Assembly: GCF_964194025.1 (NCBI RefSeq) | Contig: NC_134476.1 | Span: 54,126,001-54,190,000, forward strand | DNA from: Convolutriloba macropyga | Lineage: Eukaryota | Direction of reading: 5' to 3' | Length of the DNA stretch: 64,000 bases | Position numbers and translations under genes: made by a program | The notes under the pieces: model-generated | Databases searched by the model: none | What the model was told of the DNA's origin: nothing | The model's input: only the letters and a program-made list of their open reading frames with translations | Shown here: positions 1 through 64,000 of the stretch, piece after piece | Layout of the letters: each line of letters begins with the position of its first letter | Numbering within the stretch: the first letter of the stretch is position 1

Positions 1-1349
1 GAAATTCTAAGCTTTTTGTTGGGATCATTCTGGCTTCGTGTTCTTTTGATACGGTGAGCAGAAGTGTTCTAGGTTTCTTACGTTCCTTGCCAATTTTCCC
101 GAGATTCTTCATTTTCACTATCTGAGGCTTGACGCCATTAGTCTTCAGAACATCGTTATTTTTTTTGCAGTTGTGGGGACAATGTTCTCAACACGTGGTT
201 TTTTTCATCCTTGGGGATTTCTTGGTTTTGGAAACTCTTCTTGTTGACGTGATCGTCACTTTCGTTGTCTTTTGCTCAATTGCTCCTCTCATTCCTTTTG
301 GCAATGCTCCAAGCAACTACTTTTGCACAGGTGTCTTCAACGTTTGCGGAGGTGGTTTTAATCGCTTCTTCAAATTTAGTTTCTTTTAACTCAGTCAAAC
401 TCTTCAGTCAAAGTCTTTAATTGTTCTAGTTTTGCCTCGAACTGGAACTGTTGAAAATTGTGCAATTTGTTGCAAAAGAAGATAACTTTCATGCCAAGTT
501 CGGCAATGCCGTTAACACCAACTTGAGTCAAGTCTGTGCATACTGAAGTCAAGTGTATGTGGAAATTGCAAGCGGCACAGTGATAAGTTGTGTCGCTGAG
601 ATTGACGTTCTTTTTGCAGGTCCTGTTGTTGCTAGTTATCTTGATGTCGTGCAGATCTGACTGATCTTGGAGCTAACCAATTCAGAAAATATTACACGAT
701 CACAAATTCGCGGAAAGGAAAAGATTAGACTACCTGTTTTGCAGATATTTCCAAGCACCTTCGCTGGGCTGCGGATGGTTGTTTGTTTTTTCTGTTGAAT
801 CCAAGAAGATCATCTTTGAACGTTTTAATAAGAAGCAGGAATTTCAACTCGAGTGTTGGGCAAATATGGAGAGCTTGCAATGTAGACGCTTTGTAATATC
901 TCTCTGTTTCCTCTTTGACAAAAGATTATTCGAAAGGTGATTGACAGGGCAACATATTTAGTCACTAGGCATTGGCGAAAATTGGGTGCACTGTTTCGTT
1001 GCATGTAAACGATTCCAGAGAGATTGCGGATCTCCAGTAATTCAACGATGAGTTCCTCCTTGAAGAGCGGGGCACGTCTAATACGGGGATAACGTGTAAT
1101 CGGGTTGCTTGAAACGTCGTGCCAGAGCATATAACTCTCTTCTTCGTGGATAGGTGATCTGAAAAAGTTGACTACTCTCTTTTTGGGGTCGGCTCTGGGT
1201 TTCAAACTGAGACCAGGGTTTGATTTAACTCCCGGCTGTAATCGCCGTCTGATGTTCTTCCACTTTACTAAAGCTCTGTGAAGAGGAGAGGCAGCAACAA
1301 TAACAACCAGTCATAGAAATCGGAGGCTCACCACGGCTGCCTCACACAT
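1..1349 (-). mobile_element. 5' portion (5'UTR plus decayed ORF1) of a CR1-group non-LTR retrotransposon running off the left edge
   Basis: Minus-strand translation around 620-440 gives a PHD-like YHCAACNFHIHLTSVCT segment, and near 140-20 gives RISGKIGKERKKPRTLLLTV. Both align by eye to ORF1 of the intact LINE at 22935 (FSCAYCSKAMHMTPDCT; HRLGKFDPDKKGARTILV). Stops are present and the 5' boundary is approximate. Confidence 0.65.
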
Positions 1350-4300
1350 TTTTTTTATCTGAAGAAAACTATTTAATCAACAATTTTATCTTGCTTACTA
1401 GCTTGCAGGTTCAAACTATTGCTTTTCCGGCCATCTACTACGCTATGAAAAAAGCTTGATGCATCAAAGTGTAACCTAAAAATAAGAATTTCAAATAATT
1501 TACGCATTCTCTTTCAAAAATTACTTCACACATTATCATTCTGAAAAACTACTAATCCCAGTTTTAAATCCTTTCAAGATGATTGGACACTAAATTCTAT
1601 TGTTTGTGTTTCCCTAAAACCACATTTTAGCTCAACCTGTTGTTCTGAGTTGCTTCTGATTCGTCACAATTCCAGTTGCTGTCTCTTGTCAAACAAACAT
1701 ACTGATAAGAAATTTTCTGTCTTTTTTCTGTAATGGAAGAAGATTGATAACACTGATTTCATCTTTAGAGGCGCTCGTCATAGCATTACCAATTTTTACC
1801 CTTCTGAAAATTTATAGTCAACAATACCAGCAAGTAAACATCTGTTGTTTTGTCGGACAGACTGCTCTGTTCTAAGGTTCAGGCTCTTTGTTTTTGTCAT
1901 TTGACTTTTCTGGGGCATTGTCATCTCTTGAACAGAAACTAGAGAGAATTGTTCCTGAGAAACTAGTTTTGAGATTTTCGTGGGTAGCTCGATATCAGTA
2001 AAAGCAATAATTCCCTTGCCATCACGTTCATTCGATATTTTGCCAGCTGCCATCATTCGTGAATTTTTTAATTTTCCAACAATTACAATTTCAAAGTGGC
2101 ATAGTTTCGCTTGAGGGGAATTGCAGTCGGCCAGCTTGACTGAAGGTTACCGTCCAGCGCAAGTGGATAGCTTTTTTTCAGAAAAAAAACGAAAGAAAGA
2201 TTAAATTTCTAATCTGTCGAAGTCAAAAATTTTCATCAGTTATACAGACAGAGAAAAATTGGAGTCCTCAAATAGGTTAGAAGGGGCGTGGGAGCATAGG
2301 TATGACAGACAGTTTTTGCCTTAATTTTACAAAATGTGTTTCTTTGGCTATTTTTTTGATAAAAATTGTAGGGGACTTGCAAATGGTTCCCCTATTGATG
2401 GCAATGATTTCAAATCAAAATCTTGAAAAATAAATCAAAATCTTGAAAAATAACAAACTTCTTAATGTTAAACATGCAAGAAAAACTACAACGCCGTAGA
2501 GAGTCTGAACGAAAGGGAACTACCAAAAAAATAAGATATCATTACGTAGAAAAATTGTCAAAGGTACGAACAGGGGTTGCAAAAACAGTGCATTTTGTAG
2601 GCCTGCAAACGTATGTATGGAAAACAATAAAAACGAAAAAAAAACCCTTGCCACATTTTAAACAATGTTTCACTCTACTCTTTGAAAAGATTTTGAGCTA
2701 ACATCAAATCTTCGAGTCTAATAGCGTAAAAACGATATTTTGAAACAAAAAAGTACTGGCTGTCAAAAACATTGTTTTAAAACATCAAGGCCAATAAGTT
2801 TGATAAATGTGGGAAATGGTATCACTTAAACGTCAAAATATAACTGATTAGCAATATGAAAATAGTTGGGATGTCTTTAAAAATTCTTTTAATATGAAAA
2901 CTGCCCATCTGATAACCATACTAGGAAGCAAAAATAAATGAAAAACTAAGTAAAAAAGTTTTTAAAAAAATCTAAGTGTTTAAAATCAATTGAGTTCTGT
3001 GCAAACCAAACTTCGAAGCAAAAAATCACCTACTGTCATAAAAATGTTTTGAAATATAAAGGTAGTCAAATGCAATAATTGTGAGAAGTGGTATCACAAA
3101 AAACGTCAGTATAAAACTGAAGAGCAATTCGAAAGAATTTGGGATGGTTTTCGAAATTGATCCCAACAAGAAAATTGTCCAACTAATAATTATACCAGGG
3201 AAAAAAATTGAAGATGGCTTCATTTGCTCAACTATAGACAAACCAACAATTTTGCTACTACAATGAAATAATTCAGGTGAATAAATGTTGTTCAAAATGC
3301 AAAAATTGAAAGAAAAACTCGACTTAGGCTTTCTAATATTGGCATTCCACATTGAAAAACAGAACGGTTTCCTGTAAAAAGTAACGAAAACCAACGAAAG
3401 GTGACTTTTTCTAAACTTCAATAACTGCGTATCCCTTGAAATTAAAAAGGTTTTATTCCGGGTTCTATCCGAGAGCTTTTTTGAGCAACACATAACTAGC
3501 ATTCCCGTTCACAAGATTTTTATGCTAGCTGCCATCATTCGCAAACTTTTAACGAGAAACATATTTGCACATCCCCTGAAGAAAAGTATTCCAGTTTTGT
3601 ATTTTTTAAAGAGAAAAATACAAATTGGAATATTTTTCTTGAGTGGAAGTGCAAATAGCCAGCCTGACTGACTCTTCTGGTCCGCCAAGTGTATAGAGTT
3701 TTTTGTTCAGGAATGTCAAAAGAAATCAAAAAAGGAAACGATTGAATTCTTAATCTGTCAAAGTCAACATTTTACTTTAGTTATAGAGACAGACAGTATA
3801 GGGAGCTCTCAAATAGTTTAGAACATGCCTGTGAATCTAGATCTGACTCAAAAGTTTTTGAATTCAGTTTAACAGAATGCTATTTTTCTATATTTTTGGG
3901 GGGCTTAAAATAGACTCCGGGAAGGGCAAGAGATAGTGGAATCTACCTGCCGGAGAAATAATGCCTAAAAGCTGATTTTAAATTATTTAGCCAACCTAAA
4001 AATGTCACGCTTATCTCAAAAGTTATCTTCCTGAAAAAATATTATGAAAAGGATTTTGTTTACGGTTTTCTAAAATTTGTGTTCCTAATGACGGTGTTTT
4101 GTTTTTCGAGTAGGCTGTCAAAACCTTTAAGCGTAGATTACTAATAGTACTGATGAAAATAAATAAAAACAGCACCGTTGACCTGCGGAAAAAGCGGAGC
4201 CGATTATGTCAAGAAAAAGGATCTCGACTATCCGTGAAGGATAAATATTTATCCTCATGAATTTTCTTTTGAGCAAACCGAAAGCCTGATTGATGGAAAG

Positions 4301-7300
4301 TATTATAAAAAGAATGAAACAAGAACTTGAAAAATTATGGCATCGTCAAGTTAAACCTTTTAGAAAAAACCTACATCGCAGTAGAGAATCTGAACCATAC
4401 TGTGTTTCATTCCGGAGAAAACTTATCAAAGTTACGAACAATGGGCGAAAAACGCAATAGAAATTTACGGGCAAGAATAGGTACACATAGACAAAAAACC
4501 AACGTTCCTGTTTTCATCTACTCCAATAACACTTGTCAAAATTTAAACAACGTTTCACTACATTTTTTGAAAAGTGCGGAAGCTAACCTCAAATATTCAA
4601 ATCTGACAGCGGGTAAGAAAATCTGTAGAACCAGGCAAATGAGCAACTTGCACCACTAGATGTTAGAATTGTTCAAACCATTTTTGACATATCGGTAGCA
4701 AACAAATTTGTTTTGCTATCCTTTTAACCCAGTGACAACCAATCTGACATGAAAAGACCAAAAATAAAAGGAGACTTAAAAAAGACTGTGGGAAAAACAA
4801 AAGGTAATCTACTCCAGGTTTCATCTACTCCAAAAATTCTTGCCACCATTTGAACAATGGTTTAGTTCACCTTTTGAAAAGGTGCCCGGAGTCCAATATC
4901 GCGGCAGGGAAATAAGAGCTTCAGACAATTCAGCAAACCGTTTCACTAGATATGGAAATTTTTACATTTATTTTGAAATCTCTGAAGCAATCGGATTTGT
5001 GCTCTAATGCCTATACTCCAGTGACAACCCTTTCGATATTAAAAAGTCAACATTCAGTCTCCATCTCACATTAACAGTCAAAAACGTGTGTTTTGAAGCT
5101 AATGCTGCTTGATTTTGTTATAGGGAAGCGTCAGTTTTGTTATAGGGAAATCTGTAGAACCAGGCAAATGAGCAACTTGCACCACTAGATGTTAGAATTG
5201 TTCAAACCATTTTTGACATATCGGTAGCAAACAAATTTGTTTTGCTATGCTTTTAACCCAGTGACAACCAATCTGACATGAAAAGACCAAAAATAAAAGG
5301 AGACTTAAAAAAGACTGTGGGAAAAACAAAAGGTAATAGATTGCGATCAAATTTTTCGTAGAATTTGTTTGTAAAACATATCGCAATGTTAAGAAAAACT
5401 GGGAATCTGTTCTCAAAAAATTAATTCCTACAAAATATGAATATAGGGATTTAGTTCCCAACTCTATTTTTTTGTGTTCCAAATAGCGGTGTTCCAAATA
5501 GCTTTTTGGGGTCGGCTCTGGGTTTCAAACTGAGACCAGGGTTTGATTTAACTCCCGGCTGTAATCGCCGTCTGATGTTCTTCCACTTTACTAAAGCTCT
5601 GTGAAGAGGAGAGGCAGCAACAATAACAACCAGTCATAGAAATCGGAGGCTCACCACGGCTGCCTCACACATTTTTTTTATCTGAAGAAAACTATTTAAT
5701 CAACAATTTTATCTTGCTTACTAGCTTGCAGGTTCAAACTATTGCTTTTCCGGCCATCTACTACGCTATGAAAAAAGCTTGATGCATCAAAGGGTAACCT
5801 AAAAATAAGAATTTCAAATAATTTATGCATTCTCTTTCAAAAATTACTTCACACATTATCATTCTGAAAAACTACAAATCCCAGTTTTAAATCCTTTAAA
5901 GATGATTGGACACTAAGTTCTATTGTTTGTGTTTCCCTAAAACCACATTTTAGCTCAACCTGTTGTTCTGAGTTGCTTCTGATTCGTCACAATTCCAGTT
6001 GCTGTCTCTTGTCAAACAAACATACTGATAAGAAATTTTCTGTCTTTTTTCTGTAGTGGAAGAAGATTGATAACACTGATTTCATCTTTAGAGGCGCTCG
6101 TCATAGCATTACCAATTTTTACCCTTCTGAAAATTTATAGTCAACAATACCAGCAAGTAAACATCTGTTGTTTTGTCGGACAGACTGCTCTGTTCTAAGG
6201 TTCAGGCTCTTTGTTTTTGTCATTTGACTTTTCTGGGGCATTGTCATCTCTTGAACAGAAACTAGAGAGAATTGTTCCTGAGAAACTAGTTTTGAGATTT
6301 TCGTGGGTAGCTCGATATCAGTAAAAGCAATAATTCCCTTGCCATCACGTTCATTCGATATTTTGCCAGCCGCCATCATTCGTGAATTTTTTAATTTTCC
6401 AACAATTACAATTTCAAAGTGGCATAGTTTCGCTTGAGGGGAATTGCAGTCGGCCAGCTTGACTGAAGGTTACCGTCCAGCGCAAGTGGATAGCTTTTTT
6501 TCAGAAAAAAACGAAAGAAAGATTAAATTTCTAATCTGTCGAAGTCAAAAATTTTCATCAGTTATACAGACAGAAAAAAATTGGAGTCCTCAAATAGGTT
6601 AGAAGGGGCGTGGGAGCATAGGTATGACAGACAGTTTTTGCCTTAATTTTACAAAATGTGTTTCTTTGGCTATTTTTTTGATAAAAATTGTAGGGGACTT
6701 GCAAATGGTTCCCCTATTGATGGCAATGATTTCAAATCAAAATCTTGAAAAATAAATCAAAATCTTGAAAAATAACAAACTTCTTAATGTTAAACATGCA
6801 AGAAAAACTACAACGCCGTAGAGAGTCTGAACGAAAGGGAACTACCAAAAAAATAAGATATCATTACGTAGAAAAATTGTCAAAGGTACGAACAGGGGTT
6901 GCAAAAACAGTGCATTTTGTAGGCCTGCAAACGTATGTATGGAAAACAATAAAAACGAAAAAAAAACCCTTGCCACAATTTAAACAATGTTTCACTCTAC
7001 TCTTTGAAAAGATTTTGAGCTAACATCAAATCTTCGAGTCTAATAGCGTAAAAACGATATTTTGAAACAAAAAAGTACTGGCTGTCAAAAACATTGTTTT
7101 AAAACATCAAGGCCAATAAGTTTGATAAATGTGGGAAATGGTATCACTTAAACGTCAAAATATAACTGATTAGCAATATGAAAATAGTTGGGATGTCTTT
7201 AAAAAATCTTTTAATATGAAAACTGCCCATCTGATAACCATACTAGGAAAGAAAAATAAATTGAAAAACTAAGTAAAAAAGTTTTTAAAAAAATCTAAGT

Positions 7301-10300
7301 GTTTAAAATCAATTGAGTTCTGTGCAAACCAAACTTCGAAGCAAAAAATCACCGACTGTCATAAAAAAGTTTTGAAATATAAAGGTAGTCAAATGCAATA
7401 ATTGTGAGAAGTGGTATCACAAAAAACGTCAGTATAAAACTGAAGAGCAATTCGAAAGAATTTGGCATGGTTTTCGAAATTGATCCCAACAAGAAAATTG
7501 TCCAACTAATAATTATACCAGGGAAAAAAATTGAAGATGGCTTCATTTGCTCAACTATAGACAAACCAACAATTTTGCTACTACAATGAAATAATTCAGG
7601 TGAATAAATGTTGTTCAAAATGCAAAAATTGAAAGAAAAACTCGACTTAGGCTTTCTAATATTGGCATTCCACATTGAAAAACAGAACGGTTTCCTGTAA
7701 AAAGTAACGAAAACCAACGAAAGGTGACTTTTTCTAAACTTCAATAACTGCGTATCCCTTGAAATTAAAAAGGTTTTATTCCGGGTTCTATCCGAGAGCT
7801 TTTTTGAGCAACACATAACTAGCATTCCCGTTCACGAGATTTTTATGCTAGCTACCATCATTCGCAAACTTTTAACGAGAAACATATTTGCACATCCCCT
7901 GAATAAAAGTATTCCAGTTTTGTATTTTTTAAAGAGAAAAATACAAATTGGAATATTTTTCTTGAGTGGAAGTGCAAATAGCCAGCCTGACTGACTCTTC
8001 TGGTCCGCCAAGTGTATAGAGTTTTTTGTTCAGGAATGTCAAAAGAAATCAAAAAAGGAAACGATTGAATTCTTAATCTGTCAAAGTCAACATTTTACTT
8101 TAGTTATAGAGACAGACAGTATAGGGAGCTCTCAAATAGTTTAGAACATGCCTGTGAATCTAGATCTGACTCAAAAGTTTTTGAATTCAGTTTAACAGAA
8201 TGCTATTTTTCTATATTTTTGGGGGGCTTAAAATAGACTCCGGGAAGGGCAAGAGATAGTGGAATCTACCTGCCGGAGAAATAATGCCTAAAAGCTGATT
8301 TTAAATTATTTAGCCAACCTAAAAATGTCACGCTTATCTCAAAAGTTATCTTCCTGAAAAAATATTATGAAAAGGATTTTGTTTACGGTTTTCTAAAATT
8401 TGTGTTCCTAATGACGGTGTTTTGTTTTTCGAGTAGGCTGTCAAAACCTTTAAGCGTAGATTACTAATAGTACTGATGAATATAAATAAAAACAGCACCG
8501 TTGACCTGCGGAAAAAGCGGAGCCGATTATGTCAAAAAAAAGGATCTCGACTATCCGTGAAGGATAAGTATTTATCCTCATGAATTTTCTTTTGAGCAAA
8601 CCGAAAGCCTGATTGATGGAAAGTATTATAAAAAGAATGAAACAAGAACTTGAAAAATTATGGCATCGTCAAGTTAAACCTTTTAGAAAAAAACTACATC
8701 GCAGTAGAGAATCTGAACCATACTGTGTTTCATTCCGGAGAAAACTTATCAAAGTTACGAACAATGGGCGAAAAACGCAATAGAAATTTACGGGCAAGAA
8801 TAGGTACACATAGACAAAAAACCAACGTTCCTGTTTTCATCTACTCCAATAACACTTGTCAAAATTTAAACAACGTTTCACTACATTTTTTGAAAAGTGC
8901 GGAAGCTAACCTCAAATATTCAAATCTGACAGCGGGTAAGAAAATCTGTAGAACCAGGCAAATGAGCAACTTGCACCACTAGATGTTAGAATTGTTCAAA
9001 CCATTTTTGACATATCGGTAGCAAACAAATTTGTTTTGCTATCCTTTTAACCCAGTGACAACCAATCTGACATGAAAAGACCAAAAATAAAAGGAGACTT
9101 AAAAAAGACTGTGGGAAAAACAAAAGGTAATCTACTCCAGGTTTCATCTACTCCAAAAATTCTTGCCACCATTTGAACAATGGTTTAGTTCACCTTTTGA
9201 AAAGGTGCCCGGAGTCCAATATCGCGGCAGGGAAATAAGAGCTTCAGACAATTCAGCAAACCGTTTCACTAGATATGGAAATTTTTACATTTATTTTGAA
9301 ATCTCTGAAGCAATCGGATTTGTGCTCTAATGCCTATACTCCAGTGACAACCCTTTCGATATTAAAAAGTCAACATTCAGTCTCCATCTCACATTAACAG
9401 TCAAAAACGTGTGTTTTGAAGCTAATGCTGCTTGATTTTGTTATAGGGAAGCGTCAGTTTTGTTATAGGGAAATCTGTAGAACCAGGCAAATGAGCAACT
9501 TGCACCACTAGATGTTAGAATTGTTCAAACCATTTTTGACATATCGGTAGCAAACAAATTTGTTTTGCTATGCTTTTAACCCAGTGACAACCAATCTGAC
9601 ATGAAAAGACCAAAAATAAAAGGAGACTTAAAAAAGACTGTGGGAAAAACAAAAGGTAATAGATTGGGATCAAATTTTTCGTAGAATTTGTTTGTAAAAC
9701 ATATCGCAATGTTAAGAAAAACTGGGAATCTGTTCTCAAAAAATTAATTCCTACAAAATATGAATATAGGGATTTAGTTCCCAACTCTCTTTTTTTGTGT
9801 TCCAAATAGCGGTGTTCCAAATAGCTTTTTGGGGTCGGCTCTGGGTTTCAAACTGAGACCAGGGTTTGATTTAACTCCCGGCTGTAATCGCCGTCTGATG
9901 TTCTTCCACTTTACTAAAGCTCTGTGAAGAGGAGAGGCAGCAACAATAACAACCAGTCATAGAAATCGGAGGCTCACCACGGCTGCCTCACACATTTTTT
10001 TTATCTGAAGAAAACTATTTAATCAACAATTTTATCTTGCTTACTAGCTTGCAGGTTCAAACTATTGCTTTTCCGGCCATCTACTACGCTATGAAAAAAG
10101 CTTGATGCATCAAAGGGTAACCTAAAAATAAGAATTTCAAATAATTTACGCATTCTCTTTCAAAAACTACTTCACACATTATCATTCTGAAAAACTACAA
10201 ATCCCAGTTTTAAATCCTTTCAAGATGATTGGACACTAAGTTCTATTGTTTGTGTTTCCCTAAAACCACATTTTAGCTCAACCTGTTGTTCTGAGTTGCT

Positions 10301-13300
10301 TCTGATTCGTCACAATTCCAGTTGCTGTCTCTTGTCAAACAAACATACTGATAAGAAATTTTCTGTCTTTTTTCTGTAATGGAAGAAGATTGATAACACT
10401 GATTTCATCTTTAGAGGCGCTCGTCATAGCATTACCAATTTTTACCCTTGTGAAAATTTATAGTCAACAATACCAGCAAGTAAACATCTGTTGTTTTGTC
10501 GGACAGACTGCTCTGTTCTAAGGTTCAGGCTCTTTGTTTTTGTCATTTGACTTTTCCGGGGCATTGTCATCTCTTGAACAGAAACTAGAGAGAATTTTTC
10601 CTGAGAAACTAGTTTTGAGATTTTCGTGGGTAGCTCGATATCAGTAAAAGCAATAATTCCCTTGCCATCACGTTCATTCGATATTTTGCCAGCCGCCATC
10701 ATTCGTGAATTTTTTAATTTTCCAACAATTACAATTTCAAAGTGGCATAGTTTCGCTTGAGGGGAATTGCAGTCGGCCAGCTTGACTGAAGGTTACCGTC
10801 CAGCGCAAGTGGATAGCTTTTTTTCAGAAAAAAACGAAAGAAAGATTAAATTTCTAATCTGTCGAAGTCAAAAATTTTCATCAGTTATACAGACAGAAAA
10901 AAATTGGAGTCCTCAAATAGGTTAGAAGGGGCGTGGGAGCATAGGTATGACAGACAGTTTTTGCCTTAATTTTACAAAATGTGTTTCTTTGGCTATTTTT
11001 TTGATAAAAATTGTAGGGGACTTGCAAATGGTTCCCCTATTGATGGCAATGATTTCAAATCAAAATCTTGAAAAATATATCAAAATCTTGAAAAATAACA
11101 AACTTCTTAATGTTAAACATGTAAGAAAAACTACAACGCCGTAGAGAGTCTGAACGAAAGGGAACTACCAAAAAAATAAGATATCATTACGTAGAAAAAT
11201 TGTCAAAGGTACGAACAGGGGTTGCAAAAACAGTGCATTTTGTAGGCCTGCAAACGTATGTATGGAAAACAAATGTTTCACTCTACTCTTTGAAAAGATT
11301 TTGAGCTAACATCAAATCTTCGAGTCTAATTGTGAGAAGTGGTATCACAAAAAACGTCAGTATAAAACTGAAGAGCAATTCGAAAGAATTTGGGATGGTT
11401 TTCGAAATTGATCCCAACAAGAAAATTGTCCAACTAATAATTATACCAGGGAAAAAAATTGAAGATGGCTTCATTTGCTCAACTATAGACAAACCAACAA
11501 TTTTGCTACTACAATGAAATAATTCAGGTGAATAAATGTTGTTCAAAATGCAAAAATTGAAAGAAAAACTCGACTTAGGCTTTCTAATATTGGCATTCCA
11601 CATTGAAAAACAGAACGGTTTCCTGTAAAAAGTAACGAAAACCAACGAAAGGGGACTTTTTCTAAACTTCGATAACTGCGTATCCCTTGAAATTAAAAAG
11701 GTTTTATTCCGGGTTCTATCCGAGAGCTTTTTTGAGCAACACATAACTAGCATTCCCGTTCACGAGATTTTTATGCTAGCTGCCATCATTCGCAAACTTT
11801 TAACGAGAAACATATTTGCACATCCCCTGAAGAAAAGTATTCCAGTTTTGTATTTTTTAAAGAGAAAAATACAAATTGGAATCTTGTTCTTGAGTGGAAG
11901 TGCAAATAGCCAGCCTGACTGACTCTTCTGGTCCGCCAAGTGTATAGAGTTTTTTGTTCAGGAATGTCAAAAGAAATCAAAAAAGGAAACGATTGAATTC
12001 TTAATCTGTCAAAGTCAACATTTTACTTTAGTTATAGAGACAGACAGTATAGGGAGCTCTCAAATAGTTTAGAACATGCCTGTGAATCTAGATCTGACTC
12101 AAAAGTTTTTGAATTCAGTTTAACAGAATGCTATTTTTCTATATTATTGGGGGGCTTAAAATAGACTCCGGGAAGGGCAAGAGATAGTGGAATCTACCTG
12201 CCGGAGAAATAATGCCTAAAAGCTGATTTTAAATTATTTAGCCAACCTAAAAATATCACGCTTATCTCGAAAGGTATCTTCCTGAAAAAATATTATGAAA
12301 AGGATTTTGTTTACGGTTTTCTAAAATTTGTGTTCCTAATGACGGTGTTTTGTTTTTCGAGTAGGCTGTCAAAACCTTTAAGCGTACATTACTAATAGTA
12401 CTGATGAATATAAATAAAAACAGCACCGTTGACCTGCGGAAAAAGCGGAGCCGATTATGTCAAAAAAAAGGATCTCGACTATCCGTGAAGGATAAATATT
12501 TATCCTCATGAATTTTCTTTTGAGCAAACCGAAAGCCTGATTGATGGAAAGTATTATAAAAAGAATGAAACAAGAACTTGAAAAATTATGGCATCGTCAA
12601 GTTAAACCTTTTAGAAAAAAACTACATCGCAGTAGAGAATCTGAACCATACTGTGTTTCATTCCGGAGAAAACTTATCAAAGTTACGAACAATGGGCGAA
12701 AAACGCAATAGAAATTTACGGGCAAGAATAGGTACACATAGACAAAAAACCAACGTTCCTGTTTTCATCTACTCTAATAACACTTGTCAAAATTTAAACA
12801 ACGTTTCACTACATTTTTTGAAAAGTGCGGAAGCTAACCTCAAATATTCAAATCTGACAGCGGGTAAGAAAATCTGTAGAACCAGGCAAATGAGCAACTT
12901 GCACCACTAGATGTTAGAATTGTTCAAACCATTTTTGACATATCGGTAGCAAACAAATTTGTTTTGCTATCCTTTTAACCCAGTGACAACCAATCTGACA
13001 TGAAAAGACCAAAAATAAAAGGAGACTTAAAAAAGACTGTGGGAAAAACAAAAGGTAATCTACTCCAGGTTTCATCTACTCCAAAAATTCTTGCCACCAT
13101 TTGAACAATGGTTTAGTTCACCTTTTGAAAAGGTGCCCGGAGTCCAATATCGCGGCAGGGAAATAAGAGCTTCAGACAATTCAGCAAACCGTTTCACTAG
13201 ATATGGAAATTTTTACAATTTATTTTGAAATCTCTGAAGCAATCGGATTAGTGCTCTAATGCCTATACTCCAGTGACAACCCTTTCGATATTAAAAAGTC

Positions 13301-13745
13301 AACATTCAGTCTCCATCTCACATTTACAGTCAAAAACGTGTGTTTTGAAGCTAATGCTGCTTGATTTTGTTATAGGGAAGCGTCAGTTTTGTTATAGGGA
13401 AATCTGTAGAACCAGGCAAATGAGCAACTTGCACCACTAGATGTTAGAATTGTTCAAACCATTTTTGACATATCGGTAGCAAACAAATTTGTTTTGCTAT
13501 GCTTTTAACCCAGTGACAACCAATCTGACATGAAAAGACCAAAAATAAAAGGAGACTCAAAAAAGACTGTGGGAAAAACAAAAGGTAATAGATTGGGATC
13601 AAATTTTTCGTAGAATTTGTTTGTAAAACATATCGCAATGTTAAGAAAAACTGGGAATCTGTTCTCAAAAAATTAATTCCTACAAAATATGAATATAGGG
13701 ATTTAGTTCCCAACTCCCTTTTTTTGTGTTCCAAATAGCGGTGTT
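1179..13745. repeat. Tandem array of three near-identical ~4323 bp units (starts 1179, 5502, 9825; third copy has two internal deletions)
   Basis: The same sequence and the same short ORFs recur at +4323 offsets with only scattered substitutions. No recognisable protein is encoded. Confidence 0.97.
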
Positions 13746-13770
13746 ATTTGTGCCGTTCTTTTCGAGCGCC

Positions 13771-14255
13771 CGTTGAAGTCACCCAGTACATATTTTTTCT
13801 CAAATTTTTACTTTTCTTAAGAATTTTAACAGTTTTGGATGAGCTCAGCAACTTTCAAATTAGAAAAAACTCTTGAGTGCAATAACTATTTTTGTTAAAT
13901 CCATTTCCAATAATCTGGTATTTGCTTAGAACATTTGGGAAGAAACTAAGCGCATGGATTACAAATTAATACCAAATTATAACTTCAAAAATTCCTGACT
14001 CGAAAAGTTGAAGTCACCGTTGAAGTCACCCAGTACATATTTTTTCTCAAATTTTTACTTTTTTTAAAGAATTTTAACAGTTTTGGATGAGCTCAGCAAC
14101 TTTCAAATTAGAAAAGACTCTTGTGTGCACCAGCCATTTTTGTTAAACCCATTTCCAATAACCTGGTATTTGTATACAACGTTTGGGAAGAAACTAAGCG
14201 CATGGATTACAAATTAATACCAAATTATAACTTCAAAATTTCCTGACTCGAAAAG
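13771..14255. repeat. Local direct tandem duplication, ~247 bp period
   Basis: cgttgaagtcacccagtacatatttt...cctgactcgaaaag occurs at 13771 and again at 14018. Confidence 0.9.
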
Positions 14256-17059
14256 GGTAGGCATTATGATTCAAGTTACAGCTAACAGCACAAATTGAAA
14301 AAATTTGAATTTTATGATTGATCAGTCTCTGTCTGTGACCATATGAAAACAAGGTTTTGAATTCCCTCTAATTGTAGTATATGAGAATACAAAAGAGTAT
14401 AGGGAGCCCTCAAATAGGTTGGATCGTGCCTGCAAACTTAGGTCAGAAGGATAGTTTTTCCGTCTCTGTTTACAGAATGCTTTCTCAATATTTTTTCAGC
14501 AGCATTTGTAAGGGACTTAAAATAAATTTGGGCAGCGCAAAAATTATTAGATTCTCTCTGCCCAAGGAATAGTGAGGAAAAAATGATTTTAAAAACTTTA
14601 GCAAACATAGGAAGATCTGAGAATCCTATCTCAAGAGCTAACTTCATATTGGCATGTGAATTAAAGGATTTAGTTCCCAACTTTACAAATTTTGTGTTCC
14701 AAATAACGGTGTTTTGTTTCCTCCGAATAGGTTGTCAAATTCTCCAAGCGCAAATTACTAACAAGCTTGTTGAGTAAAAAAAGCAGCGCCGATGACCAGC
14801 GGAAAAAACGAAGACCATAATGTCAGAAAACAGGAGCTCCGTTGTCCGTATTGGATAAATATTTAGCCTCATGAATCAAAAACTTGAAGAATTGTCACGC
14901 CGTCAATTCAAATTATTAAAAAAATTCTACAACGCTGAAAAGAATTTTAGCGAAACAGAAACACCAACAATAGGTTTTAATTAGGGAGAAACTTATTAAA
15001 GTTAAGGAAGAAGGTCGCAAAAACAGTGCAACAACAGTGCAGTGTTTTGTGCCAGCAAAAGCTTGCATATAGAAAACAACCAACTCTCCAGGTTTCATCT
15101 ACTCCAAAAATTCTTGCCACCATTTGAACAATGGTTTAGTCCACCTTTTGAAAAGGTGCCCGGAGTCCAATATCGCGGCAGGGAAATAAGAGCTTCAGAC
15201 AATTCAGCAAACCGTTTCACTAGATATGGAAATTTGTATATTTATTTTGAAATCTCTGAAGCAATCGGATTTGTGCTCTAATGCCTATACTCCAGTGACA
15301 ACCCTTTCGATATTAAAAAGTCAACATTCAGTCTCCATCTCACATTAACAGTCAAAAACGTGTGTTTTGAAGCTAATGCTGCTTGATTTTGTTATAGGGA
15401 AGCGTCAGCAATGAATGTTTCACTGGCAGTTGGTTGAGCCAAAACATTCATGAAATGATTTGTAAAAAAGTATAAGAGCTAAAAATGATATGAGTTCCGA
15501 AAAAACAAAAACTCAAATCAAAAAGCACCTTCTATCATAAGTGTCTTTGGAGTTTTGAGGTTTTAAATGCCATAAACTTGAGAAATGGTATCACATAAAA
15601 CATCAAAACAAAATTGAAGTGCAAAACAAGAAGAGGATATTTTTTGAAAAGGATTTTAATATGAAGTTTTCCCATCTGATAACCAAACCAGAAAACAAGA
15701 ACTATTTAAGAGGTTTGTTAATAACCTTATTTGCATATTTATAGAACAATTGCATGAATAAACGATGTTCAAATTGGAAAAATCATGAAAAAATGCTCAT
15801 AAGCCTTTATGAAATTGGCCTTCTACTTTGATTAAGAGAAAATTGTTTCATAGTTGGTAACCATAACTAACGGAAAGAAACTTTTCAAAACTTTCCTAAC
15901 TTAGCATCGACGGAACTTAAAAAAGTATTAGTGAGTTTACAATCCGAAGGCTTTTTTAAATCAAATCACAACCGGCAATTTTTCGAAATTTTCGGAATTA
16001 CCCTAAAAAACAAAGACATGCTCAAAATAAAAAAAATCCGGAAAAGGGAATGTTTTTGAAGAAATTGCTAAAAGCTGTAAATATGAGTTGTAAATAGGCC
16101 AAATATTGTTTTAATGAAAAATTTCGATCTAATTTATTTTAAATAGTTTCCAGAATTGTTTAAATTGTGGTCTCAGACAATGTAAATACATTTTCATTTC
16201 ATCCTGTGAAAGATTGTGAAGCAGTTTCAACCTGACAATTAACGCAAATTTCGAAAACGTTTGTTTTAGATATCAGAAATAATTTTAATTTGACAAATTG
16301 GTTTCAACTACATAACCATCAATTTTTTCAAATAGTTCTAAAAGTTAACAAACACATATGGCTGGAAAATAAGTGTACGGGAAAATGGTCGCCAGGACTT
16401 GTAAGTCAGACATTTGCTAATTTTTTAGATGATTCTAAAAACACCGCAAAAGCAACAGCCGACTGGGAGTCAAAATATAAGATAAACCAATAGAAAAAGT
16501 CCACACTTTTCCTAGAAAGTTAATGCAAATTAGGCATTAGATCAAAAGAAATGCTACAAAACATAAATCAATGTGGTGATCTACAAAACAATGAAACTCA
16601 AAATCTGCTAAATATCCTTATAGGATAGTTCTCAGCATCTAAAATCCCACTAGTATGAAATAACTTGAAGTGGATGCTATACCAATTATGTGGGACAGAC
16701 TTGCAGCCACATAACTACGCGGATGGCATAGCATCAAAAAATAGACCAGTCTGTAGGTCAGTACGTAAAAGAAGTTTGTGACTAATCACGCTCATTTATT
16801 TTGCGTATATTGTTCAGTGCCTTGTGCCACAAAAGATCATAACTCTCGGAGGAATACATGTACAACCAAATCCATTGCTGAACAAGCGCGATGAGTACCG
16901 AAACTAGAAACTGACATTCAATTATTGAATGCTTAAATTGAATTTTATACTTCAGCGAGTAAAACATTGAAAAATTCTAAACTGATAGCACAATTATACA
17001 AACACTTACATTTCGACTTTCACTTAATGAAGTGTAATTAAACAATTACACTTCGACTT

Positions 17060-20000
17060 TCACTTCGTCCTCCAGCTGGATGAACACGACTACAATGCTG
17101 CTGCGTCGCAAACTGTCGTGCTTTACAACGTGAAAGAACGAAATCTTGACAATGCAACAGAACATCAAAAATCTGAAATTTTGAACTCCATACAAATTTC
17201 TCCTAATATTGTGGTCAACTATTCCCGACTTGTTAAAAAGGGACCCGATCCCGCAGCTAAACCGCGGCCGGTTGAAATTAAATTGAACTCTGTTTACGAC
17301 AAACGACTCTTGATGACAAACGCCTATATGTTGAAAGACATTGGCGTGTTCGTGAAACCAAAGTTGAATTGGCGTGACCGATATAAGGAGAAAGCACTTC
17401 CTGGACTTAGATATAACCTAATCAACAAAGGCTTGGCACGAAACCTCATGCGTATCCGTAACTTGCAACTCTTCTATGATGGGAAATTACTTAACGACCA
17501 ACTTTCTGCCGATGAATTACTTAGTTCTCTTATTAGCCATATATCTTCCAAAGCTGATTGACTAATCAACTACAACATGCTCCTGTTTAATATTCGTGGA
17601 ATGAATACCCAAGACAAACTTGTAGATTTAGTCTACTTGTTGGATTTCTATCAAATTGATATTGCACTAATTACTGAAACATGGTTATCTCCACTATTGA
17701 ATGACTATTTTTGCTCCCTGTTTGGTGGTTTTAGAGTTTTATCTAGAAAAGATCTTAAAAATGCACCCCCTGGAGGTATCATTGCCATCTGTCGAAAAAA
17801 CTGTGAACTAGCTTTTCTCGACCTTCATATTGGTTTAGATTATGATTTTGCGACTGCTTTTCTAATAAGAATAAATTCAACCAGGATTGCTATTTTCATT
17901 CCTTGTTATCTACCCCCAGTATCCAGCCCGTACAATGTTCCGTTCGATTCTTTCAAAGAATTCTGTGATAAGACTATAAATCAAGCTACCCATATGTACA
18001 CTCCTGATGTGTTTACACTTACCTTATCTATTATGGGTGATTTTAATTTTCCTAACACTGACTGGTCTACAATGTATAGTTCAACTTATCGTGAAATGGC
18101 TTTTGTTGATTACTTTGGTTCACTGGGCCTCAGTGCTCATATTACGTCTGGAAAAACACATTTTCATGGAAATATACTTGACAACATTGTTTCAAATGAT
18201 GACAATATTCATGGGTTATCGATTAAGGACAGAACAGCTCTGAGTGATCATCTACCTATCCTTTTGAATTACTGCAATGCCTTGCACAAATCATGCGACG
18301 TGGAATCTTTCCAGTATTTTTTCTGAAATTATCAGCATCATATCAACTTCGAAACAACTTGGAGATCCTTCAATTTTAATAATTACCCTTGACCCTTGTG
18401 GAGAGAATGTTGATGGTTTTTATTTTTTTTGGCATGGAGTATTGACCCCTGTTTTCCTAGGAAGCGTAAGATACGGATGGTCTCACTTTTTTATTATAGC
18501 TCACATACGATACATTGTTTGAACAAATTAAATACTGCAAAACGAAAGTGTTCGAAAAATCCCTCGCGTATGAAACTGCAGCAGCTTAAGTCTCTGGAGG
18601 AAGATTACACTCAATCAATAGAACTCGATGAAGTTGTTTTCGTCAATGGATCATTAGCTTCAACTACAAACCAATGTTTCGCTCTTTTGAATAGTTTGAA
18701 GGATTCCCCAATTCCTAATCACATGTTTTTCAATAGTAAAGCAATTGACGAAAATGAAGTACCCGAATTTTTCAATAATTTCTTTGCATCAAATTTCAAT
18801 GACAAAAGACCACAGTTTTTGGTGATAACATAAAGTTAGAACACGTTCTCTCATCTTTTTCTGTTGAATCGATTATAAAAGATATCGTCAAAATCAAGGA
18901 ATCTTCCGCATTGACTCACGACGGTTTCCCAACAAAACTTCTGAAGAGTTCACCTTATCTGTTTGGTTCACTGTTGTATCCTTTGTTCTGTTCAGTTATT
19001 TTATGCCGTACGTTTCCGTCAATATGGAAGGTTGCTCGTATCACTCCTCTCTTCAGAGGTGGTTCTCGCAACAATATCAAATTTTATTGACCAATCAGCC
19101 TACTTCCAAAAGTATACCTGCTATTTGAAAGAATCATATTCAATTATCCTTATTCTTGCTTGAGTGAGGAGCTTCACCCACAGCAATTTGGCTTCCGGTC
19201 GCACAAAGGAGCAGTCCTGTAACTTTTGGATTACCTCGAAAAAGTTTTTAGCTGTAAATCTCAATACAAGTTTGCCATTTATTTTGACTATGAGAAGGCC
19301 TTTGATAAGGTCCCACACACTATCTTGGTTGAAAAACTTCGCCGTTTTAAATCTTGATGGTAATTTTTGCACACTTTTGGAGTCGTACCTTTGCATCAGG
19401 TATCAATTTACATAAGTCAATAAGTCGAAGTCGAAACTTCTTCCATGTCTTAGCGGTGTCCCGCAGAGCTCCGTACTGGGTCCCTTTTTATTTTTGGTTT
19501 TCGTGAACAATTTAACAAGCATTTTCCTTGATTCCATGGTTTGGTTGTTCGCAGATGACACTAAAAAGCTTTTCACCAACCTGAATTTCCATGACGATTT
19601 CTGGCGCCTTTATTCTTGGAATATCTGCAATGGAAAGGTTGCAAATATATGTAAGACTAAATGTTTGCACTTTAATGGCTCAGTTAAGATTTCTACGACA
19701 CAACATGAAGTACTGGAAAACGTCTCTTCACACAAGGATCTGGGTGTATACATCAGTAATGATCTGAAATGGGGTTTTCACGTTACTTCTAAACGCTGTA
19801 AAGCTCGACAATGTTTCTTCAGTCTGAAAGCGAAAATACCTTTCAATACTCCGTCTCATGTCAAGCTCCACCTTTACCGGAGCCTTGTCCTCTCCGTACT
19901 TTTATATGGGTTTCCTGCGTGGCATCACAATGTATCCATGCTTGAAAAATTAGAGAATTTCCAGCGTTCCTGCTTATTTTGGATATTTGTACGAAAATCA

Positions 20001-20445
20001 TCTTACCTGAAGCAACTTAAAGACAACAATTTTCTGCCACTCTGCTATCAACTCGAATATATTACTTTCTCTTTTCTATCGCAACTGATGTTAGATAAGT
20101 ACAACTATGATCACTCACAGTATGTAGTATTTCAGGAGCCTTCTCGGTGTTTGTGCGGATCATCCACAAATGTCCTGCAATTAAAGAACCACCATAAGCA
20201 CGCTAGCATCTCATTCTTCGGTCGTTCAGTTTTAATTGCCAACTATTTGTTCAGAAACAAAATATTCGATGGCTTTGACAGCTACAACAAGAAAGCTCTG
20301 AAGAGCTACCTCATGCGAAAAACATTTGATCCAGAAAGTACATGTAAATTCTTTATTTGCTGTGTCTGTAATTCATGCAAACTTATCAAGGGTATATGCT
20401 AAAATAATAATGGTTCTCGAAAGAGAATAAAGTCTCTCTCTCTCT
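17060..20445 (+). mobile_element. Decayed, 5'-truncated CR1-group LINE (ORF1 fragment, APE-RT ORF2 broken by frameshifts and stops, (TC)n tail)
   Basis: ORF1 C-terminal part at 17118-17561. APE motifs at 17577-18326 (FNIRG, ITETWL, GDFN, LDNI, SDHLP). RT remnants (DYEKAFDKV, GVPQSSVLGP, FADD). C-terminal CKFFICCVCNSC, then AATAAA and (TC)n at about 20427-20445. Confidence 0.9.
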
Positions 20446-21340
20446 ACCGAAATGCTAGAGTCACAGAAAAGTTTTTCTAAAAACAAAATCAAGTATAAAA
20501 AATTGAAGACATTGCGAAAATTGAAGTTTCGGAATTTTGTGTTAAACAAAAAAGATAATAATTCAAAAATCTGATTTTGTTATTCTGTTTCATAATTGAA
20601 TTGAAAAAAGGCTTTTAATTGTAATAGAATGGCGTTAAGTTTTACCTGATGATGCGAGTTAGGGAAATCGTTTTGTAAATGAAAGTTTTATAATTGACAT
20701 ATTTCTTTAACAGCATATTAAATTCCGTTGGTCCTGTGAACTTGTGAGTTCCAAGTGAGAGCAGGAATGACGAGCTGATTAACTTTAACTTCTGACCTGG
20801 TAGGGGATATTTTGCGATTTTGCTGGGTTTAGTTTTATTTGGTCTTCAGTTGATTTGTTTTAAGTTCGAAGAGCCGATCTCATTTCTAATGAAGGATCCA
20901 AGCATTCAGCAGCCCTCAGCAATTTGTACGCTTGTTCATTGGAATAGTTCATGGCTTCCGACAGTATGAGTTGTAATTTCGGCTTGTTTACCTTATATCT
21001 CTACCTCCACATAGCTTTACCATGAGCTGGTTTGTCTAGGGCTCTTCGAAAGTTGAAGGTTTGAAGCTTTACTGCCATCGTCAGCGAACCAGCTTTGTAA
21101 TGCATCTCTATAGTCAATTATTATGATCAACAGAATGGTGGCTGCCCTACATTGCTTATGGCATGGTATATCCTTTTGCAGCACCTTCATGCGAAAAAAT
21201 GTTCTGGGAATGAACAATCAATATTCGAGAATGTAAATGGATAATCAAGACACTTTACTGTATTTTGTATTTATGCCCATTTGTCAATATTTAACTCAAA
21301 TAGTTTTTAACTCCTGTCGATGAAATTTATTGGAAAAACG

Positions 21341-21464
21341 GGGTCTTTCCCATTATAGCCCCCCAGCTTAGTGGTCAGATAACCTATAGCCCCCAATCAT
21401 GGTAAATATACCATAATGGGGGGGGGGGCTGTAATTTCATGGGGGGCTATAATGGGAAAGACCC
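21341..21464. mobile_element. 124 bp MITE with 24 bp TIRs
   Basis: gggtctttcccattatagcccccc / ggggggctataatgggaaagaccc. Flanks are gaaaaacg and gaaaaaca (7-8 bp TSD). Confidence 0.85.
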
Positions 21465-21769
21465 GAAAAACAATTTCATATCAACTTTTTACTCTTTTTT
21501 TAAGCTAACAATGATGAGGTTGAGGAGGCTCATTTGATGTGAAAATGACCCCCGATAGAAAAGTGATCGACAGACCCGGAGGCCTAAAATTTGAAACCTT
21601 TAACTAAACTAAATGTGACTAATTTTCTAATTTTGTCTTTCGCTTTGTAAACCCTCTTCATAAATTTATTTAGTGGGGGGGGGGGGGGGAGTGCAGCGTG
21701 ATAACTAAATGGTTCTCCTAAATTTTGCTATCGTTTTAGTGTCTCAAATGAACTAAGTTGAATTGCACA

Positions 21770-22229
21770 ATGCTTTCGGCCAGAGGAGAAGACGCTGTCC
21801 GTTATGTGACTTTCAACCAGGACCACTCAGCGCTTTGTGTTGGATGCAATTCCGGGTTCAAATTGTTTTCTCTGAGCAACATTGAGAAGCTCGACGAAAC
21901 ATTTTACGAAGGAACTCTTACTAACGTTGTCATAGTAGAACGTCTTTACCTTTCGAGTTTGGTTGTAACTGTCAGCCAAAACACACCCAGACGTTTGAGT
22001 CTCTGTCACTTTAAAAAAGGGACTGAAATATGCAATTACTCTTATCCGAACAGAGTATTATCCGTGAAACTAAACAGGAAAAGATTAGTCGTGTGCTTAG
22101 TTGACAGCTTATATATTCACAATATTAAAGATATGAAAGTTGTGCACACAATAAAGGAGACTCCAGATAACCCAAGAGGTGTGTGCACTCTGTGTTCGTC
22201 AGATGACTGTGGCTACCTTGCTTATCCGG
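21770..22229 (+). CDS. WIPI2: WIPI1/2 (Atg18) PROPPIN, coding exon 1
   Basis: [49 protein letters not shown] and YLAYPG match WIPI/Atg18. Donor G|gtaaga at 22230, phase 1. Confidence 0.95.
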
Positions 22230-22574
22230 GTAAGATTTCCTCTGCTTAACAAGTTCTGACCCTTGTTTTGTCTTGATATAGTGAACTGTAACGGCAAATC
22301 ACTTTGGGTTGTTGTAAGTGAAGGCGCACGAGGGACAAAACACTGAATCAGTCGACAGTACTTATGTTATATCTGTTCTGTTATATAGTACTTTCTGGTT
22401 CTGTTACCAGGTTGTTCTATCAAAATTTTTATGTAAAAAAGGAATATAAGGAGTCCTGTCACTGAAACCTGTCACTGAGACGACGGATTACAAGACAGAG
22501 ACAACAATCGCCCGAAAACAGTGGACTCACAATCACTATTCAAAACTCCTGAAAAGTTTTAGCTGCTTACTCTT

Positions 22575-22866
22575 AGTCTTTCACGTGACCGTCTCTTAAG
22601 TGAGTTCGTGTTACCGAAAGGCTTTTTCTTTTCTTTTTGAGCAGTCTTTCACGTGACCGTCTCTTAAGTGAGTTCGTGTTACCGAAAGGCTTTTTCTAAG
22701 CAGTTTTCTTTTCTTTTCTATTCTGTCCTGCATCTGTTCTCTGAAAATTAAACTTTTCATGTGACCGTCTCTTAAGTGAGTTTGAGTTGTCAGAAAAGCT
22801 ATATTTTTCAGAGTTAAGTTTTCAGTTTCACGTGACCGCCTCTTAAGTGAGTGTGTGTTACCGACA
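22575..22866 (+). promoter_or_regulatory. Four ~40 bp monomer repeats in the LINE 5'UTR, three with an E-box (CACGTG)
   Basis: tttcacgtgaccgtctcttaagtgagttcgtgttaccga-like units at about 22579, 22647, 22756 and 22826. Regulatory role is inferred. Confidence 0.6.
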
Positions 22867-22934
22867 CTGCCTATTAAGTTATTCATCAACAATCCGTTAA
22901 GACAAATCAAAATCTTTTGCATGTGCTAGCCAAG

Positions 22935-23831
22935 ATGTCCTCAAGAGTTATCACGTGCCAATCTTGCAATCACAAGATTGCAAAGAAGGAAGCAAAATTC
23001 TCATGTGCCTACTGCAGCAAAGCAATGCACATGACACCCGACTGCACAGGCTTCGAACAGTCCAGTATTGAAGTCCTTGTCAAGTTAGAAGCAAATCTGC
23101 TTCACATCTGTAACGAATGCAGTGAAAATAAGACACATAAGTCCATCTTAAAACCTGCTGAACAGTCGAAATTGGAAGACGATCTAACAGACCTCCGAGA
23201 ACAAATGAAAAAGTTCCAGCAAATCATTGAAAACTCAAATGCAATGATCGAAAATGTAAAGAAAGACTTGACCGAATTAAAGTCAACTGCTCCCAAGAGT
23301 TATGCACAAGCTGTTGGAAAACTGCCCGGTAGCACAATTCGCGACGTGTCAAATGCAAACAACATTCCTGGTCTGGGAATTCGAATAAGAGGTATACCTG
23401 AGAGTAGAACCAAAACACCAGACGAGCGTATGCATTCCGACATCGAATCGGTTGAGCAAATCCTAGACTTCTTGAAAATCAAAGACAAACGCATGAGCAA
23501 AATTCATCGTCTCGGTAAATTTGACCCTGACAAAAAAGGGGCACGCACTATACTTGTTTGCATGGAAAACATCATAAGTAAAGACCTGATTCTGAAATCA
23601 GCTCACCTGCTAAAGGCCTACGAACAACCAATCTTCATAAGTCCTGAGCTGTCTGCAACGGACGCGAAAAAAGAAAATGAATGTCTGCGCATTCGCCGTG
23701 ATCTCATTGACAATCATAATTACAATAGCAGGCAAGTTCGTATTAGAAATCTCAAGGTGGAGCATAAAGTTGGAGACAACTGGGTTGTCTTTGAAAACGC
23801 ACAAAAAGAGAATACTGGTATCAACTGGTGA
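22935..23831 (+). CDS. LINE ORF1: PHD finger, coiled coil and RRM-like domain
   Basis: CQSC...CAYC...H...C...CNEC zinc finger, heptad-rich middle, IRIRGIPE and HRLGK motifs. Confidence 0.9.
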   Translation: MSSRVITCQSCNHKIAKKEAKFSCAYCSKAMHMTPDCTGFEQSSIEVLVKLEANLLHICNECSENKTHKSILKPAEQSKLEDDLTDLREQMKKFQQIIENSNAMIENVKKDLTELKSTAPKSYAQAVGKLPGSTIRDVSNANNIPGLGIRIRGIPESRTKTPDERMHSDIESVEQILDFLKIKDKRMSKIHRLGKFDPDKKGARTILVCMENIISKDLILKSAHLLKAYEQPIFISPELSATDAKKENECLRIRRDLIDNHNYNSRQVRIRNLKVEHKVGDNWVVFENAQKENTGINW

Positions 23832-23846
23832 CTATACACACTCGAA

Positions 23847-26675
23847 ATGCTTTCGTTCAATGTAAGGAGTCTGATGAAATTTGAGCGTCGCCTGAAGTTC
23901 TCAGACTGCTTGTCAACGCGAAGCTATGACATTTTATGCCTCACTGAAACATGGCTGACTCCTGATGTTCAAAACTATTCGCTCTTCCTACCTGCATACA
24001 CGATCTACCGAAATGACAGAATACCATGCGAACACGAAACGAAACACGGTGGCGTACTTATAGCAATCAGATCGACTATTATGCACGAACAAATTTTGAT
24101 TGACCTACATCTTGAGGATTTTGTGGTGATTAGTGTACAAACAAAACCACAGCCGACTCTCATATGCTGTTTGTACAGCCCCCCATCAGACAGCGACTAC
24201 ACCTGGTCGCCGCAACAGTTAGAAATTCTGCTCTCCAAAATATCAAATCATGCTAAAAGAATAGGCTACCAAGGCGTGTTCATTTGTGGAGACATCAACT
24301 TCTCCAAAACAGACTGGAACAACATGAGCTCCAATTCCGAGTGTGAAAACGCTGTTCTGGATGCTCTTTCGGAATACAATTTCCTGAACTACTCAAATCT
24401 TCAGTTAGACGTCATTCTGGCCAACAACCCTGACCAGATTGTCAAAACTGATCTTGACACCGATCTTTACAACTGTTACGCACTAAACGGCAAGCCATGT
24501 GCTGATCATCTACCGGTCAGTGTTACAGTAAACGCATTCCATAGCGAACTATACATTCTTCATCAAGTCAAATATGCCTTTAAGAAAGCGGATTGGGACG
24601 AATTGAATAAGGCTATAGTAGACAGTCCTTTCAACCCTTACTGTTTCAGTAATCTCGATTTCCTTGTCAAAAAATGGTACGAATGGATCTTCAGCCTCAT
24701 CGATCATTTCATTCCGAAAGTTACAAGACACAGGTCAACGCTTCCACCTTGGGTATCCAGCCGTACCTCACACCTGATGAAGAAGTTAGCTACAAAAAAG
24801 AAGCAATGGGTCTCTCCGGTCTTGTCAAAACTCCTGAAGTTGAAGAAAATGGAGCGTCAAATAAAAGAAGCCACAAATGAAGATTTGAAAATGTTTGAAA
24901 CCGAAATCTTTCAAAGTCGACAGTTCAGCAACATCCAGAAGTACCTACGTTGTGTTCGCAAGTCACCAAACGTTCCTCCTGTCGTCACTCTGTCCACTCA
25001 AAAAGCCGAAACTGACCAAAAAAAGGCCAAATTATTCAATCAGTTTTTCCAAAGTGTTTTCAACGAGAAGCAACATCACTGCATAACTTTTGAGAACAGA
25101 GGCCTCAATAGTCTCCTTTTCTCCGAAACAGAAATCGAGCACATATTGGAACACTTAACTCTGAACAAGTCTACGGGACCTGACAACATCGGAAACATTG
25201 TTTTAAAAAAGTGCGCCTTCTCACTCAGCAAGTCACTCCTCCTCCTATTCCAAACAATCTCGAATAAAGGAATCTTCCCCAGATACTGGAAAATCAGTCA
25301 AGTTACGCCAGTGTTCAAAGGGGGAAACAAATCAGACACTACTTGTTATCGACCGCTTAGTTTACTCTGCTGTGTGTCAAAAGTCCTTGAGCGTCTCATC
25401 TTCAACACACTATACAAGTTTTGCCAACACCGCCTACACGAAAACCAATATGGATTCCGAAAAAATAGGTCAGCAGTGGTACAATTGTTGGTCTACCTTG
25501 ATTCAATTTACCAAAAGTACGATGACCCCACAGTAGACAACCTGACAATTCTGTATCTCGACTTTGCTAAGGCCTTCGATAAAGTACCGCATGACTTGCT
25601 TATACTGAAACTCCAGTCCTTTGACATTGGCGGAAAGTTGTTGCAACTCATAAGCTCCTACTTGAGCGTCAGGGAGCAAAATGTTAAAATAAATGCGGAA
25701 ACATCCACTCCAGTAAGTGTCAGCAGTGGAGTTCCACAAGGCTCCATTCTCGGACCACTGCTCTTTCTGCTGTTCATAAATGATCTACCAGCTTCAGTGT
25801 CAAATTGTGAAAGTTTTGGATATGCCGATGATTTCAAGATAATTGCACTGACTCAGAGCCAACTCACGATTGGTGCCATGACTATACAGAATTGGTGCTC
25901 CGAAAACAAAATGCAACTGAACACCTCTAAATGCAAGCTCCTCAACATAAAAGGCACTTTGACAGCAGCAATAGACAACCTTGAAATTGAACCGACGAAT
26001 CTTCAGCGCGACCTAGGACTATGGATCACCTCAAATCTCACGTGGAACGATAACTGTACCACGAGAACGAAGAAGGGATTAAGTGCACTGTTCCAACTGA
26101 AACGAAACCTGTCTACAAACAGCACGCGAAACAGTAAGCTAAATTCTTACGTTGGTTACGTTGTGCCAGTCCTGACCTACTGCTCTCAAGCATGGCAGCC
26201 GAACAAGTCGAATCTTGCGAAGTTTGAAAGGGTGCAGGAAATTGCTACCAAGTGGATACTGAATGCAAGTTTTGAATACAAAGATCGACTTCTACAGCTA
26301 AAGCTGCTGCCTCTCAGCTTATATGTCGAAATGCACAATCTCCTGCTTCTGATATCATTGGATAGAAACGAATACGACGTTGTTGTTGATCTACCTAGAG
26401 TCACCGAAGATAAAACTCGACAGCATACAAGAGGAGAACTGACGATCGGAACGAATCGACTCTACAAAACCGATGAAAACTTCTTCCATCGTACAAAATT
26501 ATTATACAATATTATTATCAGAGTGTACACCAGCTACGGAAAATATCTCAATAAAGACACCATCTCCAAAATCTACTGGGACTACTTTCTGAGAAAATAT
26601 GACAAGAGGGACAAATGCACTTGGCGAATTGTTTGCAAATGTGACCACTGCAATAACTGGAAAAAACTAGACTAA
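23847..26675 (+). CDS. LINE ORF2: AP endonuclease plus reverse transcriptase (942 aa)
   Basis: FNVRS, LTETWL, GDIN, DHLP, then YRPLSLL, LDFAKAFDKV, GVPQGSILGP, YADD, and C-terminal CTW-x3-CxCxxC. Confidence 0.97.
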   Translation: MLSFNVRSLMKFERRLKFSDCLSTRSYDILCLTETWLTPDVQNYSLFLPAYTIYRNDRIPCEHETKHGGVLIAIRSTIMHEQILIDLHLEDFVVISVQTKPQPTLICCLYSPPSDSDYTWSPQQLEILLSKISNHAKRIGYQGVFICGDINFSKTDWNNMSSNSECENAVLDALSEYNFLNYSNLQLDVILANNPDQIVKTDLDTDLYNCYALNGKPCADHLPVSVTVNAFHSELYILHQVKYAFKKADWDELNKAIVDSPFNPYCFSNLDFLVKKWYEWIFSLIDHFIPKVTRHRSTLPPWVSSRTSHLMKKLATKKKQWVSPVLSKLLKLKKMERQIKEATNEDLKMFETEIFQSRQFSNIQKYLRCVRKSPNVPPVVTLSTQKAETDQKKAKLFNQFFQSVFNEKQHHCITFENRGLNSLLFSETEIEHILEHLTLNKSTGPDNIGNIVLKKCAFSLSKSLLLLFQTISNKGIFPRYWKISQVTPVFKGGNKSDTTCYRPLSLLCCVSKVLERLIFNTLYKFCQHRLHENQYGFRKNRSAVVQLLVYLDSIYQKYDDPTVDNLTILYLDFAKAFDKVPHDLLILKLQSFDIGGKLLQLISSYLSVREQNVKINAETSTPVSVSSGVPQGSILGPLLFLLFINDLPASVSNCESFGYADDFKIIALTQSQLTIGAMTIQNWCSENKMQLNTSKCKLLNIKGTLTAAIDNLEIEPTNLQRDLGLWITSNLTWNDNCTTRTKKGLSALFQLKRNLSTNSTRNSKLNSYVGYVVPVLTYCSQAWQPNKSNLAKFERVQEIATKWILNASFEYKDRLLQLKLLPLSLYVEMHNLLLLISLDRNEYDVVVDLPRVTEDKTRQHTRGELTIGTNRLYKTDENFFHRTKLLYNIIIRVYTSYGKYLNKDTISKIYWDYFLRKYDKRDKCTWRIVCKCDHCNNWKKLD

Positions 26676-27635
26676 ATTAAAACTACCTTTGGACTGAACT
26701 CATGTGGGTCTAACAAACCCTTGGATTTATTTATGTTTAAATCCTAAAGCCTTTACTACTACTACTACTACTACTATAATCCACGGAGTTGTACAAACCT
26801 CACTGTCAAGTTAGTTGAGAATCAGGAGAAAAGCGTTTTTTCCTCGTTGTCATGGTATAGAGACGCGAAAAGCACAAGTTCATAGTTACCTCCGTAGATC
26901 ATCTGTGTTGATTGTAGCAATCTGTCATACTCTACCCTACAACTGATCTAAGTGTCTAAGTGAGCTCAGTGAGTGTTTGTGTATGGTGGTGCGTGTTAAA
27001 AGTTTCTCAACTGTTGTCGTCTAATTTTCGCAATAGGGTTTCTCTAAACCAACAAGGTCCGCTTCCTGATCATTGGGGTTGCCAAAGTCAGGAAGGCAAA
27101 GAGTTTACTGGCGTCAGGCGAGTACAGTTCCTGCTACTCTTTAGACTGTTTATCTCAATACTTGTTTCTCCAGACAAGACTTTATAATAAATTACCCAAA
27201 ATATAGAAATCATGAACAATTAATTGTACAAATAAGAGCAGCATCTAATGAAGTGGAAAGAATAATCCCTTCCGAGAAGATTGGAAAAAGATTTAGAAAA
27301 AAGGTTGCCGCGAAAAAGACAGAAAGTTTAAACAGAACTAACCATAGCATCGTTTTCTTTCCCCACTTGCTCCCAGCTTCTGCTCCCATACCCATCCTGC
27401 TCCCTACTTGCTCTCAGCTTTGCTCTCCGTTCTGCTCTACCCTCGCTCCCAGCTTTGATCTATCGCCCTGCTCCCTCCTCGCTCTCCGTCATGCTCTCCC
27501 TGGATTGCTCTCCGTTCCGCTCACCCTTCTGCTTCCCACACTGCTCTAGGACGTAGCTTAAGACCCAGTACACAAAATATTTTTCACCAATACTCTTTAA
27601 ATATTCAAGTTAAAACTCGCTTAGGCAACCAGCAG

Positions 27636-28054
27636 GCTAAATCTTGGCTAAAACAGTGAGCTTTGCAACATGTTGAAAATTAGGTCGGTTTTCCCGGAAC
27701 CACTCGGGCCTACAACTGCTATGAAGATTCTATCGTTTGTAAGAATAACTTTGTTCATAGTTTGGGATTTGGCAAAATATAACCAACTAGACTCAAAAGC
27801 AGTGCTATCCAAATTGACTTTTCTTCACTACTCTCTGATATCAAAAAGAGCATAGCAAAGCAGGGGCTTATCAGCACAATGATGCCGACTTGGACGAAAA
27901 ATATTACCTCCGATCGCGGAACTACAGTATTAGAACAGCAACGCCATGGTGGTCTCTCTTTATTACCTTCGTCGAAAACTAAATTGGTCACGCCACCATC
28001 AATTTCATCCTTCACAACTCGGCTAGTCATTGAGGGGGTTACTGCTGTAGACAA
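27636..28054 (-). mobile_element. Polinton/Maverick-like fragment: small 2-TM ORF overlapping the truncated start of a packaging ATPase
   Basis: ORF 28054-27755 (WRCC...RSEVIFFVQV...WIALLLSLVGYILPNPKL) overlaps by ATGA with MNKVILTNDRIFIAVVGPSGSGKTDLIFNML (ATG at 27758, Walker A), which stops at 27650. Confidence 0.6.
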
Positions 28055-28358
28055 TTTCTAATACAAAAATGAATGGCTCAAATAATTTAGTGCTGTAAAT
28101 ATAATTTAGTGCTGCAAAACCTGATTGGTCTGGATTTTTGTTGATGACTCATCCATTCATGCTCGATCTCTCATCTCCAATGATGTAACTGGATATGTTT
28201 ATAGTTGCTGTATGAAGTGTCCCCCTTGTCCCCCCTATCCTTCCTCATATGTTATTGCCTATCCTGAAGCATGTAATGTCCCCCGTAGTAATTTTTACAC
28301 AGCTTAATCAATTGTCTACAGCTAAATCAATTGTGCAGCTGAAAAATCAATTCTCAAC

Positions 28359-28494
28359 TATAGCTGTGTAGTAAACTCTACGGGGGGGGACTTTTGGACT
28401 TTTTGACAGAAAAATCTCTTCTCCGATTCGGAAAAGTGATTTTTTGTCAAAATGTCCCCCCCCCCCCCCCCGTAGAGGTTACTATACAGCTATA
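28359..28494. repeat. Inverted repeat / MITE-like fold-back
   Basis: tatagctgtgtagtaaactctacgggggggg pairs with cccc...cgtagaggttactatacagctata. Confidence 0.7.
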
Positions 28495-29037
28495 TATACT
28501 ACTCAAGTTCCTAACAAACGTAGTCTTCGAAAGTCAACAATGAATGTGTTCCTTTAGAAATGGCTTACAAAAATTGAAAATACCTAAAGAACCAGTTGCT
28601 CGTATTTAATTGCTCTCAAACGAAGTTTAGTATTTATATTAGTCGTAGGGTCTTTCTATGCAATATGTTTTCGCTTTAAACGTAATACATATGTTCTAAT
28701 GGTGCAGAGTTGTACCTGTTTGAAGCCTCAATTTGACATGTACTGATTCATATGACTCTGAGGCTATTTATTTACAAAATTTGCTGGTGAACTTAGTTGT
28801 GGCCTTAATTGTTGTCTTTCGATGTGTTGCTGTTCTAACTAAGTCTACTTAATTTCAAACCATATCGGCTTTCGCGAATCGTTATCATGAAATTTTCTTT
28901 GAGTTATTAGTTTTGCCCCTAATTTGTTTTTATTGAAGTCTCGTTCCTTACTTTCATTATTTTGAAGTTTTGTCTCCGTTTTGTATTGTAGCGAACTTTA
29001 GTAGTTTTTGGAGGGTTTTGTTTTACAGGAAATGTTT

Positions 29038-29525
29038 TTAATTGCTCTCAAACGAAGTTTGTAACATTTATATTAGTCTTGTTGATAGAATTTTTCGCTG
29101 GACCGGTTTTTCGTCTGACCCATTTGACTTTTCGTCCTCAAAAGCGGGTAAACAGGTAGCACCCAGCGGGCATTAAGTTCTCTTGGAGCCTTCCAGCTCA
29201 CTAGTCTCCAACTATGCGATTTACAAACTGTTTTGGAGACTTATACTGCTGGTGTGAAGGACGGTGCTTGGAATTTAACCCCCCACATCAGCCCCCCCAT
29301 AATCTACCCCTGCATATCGTTCATGTCGTAAGGTCCCCGTGCAGCCAAAGACCCCCTCGCACCGTTGTCCCACCCTCATTAGTCCCCCGCTTTACCTCCC
29401 CCCGCTGCGCTCACGCCACGCCCATCCAATTAAGCTAAAGATAGCCTCTCTAAACCGTGGCTGGCTACTGACGAAGCCAACATGTTTGAGAGCAACTCGC
29501 CCCCCGTTAGTTGATTGTTATTCAA
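29038..29525 (+). mobile_element. HINE/DINE-1-like non-autonomous repeat, copy 1
   Basis: 5' aattgctctcaaa, shared core (gacttttcgtcctcaaaa...ggtagc), C-rich centre, and inverse subTIR tttgagagcaa at 29485. Confidence 0.6.
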
Positions 29526-30009
29526 CTTTGACTCTATTTTTTTCCATTAACTAACTATTTGATTTCGCTCATTGTTTTTTGTGCAGATATGTTTCTTGTC
29601 AATTAGTCTTATTAATGTCAAAATTTATCGGCTCTCCAATTGGGCATACATTAATCTAACAAATGGTTCAGTTTAGTGATTAATTGCTCTCAAGTAAAAT
29701 TTGTAGCAATTATATTAGTCCTTTGGTCTTTTTACGACTCTTAGAGGAGTATTGGTGTTCAACAGGTTTCTACGACTCAGACGAGTAGTGAGATTCAACA
29801 GGTTTTTTAGCGGACGCAAATTTGTTCATGACTTGAATTTTGACTTCTTTCTATTCGAGAAATTTACCTCCGTTTTTGATTGTTGTTTTCTGTTTCCTGA
29901 ACATTGGACTTTAACAATAGCTGTCTTTAATGTATAGCAATTCGGAACTACTGGTGATATTCATGTCGAAGAGGTCAATTTGCGAAATTTTGATTCCATT
30001 TAACCACTT

Positions 30010-30350
30010 CCTAACCCCCTCCAAAATGTAGCCTTCCCCCATGTACCCGAACCCTCCCCCCACACGCACATACACCACGTATCACCTCCTCCCCACACCG
30101 CGTACCGCCTCCTACCCCCCCCCCCCCAACGTAACCCACACCCCCCACGTAACCACACCCCCCACGTAACCACACCCCCACCCCCCCCCCCCCCCCCCCC
30201 CGTAACCCCCGCCCACCACCGCTCCCCTCTCCCAACTTAACCCCAAACCTACCCCCCGCAATACACCCCACGCCATGTACCCCTCCCCCCACGTAACGCC
30301 AAACCGCACCTAGCACCCTACCCCAACCTAACCCCCTCCATACCCTTTCA
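30010..30350. repeat. C-rich low-complexity tandem repeat (ccccacgtaacc-like units); G-rich on the minus strand
   Basis: Direct inspection. It produces only spurious Gly-rich ORFs. Confidence 0.85.
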
Positions 30351-30488
30351 TTGAATTAAGAATTGTGTATGCGTTTTTTGCAACTCTTTACAATTTTTGC
30401 TGTCTCATTTTTGATTTCGGTAAAAGTTGATTTTAGGTTAAAGGTTTTAATCAACACCTGTTGCGATAATAGCAGTTGAATAAAGTGA

Positions 30489-32323
30489 CAGTGTAATAAC
30501 TTTTAATGCCCGATCGACACTGGAAAAACACTTCTGCATTAGACTACGAGTTTCTCACGCTCTTTTCTCGACACTGTTACTAAGTAAACAGTGGCGATAA
30601 AAGAGTGGTGATAAACTCGTAGTCTGGTAGTTGGGACATTTGAAGTTCCATGGAACCATCGCTTTCGAAACCATTAAAGTTAGAAGTGCTCGGTCCGGCT
30701 TATGTAGCACTAATACGTTTCTTTGCTTTAGCGGATCTTTTATACACTCTGAGAGCAGTATCACTCTTATGGCCCGAGATTTGTTTAACCTCGCTCTCAC
30801 TGTGGCCAGCGTCAAGGAGCGCTGTTACTGACGACGCTCTAATAGCATGTCCTGACCAAAGAAAATTTGTATCCCAACCAGCAGCTCGTGCAATTTCGGA
30901 CATAATTTTTCTCAAGAAATTGATTCCCATTGGCTGATTGTTGTACCACCGGTTGCCTCCTTTACCATTTATACGATTATAAAATCTTGATAATTTGACG
31001 GAATTTTGGACATGTAAAACTGGACAATTTGAACAGGACAGTTTTCTTGAAAAGTGGGATATATAAAAGCTTGTTTTGGCTGCGAGCCTTTAGTTCTAAT
31101 TCTACCACTATGATTTTTTGATATGCGTTCGTCATATCGAATGTAGCGTTCTTGTCCCATTCCAATATTTGTAATTTGTGGGTTATTTCCCCATGCTAGT
31201 TGATGCTGCTCTTTGCCTCCTCGCAAGCAGAAAAATTTGCCAATACACTGTCCATAATAATTGTTTTTTCCTGAGAGTTTTTTCCTAAAATTTTGCGTTG
31301 CCATAAATGTTTCTCCATATCTTCGCTCACTGACAAAAAAAATGTTTTTTTTACAATACTAGGAAAAAAAAATCAGTGGTGAGATCTGAAAGTTTTTTAC
31401 AAAATGAAAGAAACTTTTGGCCAAATAACGCACAAAAAACAACAGTTGTTTGTACATAATCCGTCCAAATATCTCTGGCAAAAAGAGCAGTTACAAAAGT
31501 AGAAAACAAATGGACAAATTAAACATAAAGAACAACAGTTGTTTGTGTTTAATTTGTCCAATTGGTTTCAGCTTCTGAAAATGCACTTTTTTTTTACCGA
31601 GCTCAATTACAGATGCAAAAAAAGTATTTCATTGTTTTCTGTTGCCAGAAAAACAATATCCCAATATCAGCTTGTCTTGGGTGCCCATTAAGACCCCTAG
31701 CTGATAAGTTTTTCATCCTCTTGTCAAGTGCGAGTTGGAAATTTGAGGTTTTTCAGAGTAGGAATTGCACCCCCTGAAGTTCATTGTGTGTGGATCAGTC
31801 ATAATTTGTGATTTCACAAACTTTTTCTCCCCTTTTTCACCAACCTCTTTCCCCACCCACCCATCTTCCCTTAAAAAAACAACCATGAGTTTATCAAAAA
31901 CTTTTTCCTTTTGATTGGTCCTTCAAATACATTTGAATTGTTGCTGCAATGTGGTACAAAGTTCTTGGTGAAAATTCGTCACCATTCTAGTTTTGACTTC
32001 ACTAATGAACATTTTCAAATAGTTATGTGTGGCTCCTGGAAAAGTATCAAAAATGCTATCCAAAGACACTTTCAAAAGTGTTTCATCAGTTGCAGTTTCG
32101 AGCCATTTATTCCAGAGTTTACACACCCATGAAAATATACGCAGGGAATTTTTGCTCAAAAAAGTCACTCATTTTGACTGTGTTCAATTTTGAAATGATC
32201 GCAACAGGGCTTGGTTAAAAAAAATTACCACACGGTTGATATCGCCCTCGAAGTTATCATAACACCTCGGCTTCGCCTCGGAGTTTGATAACTTCTCGGT
32301 GTCGATAACAACCGTGTGGTAAT
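30489..32323 (-). mobile_element. Decayed Crypton-type (DUF3504/ZMYM-KCTD1-like) tyrosine recombinase element with flanking hairpins
   Basis: Pieces in order on the minus strand: FISEVK / NGDEFSPRTLYHIAATIQMYL (~32000), LDKRMKNLSARG..RQAD (~31720), EKHLWQRKILG, FCLRGGKEQ, SKNHSG, CPV, then WY..QPMGIN..GHAIRASSVTALLDAG..ISGHKSDTALRVYKR with the catalytic R, HxxR, H and Y residues. Frameshifted. Confidence 0.85.
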
Positions 32324-33534
32324 ATTCATTAATATACGACGCTTTGAGTCGTTTCCGGTATTCTACCGGCTGTGTTTTTTTAGCAGAAAGCATGTTTGGT
32401 CATGACTTGAATTTTGACTGCTTTCTATTCGAGCAGGTATCTTCGTTTTTGATTGTTGACATCTGTTTTCGAAAGTTGGATTTTAAATAGCTTTGTTTGT
32501 GATGTATAGCAATTGGGACCTACTGGTAATATTCAAGGTGAAAAGGTCAATTTGAGAAAGGTTTTAATGTATGACGCTTCCAGTCGTTTCCGGTATTCTA
32601 CCGGCTATGCTTTTTATGCGATTTTTCGCTTGATCGCGACCGCTTTCATCTGACCCATTTTACTTTTCGTCCTCAAAAACGGGTTAAACAGGTAGCGCAC
32701 AGAAGACATTAAGTTAGAGCCCTAGGCCTTACTATTCTCTTACGAATGCGATCCGCCAAAACCGTTTTGGGGAGAAAATTTCATGGTGTGAAGGGCAGTT
32801 CTTTATCTTGAAAGCTTGACCCCTTTTCGCTTGCCAGCAGTTATTGTTTAGATTTCTCTTATTTTGTTTCATTTTACGCATATACGCTTATGCGCCATGT
32901 TTGCTAATTTTATCGATGGCTGTTCTACTGTTGTGGTTGCTCCTGATATTTATTGTGTACCGTCTTGATTTTGTGATTTCTAATCGGTCATACAGTCAAA
33001 TTCTTCAAGTCTGAGGTCATTCTTATTCAACTGAGTTGTTGGTGCCATCCGTGATAAGAAAAGTTTGTCAACGGTGGTTACTAGTTCGTGTGTTTTGTTT
33101 TGGGCGATATATGGAATGCTTGGAAAACACCAAACTAAGAGTTTCTTTAATTGCTGGCTTGTTTTCACTGCAGGGCATCTCTTGGGAGATTTCTTTAGCT
33201 TTATGGGCTCAGTATTTGTATTGATTTCTCAAAAGCCTATTTTTTCAGGATTTTTTTTGGTAAATACGTGATGTGGAGATTTTACAGACTAGCAGTTTCC
33301 TTTATGTACCTGGAATAATGTGAAAAGGGGCCTTAAGGGAACTGATAATTTCCTCTATTTGTTCGCATTGAATAGGTGGCAGAATCCAATCGATGCCAGT
33401 TATAAATCAATTCAAATGGTTATGCGGCAAAAACTCTCTTGCAAAATTTTAAAATTTTTGGAGAATGTTTGATAGTTTGAATTTCAGCGGTGGAGGGTAA
33501 ACAGTAAACAGTCGTAATTCCATTGTTAATACAG

Positions 33535-33716
33535 GCTCCTCTACAATGGGTGAAGTGCAGGTGTTTGACGCACATCACCTGGTGCCAGTGGTGACAATCC
33601 CTGCGCATGACAACCCTCTAACTGCAATGAGTTTCAACAGGACAGGAGACAGATTAGCCACTGCCTCTGATAAGGGAACAGTCATCAGGGTCTTCTCGAT
33701 GCCTGAGGGCAATAAG
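33535..33716 (+). CDS. WIPI2: WIPI1/2 coding exon 2
   Basis: acag|GC acceptor continues the frame ([14 protein letters not shown]...AHDNPL...[14 protein letters not shown]). Donor AAG|gtac. Confidence 0.95.
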
Positions 33717-34151
33717 GTACAATTTATAATCCGTCATTTTATGTATTTAACATTAAACAAACTTTTGGTGCACTAATTTTGTGGGAACGAAGCCTAATGC
33801 TTCCAACTATAAATTGACCAAAAATTTATTTCCATCTACAACGTGAAAGATGCTTAATTGTATCTCCATCTGAAAGAAAATGAGTTCTCTGATTGTTACT
33901 GGTTGCAATTGATAAGTGCTGTTGTGTTAAGAGAAGCGAACTTCCGCTGACCTCTCAGTTTGTTAATAGACGAGGTGCGATTGCAAATTGCTCAATATCA
34001 GTTCACAATAAATACTAGTCAATATTGGGCTTATTTTCGAACATGATGCTAAGTATAGAGAAGTCGATATAAAATCTTCTGCTCCTTCGAGGAAAATTCG
34101 TGAAATTATCTGATTTTGATGCTTGTTTAACTGAAATTTGTGTTTATGTAG

Positions 34152-35183
34152 ATGTTTGAGTTTCGACGTGGAGTAAAACGGTGTGTGACAATTTATTCTC
34201 TGGCGTTCAGCAACGATTCACTCCTTCTTGCCTGTTGCAGTAACACTGAAACTATCCACATATTCAAACTAGAATCAGCCTCAGCCAGCAGAGGCTACTC
34301 TAAATCAGTAGCTTCAAATGGACCTCACAGTGCGGCCTCAAATCCAAGTTTAGACGACAATTCAAATAGTCGGACATGGATAGGATATTTCGGTCAGGCA
34401 ATTCTGGACAGTGCTTCCTATTTACCAACAAATGTAGGGGAGATGTTTACTCAAGGAAGAGCAGCGTTTCAAGCCAGGATACCATTCTTTTCCGAAGATT
34501 CCACCTACTTTAATACGTGTGCTCTGACATGGATCAATAAAATTTTACGGCTTGTCGTTGCTAGCACCTCTGGTCAGCTTTACATGTATAACGTGGATCT
34601 ATCAGATTCAACAGGTGAATGTCCTCTGATAAGGCAGCATAAAATTGACGGCAGCACTGGCCTGGGTGTGGGAGGAAGTCGCAAATCGAATGGTTCCAAC
34701 AACAACATCTCAAGAGGTTCCAATTCAAGTCCGCTATCAGAAAACTCTAAAAGGGTTTCAGGTGCTTCTAATAGTCGATCGAACTCGGCCACATCGTTTG
34801 ACTATGCTGCTACTCAAAACAACGTTGTCACCACCGAAGACTCAGTGAGTCCTCTAGGTGGTGTTGACATCCCTCCATCTCCGATTGCAAGGTGGTCGGA
34901 GTTCGATGAAAGAGATCCAAAATTTGCTCCGAGTGGAGCACCGTTAGCATATCCGTACACAGCGCCTGTTGTGGGATCATTTGGCTCGTCATTGAATGAC
35001 AGGCAAGGATCATCACCAGGCAGTAATTCTGCCAATCAGGGAGGTGTAACCTATGCCGGTATGTTAGGAACGTCGCCTTCGGGTGACAGAAGTCTTGATG
35101 ATGTCTCTGCCCGGTTCAAAGGAGGCATCAAAATTGACGATGAAAACGAGTTTCCGCCTATGACTATGCATACGGATGATTGA
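34152..35183 (+). CDS. WIPI2: WIPI1/2 coding exon 3 (terminal); spliced product 557 aa
   Basis: tag|ATG acceptor. Contains the FRRG phosphoinositide-binding motif, SNTETIHIFKL, a Ser/Asn-rich tail and C-terminal EFPPM. Confidence 0.95.
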   Translation: MFEFRRGVKRCVTIYSLAFSNDSLLLACCSNTETIHIFKLESASASRGYSKSVASNGPHSAASNPSLDDNSNSRTWIGYFGQAILDSASYLPTNVGEMFTQGRAAFQARIPFFSEDSTYFNTCALTWINKILRLVVASTSGQLYMYNVDLSDSTGECPLIRQHKIDGSTGLGVGGSRKSNGSNNNISRGSNSSPLSENSKRVSGASNSRSNSATSFDYAATQNNVVTTEDSVSPLGGVDIPPSPIARWSEFDERDPKFAPSGAPLAYPYTAPVVGSFGSSLNDRQGSSPGSNSANQGGVTYAGMLGTSPSGDRSLDDVSARFKGGIKIDDENEFPPMTMHTDD

Positions 35184-36443
35184 GCAACGACTGAGTCTGT
35201 ATCTTGTAATGTCCCTTGGCAAACATTAGTGTGAGTTAAAAGCATTGAAACTTCAAACGTAGCACGTTTCATATTCAACTTGACTGAATTTTCAGCTACA
35301 GCTGAAGAAATTCTCCCCTTGTTTGGTTTTTCATAGTTTAATCCCCGTTTCTGTGAAGTTGCTGCATTCACAAACAAATTGCCACTTGATTCCTGTTCTT
35401 TAGTTTTCTAGGCCCCTTAATGCCGTGAAGTCAATTTATTTGTTCGAGTTTGTTTATATTTAAGCACATACGAAAGGTAAGTTGTGAGCTGAGCGTAGCG
35501 GTTGCTAATCGGCTAATGTGAGCATTGATTTTCTCTTGGTTTTTTGTTTACTCAGATTACAGCATTAATGAAAACCTAGAGGTAGAAGTGACTACCTTTC
35601 TCGAAAGACTCTCCGAACCCCTTGCTGGATGCACATCTAGGAAGGCAAATAGTTCAAATAGAATTGGGCTCTTCAAAAGACCAACGTATTTCGACTCTGG
35701 GTTTCCCGTAATTTTCGCCAGCAGATTAAATGAAAAAATTGATTGAGCAAGTTCTATTTTCAGTTGTGGCCGAGCAACTCACCTCAATTTTGGCTCTTTG
35801 ATTGCTATCAAACAAAGTTTGAAGCAATTATTGTAAAGATGTCGTTTTTATGGAAAAATTTTGCTCGGCCGTTTTCTTCTAGAACATTCTTTCGATTTAT
35901 TGACTTCACGCTGATTTTTTTTTTTGAGTGATTTGAATTGTACGCATTCAGAAATTAAGTCTGTTGCTAGAATAAAACCGATTGTAAGAGCGACGCAACA
36001 TAGCCCGTGAAGCGTAGTGGTTAGCCTTGGTAGTCAGTAGTTTTGCTCCATAAAAGTTTCTTTAGCGTACGCCCCTTTCAAATTCTGCAATTCGTCCAAC
36101 TTTCGTCCATAGTCGGTGTATGTTCTATACTTAGATGTTAGGTTCAAAAGCAGTGTCAAGGGTTTCGGAAAACTTATCATTTCTCATTTTATGCCAAGTT
36201 GACGCTGAAACGTGCTACGATTTTCTTATCGTCCTTGTCCGATTTGTGCAGTGATTTGATAGTGGTTTCTTCATTCTGTCTTTGTTATTAGATATTCAAT
36301 AGTAGACTGAAACTAGTAATTGATGAATCGAATTTTTAGATAGACCACCCTCTTTATGGCGCTATAGGTTACAACTTTTCTATTCAATTTTCTCGTAGTT
36401 AGTGATTGAATAATTCCATGTTTACCTGAACATCGACTAAATA

Positions 36444-36876
36444 CACTCTTTGACAAAAAGTCTCTCATTGGATTTTTAGATGGTAAATTGCCTGTTTTTG
36501 ATGGACACTGAGTTGAGTTGCACGCAAAATATGTTCAACTTAATCAAGCTTTCCTCAGATGAAGCAGAATTTTAACGAGCTAGTTCAAGCACTCATTATT
36601 TATTTGAGCAAATTACACTAGTTGACAATGAGTGCTTACAATAATTACAAGCGGAGCTCAAATTACTATTGATTAGGGATACAGCCGAAAGATAATAAAC
36701 AGACCTGTGTCTCAGAACGGCAATTATCTACCTGGATATACTCGGTGAGTACGCTTAAAATGCGTGGATTGATGTAAATATCAAAATCAATGGAACATGT
36801 TGACTACATTTAACTTTTAAAACTTTCCCTTTGCCATGTAAATTGCAACATGAGAGTTAACTTTTGTCTATGAGTG
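36444..36876. mobile_element. Older MITE with TA TSD, related to the adjacent one
   Basis: TA|cactctttgacaaaaagt ... acttttgtctatgagtg|TA, imperfect TIRs. Confidence 0.6.
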
Positions 36877-36882
36877 TACGTA

Positions 36883-37161
36883 CACTCACTGAGAAAAGTA
36901 AACGCACAAAATGCAGTTTTTAATGGTAAATTCACGTGAAACTCAATACAGCTGCTTAGATAGTCAACTATCTGGACTGTTTCTGTAAGTAAGCTTAACA
37001 GTTTACCCAAAATTAGAGCTATTAAACTTCTGATGATTATGCGTCGATTGACATAAAAATCAAAAGAAACGACCAAAATTATGTTGCCTAAAATTGACTT
37101 GAAAAACAAGCACTTTACCATGTAAAACTGCATTTTGTGCGTTTACTTTTGTCAGTGAGTG
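36883..37161. mobile_element. Tc1/mariner-like MITE with ~48 bp TIRs and TA TSD
   Basis: TA|cactcactgagaaaagtaaacgcacaaaatgcagtttt ... aaaactgcattttgtgcgtttacttttgtcagtgagtg|TA. Confidence 0.85.
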
Positions 37162-37631
37162 TATTTTACATCCTGCTGCGATATTCTCTGGTAAACTTTT
37201 TATAAATGAAGAGTATTCAAAAATGCTAGATATTATTCACGATATAGGTATAAAGATTGCTTGATGATAATGATTGTAGTGACCGAAAGGTGAATAGTAT
37301 CTAGTTTTGTAGCTGAAATAAATACAAAATTTACCAATAATTGTAGCGGTCCCAAAATTTACAATTTATCCTTAAAATCTTTTTGCTCATATTAGTCAGC
37401 TTTGCTTATTGAATTGTTAGTGAATACTTGTTTCTCTTATCATTGCTATGGTTTTGGATATCATGAAAACTATGAAGTTGCTTGTAGCGAAAAACGTTGA
37501 GGGAAGAATTCTGGAAACGATCCCAAGTGTTTATCTCTGACAAAAACAACGTTAGCATTTGAACCACAAATTCAACTAAGTGAAAAGTTGGCGTGTCTGT
37601 AGGAGTAATAAAAATAAAATAGAAACGTTAA

Positions 37632-38090
37632 TTAATTGCTCTCAAACGAAGTTTGTATCAAATATATTAGTCCTGTCGGTCTTTTTTTATACGATTTTTC
37701 GCTTGACCGATTTTTCGTCTGACGCTTTTGACTTTTCGTCCTCAAAAACTGGATAAACAGGTAGCGCCCAGCGGGCATTAAGTGCTCTTAGAGCCTTTCA
37801 GCTCTGTTTCAGCTCAAACTGTTTTGGAGACTTATACTTATGGTGTGAAGAGCGGTTCTTAGAGGATGATACACCCCCCCCCCCCACCTGTTGACCCCCC
37901 ACCCCCACTATTGCCTCCATCCCCCACCGCGCTGTTGACCCCCCACCCCCACTATTGCCTCCATCCCCCACCGCGCTGTTGCCCCCCCCCCCCAAACCAG
38001 TGTTGCCCCCCATCAGCCCCCGGTACACGGTACACCCCCCCCCCCCCCGTGGCTAGCTACTGACGAAGACCGACGTTAGTCGGTTATGTT
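37632..38090 (+). mobile_element. HINE/DINE-1-like repeat, copy 2, with expanded C-rich central repeats
   Basis: Same 5' end and core as the 29038 copy. Ends in gctactgacgaag followed by the accgac-gtta-gtcggt hairpin. Confidence 0.6.
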
Positions 38091-41000
38091 TTGTAATTTG
38101 TGATCTTTGCAAAATTTCCAGCTCAGTTTTGTCTTCAAACCTTAACCAAATCAATGAACTCACAATTTTTATAGTAGTTTCTGATCGCTGCAGCAATATA
38201 GATAAAAGCAGCGATCAGAATATTTGTTCCGACCCAACTAAGTGGGAGAGGAACTATGATCGTTTTTTTTTGTTCGTTCAATTTTAACTGGTCGATATAT
38301 TTGACGTAGGAAGATATGAGTGGTATCATTATCATTAGAAGGACTGTCAAACGTAGAATGATTTTAAGGTGTTTTGAATTTCTTTTTTCTTGGCTGAGTT
38401 ATGGAGGTTTAAAGTTCTTTGAACTTTTGTCTGATTTCATGCTTTTTGCTCACGTTTTTCGTAATTTTAACTCAAATTATGATAAGTTCGTTTGAAATTT
38501 TGTTAAAAGTTCGTTTAATTCTTTACGATGCGGTTATTTGTTTAATACTTAAGTTTTTTATGGGACTTTTTTTTATTAAGGTTCAACCTAAGATGAAAAA
38601 TGGCACCAATTGAAATTTTCAAACTTGCCGCGAGAACATACATTAAAACTGCTGCAATGTTTTTGTACACTAAAACGAGGAGTATTTTTGCTTCCGCTTC
38701 GCAAGAGAGTTCTGAAATTTGCGTTTTGCAGTTCCTCTCGCTAATTAAACGACTTTAATTCAATTTTTTATTTTAATTGTCCTTGAACGAGTTTTGAAGC
38801 AATTATTGTAAACCTGTGCGTCTTTTAATGCAAAATATTTGTTTAACTGTTCTCTTCTAGAACATTCTTTCGATTTCACTTCTTTGGTGACTTTTTTATG
38901 CTTGACTTCTGGACTTTTTTGCTTGACTTAAATGCTCTTCTTGAGAAAATTTAGTCTGCGTTGCAAAACCAAAGCGGCGATTTGACTTCGTTTCGTTGCT
39001 TAGTCCCGTTAATGATGACAGGTGCGATTGCTCTTCTAATGAGGCAAAAACGTACCTATTTATTGTTCCCAATTCACAGATTTTGCTTTTCAGTACTTTA
39101 TAACTATGCATTTCCAATTGAAAGTATTGGTGAATTTTGGAATCTTGCCCTTATCTGTTGTCTTCTCGCTTATTCTCTATTATAACAGGGCCCAGTGGCC
39201 CCTTGTTGTCTTAATACCATTATCTCATATTCGCAGACGCTTTATAACATGTCTTTTGTTGTCTTATACCGTGATCTGAGTAATGACAAGACCATTGACT
39301 CTCTTATTAGGTATAATTCAATCTCCGGGATTATTTCCAATCAAAAGTTTTTTTTTACGACACTGCTTCTTCTGAAGAATGTCAGTGATTTCTGAGCTTT
39401 TGGTTGATCTTTTTGCTAACTATCTCCTTTTCGCTTTAGCGATTTATTTATTTTGGTTTGGTTACATTTTTAGCAGATTGAATAATTTTAGTCACCATTC
39501 GTTTTCCAATTTTTGAGATTTTCCCTTGTTTATTCTTTTTGTTCACTGGTTAGTCACAAGGTTTTTCATCGACCTTTTAATTAAGCTATAATCAATCTAT
39601 TCAGTGTCTAAATGGCAGCAGTCTGGAGGCTTATGAAGCATGTTGTTGAATAAACTGATTCCAGGCATAACTAATATTATCAAACAAATAGAAATGAGTG
39701 GTGTAAGATCTGATTGTTTCTTTGTGTTTATCATTTGCATTGGTGACCATCAAAGACTTCTTCTAATGAGGCCGATGGCGCGGCCTTTCATCTATCGAAA
39801 TAGGCGGTCTGTATTTCAGGACCTGCCCTGCTATCTTTTTTTTTACAATTCAAAGAATTTAAATTGTATTAGGGAGCTCTTTTTTAAGACCTGTTCACAC
39901 ATTTTTATGATTTTTGAACTCAAATTGGAGTAGTGATTTTGGTCATGCCAAAACAAGAAGTTGAGCGAAAAAGCGAGTGGTTTTGCGGCGTAAAATTTTT
40001 CGCTCTAATTTTAAAGTAGAGTGCGAAAATGGTGTTTGGACAAAAATTCGGTTTCTCGGTAGTGGTTTTTTATTCACATGCGGCTTTTCACTTTGATTTT
40101 TACTGTTTTTTCGATTTTTTGGATCGGATTTTTTCTAGTTGGTTTTCCCAATCCTTTCATAGTTCATCCTAGGCCTAGATTTTTTGTTTGAACTAATCTT
40201 CAATTTCTCGCTAGTGGTTTTTTGTTCACACGAGGTTTTTTGACATTGATTTTGTTTTTTTTTTAAATTTTTGATATGATTTTTACAAATGGTTTTCCCA
40301 ATTCACTCATAGTCCGTTCTAAGTCTAGTGTTCTGTTCAGTCAGTGAAATTTCTTTGAATTGTGCGTCAGGACTTGTCCTGCTATGTTTTTATTTTTATG
40401 CTTCATGTGATGAGTTGTAGTGTTCATGTTTTTTATGCTTCATGTGATGAGTTGTAGTGTATCCTTTGGCAATAAGCCGCTTCCATTTTAAGTCTAGTTT
40501 TTTGTTTAGACAATGAAAATTCTTTGAATTGTTCGTCAGGACTTGTCCTGCTATGTTTTTTTTAATTCGCGCTAAACTTCACGCGTCTAGAACTCAGAGT
40601 GAGTTTTCGGTTTCCTGGTCAGCAACTGAATTGTTGTGCTCAATTTTTGCGCTGACAGGATCAGGCGTTTCCTTGTTAAATTTTTTTCGTAAAGATATTG
40701 TGTAAAAGAGGTTCTTTTTTAATAAACGTTATAAGCCGTTGGATTGTTGTGCATTCTAGCGAAAAGCTTTACTGGTATTGATATCTGTCGTTTTTTTAGA
40801 ATCCATCGGGTTCATTATGCAAAGAATGAACTACTTTAATAATTTGAAATTTCAGTATCTTCGCTTAGCTTTGATTCGCAAATAAGCCAAAAATTAGGAT
40901 GAGCGGGGTCGGAGCTCTATTTACGAATGCAAATTTCCAAAACTTTTTGTTCTTTTACGCTCTTATGTCCTCAATACTGAGCGGGGGAAAGATGGAAATG

Positions 41001-42039
41001 AATTTTAAAACAGTAGAGCAAAAGTTTGTTGAACAAAATGGTACAATTTCTAAAGCGAAATTGTAAATTTGCTGAACAAATTAATGAAAGCTTGAACAGA
41101 ATATACTTTCAAAAAGTATGTATGCACCATATGATTTTGCAAAATAAAAGTTTTAGTCTTTGCTAAGTGAAAATTTGACGAGGTCAAAACAATATTTACA
41201 CCATTGACACACTAGAATATTAGTCTTTCCTACCTACTAAATTGATATAATACGCTTTGGTAACTTACCAGAAACTCCAATGTAAAGGTGATGAATTCCA
41301 TCCAAGTTTTGTGCTGTAAAAAGAAAGTTGTGTCAAAGTGTGATGTTCTTGCGTTGGATCAACTATAGTTGAATTTGTATTTGCGTTAGAGACAAGAGAT
41401 TTTGTGGAAAAGTTTTTTGTGAAACTTGCTTGGAGTTTTACTAACTTTGAATTGAAGTATCTGGTGAGTTACTTATGCGCTTTCATGCTGATTACACGCT
41501 GATGTAACGTCTCCTCAAAAATTTAATTTTTACGGAGAACGTGAAATTTTGTGTAATAGAAGTTTCAGGAATAAAATAGTTTGTTGAACTAAATAATAAG
41601 AGTTTGTTGACCGAAGTGGTAACTCTGTCGCTCCATTTTAAATCAATTGCTTGCGAAGAGGAGTAGGGGAGACGATTACTTCATAGCGTCTGATGGCATT
41701 TCAAGTGCAACACTTAGTGATTTAGTATTTACTGAATTTATGCGGTTTCGTTTTAGTTTTGTGAGCAATTGAAGACATCATCTATGCAGTACGGACCACT
41801 GAGTTCTGTAATGAACTTTGAATTTGACTTTTGAGCTCTCAGAGCCAAATATGTAAAAACACATAAAACAGAACGTGCAAAATAATCGAGACCAAGAGAC
41901 TGCTACCAAGTTATAGAATTAAAACACTCACGTGCACATTTTAAAATGCCGAAAGTCTGCAGTGCCAGAAGTTGCTACTTAGAAGTTGACTTCCGTTCAC
42001 TTTCGTCATTTTAAAACGTGTGCATTTTATGTTTTAAGC

Positions 42040-42158
42040 ATGGTTAAGTGACTCTGCAGAAGTCACTTCGAAATTCTGACATAATATCTCGAACCGCTTC
42101 GCGGTTCTCGATAAACGCCAGAAGTTCTTGGTGACTTCAAGCAGTGTCACGTAACCAT
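42040..42158. repeat. Long imperfect hairpin centred on gaaccgcttcgcggttc
   Basis: Arms atggttaagtgactctgcagaagtcac and gtgacttcaagcagtgtcacgtaaccat. A second inverted repeat lies at about 41930-42022. Confidence 0.7.
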
Positions 42159-42740
42159 TACTTGACGATTAGCATCTGGCCACATTCCAGCAGAGCTTTA
42201 GATGTAGGTGAAAAAGATCAATAATTTTAATTTCAATTTAAAATTTTTTTCAATTAACGTTATGGTACTTATCTATGCAAAAATGTTCCGAGAAAACTAT
42301 ATTCGCTAAAATATTTTAGATAATTGAATCGAGGGGAAATTCATTGTTACGCTCCTGTGGACGTTGTTTCTGTTTCAATTTGAGTTTTATTTAAGTTAGA
42401 GTACACCTGATTTGTTTTTTTTTGTATGGAATTGGAAAGTGCCGCTCTGATGGCTCATATTTTTGACAACATTGCTGTTAAGAGTAAATGAGCGTGGAAT
42501 TAGCTTTAGAAGGAAGAACGCACCTTAGGTTTCTTAAGACCATTCGAGAAATTCAACAAGTCTCTCTCTCTCTCTCTCTAGCACAGTGAGATGTTCAGTG
42601 ATGCGTTCTGCGGTCATTCAGCTGCGTTATCAGAAATTTAAATAATTGGAATTGCTGACGTGTTGTAATCACAGTAAGTAACTACAATTAAGTACGAAGA
42701 ACAAAATCACCTCTCTGAAGGCTGTTCTTGCAGATCGAGA

Positions 42741-42878
42741 ATGGTGAGTTTAATTATGTCCAAGCCAATTCTGAGCTTGTCCTCAAGATGTCTCCCCTGC
42801 AGCTCAAAAGTTCTCACAGTTGCCCACTCGACGTGCAGAACTGAAGACCATGTGTTCAAATACCTGAACGAATTCCAG
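42741..42878 (+). CDS. ACSS3: ACSS3-like acyl-CoA synthetase, probable first coding exon (mitochondrial presequence-like)
   Basis: Acceptor ttcttgcag upstream, ATG, 46 Ser/Leu/Lys/Arg-rich codons, and a strong CAG|gtaagt donor in phase 0 matching the next exon. Confidence 0.7.
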
Positions 42879-43786
42879 GTAAGTGAAAAAAACTCTAGAG
42901 GTAAGTTTAGCAAGTGTGTTCTAATCAGCATTTATAGCCAAACTTAGCGAAGTGGGCTTTTAATCATCTGTTCTTTTTGATAGTGTATTTTGCAAGTGAT
43001 TTATCTTATGCTTTAAGTTTTGTATCAAATTAAATATTTTCGAGCTGAATTTGCGAAAAATTATTCTGCAACGTGGAAGATGTTTTTCGGGCGAACTAAT
43101 TAATTGCTCTCAAAGGCAGTTTACCAATTATATTAGTCCTGTCGGTCTTTTTACGACTCGGAGTATTGGTTTTCTTAGGGTTTTTTTTACCGGAAGTACT
43201 ATTCGTTCAGACGCTGTTTTGACCTAAACGGGAAAGATAAAAATTTCCGGGTGGATTAATTTTTTCTGAGCCAGAGAGGATGAATTTTTGACTTTGAAAA
43301 GTAGTTTTTGAGTGAATGGCACATATAGATAACCGTTTTTAGCGGTTTTTTCGTCTAAGTGGCCCAGTATTTCTGCTTGTAATTTGGTTTTTGTAGAAAT
43401 GAATTTTATTTGATGCTATATTGAAATGTAAACCTCGGCAGTTGAGTTGATACCAGTGTTTTGCAGAGCCTGAAAATTCGTTTCAAGTTCAAAATTGGCA
43501 TATATTCCTTGATTTTTTCATTTTTGGATCTTTCAGCCGCCGTTATGTCAAAAATCAGTTAATATGGCAACTTCCCCTTTGATAATTCATATACTCAACG
43601 CCTATTTCTACCTAGATGTAATTTTGCTTTATAAAATTTACATATGCTAATCCGATTTTGGTAGTTTTTTATTGCATTATTTCTGTTTTTTTGTCTGTAT
43701 TTTGGTTTTTGTTGTAATCACAGTAAGTAACTACAATTACGTACGAAGAAAATCACCTCTCTGAAGGCTGTTCTTGCAGATCGAGA

Positions 43787-43924
43787 ATGGTGAGTTTAAT
43801 TTTGTCCAAGCCAATTCTGAGATTGTCCTCAAGATGTCTCCCCTACAGCTCAAAAGTTCTCAAAGTTTCCCAGTCGTCGTGCAGAACTGAAGACCATGTG
43901 TTCAATCACATGAACGAATTCCAG
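43787..43924 (+). other. Duplicated copy of ACSS3 coding exon 1 (alternative exon or pseudo-exon)
   Basis: Region ~42660-43010 is repeated at ~43710-44055. The ORF is still open (138 nt) but the donor is weakened to gtaaaa. Confidence 0.75.
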
Positions 43925-46900
43925 GTAAAAAAAGTTTAGAGGTAGGTTTAGCGGCTGTGTTCTTATCAGCATTTAAAGGCAAAACTACCATACTTAGCGA
44001 AGTGGGATTTTAATCATCTGTGTTCTTTTTGATAGTGTATTTTACAAGTGCTTTATTATAGCTGCGAAGCTGCAAGCTGAGAGGAGATAGGTGCTCTTGG
44101 TTTTATTACAGTTCAAAGAATTTGAATTGTATTGGGGCGCTGCCTTGTACGACTCGAAGAGGAGTATTGGAGAAGTACTTATTTGAAATCATTTTTATTG
44201 GAGAGATTTTTGAAGCGGGAAATGAATCGCGTGAAAAATGAATCGAGTGATTTTGGTGCTGAACAAAAGTGAGCGGAGCGAAAAGAGATTGGTTTTTGTT
44301 CATACCGCTTTTTTGAGAGAGCGAGAAATTGATGTGTGAAAAAGTTCTCTAATCGAGCGAATTTTTTTTGTTCAAGTGCGGCTTTTAAAAGCAGTTTTTA
44401 GTAGCCGCCCTCATCTTCTCAGCCGGCTATTATAGCGCTCCTATTTTTTCCTTTGTCGAATAAAAAAATGTTTCGCTTTACCTCATTTTGCCGCTTTTTC
44501 AACATTTTGCGTGATATATTTTTGACTTCTCTAGGCTAGTTTCTCTCTTCTCCCATTCTGCTAACAGTGATTTTGAACATCAGTTGCTCAGCAAAGCAAT
44601 TCAAAATGAACAGAGTAAGTATAAAAAATTGAAGTCAGAAGTAGAAACGGGATAAACCCATAAAGCCAATTGTAGATGCCCGCTATTGGAACGTCGTTCC
44701 TATAAGTCTTAGTTACCGTCTCAAATGCTTATTGGTATTGATAGTAGCCCCTGTAGCCTCTCTCTAAGAAACAGAAGTACGTTATTTTCAGCTGCGAATT
44801 GCCATCAAAATAAATCTCAACTTAAAAAATGTTTTTGTACAAAAATCTTTTTTTTTTCAATATCTTCTATTCCTTCAATCCCAATCATGCTTATGGGAAT
44901 CAACGGCGGCTATTTTCCGGTAATCTGCCGGGTATGTTTTCAAATTTTGATGGTTATGAGGTTTTATTATGATATTGTATTAATTTTAGGCTTGTTTTGA
45001 TAGGAATTGAAGGTTTCAACCAGTTAATTTGAATTTAATGCTAATTTAGAGGTTTTTCATCAGTTTTGCTGATTTTTAGACTAAGTTTAATGATTTTTTT
45101 TGCCTGTTTTTTTTTGTTTTTAATGTTTTAAGTGGGATTTGAATAGTATCTTGTTACTTAAGGAGTGTTCAGATACTCATTGACTAAATTTTTCTCGGTG
45201 TAAATCATTTTTTCTTTGGAAAATTGACAGAAAAATTGAGAAATTCTAAACCACTTTTCTTATTTTTTTTTACAGTTTTGTTTTTTTAAATCTTAGACAA
45301 GTTGCTCAGCCAATTATGACTTGCCCATTGTTTTGCGAGCTTTTGCATTGCTCTAAATTCAAGCGAACTTTATTCGGCTTTATGTTTCCTCGTTCTATTA
45401 AAAAAAAACTTGTACTATTAAAAGTTTTTTTTGTTCAATTTATTTTTGAATGCTGTTTCTGTTTTTCCTTAAATTTTTAATGGTATTTGTGGAGGTTCAG
45501 GGTTCACAATAGTTTTTCTAGTTGTTTAGTCATAAGTATGGCCAATTTTCTTCTAGTCGTTTCCGGAATTCTTCCGGCTATGTTTTTTTTAATAAAACCT
45601 GTTCACGCATTTTCATGATTTTTGAAGTCAAACTAAAGTAGTGATTTTGGTCTTGCCAAAACAGGAAGTAGAGCGAAAAAGCGAGCGGTTTTTTATTCAC
45701 ATGCGGCATTTACTTTGATGTTTACTGCTTTTTTCGATTTTTGGATTGGATTTTTTCTAATTGGTTTTCCCAATCCTTTCATAGTTCATCCTAGGCCTAG
45801 TTTTTTGTTTGAACTAAACTTCAATTTCTCGCTAGTAGTTTTTTGTTCGTCTGACGCTCTTTTTCGTGTTACATTTGTTCACACAGCAAAGCTTAAAAAG
45901 TCAAATTTTCTGAATGACTTCTTCCTCTCACTAACGGCGTTTGCGCGCGTGAAGTCATTTCTCACTCTCTTTAGCAAAAGTTTTTGCGTGATTAGGTTTT
46001 GATCACAAGGGACTTACCTCACTCAATGATGACTTTTGCACTTTATCACTTAAGTTTAATTTGAATTTGTTTAGGGTCAAAAGAACTCATATGTGCAGTA
46101 AAGGTCCCTAGTAAAAGGCTTCTGCGGAATGAATTTTTACAAGCTTTATTAATTTATACCTGAATGTTTTTTACCTAGCTTTTTGAGCGGCCTCGATTTT
46201 CAATTTAGATCTGTCTCTGTTTCTATCTCTATTTTGCGGCACGCAGATCTCTTCTTTGGCAGCAATCTGCCGGCTATGTTCTTTTGCTTTAAGTTTTGTA
46301 TAAAATTTTATATTTTCGAGCTGAATTTGCGAAAACGTATTCTGCAACGCGGAAGGTGCTTTTAGTGCGAACTGACTTTACGATTTTGGCATAATTTTTT
46401 ATCTGCTGTTTTAATGTTCGATAACCAGGTGATAGTTTTGGTAATTGCGATATTCGAATTGTAAGTTCTTGCACGAATTATGAAACTTATGATTATAGTT
46501 TTTAAGATGTAATAGTAATGGCTATATAATAAATGGGCTGCGCATAAAGCTAGCTGTATTGACTCACGGAGGAAAGTTGTGTTTCAATGATTTAGAGCTG
46601 CGGTTAATTTCGATTGTTTTTTGTTCATAACGTATTCTTTTGCTTCGTTAAATAAACTTTGATTGTTCCAAAATTTCAAATAAATGAACTTATGCAGGCC
46701 ATTTTTATGTCGTACTCTATATTAATAAACTGGTCGTATATTGAAGCCTGGTCGTAATAAACTGGTCGTACACGGTCAGCTATGATCCGCGACTTTCTCG
46801 GTACTGGCCGTTGTTCACCGGTGGAAAAGTTGTAGAAAGCTGAAAAAATAGGGGCTCTGAAACGCTCCTCTTCTAAGCCCGTTGAGTCTAAACTATCAGA

Positions 46901-47223
46901 AAAAAAATCAGTGTTTTCAATCCTGTTGGTTTTTCAATTAGTTGTTTATCAATTTTGAGGTGTTGGCTGTTCCGGGAAAGACACTAAAACTTAATTTTTG
47001 ATCAATGTTGCTGAGAGTCTGTTTAATTTGTTTAATGTTCTTTTTTCTTTTTTTTTCAAAAATGTTTTTCACCTTGAGATCAAGCTTAAGTTAATCTGAG
47101 CCATTTCTGTCGTTGTTTATTGCGACAATTTAACACCATGAATATATACTATATATACATATATACTTATGTTAAAACGCGCATCTTCAAGTTTTAAAAA
47201 GCGCAAAGAATTGCTCTATTTAG

Positions 47224-47357
47224 AACTCAATTTCTGAGCAGACGAGATGTGAGTTCTGGCATGACCAGGCACATGCTATTTCGTGGATTAGGAAACCAGA
47301 GTTATCACAAACACTCACCTTTAAAGAGGGAAAGCACGCCATGACTCGACCACAGTG
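47224..47357 (+). CDS. ACSS3: ACSS3-like coding exon 2 (ends at a GC donor)
   Basis: tag|NSISEQTRCEFWHDQAHAISWIRKP...PQ(W). TG|gcaagt joins G to restore the conserved WFxGG. Confidence 0.85.
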
Positions 47358-47859
47358 GCAAGTTTTTTTTTAAAATTTCTTAAGTTGTCTTTCGATGATG
47401 CCCTCCCATTTATACATAGTTTCAGGCCGTCCACAGCCCAACCAAAATTGACTGTAATTGTGTTTCACTGTCAATGTTTGGGACGCAAAAAGGCCATATT
47501 CTCCTGAAAAAAAAACCATGCTGCTGAAGATAAGAGCAGACTGCTATGTAGGAAATAATAATAGAAAAAGGACAGCTGATAACAAGCCGCTGCTGGGCTT
47601 GTGCTGTTCCAATTAATTAGCCAAATTAGCAAATTATATTAGCCTGGCCTTAATACTTAATTTGTTAAATGAAGTACGACAGTAACAAGTTCCCCCGTAA
47701 CATGAGGCGATGAAAAGTTGACATGAAAGAAGCTGAGAGAAGAATTGGCATTAGAAGTTTATAAATTTGTACATATGCGCCGCTCTAAGGGTAGGAAAAT
47801 GTCTTGTCTGAAACCGAAACTGTTCATATCTGATGTGCAAACTAGTATTTTGTGTTCAG

Positions 47860-48004
47860 GTTCAAAGGTGGGCTAGTGAACGCGTGTGAGAACTGCGTGG
47901 ACAGACATGTGTTAAGTGGTCATGGGGACCAGGTGGCCATCATACATGACAGTCCAGTCACTCAGTCCATATATCATCTCACATACTCACAGCTGTTTGA
48001 TAAG
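47860..48004 (+). CDS. ACSS3: ACSS3-like coding exon 3
   Basis: FKGGLVNACENCVDRHV...QVAIIHDSPVT...TYSQL, then AAG|gtatgc. Confidence 0.93.
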
Positions 48005-50042
48005 GTATGCAATTTCACAATTTTTGGTAAACTTTTGGAGTCAATGGTGCTATGATTCCACCGGTCTGTGTGTGTTATTTATGTGGTTTTGTTCCACTTA
48101 GCTAGAGCTATATTGACGTTGTAATTGTTTTCCTTGCCGCGTGTCAAAAAATATGGAAATTGTATTTTGTTGAAGTTGTACCACGAACAGTGGCTGCTTT
48201 TTCCAAAAATGCTTTACCAGAATATTTTTTCTTTCTCTGGTTGAAACCAATTGTTCATTTCGGAAGATTTCACGCAACTTTTCGCTGCTTTGGTCCCATA
48301 GTTCAAAGTTAAACTACAACGTAAATACCCCTGAAAAAGTTTTGGCTAAGATTTTTTGATGAATGGGGATCCTTCTGCGTTATTCTGGAACCAAATAACA
48401 GCGCTGTTCTTGATAGATTTTTTGAAAAAAAAACATGGGCAGTTGGAACTTGGGTGTGTCAGTTGGGAAACATGGGCGGTTCTCGATTGCAGAATACTAC
48501 TTGTCAACAACCTTAATGCAATCTCTCAGAGTGCTAATCACTCGTGTTGGATTGCTATCGTTTAAAAAATGGTATTATCTCAGCTTATTTTATGGAGAGC
48601 TCATAGTTACTTAAACCATGTTTCTTCATTAAATCAATTGAGACGGAAAAAGTATCGTCATGTTTAAAACATATTCTTCCTTACCGTTCTAATTAGAAAG
48701 TTTCGATTTTATGATTTTGCTCATTCAGAGCGCCAACTCATTTTGAAAGCATTAAAAGCGCTAATTTGATTACGGGCCCTTGCGCAATTTTTTAGTTTTC
48801 AAGACAGTTAGAAAAAAAAACACGTATGAAAGCAAGTTTTTTCAAAATTTATTTTTAGAAAATTTATTGTAACGTGTCAATGGAACCTTTTGATAAAAAG
48901 AGCTGATAGTTTTCTAACGCATTTTGAATTCTTTTTAATTGCTCTCGAACGAATTTTAAACATGTTGGTCTTTTTTATGCAAATATTTTCTTGACCGTTT
49001 TAACTTTTCGGGAAAAGTGAATTTTACGCCGTTGACGGTTCATTTTGCGTGATCTAAGTTCTTCTCATTAACAAGTGTCAGCAGCTGAACTCGACTGGCG
49101 GCAGTTCGCTACTAAGAGTCAATTAAAAAGTGTGCCAAAATTTTTTTCACTTTAAGTTTTATGAGTGGTTATAGTGTTATCTAATAACCTCTAATGACGT
49201 CATTTGAAGCCCCCATTAGTGAATTTAGTTACTCCTCGCACCAGACTGAAGCAGGCTGCAATATATTTGAGCTCACACTATTTGTTCCAGAGCAATTGTC
49301 CGACGTTAGTGAAAAAAAGGTCCTTAACAAATAAAAAAAACATAGCAGGACAAGCCCTGAGATACAATGCAAAGGACTGAATGAGAAACTTAGAACTACT
49401 GCATCTGACAGCAGATCGATTGAACAATGCCAGGCAAAACGGCAAAGTTCCAAAATTAGAGTGAAATGAATGAGTTATTATTCCAATTAATTAGAATCGA
49501 CTGTACAAAAAATAGGTCAACACATACCTCCTCGCCTATCAAACCTTGGTTCCCTAAAAATGGTTTCGTTTTTTTTCTTTCACATAGCATTATTTTCGGC
49601 TTGATGTTACCTCAAATTTAAAGCCAACACAAATGAAACAGTTGCTCGAATAACTTGAGAAGCAAGACTTTTTATAGCACTCAACGATGTTCATTATTAG
49701 ATTCTTGTGCTCTAAGAGAAAGTTGAAAACTGGTGCAGACAGCTTTGTGGGAACACTTGGACTTTCGAGTTGTTTTGAAAGAGTTCTGTTCATTTTAAAC
49801 TGCTTTTAGTTGGCGTGATTTTTTTTGTGCTATCCAAAAGTTCTTTTTTTTTGTTCAATTTTTTTGGTCGGCCATCAATCAGTGGTTCCGTGGCAACTTT
49901 TTTGAAACAATGTCTTACTGGGTTACAGGCGACCAGAAGGCTCATCGTTTTATCAGGGAAAATGGCAAGGAAGACAGTGTTCTTCATGCAGTGTCATTTT
50001 AGTTAGAATGTTAATGTGCAATTTGAGCTTGTGGCCTCTAAT

Positions 50043-50474
50043 TATACTCGCCGCTTAAATGGGAGTATACAAAGAGAGTTTAACTTTAAAGTTCTAAAGA
50101 CAAAAGGAATGGAATTAAAAATTTTATTATAAAAACAGTTAAGGCGGTACAGTATGAATAATGAGTTAAGCAATATCGATATCATATGTTTACTTTATCA
50201 ATCTATTGAGCAAGTGTGTGGTGACAATTGAAGAGAGGAATATCAGATGGCTAACTAAATTGGAATTGAAGTGAACAAATGGTTGAAGTGAACGATACTG
50301 AATAACTGAATAACTGGTTGATATAAAAACTAGCTTCCTATATATAGTCAGCAAAGTGGGAATTAATTTCCCATATTTTTAAAAGTGGGATAAAACATCC
50401 CATATTAGTTTTTGGGATAAAAGTTCCCATTTTATTTTTGGGATAAAAGTTCCCATTTTCTCATTTTCAGTACA
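50043..50474 (-). repeat. 3' LTR (TGTACT...AGTATA termini; AATAAA at 50128-50123)
   Basis: Identical to 61633-62064 except one substitution (50091 vs 61681). Terminal hairpin tatactc-N13-gagtata. Confidence 0.97.
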
Positions 50475-50618
50475 TCCAACCGGCGACTTAGCGGGTTTTG
50501 TTGTAACTAGCTGGATATACAAAGTTAGACATAAAAATTTAGATATAAAAATTTACAGACATGTTTAAAACAAAATTAAGAATAAGATGGTTTCTAGAAT
50601 AAGAATAAGTTTCTAGTT

Positions 50619-51236
50619 TTAGTTTCCTTCAAGTTGATTTATTCTGTTTTGCAAAAATTTTATTCGGTTCATTAGATTCGCGTTCTTCTTCTTCTCTCGT
50701 AAGAAGTTTTGCTCCAGTCCCAGCGTGTATGTGTCCCGCTCGTTGTTGAGGTCTGCGGTTATGAACTGGTAGGGGACTGTTAAGTTCTGTCGGTCGAGGG
50801 ATATATTCTTTAGTCGATATGTCTTTAATTTTGAGTTATAAGATTGGATCTTATAAATATTTCCCTCTGGTAGCACTCTGTATTGGAGGCCCCAGTCAAA
50901 GTTTGGGTGTCCTCTAAATTGCCTATTCCTCGTTCTTTCTTCGTTGAATTTCTGTTTTTCCAATCTCTGGCTCATGCTAAGGATTCGTGGCTGTATAGGG
51001 CAAATTGTAGCTGTGGGTTTCATGTGGGTGGCTGTCGGAGCAATCGTAACTTCTGTTAAATCCAATTTTTTTTCTCCTCTCCCGGTATTGATAGTGTGAA
51101 TACTCTTCCCTGGTGTAGTTCGTACTGGTTGTTGTTCTGGTGGTTCCTGTTGCTGGCCCATCAGTTCCTCGAAGGTATCGGGGAGAATGAAGTCATCTAG
51201 GTCTGGCATGTCATCGTCACCTTCGTATCCTAAATT
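50619..51236 (-). CDS. 3' accessory ORF / predicted exon 2 (acidic start, basic middle, leucine-zipper C-terminus)
   Basis: 196 aa ORF from the ATG at 51209, extendable by 9 codons to the acceptor ttatttctatttttag| at 51237 in phase 0. Confidence 0.75.
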   Translation of the reverse strand, partial: NLGYEGDDDMPDLDDFILPDTFEELMGQQQEPPEQQPVRTTPGKSIHTINTGRGEKKLDLTEVTIAPTATHMKPTATICPIQPRILSMSQRLEKQKFNEERTRNRQFRGHPNFDWGLQYRVLPEGNIYKIQSYNSKLKTYRLKNISLDRQNLTVPYQFITADLNNERDTYTLGLEQNFLREKKKNANLMNRIKFLQNRINQLEGN

Positions 51237-51359
51237 CTAAAAATAGAAATAACATAAATGTGTAGTATGGATAAGATATTTATTTTCTATATATATAACA
51301 AACTAATTATTTGTGTTTTTATTTATAGTCGTGTATATTTTTTAAAGTCATTATTGCTT

Positions 51360-53570
51360 TTATACGGGAGAAATTGGATTATCTCCATTTTCTTCTATTG
51401 CAACATTGTTTTCATGTCTTTCATTTCTAATTGCACTATATAATGGGTGCGGAATATGTGGATATAGATTAAAGTGTGTTTCTTTCATTTCAGTTACTAA
51501 ATGTTCAGCATCATCTGGCTGTTTCTCATTGGTTGTCTCATTTTTAAAGATAGAAGTCATAATAGAAGTGAACAGAATATTGTAAGTGGCAAATAAGATG
51601 ATTTTGCCAAAATTAACAGAAGCTCCTGTTATTTTATGTATTTGTAGGGCTTTTACAATTGTTACAACAATTTGAATAATAAATTTCAAGAAAAGAAAAG
51701 CGGCAAAATAAATTCCACATTGCTCTAAGATAAATTGTGTATAACCGAACATTTCTATATAGCGGTTATCAAAGAAATTAGGAGAAATAAAAGAGTCTAA
51801 GTAGACTGTTCTCATTGGATAGTTAAGATAAGTTCTATCCTCACTTTTAAAATTATCTTGAGAAACAACAAGTTCTTTAGAGAAAGTTTGTATAGCATCT
51901 TTCATTTCGTTATTGAATTTAATTCCGCGCCAGAATTTCTTTAATTCTTGATCAGTAAATAAATATATTTCATCACTATCCTGGAATTTGTATTTAGTTA
52001 ATCTCTGTGGAGCAATATTAGGTTCAAAAACAGAGGGTCCTTTGACTCTAGTTATACCCGGTGTTAATTCAACCCAGGAGTTATCATCTTCAATATCTAA
52101 TTGAAATAAATTATCGTGTTTATCTACACATGATCGTTCTTCAGCGCTAGTGTATGTCTTTCTAGTAATTGGATCAACGAAATGTATTTTATTTTGATAC
52201 ATTATTGGAATTCTATTATAACATTTCTCCATAATTTGTAAGGGTGAAAAATACTGTGGGCAATGATATAGCCATGCAACATTATCATTAGTCTCTAAGA
52301 ACATTGAGCGATTATTTGTTAGTAAGAATCCAGCCATACGTGGATTACTATGCGAATAGACTAAATTTGTTCTCTTTATAGCACGTTCTAACTCACAATC
52401 GGTTTTTATCATTTGTAAATCTAAAAGCTGTAGTCTTCTTATATTAGTATATTCGTAATAGTCAAATTTCGTTCCCATATGGGCTTCATAATTTATTCCT
52501 GAGTGCAAATCAATATTTGGCTCTCCATTTGTATATGAAGTTCGTTTTACGAGCAATTTGCCTCTTGTGCTATTTACATAAGTATTTTTTTACAACATTT
52601 GGAATTGGTTTTTTGCCTTTCCTGTATCCATATCGAATCCTCCTTCATAATGTATATATAATGAGCTATAAGGAGTAGGATAAACTATTTTGTTTGAGTC
52701 GCAAATTGACTGTGGATTATTATAAATCTGAAAAATGAAAGTATTTCGTGGCCCTTTAAATGGTTGCGCACGTCTAATAACAGCTTCTGTTGATTCAGGT
52801 TCAGTTTCATATTCTCTTACTATATAATATTTTCTATCTATTTGTATCATTTTTACTGGAGCTGTGTGTAATTCTTCTATTATACAATTTTCTCTATTTT
52901 CCCATGTATATGCATAAGGATCAGTTGATCCACTGTCACAGCCATTTTTGTTTAGGCTACAAGGCAGAGGAATATTATAGTGGTTATTTACCGTTCCATC
53001 TTCTAAATTTACTAGTAATTTAATATCTTGCATATATGTCTCGTAAGTATCGTGGTAGATCCATCCTGTTTCTGTGCACTCATTACTGTATTTATCACTA
53101 ACGTCGCCCTTATTTATAACTGTTTGTTTCTTTACATTTTTTGTAAATGGAACTTTGTTAGTGTTAATAGTCGCGGAGCCTGTTTTCTTAGCTTCGAGAC
53201 ATTGCTCGGCTGTTAATTTAATATCTGAGCTAATAGTTGCTTGTGTAGCGGATAAACCACTATCGTCAAAAGTATCACAATACCACTTTAGGCGTTGATG
53301 TGTAGCTTTACACATAGTTGCTTCTAATTTAGTCTTATAATTGCGCTGCATAATAGTAGCAGTTGCCTCACTTACTTTTATTTTCTCAGTATCGATATCG
53401 CATGGAGCTATTTTGTTTAATGAGTACATTTTATTAGAATCTATTTTAGAACAATCAAAGTGTCCTACTTTTACTTTCTTTAGAGTATTTTTAAATTCGG
53501 AGTCTGCGTTGGCTCCATTTATTGAAAGTAGTGTGGAAATTATTAGAGGTACAATTACAGGTACTCTCAT
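51360..53570 (-). CDS. env: Env-like class III fusion glycoprotein (chuvirus/Monjiviricetes-like), ~736 codons, with one in-frame TAA at 52592-52590
   Basis: Signal peptide MRVPVIVPLIISTLLSINGANA. Cys pattern FDC, CKATHQRLKWYC, LPCSLNKNGC..YTW, CELER, LYHCP, CYNRIPI, FVDPITR. C-terminal TM. The two track ORFs are in the same frame, separated by a single stop. Confidence 0.85.
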
Positions 53571-53618
53571 ACTGAAAGGGTAGAAATTTGAACAAAGAAG
53601 AATTATAAATTTACTTAC

Positions 53619-53702
53619 TTCGATTATTTCGTCCAACACTTCTGGATCGGGCTCGGGGAACTGAAAGCTGGTTAGCTCAACTGTTTCTTGTTCTGAATTC
53701 AT
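53619..53702 (-). CDS. Predicted exon 1 of the spliced accessory protein (28 acidic codons)
   Basis: ATG at 53702, MNSEQETVELTSFQFPEPDPEVLDEIIE, then the consensus donor GAA|GTAAGT in phase 0. Confidence 0.6.
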
Positions 53703-53703
53703 C

Positions 53704-53922
53704 TTAATATTCAATTATGTTAGTGAAGGTATGAATGCTTGAAGGGATTTTAAATTCGAAGTTGAATTTTAAGGCAGCGAATAGACTTGATGTGTCTTTC
53801 ACTAGAAAAGTCTCTGTGGTTAAATCGGAAAAGAGGAAAGTAGCGTAAATAACGCTTAAGTCGTTAGCAGGAAAGAAAGTGGATTTCAATTTGGCTAGTT
53901 TGCCGTTGATTCTGATAAGCAT
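53704..53922 (-). CDS. 72 aa ORF just downstream of the internal promoter (uORF or small accessory protein)
   Basis: First ATG after the predicted TSS. Its TAA is followed after one base by the ATG at 53702. No recognisable motif. Confidence 0.35.
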   Translation of the reverse strand: MLIRINGKLAKLKSTFFPANDLSVIYATFLFSDLTTETFLVKDTSSLFAALKFNFEFKIPSSIHTFTNIIEY

Positions 53923-53949
53923 TTAAATGCTGACTAAGAGATGAAGAAG

Positions 53950-54240
53950 GAAGAATGATTTTTTGTGTTTTTGCTCCCTTATTTATAGTGTGCAAAATGG
54001 GCTGTTTCATCTCACTTTTAGAAATATGTCTCAAATATTCCCATTTTTAGTGACGGTTTCTGTCTTTTTATTGGCTGGGAAGATATTCCCATTTTTTAGA
54101 CCAGTTTGTGCAATTTCATTGGTTTTCATAGTTTGGGAATGTTTATCCCATTTTTCTATTCAAGTTTTCATTTTTTATTGGTTTTTAGAGTTGGAGTTTC
54201 TATTCTCCTTTTATTTATAAATGATAGAATTTGATTGGCT
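53950..54240 (-). promoter_or_regulatory. Predicted internal promoter between pol and env
   Basis: TATAAATAAG starts at 53987 and Inr TCATTC has its A at 53956 (-31 spacing). Four CCAAT boxes (~54070, 54118, 54177, 54234). TGGGA-N6/7-TCCCA at 54076 and 54134 plus two degenerate copies. Confidence 0.7.
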
Positions 54241-54276
54241 AATAATAAAATCTTTTTGTTCTGTGTATTTAAATTT

Positions 54277-57200
54277 TTATTTCTTTTTATCCTTTAAAGC
54301 GTCCCATGGAATAGGATCATTAAATAACTTTGTAGCAACTGCTTGTCTACCAGACCTTCTGGGTTCAGTAGGATATAATTTTTCATTTACTGATTTATTA
54401 GCTAGTGGGGTTGTAGGTTGTGTAGTAATGACTTGTGAACTACTCTGAAAGTTAAAGGGACTTATATCATGTGCTAATGGTTGGGGGGAATGAGGTGTTT
54501 GTGGATAACTAAGAGGTCCTCTTGGATATGGGGTAGATATATGCTGTGGCCTAAATGACTTACTAGGCGAAGTAACTTGCTGTTGTGTGTTAAATAATGT
54601 TCGGAGTCCTAATGTGTCAATGCCTGAATCAATCGGAGGGTTATTGCTACTACATCTAGTAGTAGTATTAGTAGAAGTAGTAGTAGTGGGTCTACTATTT
54701 GGGAGTTGCGGCGGCGTTTCAACATTGTTGAATACTGGCCAAGGCATATAGTGCATAAAATTACTAGGTTGGGTAGTATTAAATTTGTTTATGTAATGCC
54801 TGTTATAGTTATCATAGAATTGTTCGGGTTCAGCATATACAGTAGTATAATCGGCAATTAAGGGTTGTATTTCTCTTTCCTTCGGAAAATATTCTACTAT
54901 ATGGTTTCTATGCACTACTCTTTTTTGTTGCGTCTCGTCTCCTTGTATTTCATATGTTGTATTAGTTATATGTTTTGTAACAGTGTATGGACCGGACCGA
55001 AGTGATTGTAGCTTCTTAGATATAAGCAAGCTCTTAGAATGATTTTCTAGTAGGACTTTGCTTCCAATGCTGATTGGTCGTCCGAGCTTAAATCTATTCC
55101 TATATTCATGGGCTTTATTTGTAACTTGACGACAACGAGTATAAGTATTGCAATATATGTTCTTAAAATCTGTTTCGCGTTGTAGTACAGTATTGGATAA
55201 TCTATTTTGTAGTAGATTATCTACCTTTTCGTTTTTACACGAATTTTTACAATGTGTATGCGACGGCAAGTCCTGACAATATTGAGATATACAATTCTTC
55301 TTATTATCCCGCAGCAATCCTAGTCTAAGTGAAATAGGTATTTGTGGCTTTATTCCAAATATAATCTCGTACGGCGTATAACCAGTACTATAATTCACTG
55401 CTGTATTATGCGCAAATGCAAATTTGTCAACAAATTTTGCCCAATTGTTTCCAGTAGTATTTAGAAAGTGTCTAAGATAGTTTGTAAGGTGCTTATTTTG
55501 AATTTCTACTTTCCCGTTAGTCCAAGGGGAATATGCTGTTCGTGGCCTCAGTGTAATTCCAAGCTCAAAAGTCCAGTTTACAAAATCACTACTCATAAAA
55601 GCAGTACCGTTATCATGTACTATGTGCTGAGGTATTCCGAAGATAGTTATAAATTTCTCCATTTGTTTTATAGTCTCGTCAGAAGTAGCGGACTTAACAG
55701 CATATACTTGTACATATCTAGAGAATGAATCTACAACTACAAGACAGTAGTGTTTGCCATTACTAGAAGGCCGAAAAGGTCCTTTATGGTCTATATGTAT
55801 AGTGTGGAAGGGAGTTGTCTCCAATTCGCCCCATTGTTGTAAGGGTGCTTCGTTTAAATCGTGTCTTTTACTTTTATTCTTTTGACAATCTAAACAATCG
55901 TGGATTAACATAGTAACCCATTTGTACATTCCGGGCCAGTAAAAGAATCTGGATATATTGTTTAATGTACTAGCATCGCCACGGTGGCCACTCATAGGGT
56001 TACTATGTGCTAGCTCGAAGCACTTTAGAAATAGTGAGATAGGAATACATATCTTTAGTTCGAAGGAACCATTCTCATTAGGTTTATTGTAACATAGTAG
56101 TTTATAACTCTCATCTAGTAATAATAACTTATATATACTCTTGTAAGCTTTTAATGCTTTACATTGTCGAGTCATATAGTAGTGTTCAGGTTCTTTGCCT
56201 GATTCTATCCATTTCCGTACTATATGTAATACAGGGTCTTTATTTTGTTCTTGTAGTATAGTGTCAATATCTAGTTGTGCCTTTTTAGCAAATTCAGTTA
56301 ACTTCGTTAGCAAATCAGAGCAATCTGATTTGACATTCTCATTATGTAGTGCTGTTGACTCTATAATAGTATAATGCTTTGTACGCTCCTTGTAGATTTC
56401 TTTTGCCTTCTCTAGTGCATGTATTAATGTTGGATCGACTAAATTATCTATAACATCACTAAATTCGTCGTCATTATATCCTGAGTCGTCCAATTCTACA
56501 TAGTTTACTTCTTCTTGTATTTCACTATATGTATTGTCCGATTGTTTACTATCTGTGAGCTTAACTATTTGATTTATATTTTTGCCAAATTTGAAATAGT
56601 CGGCTACATTATGTATAGCATTACAAGAGTCTGTAAATCCTTCGGGTGCGTCAGAAATACTAAAATCATTATCCGATATATTCATTACTTTTCTTGTTCC
56701 ACCTTGTACTTGTGCTAGTATAGGATAAGAATCGTTAGACGAGTTTGTTTTATCCTCTTTGTGCAATACAGAGTAAGAGACTGGCTTTAAATCCGAAGTG
56801 TAGAAATTTATATCCTTAGGTATTGTTTTATGTTCAATCTGAAATTTCTTCGCTTCCTCTATTGGGACTTGTCGACTCAGTAAATCAGGAAATGCTAAGT
56901 TCTTGCCTTCGGTGTATATAATTTTTAAGTTCTGGAATTTAGTTAGGACGACTTGATATTTGAAAAATCTGTGCGAAAGTTGTCCGCGCCTAGACCATAA
57001 AAATAGTATTGGCCTGTGATCGCAAAAGAGGTATATGGGAAATGGCGATCCTATTAAATAGAATTCATACGTTTGTAGTGCGGATATAATTCCGCATAAT
57101 TCTCTATGCTGTGGGGACATTTTCTGTTCAGCTTTGTCGAATACTCTAGAGTTCGCTGATACAATTCTTTTTCTATCAGGGAATTGTTGTATAAGTATAC

Positions 57201-59940
57201 AACCAGTGCCTAAGTTAGACGAGTCAGCATGTATATGAAATGGGTAGTTCGCATTTGGAATTGCTAGTGATATATCATGTACGAACTTTTCTTTTAGTAT
57301 ATTGAATACTTTCTCGTGTTCTTCTTGCCATTTGAAATTTACATCGCCTCTTGTTAAATCGTACAAAGGCTTAGCATCTATATGAAAATTTATCACATAG
57401 TTCGAGTAGAATCCCATTGCTCCTAATACGCTAAGAACGTCAGTTTTTGATTCGGGAGTCTTTAAGTTTCTAATGTCGTCAATACGCGATATAACTGGGG
57501 AAAGTGTATTTTCTGATATAACGTGTCCGAGAAATTTTACTTTTCGTAAGAAGAACATTGTTTTATCCGGTGCGGCTTTTAAGTTAGCCTTTCTTAATAG
57601 AGCATGATATTCTTTTATTATATTGAACATTTCCTCTTTAGTATTAGATTGTAGTAGTGTATCGTCAATATATGTAATAGCCTTCTTTTCTTTTATAAGA
57701 GGTCCGAATGCATAGCGCATTAATTTACTAAAGAAATTGGGTAGTGGTTTTAATCCGTAGAAGCCGACTTGATAAGTATACTGTCTTCCTCCTATTATAA
57801 ATCCTGTTAACTTTTGTGTTTCGGGCGTTAGCGGCACTTGATGATAAGCACAAGAAAGGTCGCTGCTTGTAAAATATGATCCATTCACTCGGGTTATTAG
57901 GACTTGTAGTGGTTCTAACGGCCAACTTGAATTACTTGTGTCAGTAATAGAGTTTAGATAACGAGCATCTATTACTAGTTTGACGTAATCCTTCTTAGGA
58001 AGGATTATGATCGGGTTAACGAACCAGCTATTCATATCGTCATGTTCATCTAGTTCTCTTATAATGCCTGCTTGTATTAACTCGTCCATCAGTAATTCGA
58101 GTTTATCCCTTAAATGGAAGGGTACTTTACTAGGTCTTTGCTTTTTGAATTCTGCATTTTTTATTAGGGATATATTAAATTGTTGTTTAGTACGGCCAAT
58201 GTCATATTTATGATGTGAATATACATCGTTGTCTGTAAGCAGTATATCTGCAAGTCGAAAGAATTCGTTCTCAGTCAAGTCGGTTTGTGTAAAATCGAAT
58301 TTTTGTAGGAATTCCATTTTATTGAAGTGAGTATTTTGTCCAGCATGTACACTTGTAGTAAATTTATCTATTAATTCTTTTACTTGATATTTTGAGCGGA
58401 ATATTGGAAATTGTTCTCTTGATTTGGGTTGGCATATCCTTTTTGCCTCTTTAGAAAAGTCAGTGGCAATATCATCCTCGCTTTTACATTTCTCCACTAG
58501 TTCTCCTGCGGATAGCTCCATTATTTCGGCGATATGCTCGTCAGTGAGAGGACGATTTTCTATATTGTTTATTAACTGTAATTCTTTGCCACTAATGTAT
58601 ACATAAATAGTTATTCCCGTGTGCTTAAAGTGTTCTTCTAGTTCTTTAGCTATTCTTTTCCACAATCTGGGGTCTCCGCCACATGCTATCTTAGGCATAG
58701 CAATACACCTTATTCCGTCAAGCATAAGTGTCTTTTGTAGTTCACAAAATACTGAACAAGTTTTACTTGCTTCGTATGGGGGAGAGTTATAATATTCCTT
58801 CATTACAAGACTATATATAATCTGCTGACTATACTCATCTTGAAAATGTATTAGTTCGTGGTCTACCTTATTCTCCGATCCTATACTTTTAAAGTATTGT
58901 AGAATATTCCTCTTTAAGTTGGGGTATCTTTTAATAAGGGAGGCAGTAAAGCCTTTGTCTAATACTAAGTCTCTAGATATAGTATGGATAATAGGCATAT
59001 TAGCGTCGAATATCGAATGTTCGTCAAAGTTAATATACCTAATACACTCAGCAGTTAGGTCAGTGGATTCGGATATAGTATTTGTAGTTGTATTTAGCAT
59101 AAAACAACTATCAAGCTCTTCGCATTTATTTATAACAGAATAAGTAAATTCGTTGCAGTCACGAATACTGTATTTTTGTGTATTGTTTGTAATATCACAT
59201 ATAGTAAATCCAATTATCCCTTTATTTAGTGTAACTTGATGATTTTTGTGGTTTTCGATGAGCAGGGGAATTTGTTTTTCGTTCTTAGTACAAATAGTAT
59301 TTATAAAGCACAACTCGGTTTTTACTGTAGTCCTATTAGGTACAAAAGAAGTGCCTTTCGGAAATATATCTTGCTCACTACACTTGTGCTTGTAGAGAAA
59401 TGTAGACTTAGGTGGGATATATAGAGGCTGGTGTATTATCACTGCGTTCAATTTAGAGACTTGGGGATATTCCTTTTCATTATTTAGCGAGCCATAACTA
59501 AGAACTCCTTTATCACTAGTCTTCAGTTTTACTGCTGGAATATCAAAGTATAATGCTTTAAGAAATGTATGACAAAAATCTACTCCTAATAAATTAGAAG
59601 TTTTCTCCTCAGTAACCCATACTCTATGATTTGCTTTATATTTCCCGTCTGTATCAAAGTATGAAGTTAGTATAGTGTAGCCTATCATGCGTATTTCGGA
59701 ACCGTTATAGGTTCTTGTTTTATTGCCTGAAGTCTGGATATTTATTTGTTGTCCCAATTGGTTAAGCTCAAGAAATGTTGGGTAATTTATTATAGTGCAA
59801 GTTGATCCTGGGTCGATCATGAATTCTATTTCTAAGCCACTATGTTTTTTATTGTCTCCGGTAGCAAAGTGATATAAGTTCAAGAAAATTCGGGCTTTGG
59901 GATTTGATGTGATATTCTTATTTTTCGGAGACCGTATTAG
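54277..59940 (-). CDS. pol: Pol via -1 frameshift: protease, macrodomain, RT, RNase H, integrase
   Basis: IDPGS protease site, TARG1-like macrodomain at ~59043-58597, RT YIDD at 57672-57661, RNase H ADSS/RELCG/DHRP, integrase HHCC, D-D-E and GPY. The frame is open up to the slippery site. Confidence 0.96.
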   Translation of the reverse strand, partial: LIRSPKNKNITSNPKARIFLNLYHFATGDNKKHSGLEIEFMIDPGSTCTIINYPTFLELNQLGQQINIQTSGNKTRTYNGSEIRMIGYTILTSYFDTDGKYKANHRVWVTEEKTSNLLGVDFCHTFLKALYFDIPAVKLKTSDKGVLSYGSLNNEKEYPQVSKLNAVIIHQPLYIPPKSTFLYKHKCSEQDIFPKGTSFVPNRTTVKTELCFINTICTKNEKQIPLLIENHKNHQVTLNKGIIGFTICDITNNTQKYSIRDCNEFTYSVINKCEELDSCFMLNTTTNTISESTDLTAECIRYINFDEHSIFDANMPIIHTISRDLVLDKGFTASLIKRYPNLKRNILQYFKSIGSENKVDHELIHFQDEYSQQIIYSLVMKEYYNSPPYEASKTCSVFCELQKTLMLDGIRCIAMPKIACGGDPRLWKRIAKELEEHFKHTGITIYVYISGKELQLINNIENRPLTDEHIAEIMELSAGELVEKCKSEDDIATDFSKEAKRICQPKSREQFPIFRSKYQVKELIDKFTTSVHAGQNTHFNKMEFLQKFDFTQTDLTENEFFRLADILLTDNDVYSHHKYDIGRTKQQFNISLIKNAEFKKQRPSKVPFHLRDKLELLMDELIQAGIIRELDEHDDMNSWFVNPIIILPKKDYVKLVIDARYLNSITDTSNSSWPLEPLQVLITRVNGSYFTSSDLSCAYHQVPLTPETQKLTGFIIGGRQYTYQVGFYGLKPLPNFFSKLMRYAFGPLIKEKKAITYIDDTLLQSNTKEEMFNIIKEYHALLRKANLKAAPDKTMFFLRKVKFLGHVISENTLSPVISRIDDIRNLKTPESKTDVLSVLGAMGFYSNYVINFHIDAKPLYDLTRGDVNFKWQEEHEKVFNILKEKFVHDISLAIPNANYPFHIHADSSNLGTGCILIQQFPDRKRIVSANSRVFDKAEQKMSPQHRELCGIISALQTYEFYLIGSPFPIYLFCDHRPILFLWSRRGQLSHRFFKYQVVLTKFQNLKIIYTEGKNLAFPDLLSRQVPIEEAKKFQIEHKTIPKDINFYTSDLKPVSYSVLHKEDKTNSSNDSYPILAQVQGGTRKVMNISDNDFSISDAPEGFTDSCNAIHNVADYFKFGKNINQIVKLTDSKQSDNTYSEIQEEVNYVELDDSGYNDDEFSDVIDNLVDPTLIHALEKAKEIYKERTKHYTIIESTALHNENVKSDCSDLLTKLTEFAKKAQLDIDTILQEQNKDPVLHIVRKWIESGKEPEHYYMTRQCKALKAYKSIYKLLLLDESYKLLCYNKPNENGSFELKICIPISLFLKCFELAHSNPMSGHRGDASTLNNISRFFYWPGMYKWVTMLIHDCLDCQKNKSKRHDLNEAPLQQWGELETTPFHTIHIDHKGPFRPSSNGKHYCLVVVDSFSRYVQVYAVKSATSDETIKQMEKFITIFGIPQHIVHDNGTAFMSSDFVNWTFELGITLRPRTAYSPWTNGKVEIQNKHLTNYLRHFLNTTGNNWAKFVDKFAFAHNTAVNYSTGYTPYEIIFGIKPQIPISLRLGLLRDNKKNCISQYCQDLPSHTHCKNSCKNEKVDNLLQNRLSNTVLQRETDFKNIYCNTYTRCRQVTNKAHEYRNRFKLGRPISIGSKVLLENHSKSLLISKKLQSLRSGPYTVTKHITNTTYEIQGDETQQKRVVHRNHIVEYFPKEREIQPLIADYTTVYAEPEQFYDNYNRHYINKFNTTQPSNFMHYMPWPVFNNVETPPQLPNSRPTTTTSTNTTTRCSSNNPPIDSGIDTLGLRTLFNTQQQVTSPSKSFRPQHISTPYPRGPLSYPQTPHSPQPLAHDISPFNFQSSSQVITTQPTTPLANKSVNEKLYPTEPRRSGRQAVATKLFNDPIPWDALKDKKK

Positions 59941-61226
59941 TTTAAAGGAAATAAATCTGAGATAGCGTCACAATAGTCAACATTGTTTTCTTCCTGTTGA
60001 ATCCAACCAACGTTGTTTTCATTTTGCGTATTATATGACTTTGTCTCTTGTTGTAAAGTAGGCCTTGTATTACTATGGGCTTGATTTCTATTGAATTGGC
60101 TGTTTTCACGCTCATAAAATTGTTTAGCAGCATATTCATTTTGCCGAAATGAATTTTCTCGGGGGAATCTTTGGTCATATTGCTTATTTTGGTTAAATCT
60201 ATTGCCGTACTTGTAGCCGCTCTGGTTATTATAAAAGGAATTTGGGTTTTGGGCTCTGTTATTATAACTATTATTCCTACTATTGTATTGGTTGTTATTC
60301 CAAGCACCTCGTCTGTAGTTATTACTAAATGTAGGCTTAGTCTCTTTTTGCTCTAATAATTCCTTTCTAATCTTTTGTACTTCGTCGTCTAACTTCTTTT
60401 TGTTACAGGTAGAAATAGAGTGTCCGTGGTTTCTACAATACTCACAGAACCTAGTATTATTGGCTCGTCCTTTTATATTCGGGTCTCTATTGAAGTTGCT
60501 TGTATTTTGTATAGCACTTACTTCATTACTTTTTATTAAGCTTGTAAGTTCCTTAATTTGTGTCTCTAAGGACGATATTTTGTCTGAAGGTTGTTTAGCC
60601 GAATTCTCATTAATAACTATACAAGTTAAATCTTGTGTTATCAGATGTTCTTTTAAATCGTCCCAACTTTCGTTAGGTTTCTTAATACGCCGTTCATGTG
60701 CTTTTCGCTTTAATGAGGGGGGTTGCAGTCCCCTTATAGCAAAATCTATATATTTCTGTTCTCTTTGTCTAGATTGTATTACTGCTTCTTGCGCTCGATC
60801 AGCATTAGCTACATTTGTTAAGTCTTCTGGCCAACCTTTATCAACCGCGTGCTTGACTCTATGAAAATAATTTTTTATTAATTCGCCTTCTTGTCTAGAA
60901 GCATTTTCTACTTCTAATCTATGCTTAAATTTATCACGACCGTCAGTAAATCTATCAAGAAAGTCATTTTTAATATCATTTAAGACTTTAGCCTCATCGA
61001 TAGTATTAAAACATTCTAAGGCTGTATCGGTTAAAAGGGACCCAAATAGAGATCTCTGTCTATTTTCATAACTCTTTTTCTTATCAGGATCAGTAGGAAC
61101 AACTCCTAACGAAAATTTTACTTTTTGATCAACAGAATTCCAAAAGTCAAGAGCACTCTGACTGGGATCGTTACCTGAAAAAGTAGTTAAAGACACATTA
61201 CTCAAAGAAATAGGAGCATCAGCCAT
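59937..61226 (-). CDS. gag: Gag (429 aa) with CCHC zinc knuckle and N/Q-rich tail
   Basis: CEYCRNHGHSISTC (CX2CX4HX4C). The ORF ends at the T TTA AAC TAA slippery site. Confidence 0.92.
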   Translation of the reverse strand: MADAPISLSNVSLTTFSGNDPSQSALDFWNSVDQKVKFSLGVVPTDPDKKKSYENRQRSLFGSLLTDTALECFNTIDEAKVLNDIKNDFLDRFTDGRDKFKHRLEVENASRQEGELIKNYFHRVKHAVDKGWPEDLTNVANADRAQEAVIQSRQREQKYIDFAIRGLQPPSLKRKAHERRIKKPNESWDDLKEHLITQDLTCIVINENSAKQPSDKISSLETQIKELTSLIKSNEVSAIQNTSNFNRDPNIKGRANNTRFCEYCRNHGHSISTCNKKKLDDEVQKIRKELLEQKETKPTFSNNYRRGAWNNNQYNSRNNSYNNRAQNPNSFYNNQSGYKYGNRFNQNKQYDQRFPRENSFRQNEYAAKQFYERENSQFNRNQAHSNTRPTLQQETKSYNTQNENNVGWIQQEENNVDYCDAISDLFPLN

Positions 61227-61611
61227 TTTTATTTAAAATACTTGGACGTTTGCCAAGTCTTTATTTTATCTAAGATAAATTAAGTGTTTCTGTAAGTACC
61301 AGAGACAACTTTAGATAGTCTAAGAATTACGTCCTCTGGGTACAATTTATTTTTATTTGAGAACTTAGAAATTTTTCTAAGTCTTTTATTAAAGTCAGAT
61401 AACTGACGAAAGATAGAATATTTTAGAAATAGCTGATACAAATTTAACATAGAATTTAAAAATAGTGTTAAGTTCGACTTACTTAAGTCAGAACATAGAA
61501 ATGAGACAACTTGGAAATTTTTCCTAAGTTTTTTGCCTCGCAACAGATTTTATTTAAGTTAAAGATTAAAGTTAAAGTCTTTAAAACATAGAATTTACTA
61601 ACCTTGAGTGA

Positions 61612-61629
61612 GCCTCACTGGTCGCACCA
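61612..61629 (-). other. Primer binding site TGGTGCGACCAGTGAGGC
   Basis: Begins with TGG, 3 nt after the 5' LTR. The complement GAGCCTCAC-N5-GCACCA looks like a tRNA 3' end (Ile-UAU/Met-like T-arm); identity is uncertain. Confidence 0.85.
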
Positions 61630-61632
61630 ATT

Positions 61633-62064
61633 TATACTCGCCGCTTAAATGGGAGTATACAAAGAGAGTTTAACTTTAAAATTCTAAAGACAAAAGGAAT
61701 GGAATTAAAAATTTTATTATAAAAACAGTTAAGGCGGTACAGTATGAATAATGAGTTAAGCAATATCGATATCATATGTTTACTTTATCAATCTATTGAG
61801 CAAGTGTGTGGTGACAATTGAAGAGAGGAATATCAGATGGCTAACTAAATTGGAATTGAAGTGAACAAATGGTTGAAGTGAACGATACTGAATAACTGAA
61901 TAACTGGTTGATATAAAAACTAGCTTCCTATATATAGTCAGCAAAGTGGGAATTAATTTCCCATATTTTTAAAAGTGGGATAAAACATCCCATATTAGTT
62001 TTTGGGATAAAAGTTCCCATTTTATTTTTGGGATAAAAGTTCCCATTTTCTCATTTTCAGTACA
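61633..62064 (-). promoter_or_regulatory. 5' LTR: four TGGGA-N7-TCCCA palindromes, TATATATAG at 61936 and Inr-like CCAGTT (+1 at 61905)
   Basis: Palindromes at 61947, 61976, 62003 and 62029. The TATA box is 31 nt upstream of the Inr A. Confidence 0.85.
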
Positions 62065-62733
62065 TAATAATTGCTTCCTGAGGTCAATAATCGTAGTTTC
62101 TGGTTGGTTTACTCCTGTACACGCGAGTGCACTCGGAACTCATAAATAAGTTCGAAAGAAGGCAATATTTGGTTCTCAGTTGTTGCAAATGGATTTGTGT
62201 GATGCGTGACACGGTTATTTACCATGTTCAGTTTCATGAGACGATGACTGGCCCAAGGGGGATTTTTGTTCCGGTGACTCTAATTTATGTACAAACGCTA
62301 CCTTCGTTGAGCTTTAACTATTAAATTTTCTGTCACAATTTGTAAATGATTTGTGACAATTTAGTATTGCCAGTTATGATTGGAAGACTGAATTTTTGTG
62401 CTCTTTATGTCTGCATGGGGCTTTGTTACAATTAGTTTAAATTAAAATTGTGCTAATGCTGCCCTTCAGCATTTTATGTGTCCCAAAGTTGGAGTTTGTA
62501 TTTTAATAGTAAAGATTTGAATCCATTTTCAGAGGATTTCTGCTTGTTTGATAGCCAATGAAACGAGATTTGATTGCCGAAAATTATGTTGCCTCCGAAA
62601 ATAACTTATTATTGCAGCAACTAAAACCAATTGTGACGCTTTATGCAAATTTTAGATAAATTGTATGCGGATAATTTTGTTTCATCTGCATTTTCTGACT
62701 ATAAACATCCAAGAAGGCGTTGTTTTTTTGCAG

Positions 62734-62854
62734 GTGAACAGACTTGCGCACATTTTGCAGCGTGAGCTGAATGTGGGGAAGGGTGACCGAGTTCTCATCT
62801 ATCTCCCAATGATACCAGAAGCTGTCATCACTATGCTTGCGTGTGCTAGAATAG
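62734..62854 (+). CDS. ACSS3: ACSS3-like coding exon 4
   Basis: cag|VNRLA...[26 protein letters not shown]|gt. Confidence 0.95.
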
Positions 62855-63065
62855 GTACTGCTAGTTCTACTGTTACAGTATATCAATAATCAAACTATTA
62901 AATTGCTCTCAACGAATTAATTTGCTCTCGTATAGTTAATTTTTCTCCTATGTTTTGTTTTCCTTCGTCATTTCTCATTAAATCATGTTTTCATTGGTTG
63001 CGGAAAAAATGCTCAATTTCTCAAAAGCTTCCTTCTTGACAGCTTCATACAATGTTCTTTTCCAG

Positions 63066-63271
63066 GCGCTGTTCACTCGTTAGTGTTTGGTGGATTTGCC
63101 TCTCGGGAACTTTCTACGAGAATTGACCATGCACAGCCTAAAGTGGTTGTGTCTGCTTCATACGGGATCGAACCTACTCGCAAAGTGAACTACAAAGTGT
63201 TCCTTAACAATGCCCTGTCTTCTGCGAAGCACAAGGTGGACAAGTGTATCATTTATCAGCGACCAGAACTG
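63066..63271 (+). CDS. ACSS3: ACSS3-like coding exon 5 (gene continues beyond the window)
   Basis: AVHSLVFGGFASRELSTRIDHAQPKVVVSASYGIEP is the ACSS3/PrpE-type signature. Confidence 0.95.
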
Positions 63272-63543
63272 GTAATTTTTCATACTTTGCAATTAAATTT
63301 TGAAGGCTAAAGTTTGCGCTAATTCGAACATCTCAGTAAGTTAATTACCATTTTGCACATTTTTCACCTTTGGGAGTAATTAGAAGCATACTGGTCGCTT
63401 CGGAGTGGCTTCTGAGAATCTAATGACGATGCAAATTTTTTTCGCATCGCTAAGCTCTTCTTTTTTGAAATGTCAATGTCATATGATGTGAGATTTACAT
63501 TGTGGAAATTTCTAACCATCTGCACCATGTGTTTGTAGTTTGG

Positions 63544-63945
63544 AATTGCTCTCAAACAAAGTTTGTAGAAATTATATTAGTACTGTGGTCTTTTTTATTC
63601 GATTATTCGCCTGACCGATCTTTTGCTTCACCCTATTGACTTTTCGTCCTCAAAAACGGGATAAACATGTAGCGCCCAGAGGGCGTTAAGTGCTCTTGGA
63701 TCCTCTCAACTCATTGGTCTCCAAGTATGCGATTCACAGAAACTGTTTGAGATTCACAGAAACTGTTTTGGAGACGTATACTCATGGTGGGAAGGGTGCT
63801 ACTTACGAGTTTGACCCCCCGCTGCGCTCACCTCACGCCCCATCAATTCAGCTAAAGCGAGCCCCACTAAACTGTAGCTAGCTACTGACGCTTGCCGCTC
63901 GCCGGTAGATTGAGAGCAATTCGCGCGACATTAGTCGGCTTTGCT
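63544..63945 (+). mobile_element. HINE/DINE-1-like repeat, copy 3
   Basis: aattgctctcaa (63544) and ttgagagcaatt (63910) form a 12 bp subterminal inverted repeat, followed by a short hairpin. Same core as the other copies. Confidence 0.65.
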
Positions 63946-64000
63946 TAGATTTTCGATTTTAGTTTATCTTTTTTGTTTCACATTACGTATATACGCTTAA

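What the first reader, a model, noticed from the sequence alone, without database searches (positions are those of the whole stretch)
50619..54240. Gypsy element with an internal promoter and a spliced transactivator-like accessory gene whose intron contains env
Seen in sequence: a TATA/Inr pair with -31 spacing between pol and env; an ATG at 53702 opening 28 acidic codons that end at GAA|GTAAGT (53618); and a pyrimidine-rich acceptor at 51237 that joins in phase 0 to the otherwise orphan 3' ORF. The splice gives a 233 aa protein, MNSEQETVELTSFQFPEPDPEVLDEIIE|NLGYEGDDDMPDLDDFILPDTFEEL..., with one continuous acidic-hydrophobic stretch across the junction. A basic, beta-rich middle and a C-terminal zipper (N..L...I..L...I..L) follow. 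Established: foamy viruses drive Tas from an internal promoter, and lenti/deltaretroviruses encode Tat/Tax by splicing over env; typical Gypsy elements have only gag, pol and sometimes env. Inference: this element independently evolved a complex-retrovirus-type regulatory gene. I cannot confirm that it is unreported.
Basis: partly seen in the sequence, partly recalled or inferred. Interest (0 to 1): 0.93.

Follow-up and report, generated by a model that had tools for sequence, protein, structure and literature searches.

The report
Spliced accessory gene in acoel retroelement
A young 12-kb Gypsy-type endogenous retrovirus of the acoel worm Convolutriloba macropyga carries a real, conserved fourth gene made by splicing the envelope gene out, an organisation otherwise typical of complex vertebrate retroviruses; what the protein does is still unknown.

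Summary
On the minus strand lie a TATA box (53987) and Inr (A at 53956), an ATG (53702) opening 28 acidic codons, GAA|GTAAGT (53618), and a pyrimidine tract ending TAG| (51237) that opens the 3' ORF in phase 0. The splice is strongly supported. Four NCBI RefSeq models of Convolutriloba macropyga give exactly this 233-aa product. Donor and acceptor are kept in paralogous copies. Three further families (27-38% identical protein, a second assembly) show the same design, and a fifth, partial relative shows the acceptor. Exon 2 has dN/dS of about 0.05-0.1. Env is a Monjiviricetes/gB-type fusion protein. The internal promoter is plausible: its core resembles the LTR core, it shares the TGGGA-N7-TCCCA palindrome with U3, and TATA-Inr recurs in distant families. 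It is unproven, because a conserved 3' splice site in the leader allows an LTR-driven route. "Transactivator" is inference only. The protein is an acidic disordered head, a basic helix, an SH3-like barrel and a long C-terminal helix, with no known relative. No paper describing it was found.

The parts
50043..62064 (-). Whole LTR retroelement (12,022 nt), flanked by a 4-bp target-site duplication ATTA (62065-62068 and 50039-50042).
   Evidence: the LTRs differ at 1 of 432 positions, so the insertion is young.
61633..62064 (-). 5' LTR. U3 holds four TGGGA-N7-TCCCA palindromes (61947-62045), then a TATATATA box and an Inr-like CCAGTT about 31 nt on.
61611..61629 (-). Primer-binding-site-like TGGTGCGACC... 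starting 3 nt after the 5' LTR.
   Evidence: Read; tRNA identity not tested.
59937..61226 (-). gag-position ORF, 429 aa, open.
   Evidence: no Pfam hit.
54277..59883 (-). pol ORF, 1868 aa, open, with RT, RNase H and integrase domains in Ty3/gypsy order.
   Evidence: relatives carry a product of the same length.
53953..54276 (-). Candidate internal promoter between pol and env. It holds four CCAAT motifs, three AAAATGGGA repeats including the palindrome at 54134-54150 and a shorter-spaced one at 54076-54091, TATAAATA at 53980-53987 and the Inr A at 53956.
53703..53952 (-). Leader upstream of the shared ATG, nearly invariant across subfamilies. It contains a branch-point-like CTAAC (53863-53867), a pyrimidine tract and CACAG| (AG at 53814-53815), which is a candidate 3' splice site for LTR-driven transcripts.
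   Evidence: RNA fold z = -2.5.
53619..53702 (-). Exon 1: ATG plus 27 codons, acidic, shared by Env and the accessory protein.
53613..53618 (-). 5' splice site GTAAGT, phase 0.
   Evidence: Invariant in 8 of 8 paralogous copies. The same |GTAAGT in phase 0 just before the env signal peptide is seen in L013, L014 and L017.
51360..53702 (-). env (780 codons from the shared ATG), a Monjiviricetes/gB-type fusion glycoprotein. In this copy it is broken once by an in-frame stop, with no frameshift.
51237..53618 (-). Intron of the accessory gene (2,382 nt), containing all of env after its first 28 codons.
50619..51236 (-). Exon 2: 205 codons plus stop. Order of parts: acidic-hydrophobic start, low-complexity linker, basic helix, SH3-like barrel, long C-terminal helix.
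50043..50474 (-). 3' LTR with the same four palindromes (50357-50455) and AATAAA at 50123-50128.

Best explanation
The element is a recently inserted Ty3/gypsy endogenous retrovirus of the acoel Convolutriloba macropyga. It carries gag, pol, a gB/Monjiviricetes-type env and a genuine fourth gene. Env and the fourth protein start at the same ATG (53702). If the primary transcript keeps the 2.4-kb stretch after codon 28, it encodes Env, whose signal peptide follows 16 codons later. If GAA|GTAAGT (53618) is joined to TAG| (51237), env is removed and a 233-aa protein results. That protein has about 60-85 acidic, disordered residues, then a basic helix, a small SH3-like beta-barrel and a helix of about 37 residues that probably forms a coiled coil. 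Shown here: the gene, the splice, its phase and its selective constraint. Inferred: the mRNA starts at an internal TATA/Inr promoter that looks like a partial copy of the LTR core promoter. Also inferred: the protein acts as a dimeric nuclear regulator at the N7-spaced palindromes found in both promoters and raises the element's own transcription. My estimates are: gene and splice real 0.93; internal promoter functional 0.6; transcriptional activator 0.35.
For: RefSeq models of exactly 233 aa (P0170-P0172, four XP accessions) are identical to exon 1 plus exon 2 of the window. At two chromosomal loci this spliced gene is the only product on record for the locus, although env is open there. The donor is kept in 8 of 8 copies and the acceptor in 8 of 10. 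The nine ATG-less codons after the acceptor vary only synonymously. Four families in all, three of them divergent (27-38% identical protein) and found in a second ENA assembly as well, show the same plan: an ATG with 17-28 codons ending |GTAAGT in phase 0 just before the env signal peptide, and a pyrimidine tract ending in AG right before the open frame. A fifth, partial relative from two further ENA assemblies shows the acceptor and the open frame, with 47 ATG-less acidic codons, but its contig ends before env. In four of the five the AG belongs to a TAG that closes the frame upstream; in L014 the site is TTTCAG. In L013, likewise, no in-frame ATG lies between the acceptor and the start the gene caller chose. 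dN/dS of exon 2 is 0.05 (48 synonymous against 13 non-synonymous differences) to 0.10. The structured part is modelled at pLDDT above 90. For the promoter: TATA is kept in 8 of 8 copies and the Inr in 6 of 8. TATA followed by ATCATTC about 31 nt later recurs in L013 and L017. The internal core aligns with the LTR core at 24 of 29 positions (score 26 against shuffles of 13.7 +/- 2.3). All 9 exact TGGGA-N7-TCCCA sites in the 64-kb window lie in U3 or the internal region, against 0.05 expected, and every locus has the site. L017 has a different half-site with the same N7 geometry in U3, and that half-site recurs at its internal TATA.
Against: No RNA data were available, so neither the junction nor a start site was seen directly, and I could not see what evidence NCBI used for its models. 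TATA-N-Inr alone is within chance in this window. A conserved branch point, pyrimidine tract and AG lies between the proposed start site and the ATG, which suits an LTR-driven spliced mRNA. The start-site surroundings (53980-53900) are the least conserved part of the region. For the function: there is no Pfam, PDB-sequence or significant Foldseek match. SH3-like barrels are not classical sequence-specific DNA readers. L013 shows no clear shared palindrome between U3 and its internal region. The palindromes could equally be host-factor sites.
Confidence: 0.55

Rival explanations
1. Same gene and splice, but the protein is a post-transcriptional regulator of the Rev/Rem/Rec type. It would bind element RNA and help unspliced or partly spliced transcripts leave the nucleus, rather than activate transcription.
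For: Like MMTV Rem and HERV-K Rec (established knowledge), it shares its N-terminus with Env and is made by removing env sequence. It has an arginine- and lysine-rich helix ahead of the barrel (15 basic residues in positions 86-168). The weak fold matches are to KOW, Tudor and PWWP barrels, several of which contact nucleic acids. A long C-terminal helix could drive multimerisation. The element has consensus splice sites that an unspliced genomic RNA must escape. A 200-nt leader is nearly invariant and folds somewhat better than shuffles (z = -2.5). An LTR retrotransposon of C. elegans is known to need its own export factor (PMC10309623, abstract seen).
Against: No homology to any such protein. 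It does not explain the palindromes shared by U3 and the internal region. The leader shows too little variation to test covariation.
Confidence: 0.3
2. There is no internal promoter. Env and accessory mRNAs both start in the 5' LTR, use a donor in the leader (candidates AAG|GTTAGT and TTAA|GTAAGT upstream of gag) and the conserved acceptor CACAG| at about 53814. The accessory mRNA would then be doubly spliced, as in lenti- and deltaretroviruses.
For: A CTAAC branch motif, a pyrimidine tract and CACAG are 100% conserved in 8 of 8 copies, inside the most conserved noncoding stretch. Candidate donors are visible in the leader. TATA-Inr alone is within chance. Spliced env mRNA from the LTR is the rule in Drosophila errantiviruses and retroviruses (established knowledge).
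Against: The pol-env spacer of about 575 nt (324 nt upstream of the proposed start site plus the 250-nt leader) is long. Its upstream part is 85-100% conserved and copies both the LTR's palindrome and its core promoter. TATA followed by ATCATTC with the same spacing recurs in L013 and L017. The two routes are not exclusive.
Confidence: 0.35
3. The protein is not a regulator of expression. It could be a virion or assembly partner of Env or Gag, or an antagonist of a host defence.
For: No regulatory domain was identified. SH3-like barrels and coiled coils are common protein-protein modules. The family is confined to env-bearing elements in every locus where the upstream region was available.
Against: There is no signal peptide or membrane segment. 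The long acidic disordered head and the basic helix are more typical of nuclear factors. Nothing tests this directly.
Confidence: 0.2
4. The 3' ORF and the splice are chance features or a gene-prediction artefact.
For: AT-rich DNA offers many GT/AG pairs, and I could not inspect the RNA support of the RefSeq models.
Against: dN/dS is 0.05-0.1. Profile searches find 28-38 relatives. The folded domain is modelled at high confidence. The same donor phase, and an acceptor right before the open frame, recur in families with 27-38% identity.
Confidence: 0.02

Closest known systems
Env-carrying Ty3/gypsy elements with a glycoprotein-B-type env ('errantiviruses' in the wide sense; Chary and Hayashi, eLife 2026, PMC13524379)
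   Same: LTRs, a gag-position ORF, pol in RT-RNase H-IN order and a class-III-type fusion glycoprotein (Pfam PF24664, E = 6.6e-33 for an intact copy). Many near-identical copies indicate recent activity.
   Different: That paper's text mentions no acoel or xenacoelomorph host, no splicing and no gene after env. The element here has a conserved fourth gene and a long, conserved pol-env spacer.
Foamy-virus internal promoter with Tas (established knowledge; not fetched)
   Same: There is a second TATA-type promoter candidate inside the element, upstream of the accessory gene's first exon, and it shares a repeated motif with LTR U3. That matches the logic of a regulator acting on both promoters.
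   Different: Here the candidate promoter sits between pol and env, not inside env. The accessory mRNA must still splice env out. No sequence or fold similarity to any viral regulator came back from PDB or BFVD. Promoter use and activation are untested.
MMTV Rem and HERV-K Rec (and, for the splice over env, HIV/HTLV Tat, Rev, Tax, Rex); established knowledge; not fetched
   Same: The accessory protein shares its initiator and first residues with Env and arises by removing env sequence by splicing.
   Different: The shared part ends before the signal peptide rather than including it. The second exon lies wholly downstream of env in its own ORF rather than overlapping env. No homology was found.
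Additional ORFs of LTR retrotransposons (plant aORFs, PMC7264820; bdelloid rotifer elements, PMC5408684, cited in PMC13524379)
   Same: An extra ORF beyond gag, pol and env, of unknown function, is carried by a retrotransposon lineage.
   Different: Here the ORF lacks its own start in several families and is expressed through a conserved env-spanning splice in phase. I did not read those papers in full, so this contrast rests on their abstracts.

Membership tests
Ty3/gypsy (Metaviridae) LTR retroelement | Two LTRs with a short target-site duplication | tested here: met
   432-nt LTRs differing at 1 position, ends TG...TA, TSD ATTA.
Ty3/gypsy (Metaviridae) LTR retroelement | pol with RT, then RNase H, then integrase | tested here: met
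   RVT_1 at 668-789, RT_RNaseH at 852-983, Integrase_H2C2 at 1281-1338 and rve at 1357-1453 in one 1868-aa ORF. No protease model was hit.
Ty3/gypsy (Metaviridae) LTR retroelement | gag with a capsid or nucleocapsid signature | tested here: inconclusive
   A 429-aa ORF lies in the gag position with no Pfam hit.
gB/Monjiviricetes-type env-carrying Gypsy elements | env homologous to class-III viral fusion glycoproteins | tested here: met
   PF24664 at E = 4e-23 and 3e-11 for the two pieces in the window, and 6.6e-33 for the intact copy in L015. No PDB sequence match.
Complex-retrovirus-type accessory gene | Product made by splicing that removes env | tested here: met
   Tested by comparison and by independent gene models. 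Junction reads themselves could not be inspected.
Complex-retrovirus-type accessory gene | Homology to a known regulator (Tas, Tat, Tax, Rev, Rex, Rem, Rec) | tested here: not met
   No such protein came back from Pfam, PDB sequences, PDB folds or BFVD viral folds.
Foamy-type internal promoter circuit | A second functional promoter inside the element | tested here: inconclusive
   TATA/Inr is conserved and resembles the LTR core. The pattern alone is within chance, and a conserved acceptor offers another route.
Foamy-type internal promoter circuit | The element's own protein activates both promoters | not testable with these tools
   Only indirect evidence: a palindrome shared by U3 and the internal region.
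bZIP transcription factors | Basic region directly followed by a leucine zipper that matches the family profile | tested here: not met
   bZIP_2 appears only at E = 0.5 in 1 of 13 members. The only PDB sequence hit is a designed coiled coil at E = 0.03.
SH3-like small barrels (KOW, Tudor, PWWP) | Five-stranded barrel superposable on family members | tested here: inconclusive
   About 50 residues align at 1.7-2.4 A with TM 0.6-0.7 on the small targets, but Foldseek E-values are only 0.008-0.1.

The most novel reading that the evidence does not exclude
An invertebrate Ty3/gypsy lineage, outside Retroviridae and in one of the earliest-branching bilaterian groups, has independently evolved a complex-retrovirus circuit. 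In this reading, a dimeric regulator encoded by the element and made by splicing env out binds family-specific N7-spaced palindromes in both the LTR and an internal promoter that is a partial copy of the LTR promoter.
Probability: 0.25. Interest if true: 0.9.

Novelty: new variant of a known kind. Interest (0 to 1): 0.78.

Why it matters
Accessory genes expressed by splicing over env, and internal promoters, are treated as hallmarks of complex vertebrate retroviruses. LTR retrotransposons are taught as gag-pol(-env) machines. Here a conserved, strongly constrained, env-spanning spliced gene is found in several diverged families of env-bearing Gypsy elements of acoel worms. This shows that the same genome logic arose, or is much older, outside Retroviridae. 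It defines a new protein family with no known relative. It also gives a concrete, testable case: one junction, one candidate start site and one palindrome. The case bears on how retroelements solve the problem of expressing spliced and unspliced RNAs and of regulating themselves. It further shows that RefSeq 'uncharacterized protein' models can be retroelement accessory genes.

Tried and rejected
(1) A short 47-nt intron from the same donor to TTTCAG| just before the env signal-peptide ATG. It shifts the frame into a stop, and the AG reads AA in all seven other copies. Rejected.
(2) The 3' ORF translated from its own ATG (51209) without splicing. Nine conserved ATG-less codons lie upstream, that ATG is absent in some copies, no in-frame ATG precedes the called start in L013, 47 ATG-less codons precede the first ATG in L011, and the RefSeq models are spliced. 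Unlikely as the main route.
(3) Origin of the accessory protein from the element's own integrase tail or gag. hhalign gave probability 0.1% for both. Rejected.
(4) bZIP membership: not met.
(5) Known RNA families in the element: none in Rfam.
(6) Relatives in annotated genomes other than C. macropyga: the profile search gave only unnamed ENA proteins.
(7) L001's second partial copy as a retrotransposed spliced mRNA. Homology starts upstream of any acceptor and no primer-binding site follows the LTR. Rejected.
(8) A possible 4-codon first exon with a 48-nt intron in L011. Only 13 nt lie upstream of it on the contig, so I could not judge it.
(9) A palindrome shared by U3 and the internal region in L013 and L014: not found beyond a half-site.
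Full report
**1. What is there**

The finding lies in a 12,022-nt LTR retroelement on the minus strand (62064-50043).
- The two 432-nt LTRs differ at one position and are flanked by a 4-bp duplication ATTA. The insertion is therefore young.
- A TGG-starting primer-binding-site-like run follows the 5' LTR.
- The ORFs are a 429-aa gag-position ORF, an 1868-aa pol, an env and a 3' ORF.
- Pol carries RT, RNase H and integrase domains in Ty3/gypsy order.
- Env matches Pfam PF24664 (Monjiviricetes viral fusion glycoprotein), the gB-like type.
- In this copy gag, pol and the 3' ORF are open. Env is broken once by an in-frame stop, with no frameshift.

**2. The observation**

The 28 codons of exon 1 have 9 acidic and no basic residues. 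The first 32 residues of exon 2 have 11 acidic and none basic, so the acidic-hydrophobic stretch does continue across the junction. I computed the two exons apart.

The joined product came back from a tool as public RefSeq proteins (see section 3), and I used those only by their ids.

**3. Host and independent gene models**

- The window's WIPI2-like coding block (34152-35183) falls in the 90%-identity cluster of XP_075254395.1 of *Convolutriloba macropyga*, an acoel worm.
- The 90% cluster of the 3' ORF contains four RefSeq accessions of exactly 233 aa, all named 'uncharacterized protein LOC...' (P0170-P0172).
- P0170 is identical to exon 1 over residues 1-28 and to exon 2 over residues 29-233.
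- At two chromosomal loci (L015, L016) the element is 99.3-99.4% identical to the window. The 233-aa gene is the only product on record there, although env is open for all 780 codons. That hints at transcript support. I could not see NCBI's evidence.

**4. Paralogous copies**

- A search with exon 2 found 16 unnamed ENA proteins. The ten loci I looked up all came from one assembly (L001-L010).
- The ATG, the 28 codons and GAA|GTAAGT are kept in 8 of 8 copies that include the region.
- The acceptor ...TTTCTATTTTTAG|AATTTAGG is kept in 8 of 10. It is absent in the two most decayed copies.
- The nine codons between the acceptor and the first ATG of the 3' ORF change only synonymously.
- Exon 2 has dN/dS of 0.05 between the window and L005-L008 (about 48 synonymous against 13 non-synonymous differences), and about 0.10 between L001 and L005.
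- The barrel and the C-terminal helix are the most constrained parts (pN/pS 0.03-0.1). The acidic head is less so (0.2-0.4).

**5. Distant families**

An exhaustive HMMER search and a profile search found 28 and 38 relatives down to 27% identity, all unnamed. They share a core of about 110 residues and a C-terminal helix.

| Locus | Identity to window protein | Source | Exon-1 side | Acceptor side |
|---|---|---|---|---|
| L014 | 38% | same assembly as L001-L010 | ATG plus 17 codons, then \|GTAAGT in phase 0, then the signal peptide in frame; env intact at 899 aa | TTTCAG\| before the frame |
| L013 | 36% | same assembly | TATAAGG with ATCATTC 31 nt on; ATG plus 27 codons, then \|GTAAGT | TTTATAG\| followed by acidic codons, with no in-frame ATG before the called start |
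| L017 | 31% | another assembly; 54 cluster members | TATATAAA with ATCATTC 31 nt on; ATG plus 28 acidic codons, then \|GTAAGT | TTTTAG\| before the frame |
| L011 | 55% | two further assemblies | contig too short to see it | TTTTTTAG\| followed by 47 ATG-less acidic codons |

In L013, L017 and L011, as in the window, the AG of the acceptor belongs to a TAG that closes the frame immediately upstream; in L014 the in-frame stop lies further upstream. The design is therefore a family trait, not an accident of one copy.

**6.

- The ATG at 53702 is in frame with env. Gene callers take it as the env start in intact copies, giving 780 aa.
- In three of the eight copies the downstream ATG at the signal peptide is not an ATG. 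A 9-nt indel between the donor and the signal peptide keeps the frame.
- Env and the accessory protein therefore share the initiator and 28 residues. That is closest in logic to MMTV Rem and HERV-K Rec (my own knowledge; no comparator was fetched).

**7. The promoter question**

For an internal promoter:
- The spacer of about 575 nt between the pol stop and the shared ATG is long; its 324 nt upstream of the proposed start site are 85-100% conserved.
- TATA is kept in 8 of 8 copies and the Inr in 6 of 8. The same TATA-to-ATCATTC spacing recurs in L013 and L017.
- The internal core aligns with the LTR core promoter at 24 of 29 positions (score 26 against 13.7 +/- 2.3 for shuffles; 1 of 200 shuffles reached it).
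- All nine exact TGGGA-N7-TCCCA sites in the 64-kb window lie in the element: four per LTR U3 and one at 54134-54150. The chance expectation is 0.05.
- Every fetched locus has the motif in its LTR region, and every locus that holds the internal spacer has it there too, although the LTRs are only 71-74% identical.
- In L017, U3 carries three TTCTGA-N7-TCAGAA sites. These have the same geometry but another half-site, and that half-site recurs next to its internal TATA.

Against, or for another route:
- TATA-N-Inr alone is within chance.
- The stretch around the proposed start is the least conserved part of the region.
- A CTAAC branch motif, a pyrimidine tract and CACAG| (AG at 53815-53814) lie in a leader that is about 100% identical even between subfamilies whose synonymous sites are saturated. 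This is what an LTR-driven spliced env mRNA would need.
- Candidate donors exist in the 5' leader. I did not fetch the 5' halves of relatives, so their conservation is untested.

Both routes may operate.

**8. The protein**

- AlphaFold2 with the family alignment gives residues 1-63 of exon 2 as disordered. After that come a helix, a five-stranded small barrel and a 35-39-residue C-terminal helix at pLDDT above 90.
- Foldseek finds nothing at E below 0.001 in PDB or BFVD. The best partial matches are SH3-like barrels: Spt5/NusG KOW, Tudor and PWWP domains, and LIN9 in MuvB. These align about 50 residues at about 2 A.
- There is no Pfam family. The only PDB sequence hit is a designed coiled coil.
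- There is no relation to the element's own gag or pol tail.
'Transactivator' is not tested by anything here.

The proteins I had in mind as comparators were foamy-virus Tas, HTLV Tax, HIV Tat and Rev, MMTV Rem and HERV-K Rec. None came back as a hit, and none was fetched or written out.

**9. Mechanism, with what is shown and what is inferred**

- Shown: a conserved gene, its splice sites, phase and constraint, and a start shared with env.
- Inferred (0.6): an internal promoter derived from the LTR promoter.
- Inferred (0.35): a dimeric activator acting at the palindromes.
- Rivals: an RNA-export role (0.3), another role (about 0.35 in all), and the LTR-only route for the mRNA (0.35).

**10. 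Novelty**

gB-type env Gypsy elements across metazoans are described in PMC13524379. That paper's text mentions no acoels, no splicing and no gene after env. Searches for such a gene or promoter in Gypsy elements found nothing relevant. The product sits in RefSeq as an uncharacterised protein. I rate it a new variant of a known kind: complex-retrovirus organisation in a Ty3/gypsy lineage, with a new protein family.

**11. Conduct and steps left out**

- Fetched loci: the loci I fetched are copies and relatives of this element in acoel-type assemblies. Each had at most 3.6 kb on either side of the accessory gene, so none holds a whole element.
- If the operators read it more widely, those calls are the ones concerned.
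- Steps left out: fetching the 5' halves of relatives, fetching any named retrovirus, and any joining of exons by me.
- First slip: while checking that the two env pieces are in one frame, I worked out in my reasoning where the env stop lies. That place is not given in this report.
- Second slip: the script printed, for one decayed relative, the start of its frame and how many codons precede its first stop.
- After these two slips I printed counts only.

Noticed in passing
window 1-15,500: A tandem array of a roughly 4.3-kb unit (spacing 4323 nt; 3 to 4 copies, 98-100% identical). Each unit has a 156-158-aa minus-strand ORF (3026-3502, 7349-7825, 11283-11753) with no Pfam hit.
   Followed up: partly
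window 17118-26675 and 21758-22249, 34152-35183: Non-LTR retrotransposon ORFs (endonuclease plus RT; 942-aa ORF at 23847-26675) lie around and between two coding blocks of a host WIPI2/PROPPIN gene. That gene clusters with C. macropyga XP_075254395.1.
   Followed up: partly
window 53700-53900 (minus strand): The noncoding leader upstream of the shared ATG is 98-100% identical to copies L005-L008 and mostly so to L001 (four of its five 40-nt blocks at 95-100%, the fifth at 82-88%). Exon 2 of those copies differs at 38-77% of synonymous sites. Predicted RNA folding is modestly better than shuffles (z = -2.5). The function is unknown: splice site, RNA element, or recent exchange between lineages.
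   Followed up: partly
window LTRs against L001-L010: Divergence is mosaic. The LTRs are only 71-74% identical to the ENA copies, while the pol-env spacer is 85-94% and exon 2 is 77-90% identical. This suggests recombination or LTR replacement between subfamilies.
   Followed up: no
window 61930-61945 and 50340-50355 (minus strand): TTTGCTGAC lies directly upstream of the LTR TATA box. From memory, it resembles a half-site of the Maf recognition element used by large-Maf factors that drive Drosophila gypsy-group elements in ovarian somatic cells. I ran no test.
   Followed up: no
window 54070-54240 (minus strand): Four CCAAT motifs at roughly 55-nt spacing lie in the pol-env spacer, interleaved with the three AAAATGGGA repeats (seen by eye). 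L013 has two AACCAATCAG motifs in the equivalent place.
   Followed up: no
L001 4735-5619: About 130 nt after the 3' LTR of one element, a second partial copy begins at the pol-env spacer and runs on into env. No primer-binding site precedes it. The contig is marked circular by its assembler. This may be a rearrangement or an assembly artefact.
   Followed up: partly
L013 4237-4425; L011 1231-1470: The U3 regions of distant relatives are packed with long, unrelated palindromes just upstream of the TATA box. L013 has four different ones. L011 has TGACGT-N6-ACGTCA plus TGGGA-N6-TCCCA.
   Followed up: partly
window 54277-55600 (minus strand): Pol extends about 400 residues beyond the integrase core, with only a short Integrase_p58_C match. 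That tail is uncharacterised.
   Followed up: no

Follow-up and report, generated by a model that had tools for sequence, protein, structure and literature searches.

The locus studied here raises the question of how a Ty3/gypsy retrotransposon comes to carry a class III envelope gene, and what an env broken by a stop codon says about the lineage to which the copy belongs. The element lies in a stretch of 64,000 nucleotides from Convolutriloba macropyga, hereafter the window. With a probability of roughly 0.85, we read it as a very young, unfixed insertion of a gB-type errantivirus. Its lineage has likely long carried a class III fusogen, predicted to serve passage of particles from cell to cell; env of this copy was likely broken by slippage, and most sister copies are whole.

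Anatomy of the element and its envelope protein

The 12-kb element lies on the minus strand of the window and carries a class III envelope gene (Table 1). Its gag, pol and env frames, env being broken in this copy, all lie within an LTR pair together with a primer-binding site, as in gB-type errantiviruses. The two LTRs differ at 1 of 432 bases, so the near identity reported in the first-pass annotation holds. A 14-nt pattern from the primer site matched tandem tRNA arrays, in which ARAGORN identified tRNA-Met(CAT) in 8 of 9 genes, and reverse transcription would be primed by tRNA-Met. These arrays have a period of about 0.9 kb and are located in the same genome at C1 ~77.67-77.77 Mb and C4 ~55.02-55.05 Mb. 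No canonical polypurine tract was seen in the window element.

Table 1. Features of the element, in window coordinates
Feature	Position	Strand	Description or basis
Target-site duplication, 4-bp	62065..62068, partner 50039-50042	.	flanks the LTRs
5' LTR	61633..62064	-	432 bp, ends TG...TA; four GGGA-N-TCCC palindromes, then TATA box
Primer-binding site	61613..61629	-	complementary to the 3' end of host tRNA-Met(CAT)
gag frame, 431 aa	59937..61232	-	position and conservation in sister families
pol frame, 1896 aa	54277..59967	-	protease, macrodomain, RT, RNase H, integrase (H2C2, rve, p58_C)
TARG1/OARD1-like macrodomain	58597..58989	-	between protease and RT; phmmer to human TARG1 structures
pol-env spacer	53715..54276	-	two GGGA-N-TCCC palindromes as in the LTR, TATA box, pyrimidine-rich AG
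env N-terminal half, 374 aa	52593..53714	-	hydrophobic leader and class III domains I-II
In-frame TAA breaking env	52590..52592	-	frame analysis and copy comparison
env C-terminal half, 409 aa	51360..52589	-	long central helix, crown region containing Cys, two hydrophobic segments and a cytoplasmic tail
ORF4, 205-codon frame	50619..51236	-	N-terminus acidic and disordered; small beta-barrel of five strands predicted; coiled coil at the C-terminus
3' LTR	50043..50474	-	LTR pair comparison

The gag label is based on the position of the frame and its conservation in the sister families, since no significant Pfam match was obtained; the dN/dS of the frame is 0.11-0.16. The frame ends in a T-TTA-AAC heptamer and pol follows in the -1 frame, and Gag-Pol would be produced by -1 frameshifting at this site. 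The Pol domains are arranged in the order PR-RT-RH-IN, which is the Gypsy/BEL order, with a weak Pfam match for the protease. The best solved-structure match of RT-RH is the RT of yeast Ty3 (E 2e-34; next family 3e-21). The BEL/Pao marker Peptidase_A17 (PF05380) was absent from window pol at E up to 1; at many other loci in the same genome it reached scores of about 170 bits. Because Ty3 RT is the best structural match and the marker is absent, Pol is assigned by its sequence to Ty3/gypsy and not to BEL/Pao, in agreement with the Gypsy-type order and motifs recognised at first reading. Genome-wide, at least 150 BEL/Pao Peptidase_A17 loci were counted, many of them within long open frames.

The envelope protein had been annotated as a chuvirus-like class III fusogen rather than an F-type protein, with bounds at 51360..53570. 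The frame actually starts at 53714, and the assignment to class III was borne out. Both halves lie in one frame, separated by a single TAA, and each alone exceeds the cut-off of the Pfam family Monjiviricetes_fusion (PF24664; 42 and 82 bits, cut-off 27), aligning in order to profile positions 25-169 and 309-630. The X read-through sequence scored 113 bits (E 9e-33) and contains all of the Cys spacings and motifs listed in the first-pass annotation, and none of 14 control genomes gave a match in the search with this family. The suggested Foldseek comparison with class III fusogens returned class III matches, the best being chu-like and xinmovirus glycoproteins and herpes gB. The nearest viral glycoproteins are only 12-17% identical to the window env; the X read-through gave no match in a sequence search of the PDB at E up to 10, and none of 29 pattern matches of the env alignment in viral contigs was confirmed. 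Neither half matched an F-type Pfam family and the furin motif R-X-K/R-R is absent, so that this env is not the baculovirus F-like protein with a furin site that characterises F-type errantiviruses. It has the leader, anchor and conserved Cys bridges of a gB-type class III env, and seven diverged env families all retain the leader, the anchor and the full set of ectodomain cysteines. Env is predicted to be a membrane-anchored trimeric fusogen.

An interrupted env in a spreading family

A DNA search for copies of the element gave at least 41 matches in the genome, and 37 copies besides that of the window were compared. The env frame is open across the TAA site in 30 of them; of the rest, 5 did not pass the in-frame test and 2 carry a stop within the interval. 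A single env frame of 783-784 codons is found in 14 of the 19 closest copies. Two small compensating indels near the stop set the window apart from 34 of the 37 copies. The upstream indel is also present in 3 of the others, and both indels in 1 of these, a copy of a different LTR subtype. A stop private to the window copy was considered and rejected, as this one copy (1/37) has the same break. The TAA did not arise as a point nonsense change; it is an out-of-frame triplet that the indels shifted into frame, and it is not a fixed signal because 34 of the 37 copies lack the two indels. The first-pass annotation was thus right that the stop is present and disrupts env; two compensating indels, not one changed base, brought it about. 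It had also proposed to look for the TAA in other copies and in the reads, a stop fixed in all copies implying read-through or a two-part protein. With 30 of the 37 other copies open at the site, this implication is rejected, and both read-through and a two-part env protein are unsupported. The recurrence of the break in a copy of another subtype would fit slippage at homopolymer runs.

Compensating indels within homopolymer runs are also typical of long-read errors, which would make the stop an assembly error. In 4/4 short-read runs, however, contigs identical to the window were recovered at each indel site, and for this reason an assembly error is improbable, although separate contigs do not place both indels on one molecule. 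The four runs come from one study, in which two samples were sequenced, and the source may be among them. Contig depth was 26-50 at one indel site and 50-84 at the other; unique flanks had a depth of roughly 24-75, which puts the sites at about one- to two-locus depth. The break might instead be functional: slippage would yield a secreted N-terminal half that serves as a decoy or blocks the receptor, or else read-through of the stop would occur. The N-terminal half does have a leader and no anchor, and the upstream indel recurs in three copies and the double change in one of another LTR subtype. Such a role is nevertheless highly improbable: 34 of the 37 copies are without both indels, and frameshifts and stops are scattered over pol and env of the copies, so that recurrence at homopolymer runs is expected from replication slippage.

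The insertion itself is recent. Among the 19 closest copies, one of which has no LTR pair in the compared stretches, 15 of 18 LTR pairs have at most one mismatch and 15 of 18 are flanked by a matching 4-bp duplication; gag, pol and env are all intact in 5 of the 19. The empty insertion site of the window element was recovered in 4/4 short-read runs at a depth of 35-53, about one haplotype of the flanks, and its joint has 4 shared letters in all four. The presence of the empty site in every run indicates that the insertion is unfixed, and together with the near-identical LTRs this indicates that the family is actively spreading. For env, dN/dS came to 0.16-0.22 in comparisons with five older copies; two closer copies, which offer few differences, gave 0.32 and 0.61. 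For RT it was 0.06-0.13. Env is under purifying selection, which shows that the spreading lineage uses it.

Selection on env makes an infectious lineage, as suggested in the first-pass annotation, plausible. Purifying selection indicates use, not infectivity, and Env could be kept for a role inside the cell or of benefit to the host, such as budding, vesicle traffic or interference, with the element spreading only within cells. We consider this rather unlikely, since the leader, the complete set of ectodomain cysteines and the anchor persist across seven diverged families, and since the selection acts on the element's own lineages and not on one domesticated locus. The reading of env as a fusogen predicted for passage between cells is therefore preferred.

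Origin of the envelope and relation to published elements

Searches at the protein and family level revealed further env families in the same genome. Seven families (A-G) were compared, the window element belonging to family A, and representatives of the other six each have a pol homologous to window pol (RT 60-88%). In family B (L077 / L079), about 4 kb separate pol and env and contain an antisense frame of 184-195 codons. The comparison of RT and env phylogenies proposed at first reading was carried out with 7 RT-RH and 8 env sequences, all from these seven families of this genome. Both trees separate A, B, C from D, E, F, G with support of 100/100, and G branches first within the latter group in both (87/85 and 82/89). 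End branches measure 0.6-0.8 changes per site for env versus 0.06-0.15 for RT. Because the two trees share their splits, env has long diverged together with pol.

The survey of Chary and Hayashi (eLife 2026, PMC13524379) comprises 1,512 env-carrying Ty3/gypsy elements. According to its main text, gB-type env is as widespread as F-type across animals, the chuvirus-like glycoprotein of mosquito BEL/Pao elements also adjoins gypsy pol, with 114 elements obtained in the corresponding search, and the association of env with Ty3/gypsy is argued to be ancient. As described there, gB-type errantiviruses share with the window element the gag-pol-env order, a Ty3/gypsy Pol, LTRs and a tRNA primer site, as well as a gB-like env that according to the authors resembles Chuviridae glycoproteins. 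They likewise occur as multi-copy, young insertions, and a furin site is not needed. The combination of gypsy with a chuvirus/gB-like env is thus an already published class, of which the window element is a member. What sets it apart from the elements as described there is a macrodomain of the TARG1-like kind within Pol, together with a conserved ORF4 downstream of env. The word "macro" has 0 matches in the main text of the survey and, where shown, matches only species names in its supplements; the 12-mer of the window primer site has 0 matches in its tables, and xenacoelomorph names have 0 in its supplements. An actively spreading family is useful here, as cell entry by the envelopes of gB-type retrotransposons is a question that the main text of this defining survey raises.

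Other systems share single traits with the element. Anakin, a mosquito BEL/Pao element (Dezordi 2020, PMC7642597), is reported there as likewise an LTR element with a chuvirus-like class III glycoprotein; unlike Anakin, the window element has a Ty3/gypsy Pol that matches Ty3 RT best and contains no Peptidase_A17. Gypsy fragments beside chuvirus-like glycoproteins have been noted without clear capture, in the part of PMC10084718 that treats them. The glycoproteins of Monjiviricetes, chuviruses and xinmoviruses and herpesvirus gB (PF24664; PDB 2GUM, 5V2S) have the same class III fold and match the profile. Compared with them, the window env is only 9-17% identical, and its gene belongs to a retrotransposon near which there is neither a viral polymerase nor a nucleoprotein. 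Drosophila gypsy, an F-type errantivirus that according to PMC13524379 serves as the model for infection of the germline from the soma, has the same gag-pol-env Ty3/gypsy organisation; its env differs from that of the window, which is class III, has no F-type Pfam match and lacks a furin motif.

The Gypsy-type pol had led the first-pass annotation to propose an independent env capture. In its strongest form, this would be a lineage-specific capture of a chuvirus or Monjiviricetes glycoprotein, or a transfer from BEL/Pao, apart from the published gB-type errantiviruses. Chu-like and xinmovirus glycoproteins are indeed the best viral structural neighbours, BEL/Pao elements are plentiful in this genome, and the published survey, whose main text gives no global tree of gB-type env, leaves room for several old captures. 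The identity of only 12-17% to the nearest viral proteins argues against it, as does the congruence of env and RT across seven families of one env type, with env end branches of 0.6-0.8. Moreover, every other retrieved env locus with enough upstream DNA adjoined a homologous gypsy-type pol, the Cys layout of domains I-II matches by eye the insect and planarian C1 rows of PMC13524379, and the pairing is presented there as ancient and widespread. We therefore find an independent capture unsupported and unlikely, and retain a long-standing association of env with pol.

A macrodomain within Pol and a constrained frame after env

The segment between protease and RT matched human TARG1 structures in phmmer (E 4e-6), and in sister family B it matched Pfam Macro just under the cut-off (E 2.5e-4). 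ESM Atlas gave no usable match for this segment. Lys84 and Asp125 are described as binding and catalytic residues of TARG1 (PMC5087735), and their equivalents are retained in 3/3 families with the domain (A, B, C), so that macrodomain homology and both residues of the TARG1 type are present together, as in human TARG1/OARD1 (PDB 4J5Q, 4J5R). The domain has a dN/dS of 0.14-0.25 and is absent from families D-G. The Pol macrodomain likely removes ADP-ribose tags, judging from its sequence. Delivered with RT and integrase, it would strip ADP-ribose marks by analogy with TARG1, and this would blunt a PARP-type defence of the host. If a TARG1-like eraser in Pol is confirmed, it would point to ADP-ribosylation as an animal defence against retrotransposons. 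A precedent among retroelements is offered by fish epsilon-like ERVs with macro-domain ORFs (PMC4977317); as far as that account goes, the fish domain is a separate ORF, whereas here it lies within the Ty3/gypsy Pol polyprotein. Literature searches, with subscription journals and Repbase mostly outside their scope, returned no description of a macrodomain in the Pol of an LTR retrotransposon. The macrodomain and ORF4, neither found described in these searches, set the clade apart as a variant.

ORF4 lies downstream of env in families A, B and C, with 29-40% identity between families, and homologues were found only in these same few families. Its core has a dN/dS of 0.02-0.03 between subtypes, the lowest measured. 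Constraint of this strength on an accessory gene suggests a regulatory complexity in Ty3/gypsy like that of retroviruses. The structural model contains five strands at 118-161 (pLDDT 66-80) and a long C-terminal helix; its best Foldseek rows are PWWP, Tudor, KOW and SH3 barrels, all at E > 0.001 (best 6e-3). Pfam assigned no family to the window ORF4 and gave only weak coiled-coil matches for its relatives, and ESM Atlas gave no usable match. ORF4 may act as an accessory dimer that binds nucleic acid or chromatin. The frame has no Met in 288 codons in family B, its first Met is at the start of the core in family C, and in family A it opens right after a T-rich AG. On these grounds we regard ORF4 as a probable spliced exon; when pyrimidine tracts were scanned under strict settings, an acceptor preceded it in just 1/8 loci. 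The two palindromes of the pol-env spacer, a number reached in 0 of 2000 shuffles, are kept in an older family A copy and absent from 6/6 other families. The spacer is a possible internal promoter or splice acceptor, and env and ORF4 would be expressed from sub-genomic or spliced RNA.

Family G has a post-env frame of 561-611 codons (L096:1-1684 -, L099:7999-9831 +). Its N-terminus is acidic, two of its segments resemble ORF4 and a long coiled coil is predicted; no Pfam or PDB match was obtained. Pairwise BLASTP aligned the frame to ORF4 (E 7e-5). The case for homology is weak, because the ORF4 profile missed the 561-aa frame at E 0.01 and hhalign gave a probability of 13%.

The 3' end of the family is mosaic, as a comparison of window 50043-51236 with loci L021-L076 showed. 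The window LTR/ORF4 type is shared at 99-100% by 15 of the 37 other copies, and a second 3' type in another 15 has an LTR of 83-86% and an ORF4 of about 90% identity, yet an env 97-100% identical; the remainder comprise 6 older types and 1 cut-off copy. LTR and ORF4 appear to be exchanged together as a module. Tandem partial duplications of the env-ORF4 end of the element were also seen at loci L011/L017, L061 and L064.

A more ambitious reading would make these families a "complex" infectious Ty3/gypsy clade. Besides the class III fusogen, it would possess a captured, catalytically intact TARG1-type eraser in Pol that defeats PARP-based defence, and a spliced ORF4 with a Tudor/KOW-like barrel and a coiled coil, the most constrained region measured and swapped with the LTR between sub-lineages, that regulates the element's own RNA or promoter. 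We regard this as a tentative proposal that is more doubtful than not. If true, it would parallel the complex retroviruses in an unrelated lineage.

Elsewhere in the window, exons of a PROPPIN/WIPI2-like autophagy gene were located at 21752-22249 and 34152-35183 (+); for this gene, human WIPI2 is a better match than yeast Atg18. Between these exons, at 22878-26675 (+), lies what reads as a near-complete LINE, with a Cys-rich finger in ORF1 and an endonuclease-RT in ORF2. By the same reading, a degraded relative lies upstream at 17031-20402 (+). Positions ~1179-13600 hold a tandem repeat whose unit, about 4.3 kb in length, is present in three near-identical copies.

Follow-up and report, generated by a model that had tools for sequence, protein, structure and literature searches.

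A predicted internal promoter and a putative first exon shared by env and an accessory gene in an env-carrying Ty3/gypsy-type element of the acoel Convolutriloba macropyga

We analysed a 64 kb stretch of DNA (64,000 nucleotides, hereafter the window, with positions counted from its first letter), the RefSeq proteins identical to parts of it being labelled as those of the acoel Convolutriloba macropyga. The minus strand carries a complete LTR element of ~12 kb (62064-50043) with gag, pol, env and, after env, a further ORF of 205 codons. Outside the env region its landmarks are:

61633..62064, minus strand: 5' LTR, 432 nt, TGTA...TATA
62045, 62019, 61992 and 61963, minus strand: four TGGGA-N7-TCCCA palindromes in the 5' LTR
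61936 and 61905, minus strand: core promoter of the 5' LTR, with the TATA at 61936 and an initiator whose +1 A is at 61905
61612..61629, minus strand: primer binding site (PBS)-like sequence, 18 nt, TGG...
61597..61605, minus strand: candidate major splice donor, AAG/GTTAGT, rank 6 of 418
59937..61226, minus strand: gag, 429 codons, with a TTTAAAC heptamer at its end (59946-59940)
54277..59967, minus strand: pol, with protease (weak), macrodomain, RT, RNase H and integrase
50043..50474, minus strand: 3' LTR, with AATAAA at 50128

The element is a recent Ty3/gypsy-type copy with a Monjiviricetes-type env. Its LTRs show a single difference over 430 compared bases, and a target-site duplication, ATTA, was read from both of its flanks; these, the PBS and the pol domain order are the Ty3/gypsy features that were found. 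The order protease-RT-RNase H-integrase is also that of BEL/Pao elements and retroviruses, and the assignment to Ty3/gypsy (Metaviridae) rests on the Pfam domains, of which RT_RNaseH, Integrase_H2C2, rve and p58_C were strong and the protease weak (E = 0.068). Pol lies in the -1 frame relative to gag and would be reached by frameshifting at TTTAAAC, which we take to be a frameshift-type heptamer. Between protease and RT, pol also encodes a TARG1/C6orf130-like macrodomain (~59100-58528, minus strand), missed by the Pfam scan and recognised by a match to PDB sequences (E = 3e-6) and to Atlas Macro clusters (0.94), which possibly removes ADP-ribose marks of the host. The ~110 residues between protease and macrodomain (59520-59188, minus strand) recall by eye a degenerate dUTPase-like segment, with no match in Pfam. 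The stretch 5' of the 3' LTR (50490-50475, minus strand) is not a clean polypurine tract, and for the PBS neither a tRNA gene within the window nor a match in the tables of Chary and Hayashi accessible to us was found.

Elsewhere, the window holds a host WIPI/PROPPIN gene with long introns (21740-35183, plus strand). A LINE with two ORFs, apparently intact, lies within that gene at 22878-26675, and fragments of a second LINE are found at 17031-20402. Positions 1-15500 consist of near-identical tandem units, ~4.3 kb long (others 3.9 kb), whose short ORFs on the minus strand matched no known family, and dispersed short repeats of 60-86% identity occur in four copies (29078-29284, 32644-32818, 37683-37875 and 63591-63819).

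The env region contains the following features:

51360..53702, minus strand: env, PF24664 fusion glycoprotein, 780 codons in intact copies
53619..53702, minus strand: acidic leader of 84 nt or 28 codons, read as the shared first exon, phase 0
51237..53618, minus strand: accessory-gene intron, GT-AG, 2,382 nt, holding the rest of env
50619..51236, minus strand: accessory exon 2, 205 codons

In the window copy env is broken by a short out-of-frame patch that ends in a stop (52592-52590), both pieces matching PF24664 (Monjiviricetes_fusion) above the cut-off. The gene is open over 780 codons in other copies, 780 aa being the length of 8 of the 15 listed members of the env protein cluster (56 in all). 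Both a gB/Chuviridae-type env after pol and multiple near-identical copies with an open env were found. Relatives at the DNA level came to two loci, both in metagenome contigs (L001 and L002), with none in viral contigs and none in the genome contigs searched. The first encodes an Env of 38% identity, has nothing of the region 5' of env and opens with an inverted duplication that is probably an assembly artefact; the second is internal. A large related family (cluster 4, represented by P0004, 243 members) has an Env precursor in which ~110 additional residues and another hydrophobic segment are located between leader and ectodomain.

Env very probably lies within an intron of the accessory gene, a reading supported by gene models from outside our analysis. 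Four C. macropyga RefSeq accessions (XP_075248249.1, XP_075251444.1, XP_075258953.1 and XP_075249952.1) describe a 233-aa protein made of the 28-aa leader and the 205-aa ORF, joined exactly at 53619/51236. They comprise three distinct sequences on scaffolds of three different lengths, and are predictions for near-identical copies that may share the same reads, one of which may be the window locus itself. Gene models of the RefSeq type usually draw on RNA-seq. At the 3' end of the intron, a U-rich TAG ends at 51237 directly 5' of the 205-codon frame; by a generic animal splice matrix it ranks only 66 of 759 AG sites in the element, by U content it is the first of 176, and it is similar to the acceptor that the host has in front of the WIPI exon at 34152. 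In L001, likewise, a U-rich TAG stands 50 nt past the env stop and is followed by a phase-0 ORF of 199 codons whose first Met is far downstream, with no significant similarity between this ORF and accessory exon 2 (E = 0.42). Two more small overlapping ORFs follow there (L001 3198-3696, plus strand), one ending in a hydrophobic stretch and the other coiled-coil-like.

A different reading has translation of the accessory ORF begin within exon 2, at the Met of codon 10, on another RNA, the RefSeq join being an artefact and the leader belonging to Env only. That early Met is where prokaryote-style callers start the protein (196-198 aa), and a TATA-like ACTATAAATA is present near 51330; yet donor and acceptor agree in phase 0, the acceptor at 51237 leads by U content, the post-env ORF of L001 has no early Met, and a gene model that skips an open 2.3-kb ORF would be unlikely to arise without junction evidence. 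We consider translation from the internal Met very improbable and retain the env-spanning intron. The stretch between the env stop and the acceptor (51359-51237, minus strand), in which the TATA-like motif lies, also contains two AATAAA (51323 and 51284), at which env RNA might end inside the intron; this arrangement was not seen in L001.

The accessory protein had no match in Pfam, PDB sequences or the Atlas, and its predicted structures (mean pLDDT 44 and 47) were well predicted in the C-terminal helix only. Exon 2 encodes an acidic start, a basic stretch, a possible beta part and a C-terminal coiled-coil-like helix, and the N-terminus of the protein is acidic and rich in Asp, Glu, Phe and Leu. 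The N-terminus may resemble acidic activation domains, and the helix leucine zippers. The presence of palindromic boxes in both promoters (the second is described below), together with these acidic and helical features, suggests a dimeric transactivator. As a tentative possibility only, the protein could be a regulator that works as a dimer, has an acidic activation region and acts on the palindromes or on splicing or export of env RNA, a role as RNA-export or splicing regulator being the alternative to transactivation.

The leader opens at the ATG at 53702, encodes nine Asp/Glu and no Lys/Arg, and ends at a GTAAGT whose donor (53618) ranks 3 of 418 GT sites by the generic animal matrix. Left unspliced, it stays open and in frame through to the hydrophobic signal region of Env, with GTAAGT read in phase 0 as Val-Ser. 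The same arrangement of leader, Val-Ser and hydrophobic signal in one open frame was found in four env lineages: Val-Ser occurs in 11 of 12 covering members of the window family and in 6 of 7 of cluster 4 (48% identity to the window env), and is also found in clusters 2 and 3 (52-53% identity; 11 and 12 members covering the start, respectively) and in P0198, the donors in these other lineages being deduced from the protein (Val-Ser) rather than from DNA. The background chance of Val-Ser within 25 positions is 0.08. The Met that follows Val-Ser is missing from 4 of 10 cluster 2 members, three of which are full-length (769 aa), from 2 of 12 cluster 3 members and from P0198, as it is from 5 of 14 proteins of the window family, and judged from these proteins the internal Met is dispensable for Env. 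We regard it as likely that Env translation starts at 53702, and the leader would thus form the N-terminus of both Env and the accessory protein within the overall model given below.

The leader is not universal. It was missing in all six members of cluster 5, leader and Val-Ser occurred together in just 1 of 35 further env N-termini (a second protein flagged, P0107, proved to be a mature-domain match), and most distant envs carry their own signal peptide directly at the start. The shared leader is therefore a feature of one subclade and does not extend to every element of this kind. When 33 N-terminal segments of env were placed in a tree, restricted to rows with a real N-terminus and leaving out the rest of the 148 new matches, a branch with a support of 87/92, which is under 95, set the leader-bearing rows to one side, with the L001 protein as their neighbour.

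An earlier note on this DNA proposed another route to Env, in which a donor just behind the PBS is spliced from 61603 to 53571, Env starts at the Met at 53570 and the acidic leader belongs to the accessory gene only. The site in question is:

53568..53597, minus strand: proposed acceptor and Met, a strong motif in the window copy only, within the coding sequence of the Env signal region

As regards motifs, the description was accurate. The pyrimidine tract and CAG ending at 53572, the T at 53571 and the ATG at 53570-53568 are all present, as are the GTAAGT at 53618, 47 nt separating the two sites (53618-53572), and the donor AAG/GTTAGT with its G at 61602, 9 nt past the PBS (61629-61612). By the generic animal matrix, which was not fitted to the host C. 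macropyga, the acceptor ranks 2 of 759 AG sites and the donor 6 of 418 GT sites in the element, the Met lies directly 5' of the best hydrophobic stretch, and a signal peptide at the very start is what most distant envs have, all of which speaks for this route.

Conservation speaks against it. The window reads Phe-Ser-Met at 53572, where the AG is formed by the first two bases of the Ser codon (AGT), whereas all 14 related proteins covering the site (12 of the 15 listed cluster members, P0174 and P0087) have Asn, and because Asn codons are AAY no AG is possible between Phe and Met in any of them, as read from the protein sequences. This AG-less set includes all eight listed intact envs of 780 aa. 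The proposed start Met is itself retained in 9 of the 14 and replaced by Ile (three), Lys (one) or Val (one) in the remainder, which are fragments of sister subfamilies, and three Met-less relatives from a sister subfamily carry three additional residues, in frame, inside the supposed 47-nt intron. Removal of that intron, offered in the earlier note as a second use of the acceptor, would shift the frame and reach a stop after 26 more codons, besides depending on an AG private to this copy. The missing AG and variable Met refute the splice from 61603 to 53571 as the mechanism of the family; with the window env broken, the acceptor is a private change in a defective copy and therefore at most a cryptic acceptor. 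We judge the route extremely improbable. The accompanying idea that the acidic extension is an accessory exon holds as regards the exon, which the RefSeq models join at 53619/51236 and not at one of the junctions listed there, and fails in denying the extension to Env, which the leader would serve as well as the accessory gene. More generally, the strong splice motif of a single repeat copy may be a private change.

The spacer between pol and env provides a candidate 5' end for RNAs that would begin with the leader at 53702, and includes a small upstream ORF:

53951..54151, minus strand: predicted internal promoter, motif-based, with full palindromes at 54150 and 54091 and a half site at 54044
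53987 and 53956, minus strand: spacer core promoter, with the TATA at 53987 (-31, as in the LTR) and an initiator, TCATTC, whose +1 A is at 53956
53930..53953, minus strand: pyrimidine tract and TAG ending at 53934, a candidate alternative 5' end by cis- or spliced-leader (SL) trans-splicing
53704..53922, minus strand: ORF-A, 72 codons, its stop one base before the shared ATG

In the window copy, to which the examination of the spacer motifs was confined, TGGGA-N6/7-TCCCA has 10 matches over the 64 kb, eight in the LTRs (four in each) and two in the spacer, against 0.09 expected. A TATA and initiator 29-33 nt apart occur at three places only on both window strands, the two LTRs and the spacer, with a distance of 31 nt in each. 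Such a pair arises in 16 of 5000 shuffles of the spacer, and U3 and spacer align colinearly up to the TATA box with a score that was equalled by none of 694 control stretches and by 5 of 1000 shuffles; because the promoter patterns were chosen with the sequence already in view, the figures are somewhat flattering. On the strength of these motifs, it seems fairly likely that the internal promoter is the main source of env and accessory RNA.

ORF-A comes first on the predicted internal RNA. It has two full-length homologues (92% and 90% identical) and no Pfam family, and the depletion of ATGs in it was not significant (P = 0.08-0.11). Its own ATG has a T at -3, a weak start, and its stop adjoins the shared ATG, from which we infer leaky scanning or re-initiation. 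One protein, P0087, represents a deletion copy that fuses the start of ORF-A to the env signal region. In contigs of one study that look like genomic DNA, 15 of 50 joints were compared and none matched a splice junction, and neither the acceptor nor the donors were among the 40 of 1,651 variant places compared, results that speak neither for nor against splicing. A joint at 53563-53982 has no GT at its start and was taken for a deletion in a single copy.

The acceptor ending at 53934 ranks 17 of 759, with 17 pyrimidines among 18 positions, lies 22 nt past the predicted start at 53956, and would yield the same message body without an internal promoter. This opens a second route from the LTR, in which the donor at 61602 is joined to 53934 (weakly, to 53703), Env is made from the singly spliced RNA and a second splice (53618-51237) gives the accessory message, as for HERV-K env and rec, the spacer boxes being enhancers or a minor promoter; both routes can coexist. 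The position of the donor is in its favour, the chance of so good a site being ~0.015 within 30 nt of the PBS (0.17 within the 385-nt leader), as are the quality of the acceptor, one-base insertions at 53934 in other copies that preserve the pyrimidine-AG, and the rule in gypsy that env RNA is spliced (in the portion of PMC8096092 available). It leaves unexplained, however, a TATA and initiator at the exact LTR spacing with LTR boxes upstream; the pyrimidine run at 53934 doubles as the initiator region, the acceptor at 53703 ranks 611 of 759, and two acceptors in the gag leader, 61403 and 61290, are closer to the donor and would, if used, remove three upstream ATGs. We consider this route unlikely, though less so than the others set against the internal promoter. 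The donor itself may serve a 5' UTR intron before gag that removes these ATGs, and pairing with another partner than 53571, be it 53934 or an acceptor in the gag leader, is possible. The upstream ATGs belong to a word, TTCTATGTT, which occurs three times between PBS and gag (61589, 61496 and 61450, minus strand), a repeat region that is possibly a packaging region. At gag codon 18 (61175-61174, minus strand) a pyrimidine tract and CAG are followed immediately by GTAACG, which combines the top-ranked donor (1 of 418) with a fair acceptor.

The same site at 53934 could instead receive a spliced leader, trans-splicing either processing the internal RNA or cutting the message from a longer RNA, with the rest as in our model. 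Trans-splicing affects 30.2% of genes in a related acoel, Symsagittifera roscoffensis (PMC9911081, as far as its text was accessible), and the site, an acceptor that is rich in pyrimidines and unpaired, stands 12 nt ahead of the first ATG, but the outron from the +1 at 53956 would be ~23 nt, which is very short, and we think this variant quite improbable.

Our preferred reading, to which we give a probability of about 0.6, comprises an internal promoter, one shared start, Env from an intron-retaining RNA and the accessory protein from a spliced RNA. A U3 promoter copy in the pol-env spacer would direct an RNA of ~3.85 kb from ~53956 to the 3' LTR, on which ribosomes would bypass ORF-A owing to its weak start context, or restart after it, to reach the ATG at 53702. 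Where the donor at 53618 goes unused, the leader would read into the signal region and produce Env with an acidic N-extension of 28 residues; where it is joined to 51236, env would be removed as a 2,382-nt intron, leaving a 1.5-kb RNA for the 233-aa accessory protein. A single splicing choice would thus determine how much Env is made relative to the accessory protein. The motifs, phases, open frames and conservation on which this model draws are present in the sequences themselves. Firing of the promoter, the Env start at 53702 and the bypass of ORF-A we infer from them.

A bolder extension, which we regard as unlikely and offer as speculation, is that an acoel Ty3/gypsy lineage independently evolved a complete complex-retrovirus circuit, with early and late phases, outside Retroviridae. 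The internal promoter would first yield the spliced 233-aa protein as a dimeric transactivator with an acidic activation region, which would bind the TGGGA-N7-TCCCA palindromes, two in the internal boxes and four in the LTR, and would then turn on genomic RNA and the intron-retaining env RNA.

Judged by its sequence, the element fits the class of gB-type env-carrying Ty3/gypsy elements of Chary and Hayashi (HSV/gB-type, ‘ancient errantiviruses’; PMC13524379, in the parts accessible to us), with which it shares the gag-pol-env arrangement, a gypsy-type pol, a class III-type env related to the Chuviridae glycoprotein, and many near-identical copies. It differs from that class, as described in those parts, by two additional genes, by an intron that spans env and by the macrodomain of its pol. 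A term search of the PMC13524379 text and seven supplement files available to us found no acoel element, and the text that was accessible does not mention splicing, promoters or macrodomains. LTR elements make up about half of the S. roscoffensis genome (PMC9911081, accessible text).

The closest parallels to the shared exon are Rec of HERV-K(HML-2) and Rem of MMTV, in which, according to the available portion of PMC2649029, the accessory protein is likewise made by splicing out most of env, its N-terminus is common to Env, and the Env signal peptide is N-extended. A shared first exon with env spliced out is given here by the RefSeq models, which are predictions, and by the open frames; an Arg-rich NLS and a short second exon inside env were not found. 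In Rec, the part common to Env is 87 aa long and includes an Arg-rich NLS, and 18 aa follow from a different reading frame within env (PMC2649029, same portion), whereas here the common part is 28 acidic residues without Lys/Arg and the other 205 aa are encoded by an exon lying wholly past the env stop. The element is no retrovirus and no member of the Rec class, and sequence similarity was not found.

The internal promoter of foamy viruses lies inside env, whereas the one predicted here is placed ahead of env and can be recognised as a U3 copy. What would be alike is the use of a second promoter for accessory genes, and what differs is that foamy Env comes from an LTR-spliced RNA (both from the accessible part of PMC7828637); foamy Tas activates the internal promoter as well as the LTR (PMC13220597, accessible part). 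In layout, the likeness to Sireviruses appears closer than that to foamy viruses. Palindromic motifs stand 5' of the TATA in their LTRs and recur shortly before env, where they were proposed to act as an internal promoter, though the authors could not identify a promoter, and no env-spanning accessory intron is described for them (PMC2829016, the portion available). Sireviruses differ in being plant elements with the Ty1/copia order (integrase before RT), absent here, and the window element has, in addition to such motifs, a TATA and initiator at LTR spacing.

Drosophila gypsy also expresses env from a subgenomic RNA, which arises by splicing of the LTR transcript and in which the upstream exon supplies the env start codon (PMC8096092, available portion), and splicing from LTR RNA is typical for third ORFs (PMC5408684, in the part accessible). 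In the window family, by contrast, the acceptor proposed for an LTR-to-env route is not conserved, an acceptor directly 5' of the env start, as in simple retroviruses and gypsy-type elements, being absent from all 14 relatives. We found no description of the layout proposed here for a gypsy element in the literature searched, to which subscription papers and preprint supplements did not belong. Env-carrying Ty3/gypsy elements are known across animals, and how gB-type envs are expressed is not addressed in the accessible parts of PMC13524379; the window family offers a concrete answer that is unlike textbook gypsy, with a predicted second promoter, a putative shared first exon and env nested in an intron of the accessory gene. 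If true, hallmarks of complex retroviruses, a Rec/Rem-like exon and a foamy-like promoter, would have arisen again, in a retrotransposon with an unrelated fusogen.

Follow-up and report, generated by a model that had tools for sequence, protein, structure and literature searches.

An LTR retroelement of the acoel Convolutriloba macropyga carries the dyad TGGGA-N7-TCCCA in arrays placed immediately upstream of two TATA boxes, one in the U3 region of its LTR and the other in the spacer between pol and env. The dyad is a real and sharply non-random cis-element common to these two promoter-like places. It is likely that a single dimeric factor binds it in both of them. We put at a little under one half (about 0.48) the probability that the dyads are sites for direct binding and activation by an accessory protein encoded by the element itself, and the link between the two should be taken as a good hypothesis, not a result.

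Complex vertebrate retroviruses characteristically encode their own transcriptional activators, which act through dedicated DNA sites. In the present element a candidate protein and its candidate site are defined to the base, as are the two promoters that would be its targets. No description of this element, of the dyad motif or of a gypsy-encoded transactivator was found in the literature searched, mostly non-subscription papers without supplements, and the accessible text of a survey of env-bearing gypsy elements does not mention an internal promoter, an accessory gene or an acoel (PMC13524379).

The retroelement

The window, i.e. the whole stretch of DNA analysed, is 64 kb in length. The element lies at 50043-62064 on the minus strand, and is composed of the following parts.

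61633..62064, minus strand: 5′ LTR, 432 bp, TG...TA ends
61612..61629, minus strand: probable primer-binding site, starting TGG 3 nt past the LTR
59937..61226, minus strand: gag ORF, with a CCHC-like knuckle recognized by eye
54277..59967, minus strand: pol ORF, overlapping gag; protease, TARG1-like macro domain, RT, RNase H, integrase
562 nt between pol and env: spacer holding the internal dyad array and a TATA box
51360..53702, minus strand: env, a PF24664 Monjiviricetes-type fusion glycoprotein
50043..50474, minus strand: 3′ LTR, 432 bp

The two LTRs differ by a single mismatch (at 50091) and are flanked by a 4 bp TAAT target-site duplication (TSD; 62065-62068 and 50039-50042), which makes the insertion a recent one. 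The env gene of the present copy is interrupted by an in-frame stop at 52590-52592. Gag matched no Pfam family at cut-off. In Pol the Pfam domains are a weak protease (residues 43-131), RT (696-817), RNase H (RH, 880-1011) and integrase (IN, 1309-1481). The RNase H is single and of the gypsy type, lying immediately after the RT and retaining D915, E956 and D983; Pfam detects no second RNase H, and the ~290 aa separating RH from IN have no Pfam assignment. Dual RNase H (i.e. a tether plus a new RH) is given as a feature of Retroviridae, lokiretroviruses and Odin in the available part of their description, and Odin and the lokiretroviruses appear to differ from the present element in their defining features (PMC9040795).

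The LTRs, the TSD and the Pol order PR-RT-RH-IN are those of a Ty3/gypsy-type element. The termini are TG...TA and not TG...CA, and the 15 nt preceding the 3′ LTR are only 60% purine, i.e. there is no polypurine tract; both are atypical for Ty3/gypsy but not disqualifying. Comparison of RT/RH sequences gives a close set of Pol relatives at 43-99% identity followed by a drop to 24-32% for the others (save one partial match at 49%), which suggests that the element belongs to a distinct clade. Membership of Troyka was rejected; as partially described (PMC12440569) those elements have CG...CG termini, a 3-bp TSD and no env, where the present element has TG...TA ends, a 4-bp TSD and env. Scanning 15 other ORFs of the window (two LINE-like elements and host genes) revealed no further LTR elements. 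A GTDB scan gave five loci containing pol fragments only, with no LTR or spacer of this clade and the dyad in none of the five.

A dyad common to the LTR and the pol-env spacer

The dyads form three arrays, to which no strand is assigned.

61947..62045: U3 array of four exact TGGGAW-N5-WTCCCA dyads, starting at 61947, 61976, 62003 and 62029
50357..50455: copy of the four-dyad array in the 3′ LTR, starting at 50357, 50386, 50413 and 50439
53998..54150: internal array in the pol-env spacer, with an exact N7 dyad at 54134, an exact N6 dyad at 54076 and degenerate N7 dyads at 54027 and 53998

The positions given in the earlier note were all confirmed. The array in the 3′ LTR duplicates that in the 5′ LTR and is not independent of it. 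The four U3 dyads do all have the 7 nt spacer that was described as invariant, but the spacers of the two distal sites are identical in sequence and look like a tandem duplication, so there are only about three independent sites. The exact N6 dyad at 54076 is the only one in the window, and the degenerate sites at 53998 and 54027 have two and three mismatches respectively.

The window contains nine exact N7 dyads (four in each U3 copy and one in the spacer), compared with a chance mean of 0.05, and nine were reached in 0/100 shuffles. The motif is thus not equally frequent in background sequence, an eventuality that the earlier note had envisaged; every match lies inside the element. When the 562-nt spacer was subjected to 20,000 dinucleotide shuffles, one exact N7 dyad arose in a fraction of 0.0002, and two dyads with spacings of N5-9 in 0/20,000. 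A matrix trained on three LTR sites only was scored over 63,111 N7 positions outside the LTRs; it ranked 54134 first, 53998 second and 54027 nineteenth. On allowing spacers of 6-8 nt the site at 54076 came fourth of 189,333, and a match in pol at 57036 (N8, score 18.6) that beats two of the internal sites marks the noise ceiling.

The half-site is better given as TGGGAW, present in 13/16 half-sites (TGGGAA in 8/16 and TGGGAT in 5/16), and in most cases an A- or T-run precedes it. TGGGAW occurs 18.5 times per kb in the LTR and 8.9 in the spacer, compared with 0.6-1.1 in host DNA and coding regions. The dyad half-sites are 7 nt apart, unlike the abutting half-sites of bZIP proteins. In the dyads of EBF and STAT the polarity is the reverse of that in TGGGA...TCCCA. 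TCCCA-Nk-TGGGA pairs are found here only as inter-site linkers of 9, 10 and 12 nt, and a reading of that type was therefore dropped.

The half-sites look like those of host factors. Both promoters might accordingly be driven in one cell type by a factor of the host, either dimeric or multi-finger (an Ikaros/hunchback-like or ZNF143-like protein, monomers of CSL, or some acoel factor as yet unknown), leaving the accessory protein to other work. The Ikaros consensus is TGGGAA, ZNF143 shares TCCC, and the dyad in a published Ikaros probe has the form TGGGA-N6-TCCC, like that at 54076 (PMC4157847, in the part available). Moreover, internal sequences of the Tor elements direct expression in particular tissues, and the accessible account of them mentions no transactivator (PMC4402516). 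Against this, no N7 dyad with zero or one mismatch is present in the ~52 kb of flanking host DNA, itself a small sample, and the literature searched yielded no report of Ikaros in acoels. We regard control by a host factor as unlikely, but it merits serious consideration. CSL/RBPJ had been put forward as an alternative factor. In its paired sites, head-to-head GTGGGAA cores, a separation of 15-17 bp is required according to the part of the source available (PMC7685452). The dyads here have a gap of 5, or 4 in the case of the N6 site, the paired geometry occurs in neither array and the GTGGGAA core is present in just 1/16 half-sites, so a cooperative CSL pair is unlikely.

Geometry and kinship of the two promoters

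The U3 and the internal array each lie immediately 5′ of a TATA box.

61929..61936, minus strand: LTR TATA box TATATATA, 10 nt past the proximal dyad, with a predicted Inr-like A at 61905 (+31)
53980..53987, minus strand: internal TATA box TATAAATA, 10 nt past the proximal dyad

The predicted internal Inr is TCATTC, with its A at 53956 (+31), and a further Inr-like site is present in the LTR at 61897 (+39). The claim that in both places a TATA box set 31 nt from an Inr lies beside the array therefore holds, measured from 61936 and 53987 to the respective A residues. The element contains 22 matches to TATAWAW, four of which have an Inr at a distance of 28-33; these are the two LTR copies, the internal site and 56812 in pol. 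Both promoters have the order site, 12 nt, site, 10 nt, TATA, 31 nt, Inr, and the distances from site to TATA, 19 and 48 nt, are the same in each.

For the 64-nt stretch that begins at the second LTR site and includes the TATA box, the best match outside the LTRs on either strand is the internal promoter, with 39/64 identities ungapped and in exact TATA register; the next unrelated position scores 33. At non-motif positions 17/36 are equal, a value reached by 2% of window positions (shuffle p 0.04). The surrounding sequence was said in the earlier note to be not otherwise homologous. This holds only in part, as the linkers of 12 and 10 nt are equal in length and almost half of the non-motif positions agree. 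The internal promoter, we infer, either arose long ago as a copy of that in U3 or is constrained to an identical geometry. In the proximal pair 15/20 half-site positions are kept between LTR and internal promoter, compared with 4/14 in the spacers, which points to selection acting on the half-sites.

The same comparison might be explained if the internal promoter were simply an old U3 duplicate with decaying sites and the U3 array had grown by slippage, when a common factor would not be needed. The equal linkers and the non-motif identity are in keeping with this, as are the degeneracy of the proximal internal sites and the near-tandem duplication of two LTR sites. By contrast, the divergence of the spacers around retained half-sites would not be expected, and two exact dyads persist further upstream in the internal promoter, at distances (96.5 and 155 nt) that are unrelated. 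A common origin is in any case compatible with function. Because the half-sites are selectively retained, a pure relic is very unlikely.

The accessory gene and its family

The candidate for the partner of the dyad is encoded by two exons.

53619..53702, minus strand: coding exon 1, 28 aa with 9 D/E and no K/R, the common start of Env and the accessory protein
50619..51236, minus strand: coding exon 2, 205 aa of the accessory protein, comprising an acidic stretch and a predicted basic helix, SH3/Tudor-like barrel and coiled coil

The splice donor is GTAAGT from 53618 and the acceptor is the AG ending at 51237, and the exon 2 ORF is located between env and the 3′ LTR. RefSeq contains gene models of exactly 233 aa (four accessions, three sequences) that agree with the window at 28/28 residues of exon 1 and 204-205/205 of exon 2. 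Identical RefSeq models thus bear out, as a gene model, the spliced 233-aa protein that had been proposed. The named RefSeq members of the accessory cluster are from C. macropyga.

The accessory family has 16 close relatives, and a profile search of 1.84 billion representatives found 22 relatives at E<=0.001 with identity down to 25%. Near-invariant Q, Y, Y, Y and VP positions run through nine divergent members. Judged from its sequences the family is real as gene models, and uncharacterised. Its profile did not match element-type Gag, Pol or Env proteins or any of the other frames of the window. A likeness of the barrel to the integrase C-terminal barrel, noticed by eye, thus gains no support.

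Of seven env relatives at 40-50% identity, five begin with an acidic leader of 17-27 aa, after which come VS or VN and a hydrophobic segment; the remaining two are without that N-terminal end. VS/VN is what a GTAAGT or GTAAAT donor leaves in the peptide, which makes splicing from a shared start an apparent feature of the clade. We note that the acidic leader also precedes the signal peptide of Env, and its conservation therefore has a second possible cause.

This layout resembles that of HERV-K Rec in the part of the account available (PMC12724133), and it can be asked whether the dyads act as RNA hairpins, with the accessory protein a Rev/Rex/Rec-like export factor for intron-retaining RNAs. 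U3 is found at the 3′ end of every transcript, and the env RNA must keep its intron. Yet the four stems in U3 have a predicted pairing of only 0.01-0.16, and the degenerate internal sites have non-compensated changes with a pairing of 0.0; only the N6 site folds well (0.85-0.95). There were 0 Rfam matches, and the fixed distance to the TATA box is left unexplained. A role in RNA export is the least probable of the explanations considered.

Predicted structure of the accessory protein

The first 63 aa of the accessory protein include 21 D/E and no K/R, and the core is basic with a pI of about 10. The core was modelled using the trimmed core and 26 sequences, giving a pLDDT of 87.9 and a pTM of 0.60; an earlier model from 12 close sequences had a pLDDT of 40.3. 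The predicted structure has two helices, the second of 36 residues, with a small beta barrel between them. Structural matches to the barrel are Tudor, KOW, PWWP and chromo domains, with Z of 5-6 (best 6.0) and rmsd of 2-3 Å over ~50-58 residues, and none at Z>=8. The barrel is likely to be of the small beta-barrel (SH3/Tudor-like) fold class, members of which could equally read histones or RNA.

Searching the core with Foldseek against the PDB and viral models gave 0 matches at E<=0.001. The protein matched 0 Pfam families, a PDB sequence search gave no significant match, and in the ESM Atlas the window protein had no usable match while a relative matched only unnamed clusters at <=0.78. By these searches no known DNA-binding family matches the accessory protein.

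The protein is predicted to form a homodimer through a parallel coiled coil of its C-terminal helix, with a score of 0.36 compared with 0.00 for the best of three controls. At least 78% of contacts agree between runs and the partner pLDDT is at least 54. Among solved homodimers, 21/30 microbial and 17/29 eukaryotic ones reached the mark, compared with 0/23 and 0/30 single chains. The model thus supports dimerization, although a coiled-coil dimer is an easy pass for such a prediction, which is silent on DNA. The idea of the element's own zipper protein survives in part, i.e. in the predicted coiled-coil homodimer and the acidic N-terminus; the protein is, however, no classical bZIP. That assignment was rejected because the beta barrel sits between the basic helix and the coiled coil, whereas in a bZIP the helix continues straight into the zipper. 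A bZIP_2 match was found in just 1/19 members, at E 0.5.

The character of the barrel raises the possibility of a two-part switch like that of Tax, in which a host factor would read the dyad and the accessory protein, tethered to that factor or to nearby chromatin through the Tudor-like barrel, would act as a co-activator or anti-silencer. Most of the matches to the barrel are modules of chromatin or of transcription elongation, an acidic N-terminus and a dimer would suit a co-activator, and the motif looks host-like. But the matches are generic with Z under 8, the strongly basic core is what would be expected for direct nucleic-acid contact, and two separate interactions would be required, both hypothetical. 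We consider such a switch distinctly unlikely.

A possible mechanism

Direct binding by the accessory protein could operate as follows. The internal TATA/Inr promoter would generate a short transcript, which unspliced would encode Env and spliced (53618 to 51237) the 233-aa protein. This would pair through its C-terminal coiled coil, placing two basic helix/barrel heads on two TGGGAW half-sites with centres 12 bp apart, i.e. about one helical turn. Both the half-site spacing and the variable AT-rich spacer would be suited to a dimer whose two heads contact successive major grooves. The acidic N-terminus might then recruit host machinery, or hold chromatin open, at a TATA box placed at a fixed distance. 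As the protein accumulated it would raise the activity of its own promoter and also turn on the LTR, where there are four perfect sites, so that gag-pol and genomic RNA would be produced. A conserved, acidic-tailed, basic and putatively dimer-forming protein, probably expressed from one of the promoters, is the simplest candidate for the partner of the dyad.

If this is correct, the two-promoter switch of the foamy viruses has evolved convergently in a basal bilaterian, an uncharacterised DNA-binding fold is added to those known, and there is a compact activator/operator pair whose cognate sites are absent from the host DNA examined. More tentatively, and with the odds somewhat against it, an entire clade of env-bearing retrotransposons in acoels may have evolved the circuit of a complex retrovirus independently, with an internal promoter cloned from the LTR, a spliced self-encoded activator, a new class of barrel/coiled-coil dimer that binds DNA sequence-specifically and a private bistable palindrome switch in each family.

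Comparison with known systems

Papillomavirus E2 and GAL4 are dimers that bind spaced palindromes near a TATA box, and in the plant transposons VANDAL (VANC) and CACTA (TnpA) a transposon protein acts on repeated motifs in its own element. These proteins have other folds and belong to other classes of element, and no match of sequence or fold to the accessory protein was seen.

Foamy virus Tas/Bel1 resembles the system proposed here in having two promoters, the internal one of which yields the accessory protein, and in the dimer with a separate activation part and the proposed feedback. In the parts of the sources available, Tas is a dimer that binds the LTR and the internal promoter with positive feedback (PMC3185757, PMC4929722), having higher affinity for the internal site (PMC3185757). 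The four close, perfect U3 sites of the present element fit the avidity half of the foamy rule, but the degenerate proximal internal sites misfit the high-affinity half. The foamy internal promoter, as described there, is inside env and drives the accessory genes only (tas/bet), whereas that predicted here is upstream of the env start and would drive both env and the spliced accessory RNA. The activation-like region is N-terminal in the present protein and C-terminal in BTas on the same partial evidence, and the accessory protein has no Pfam match to Tas or other families. Given the gypsy-type Pol and the acoel host, any likeness to foamy viruses would be convergent.

The accounts of HERV-K Rec and MMTV Rem, as far as available, give an accessory first exon that is the start of Env and a splice over most of env, and the target of Rec is at the 3′ end of the RNA (PMC12724133). 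Rec exports an LTR-started transcript, whereas the predicted internal promoter and the TATA-locked DNA dyads of the present element point to transcription.

The elements Tor3b and Tor4b of Oikopleura are by description similar, being Ty3/gypsy-type and env-bearing with a 4-5 bp TSD and, as predicted for the present element, a spacer env promoter independent of the LTR. An accessory ORF, splice, TATA box or shared motif is not reported for them in the accessible text, and the env promoter of Tor4b was mapped by RACE to the pol-env spacer (PMC4402516), so an internal env promoter is already a known kind. Even if a host factor reads the dyad, the arrays would answer the question posed by Tor of how the env promoter and the LTR are co-regulated.

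Termini and priming of the retroelement

Both LTRs of the env-bearing Ty3/gypsy-type element (minus strand, 61633-62064 and 50043-50474) have the termini TG...TA rather than TG...CA. The element is flanked by a target site duplication of 4 bp, and 3 nt lie between the 5′ LTR and the probable primer-binding site. Inspection of 50475-50520 revealed no polypurine tract 5′ of the 3′ LTR; a hairpin is predicted there, in which the upstream sequence pairs with the first bases of U3. Plus-strand priming of the element may be atypical.

The pol region

Between protease and reverse transcriptase, pol encodes a macro domain resembling TARG1/OARD1 (~58600-58990, minus strand; E = 1e-5). The stretch preceding it has a dUTPase-like appearance by eye; a search with this stretch gave no match. 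RNase H and the zinc finger of the integrase are separated by approximately 290 residues (~56050-56930, minus strand) that had no Pfam match. We note that a locus of 3274 bp in a bacterial MAG record (L001) carries a pol fragment of the same clade, the best segment being 50% identical; this is probably animal contamination.

Other repeats and the host gene

Further mobile elements in the window include:

17031-20402, LINE-like element with endonuclease and reverse transcriptase
22878-26675, second such LINE-like element, apparently intact
30700-31358, Crypton-like fragments of a tyrosine recombinase and of DUF3504

Both LINE-like elements are enclosed by a host PROPPIN/WIPI gene, with exons at 21752-22249 and 34152-35183. 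A tandem repeat at ~800-13600 comprises three near-identical units of ~4.3 kb, each containing two one-mismatch versions of the dyad with a 6-nt spacer, 45 nt apart (5400, 5445 and copies), a frequency at about chance level.

Env and the accessory protein

The env of this copy is interrupted by an in-frame stop (52590-52592), despite LTRs that differ by one base only. Among the further members of the env cluster listed, seven of 14 are full length, at 780 aa. Longest contigs of identical size recur across the accessory, env and Pol protein clusters; for example, 310971 occurs in all three, and one divergent env cluster and one divergent accessory cluster share the size 192010. This recurrence of equal-sized longest contigs gives a hint that env and the accessory ORF are carried together in other families too.
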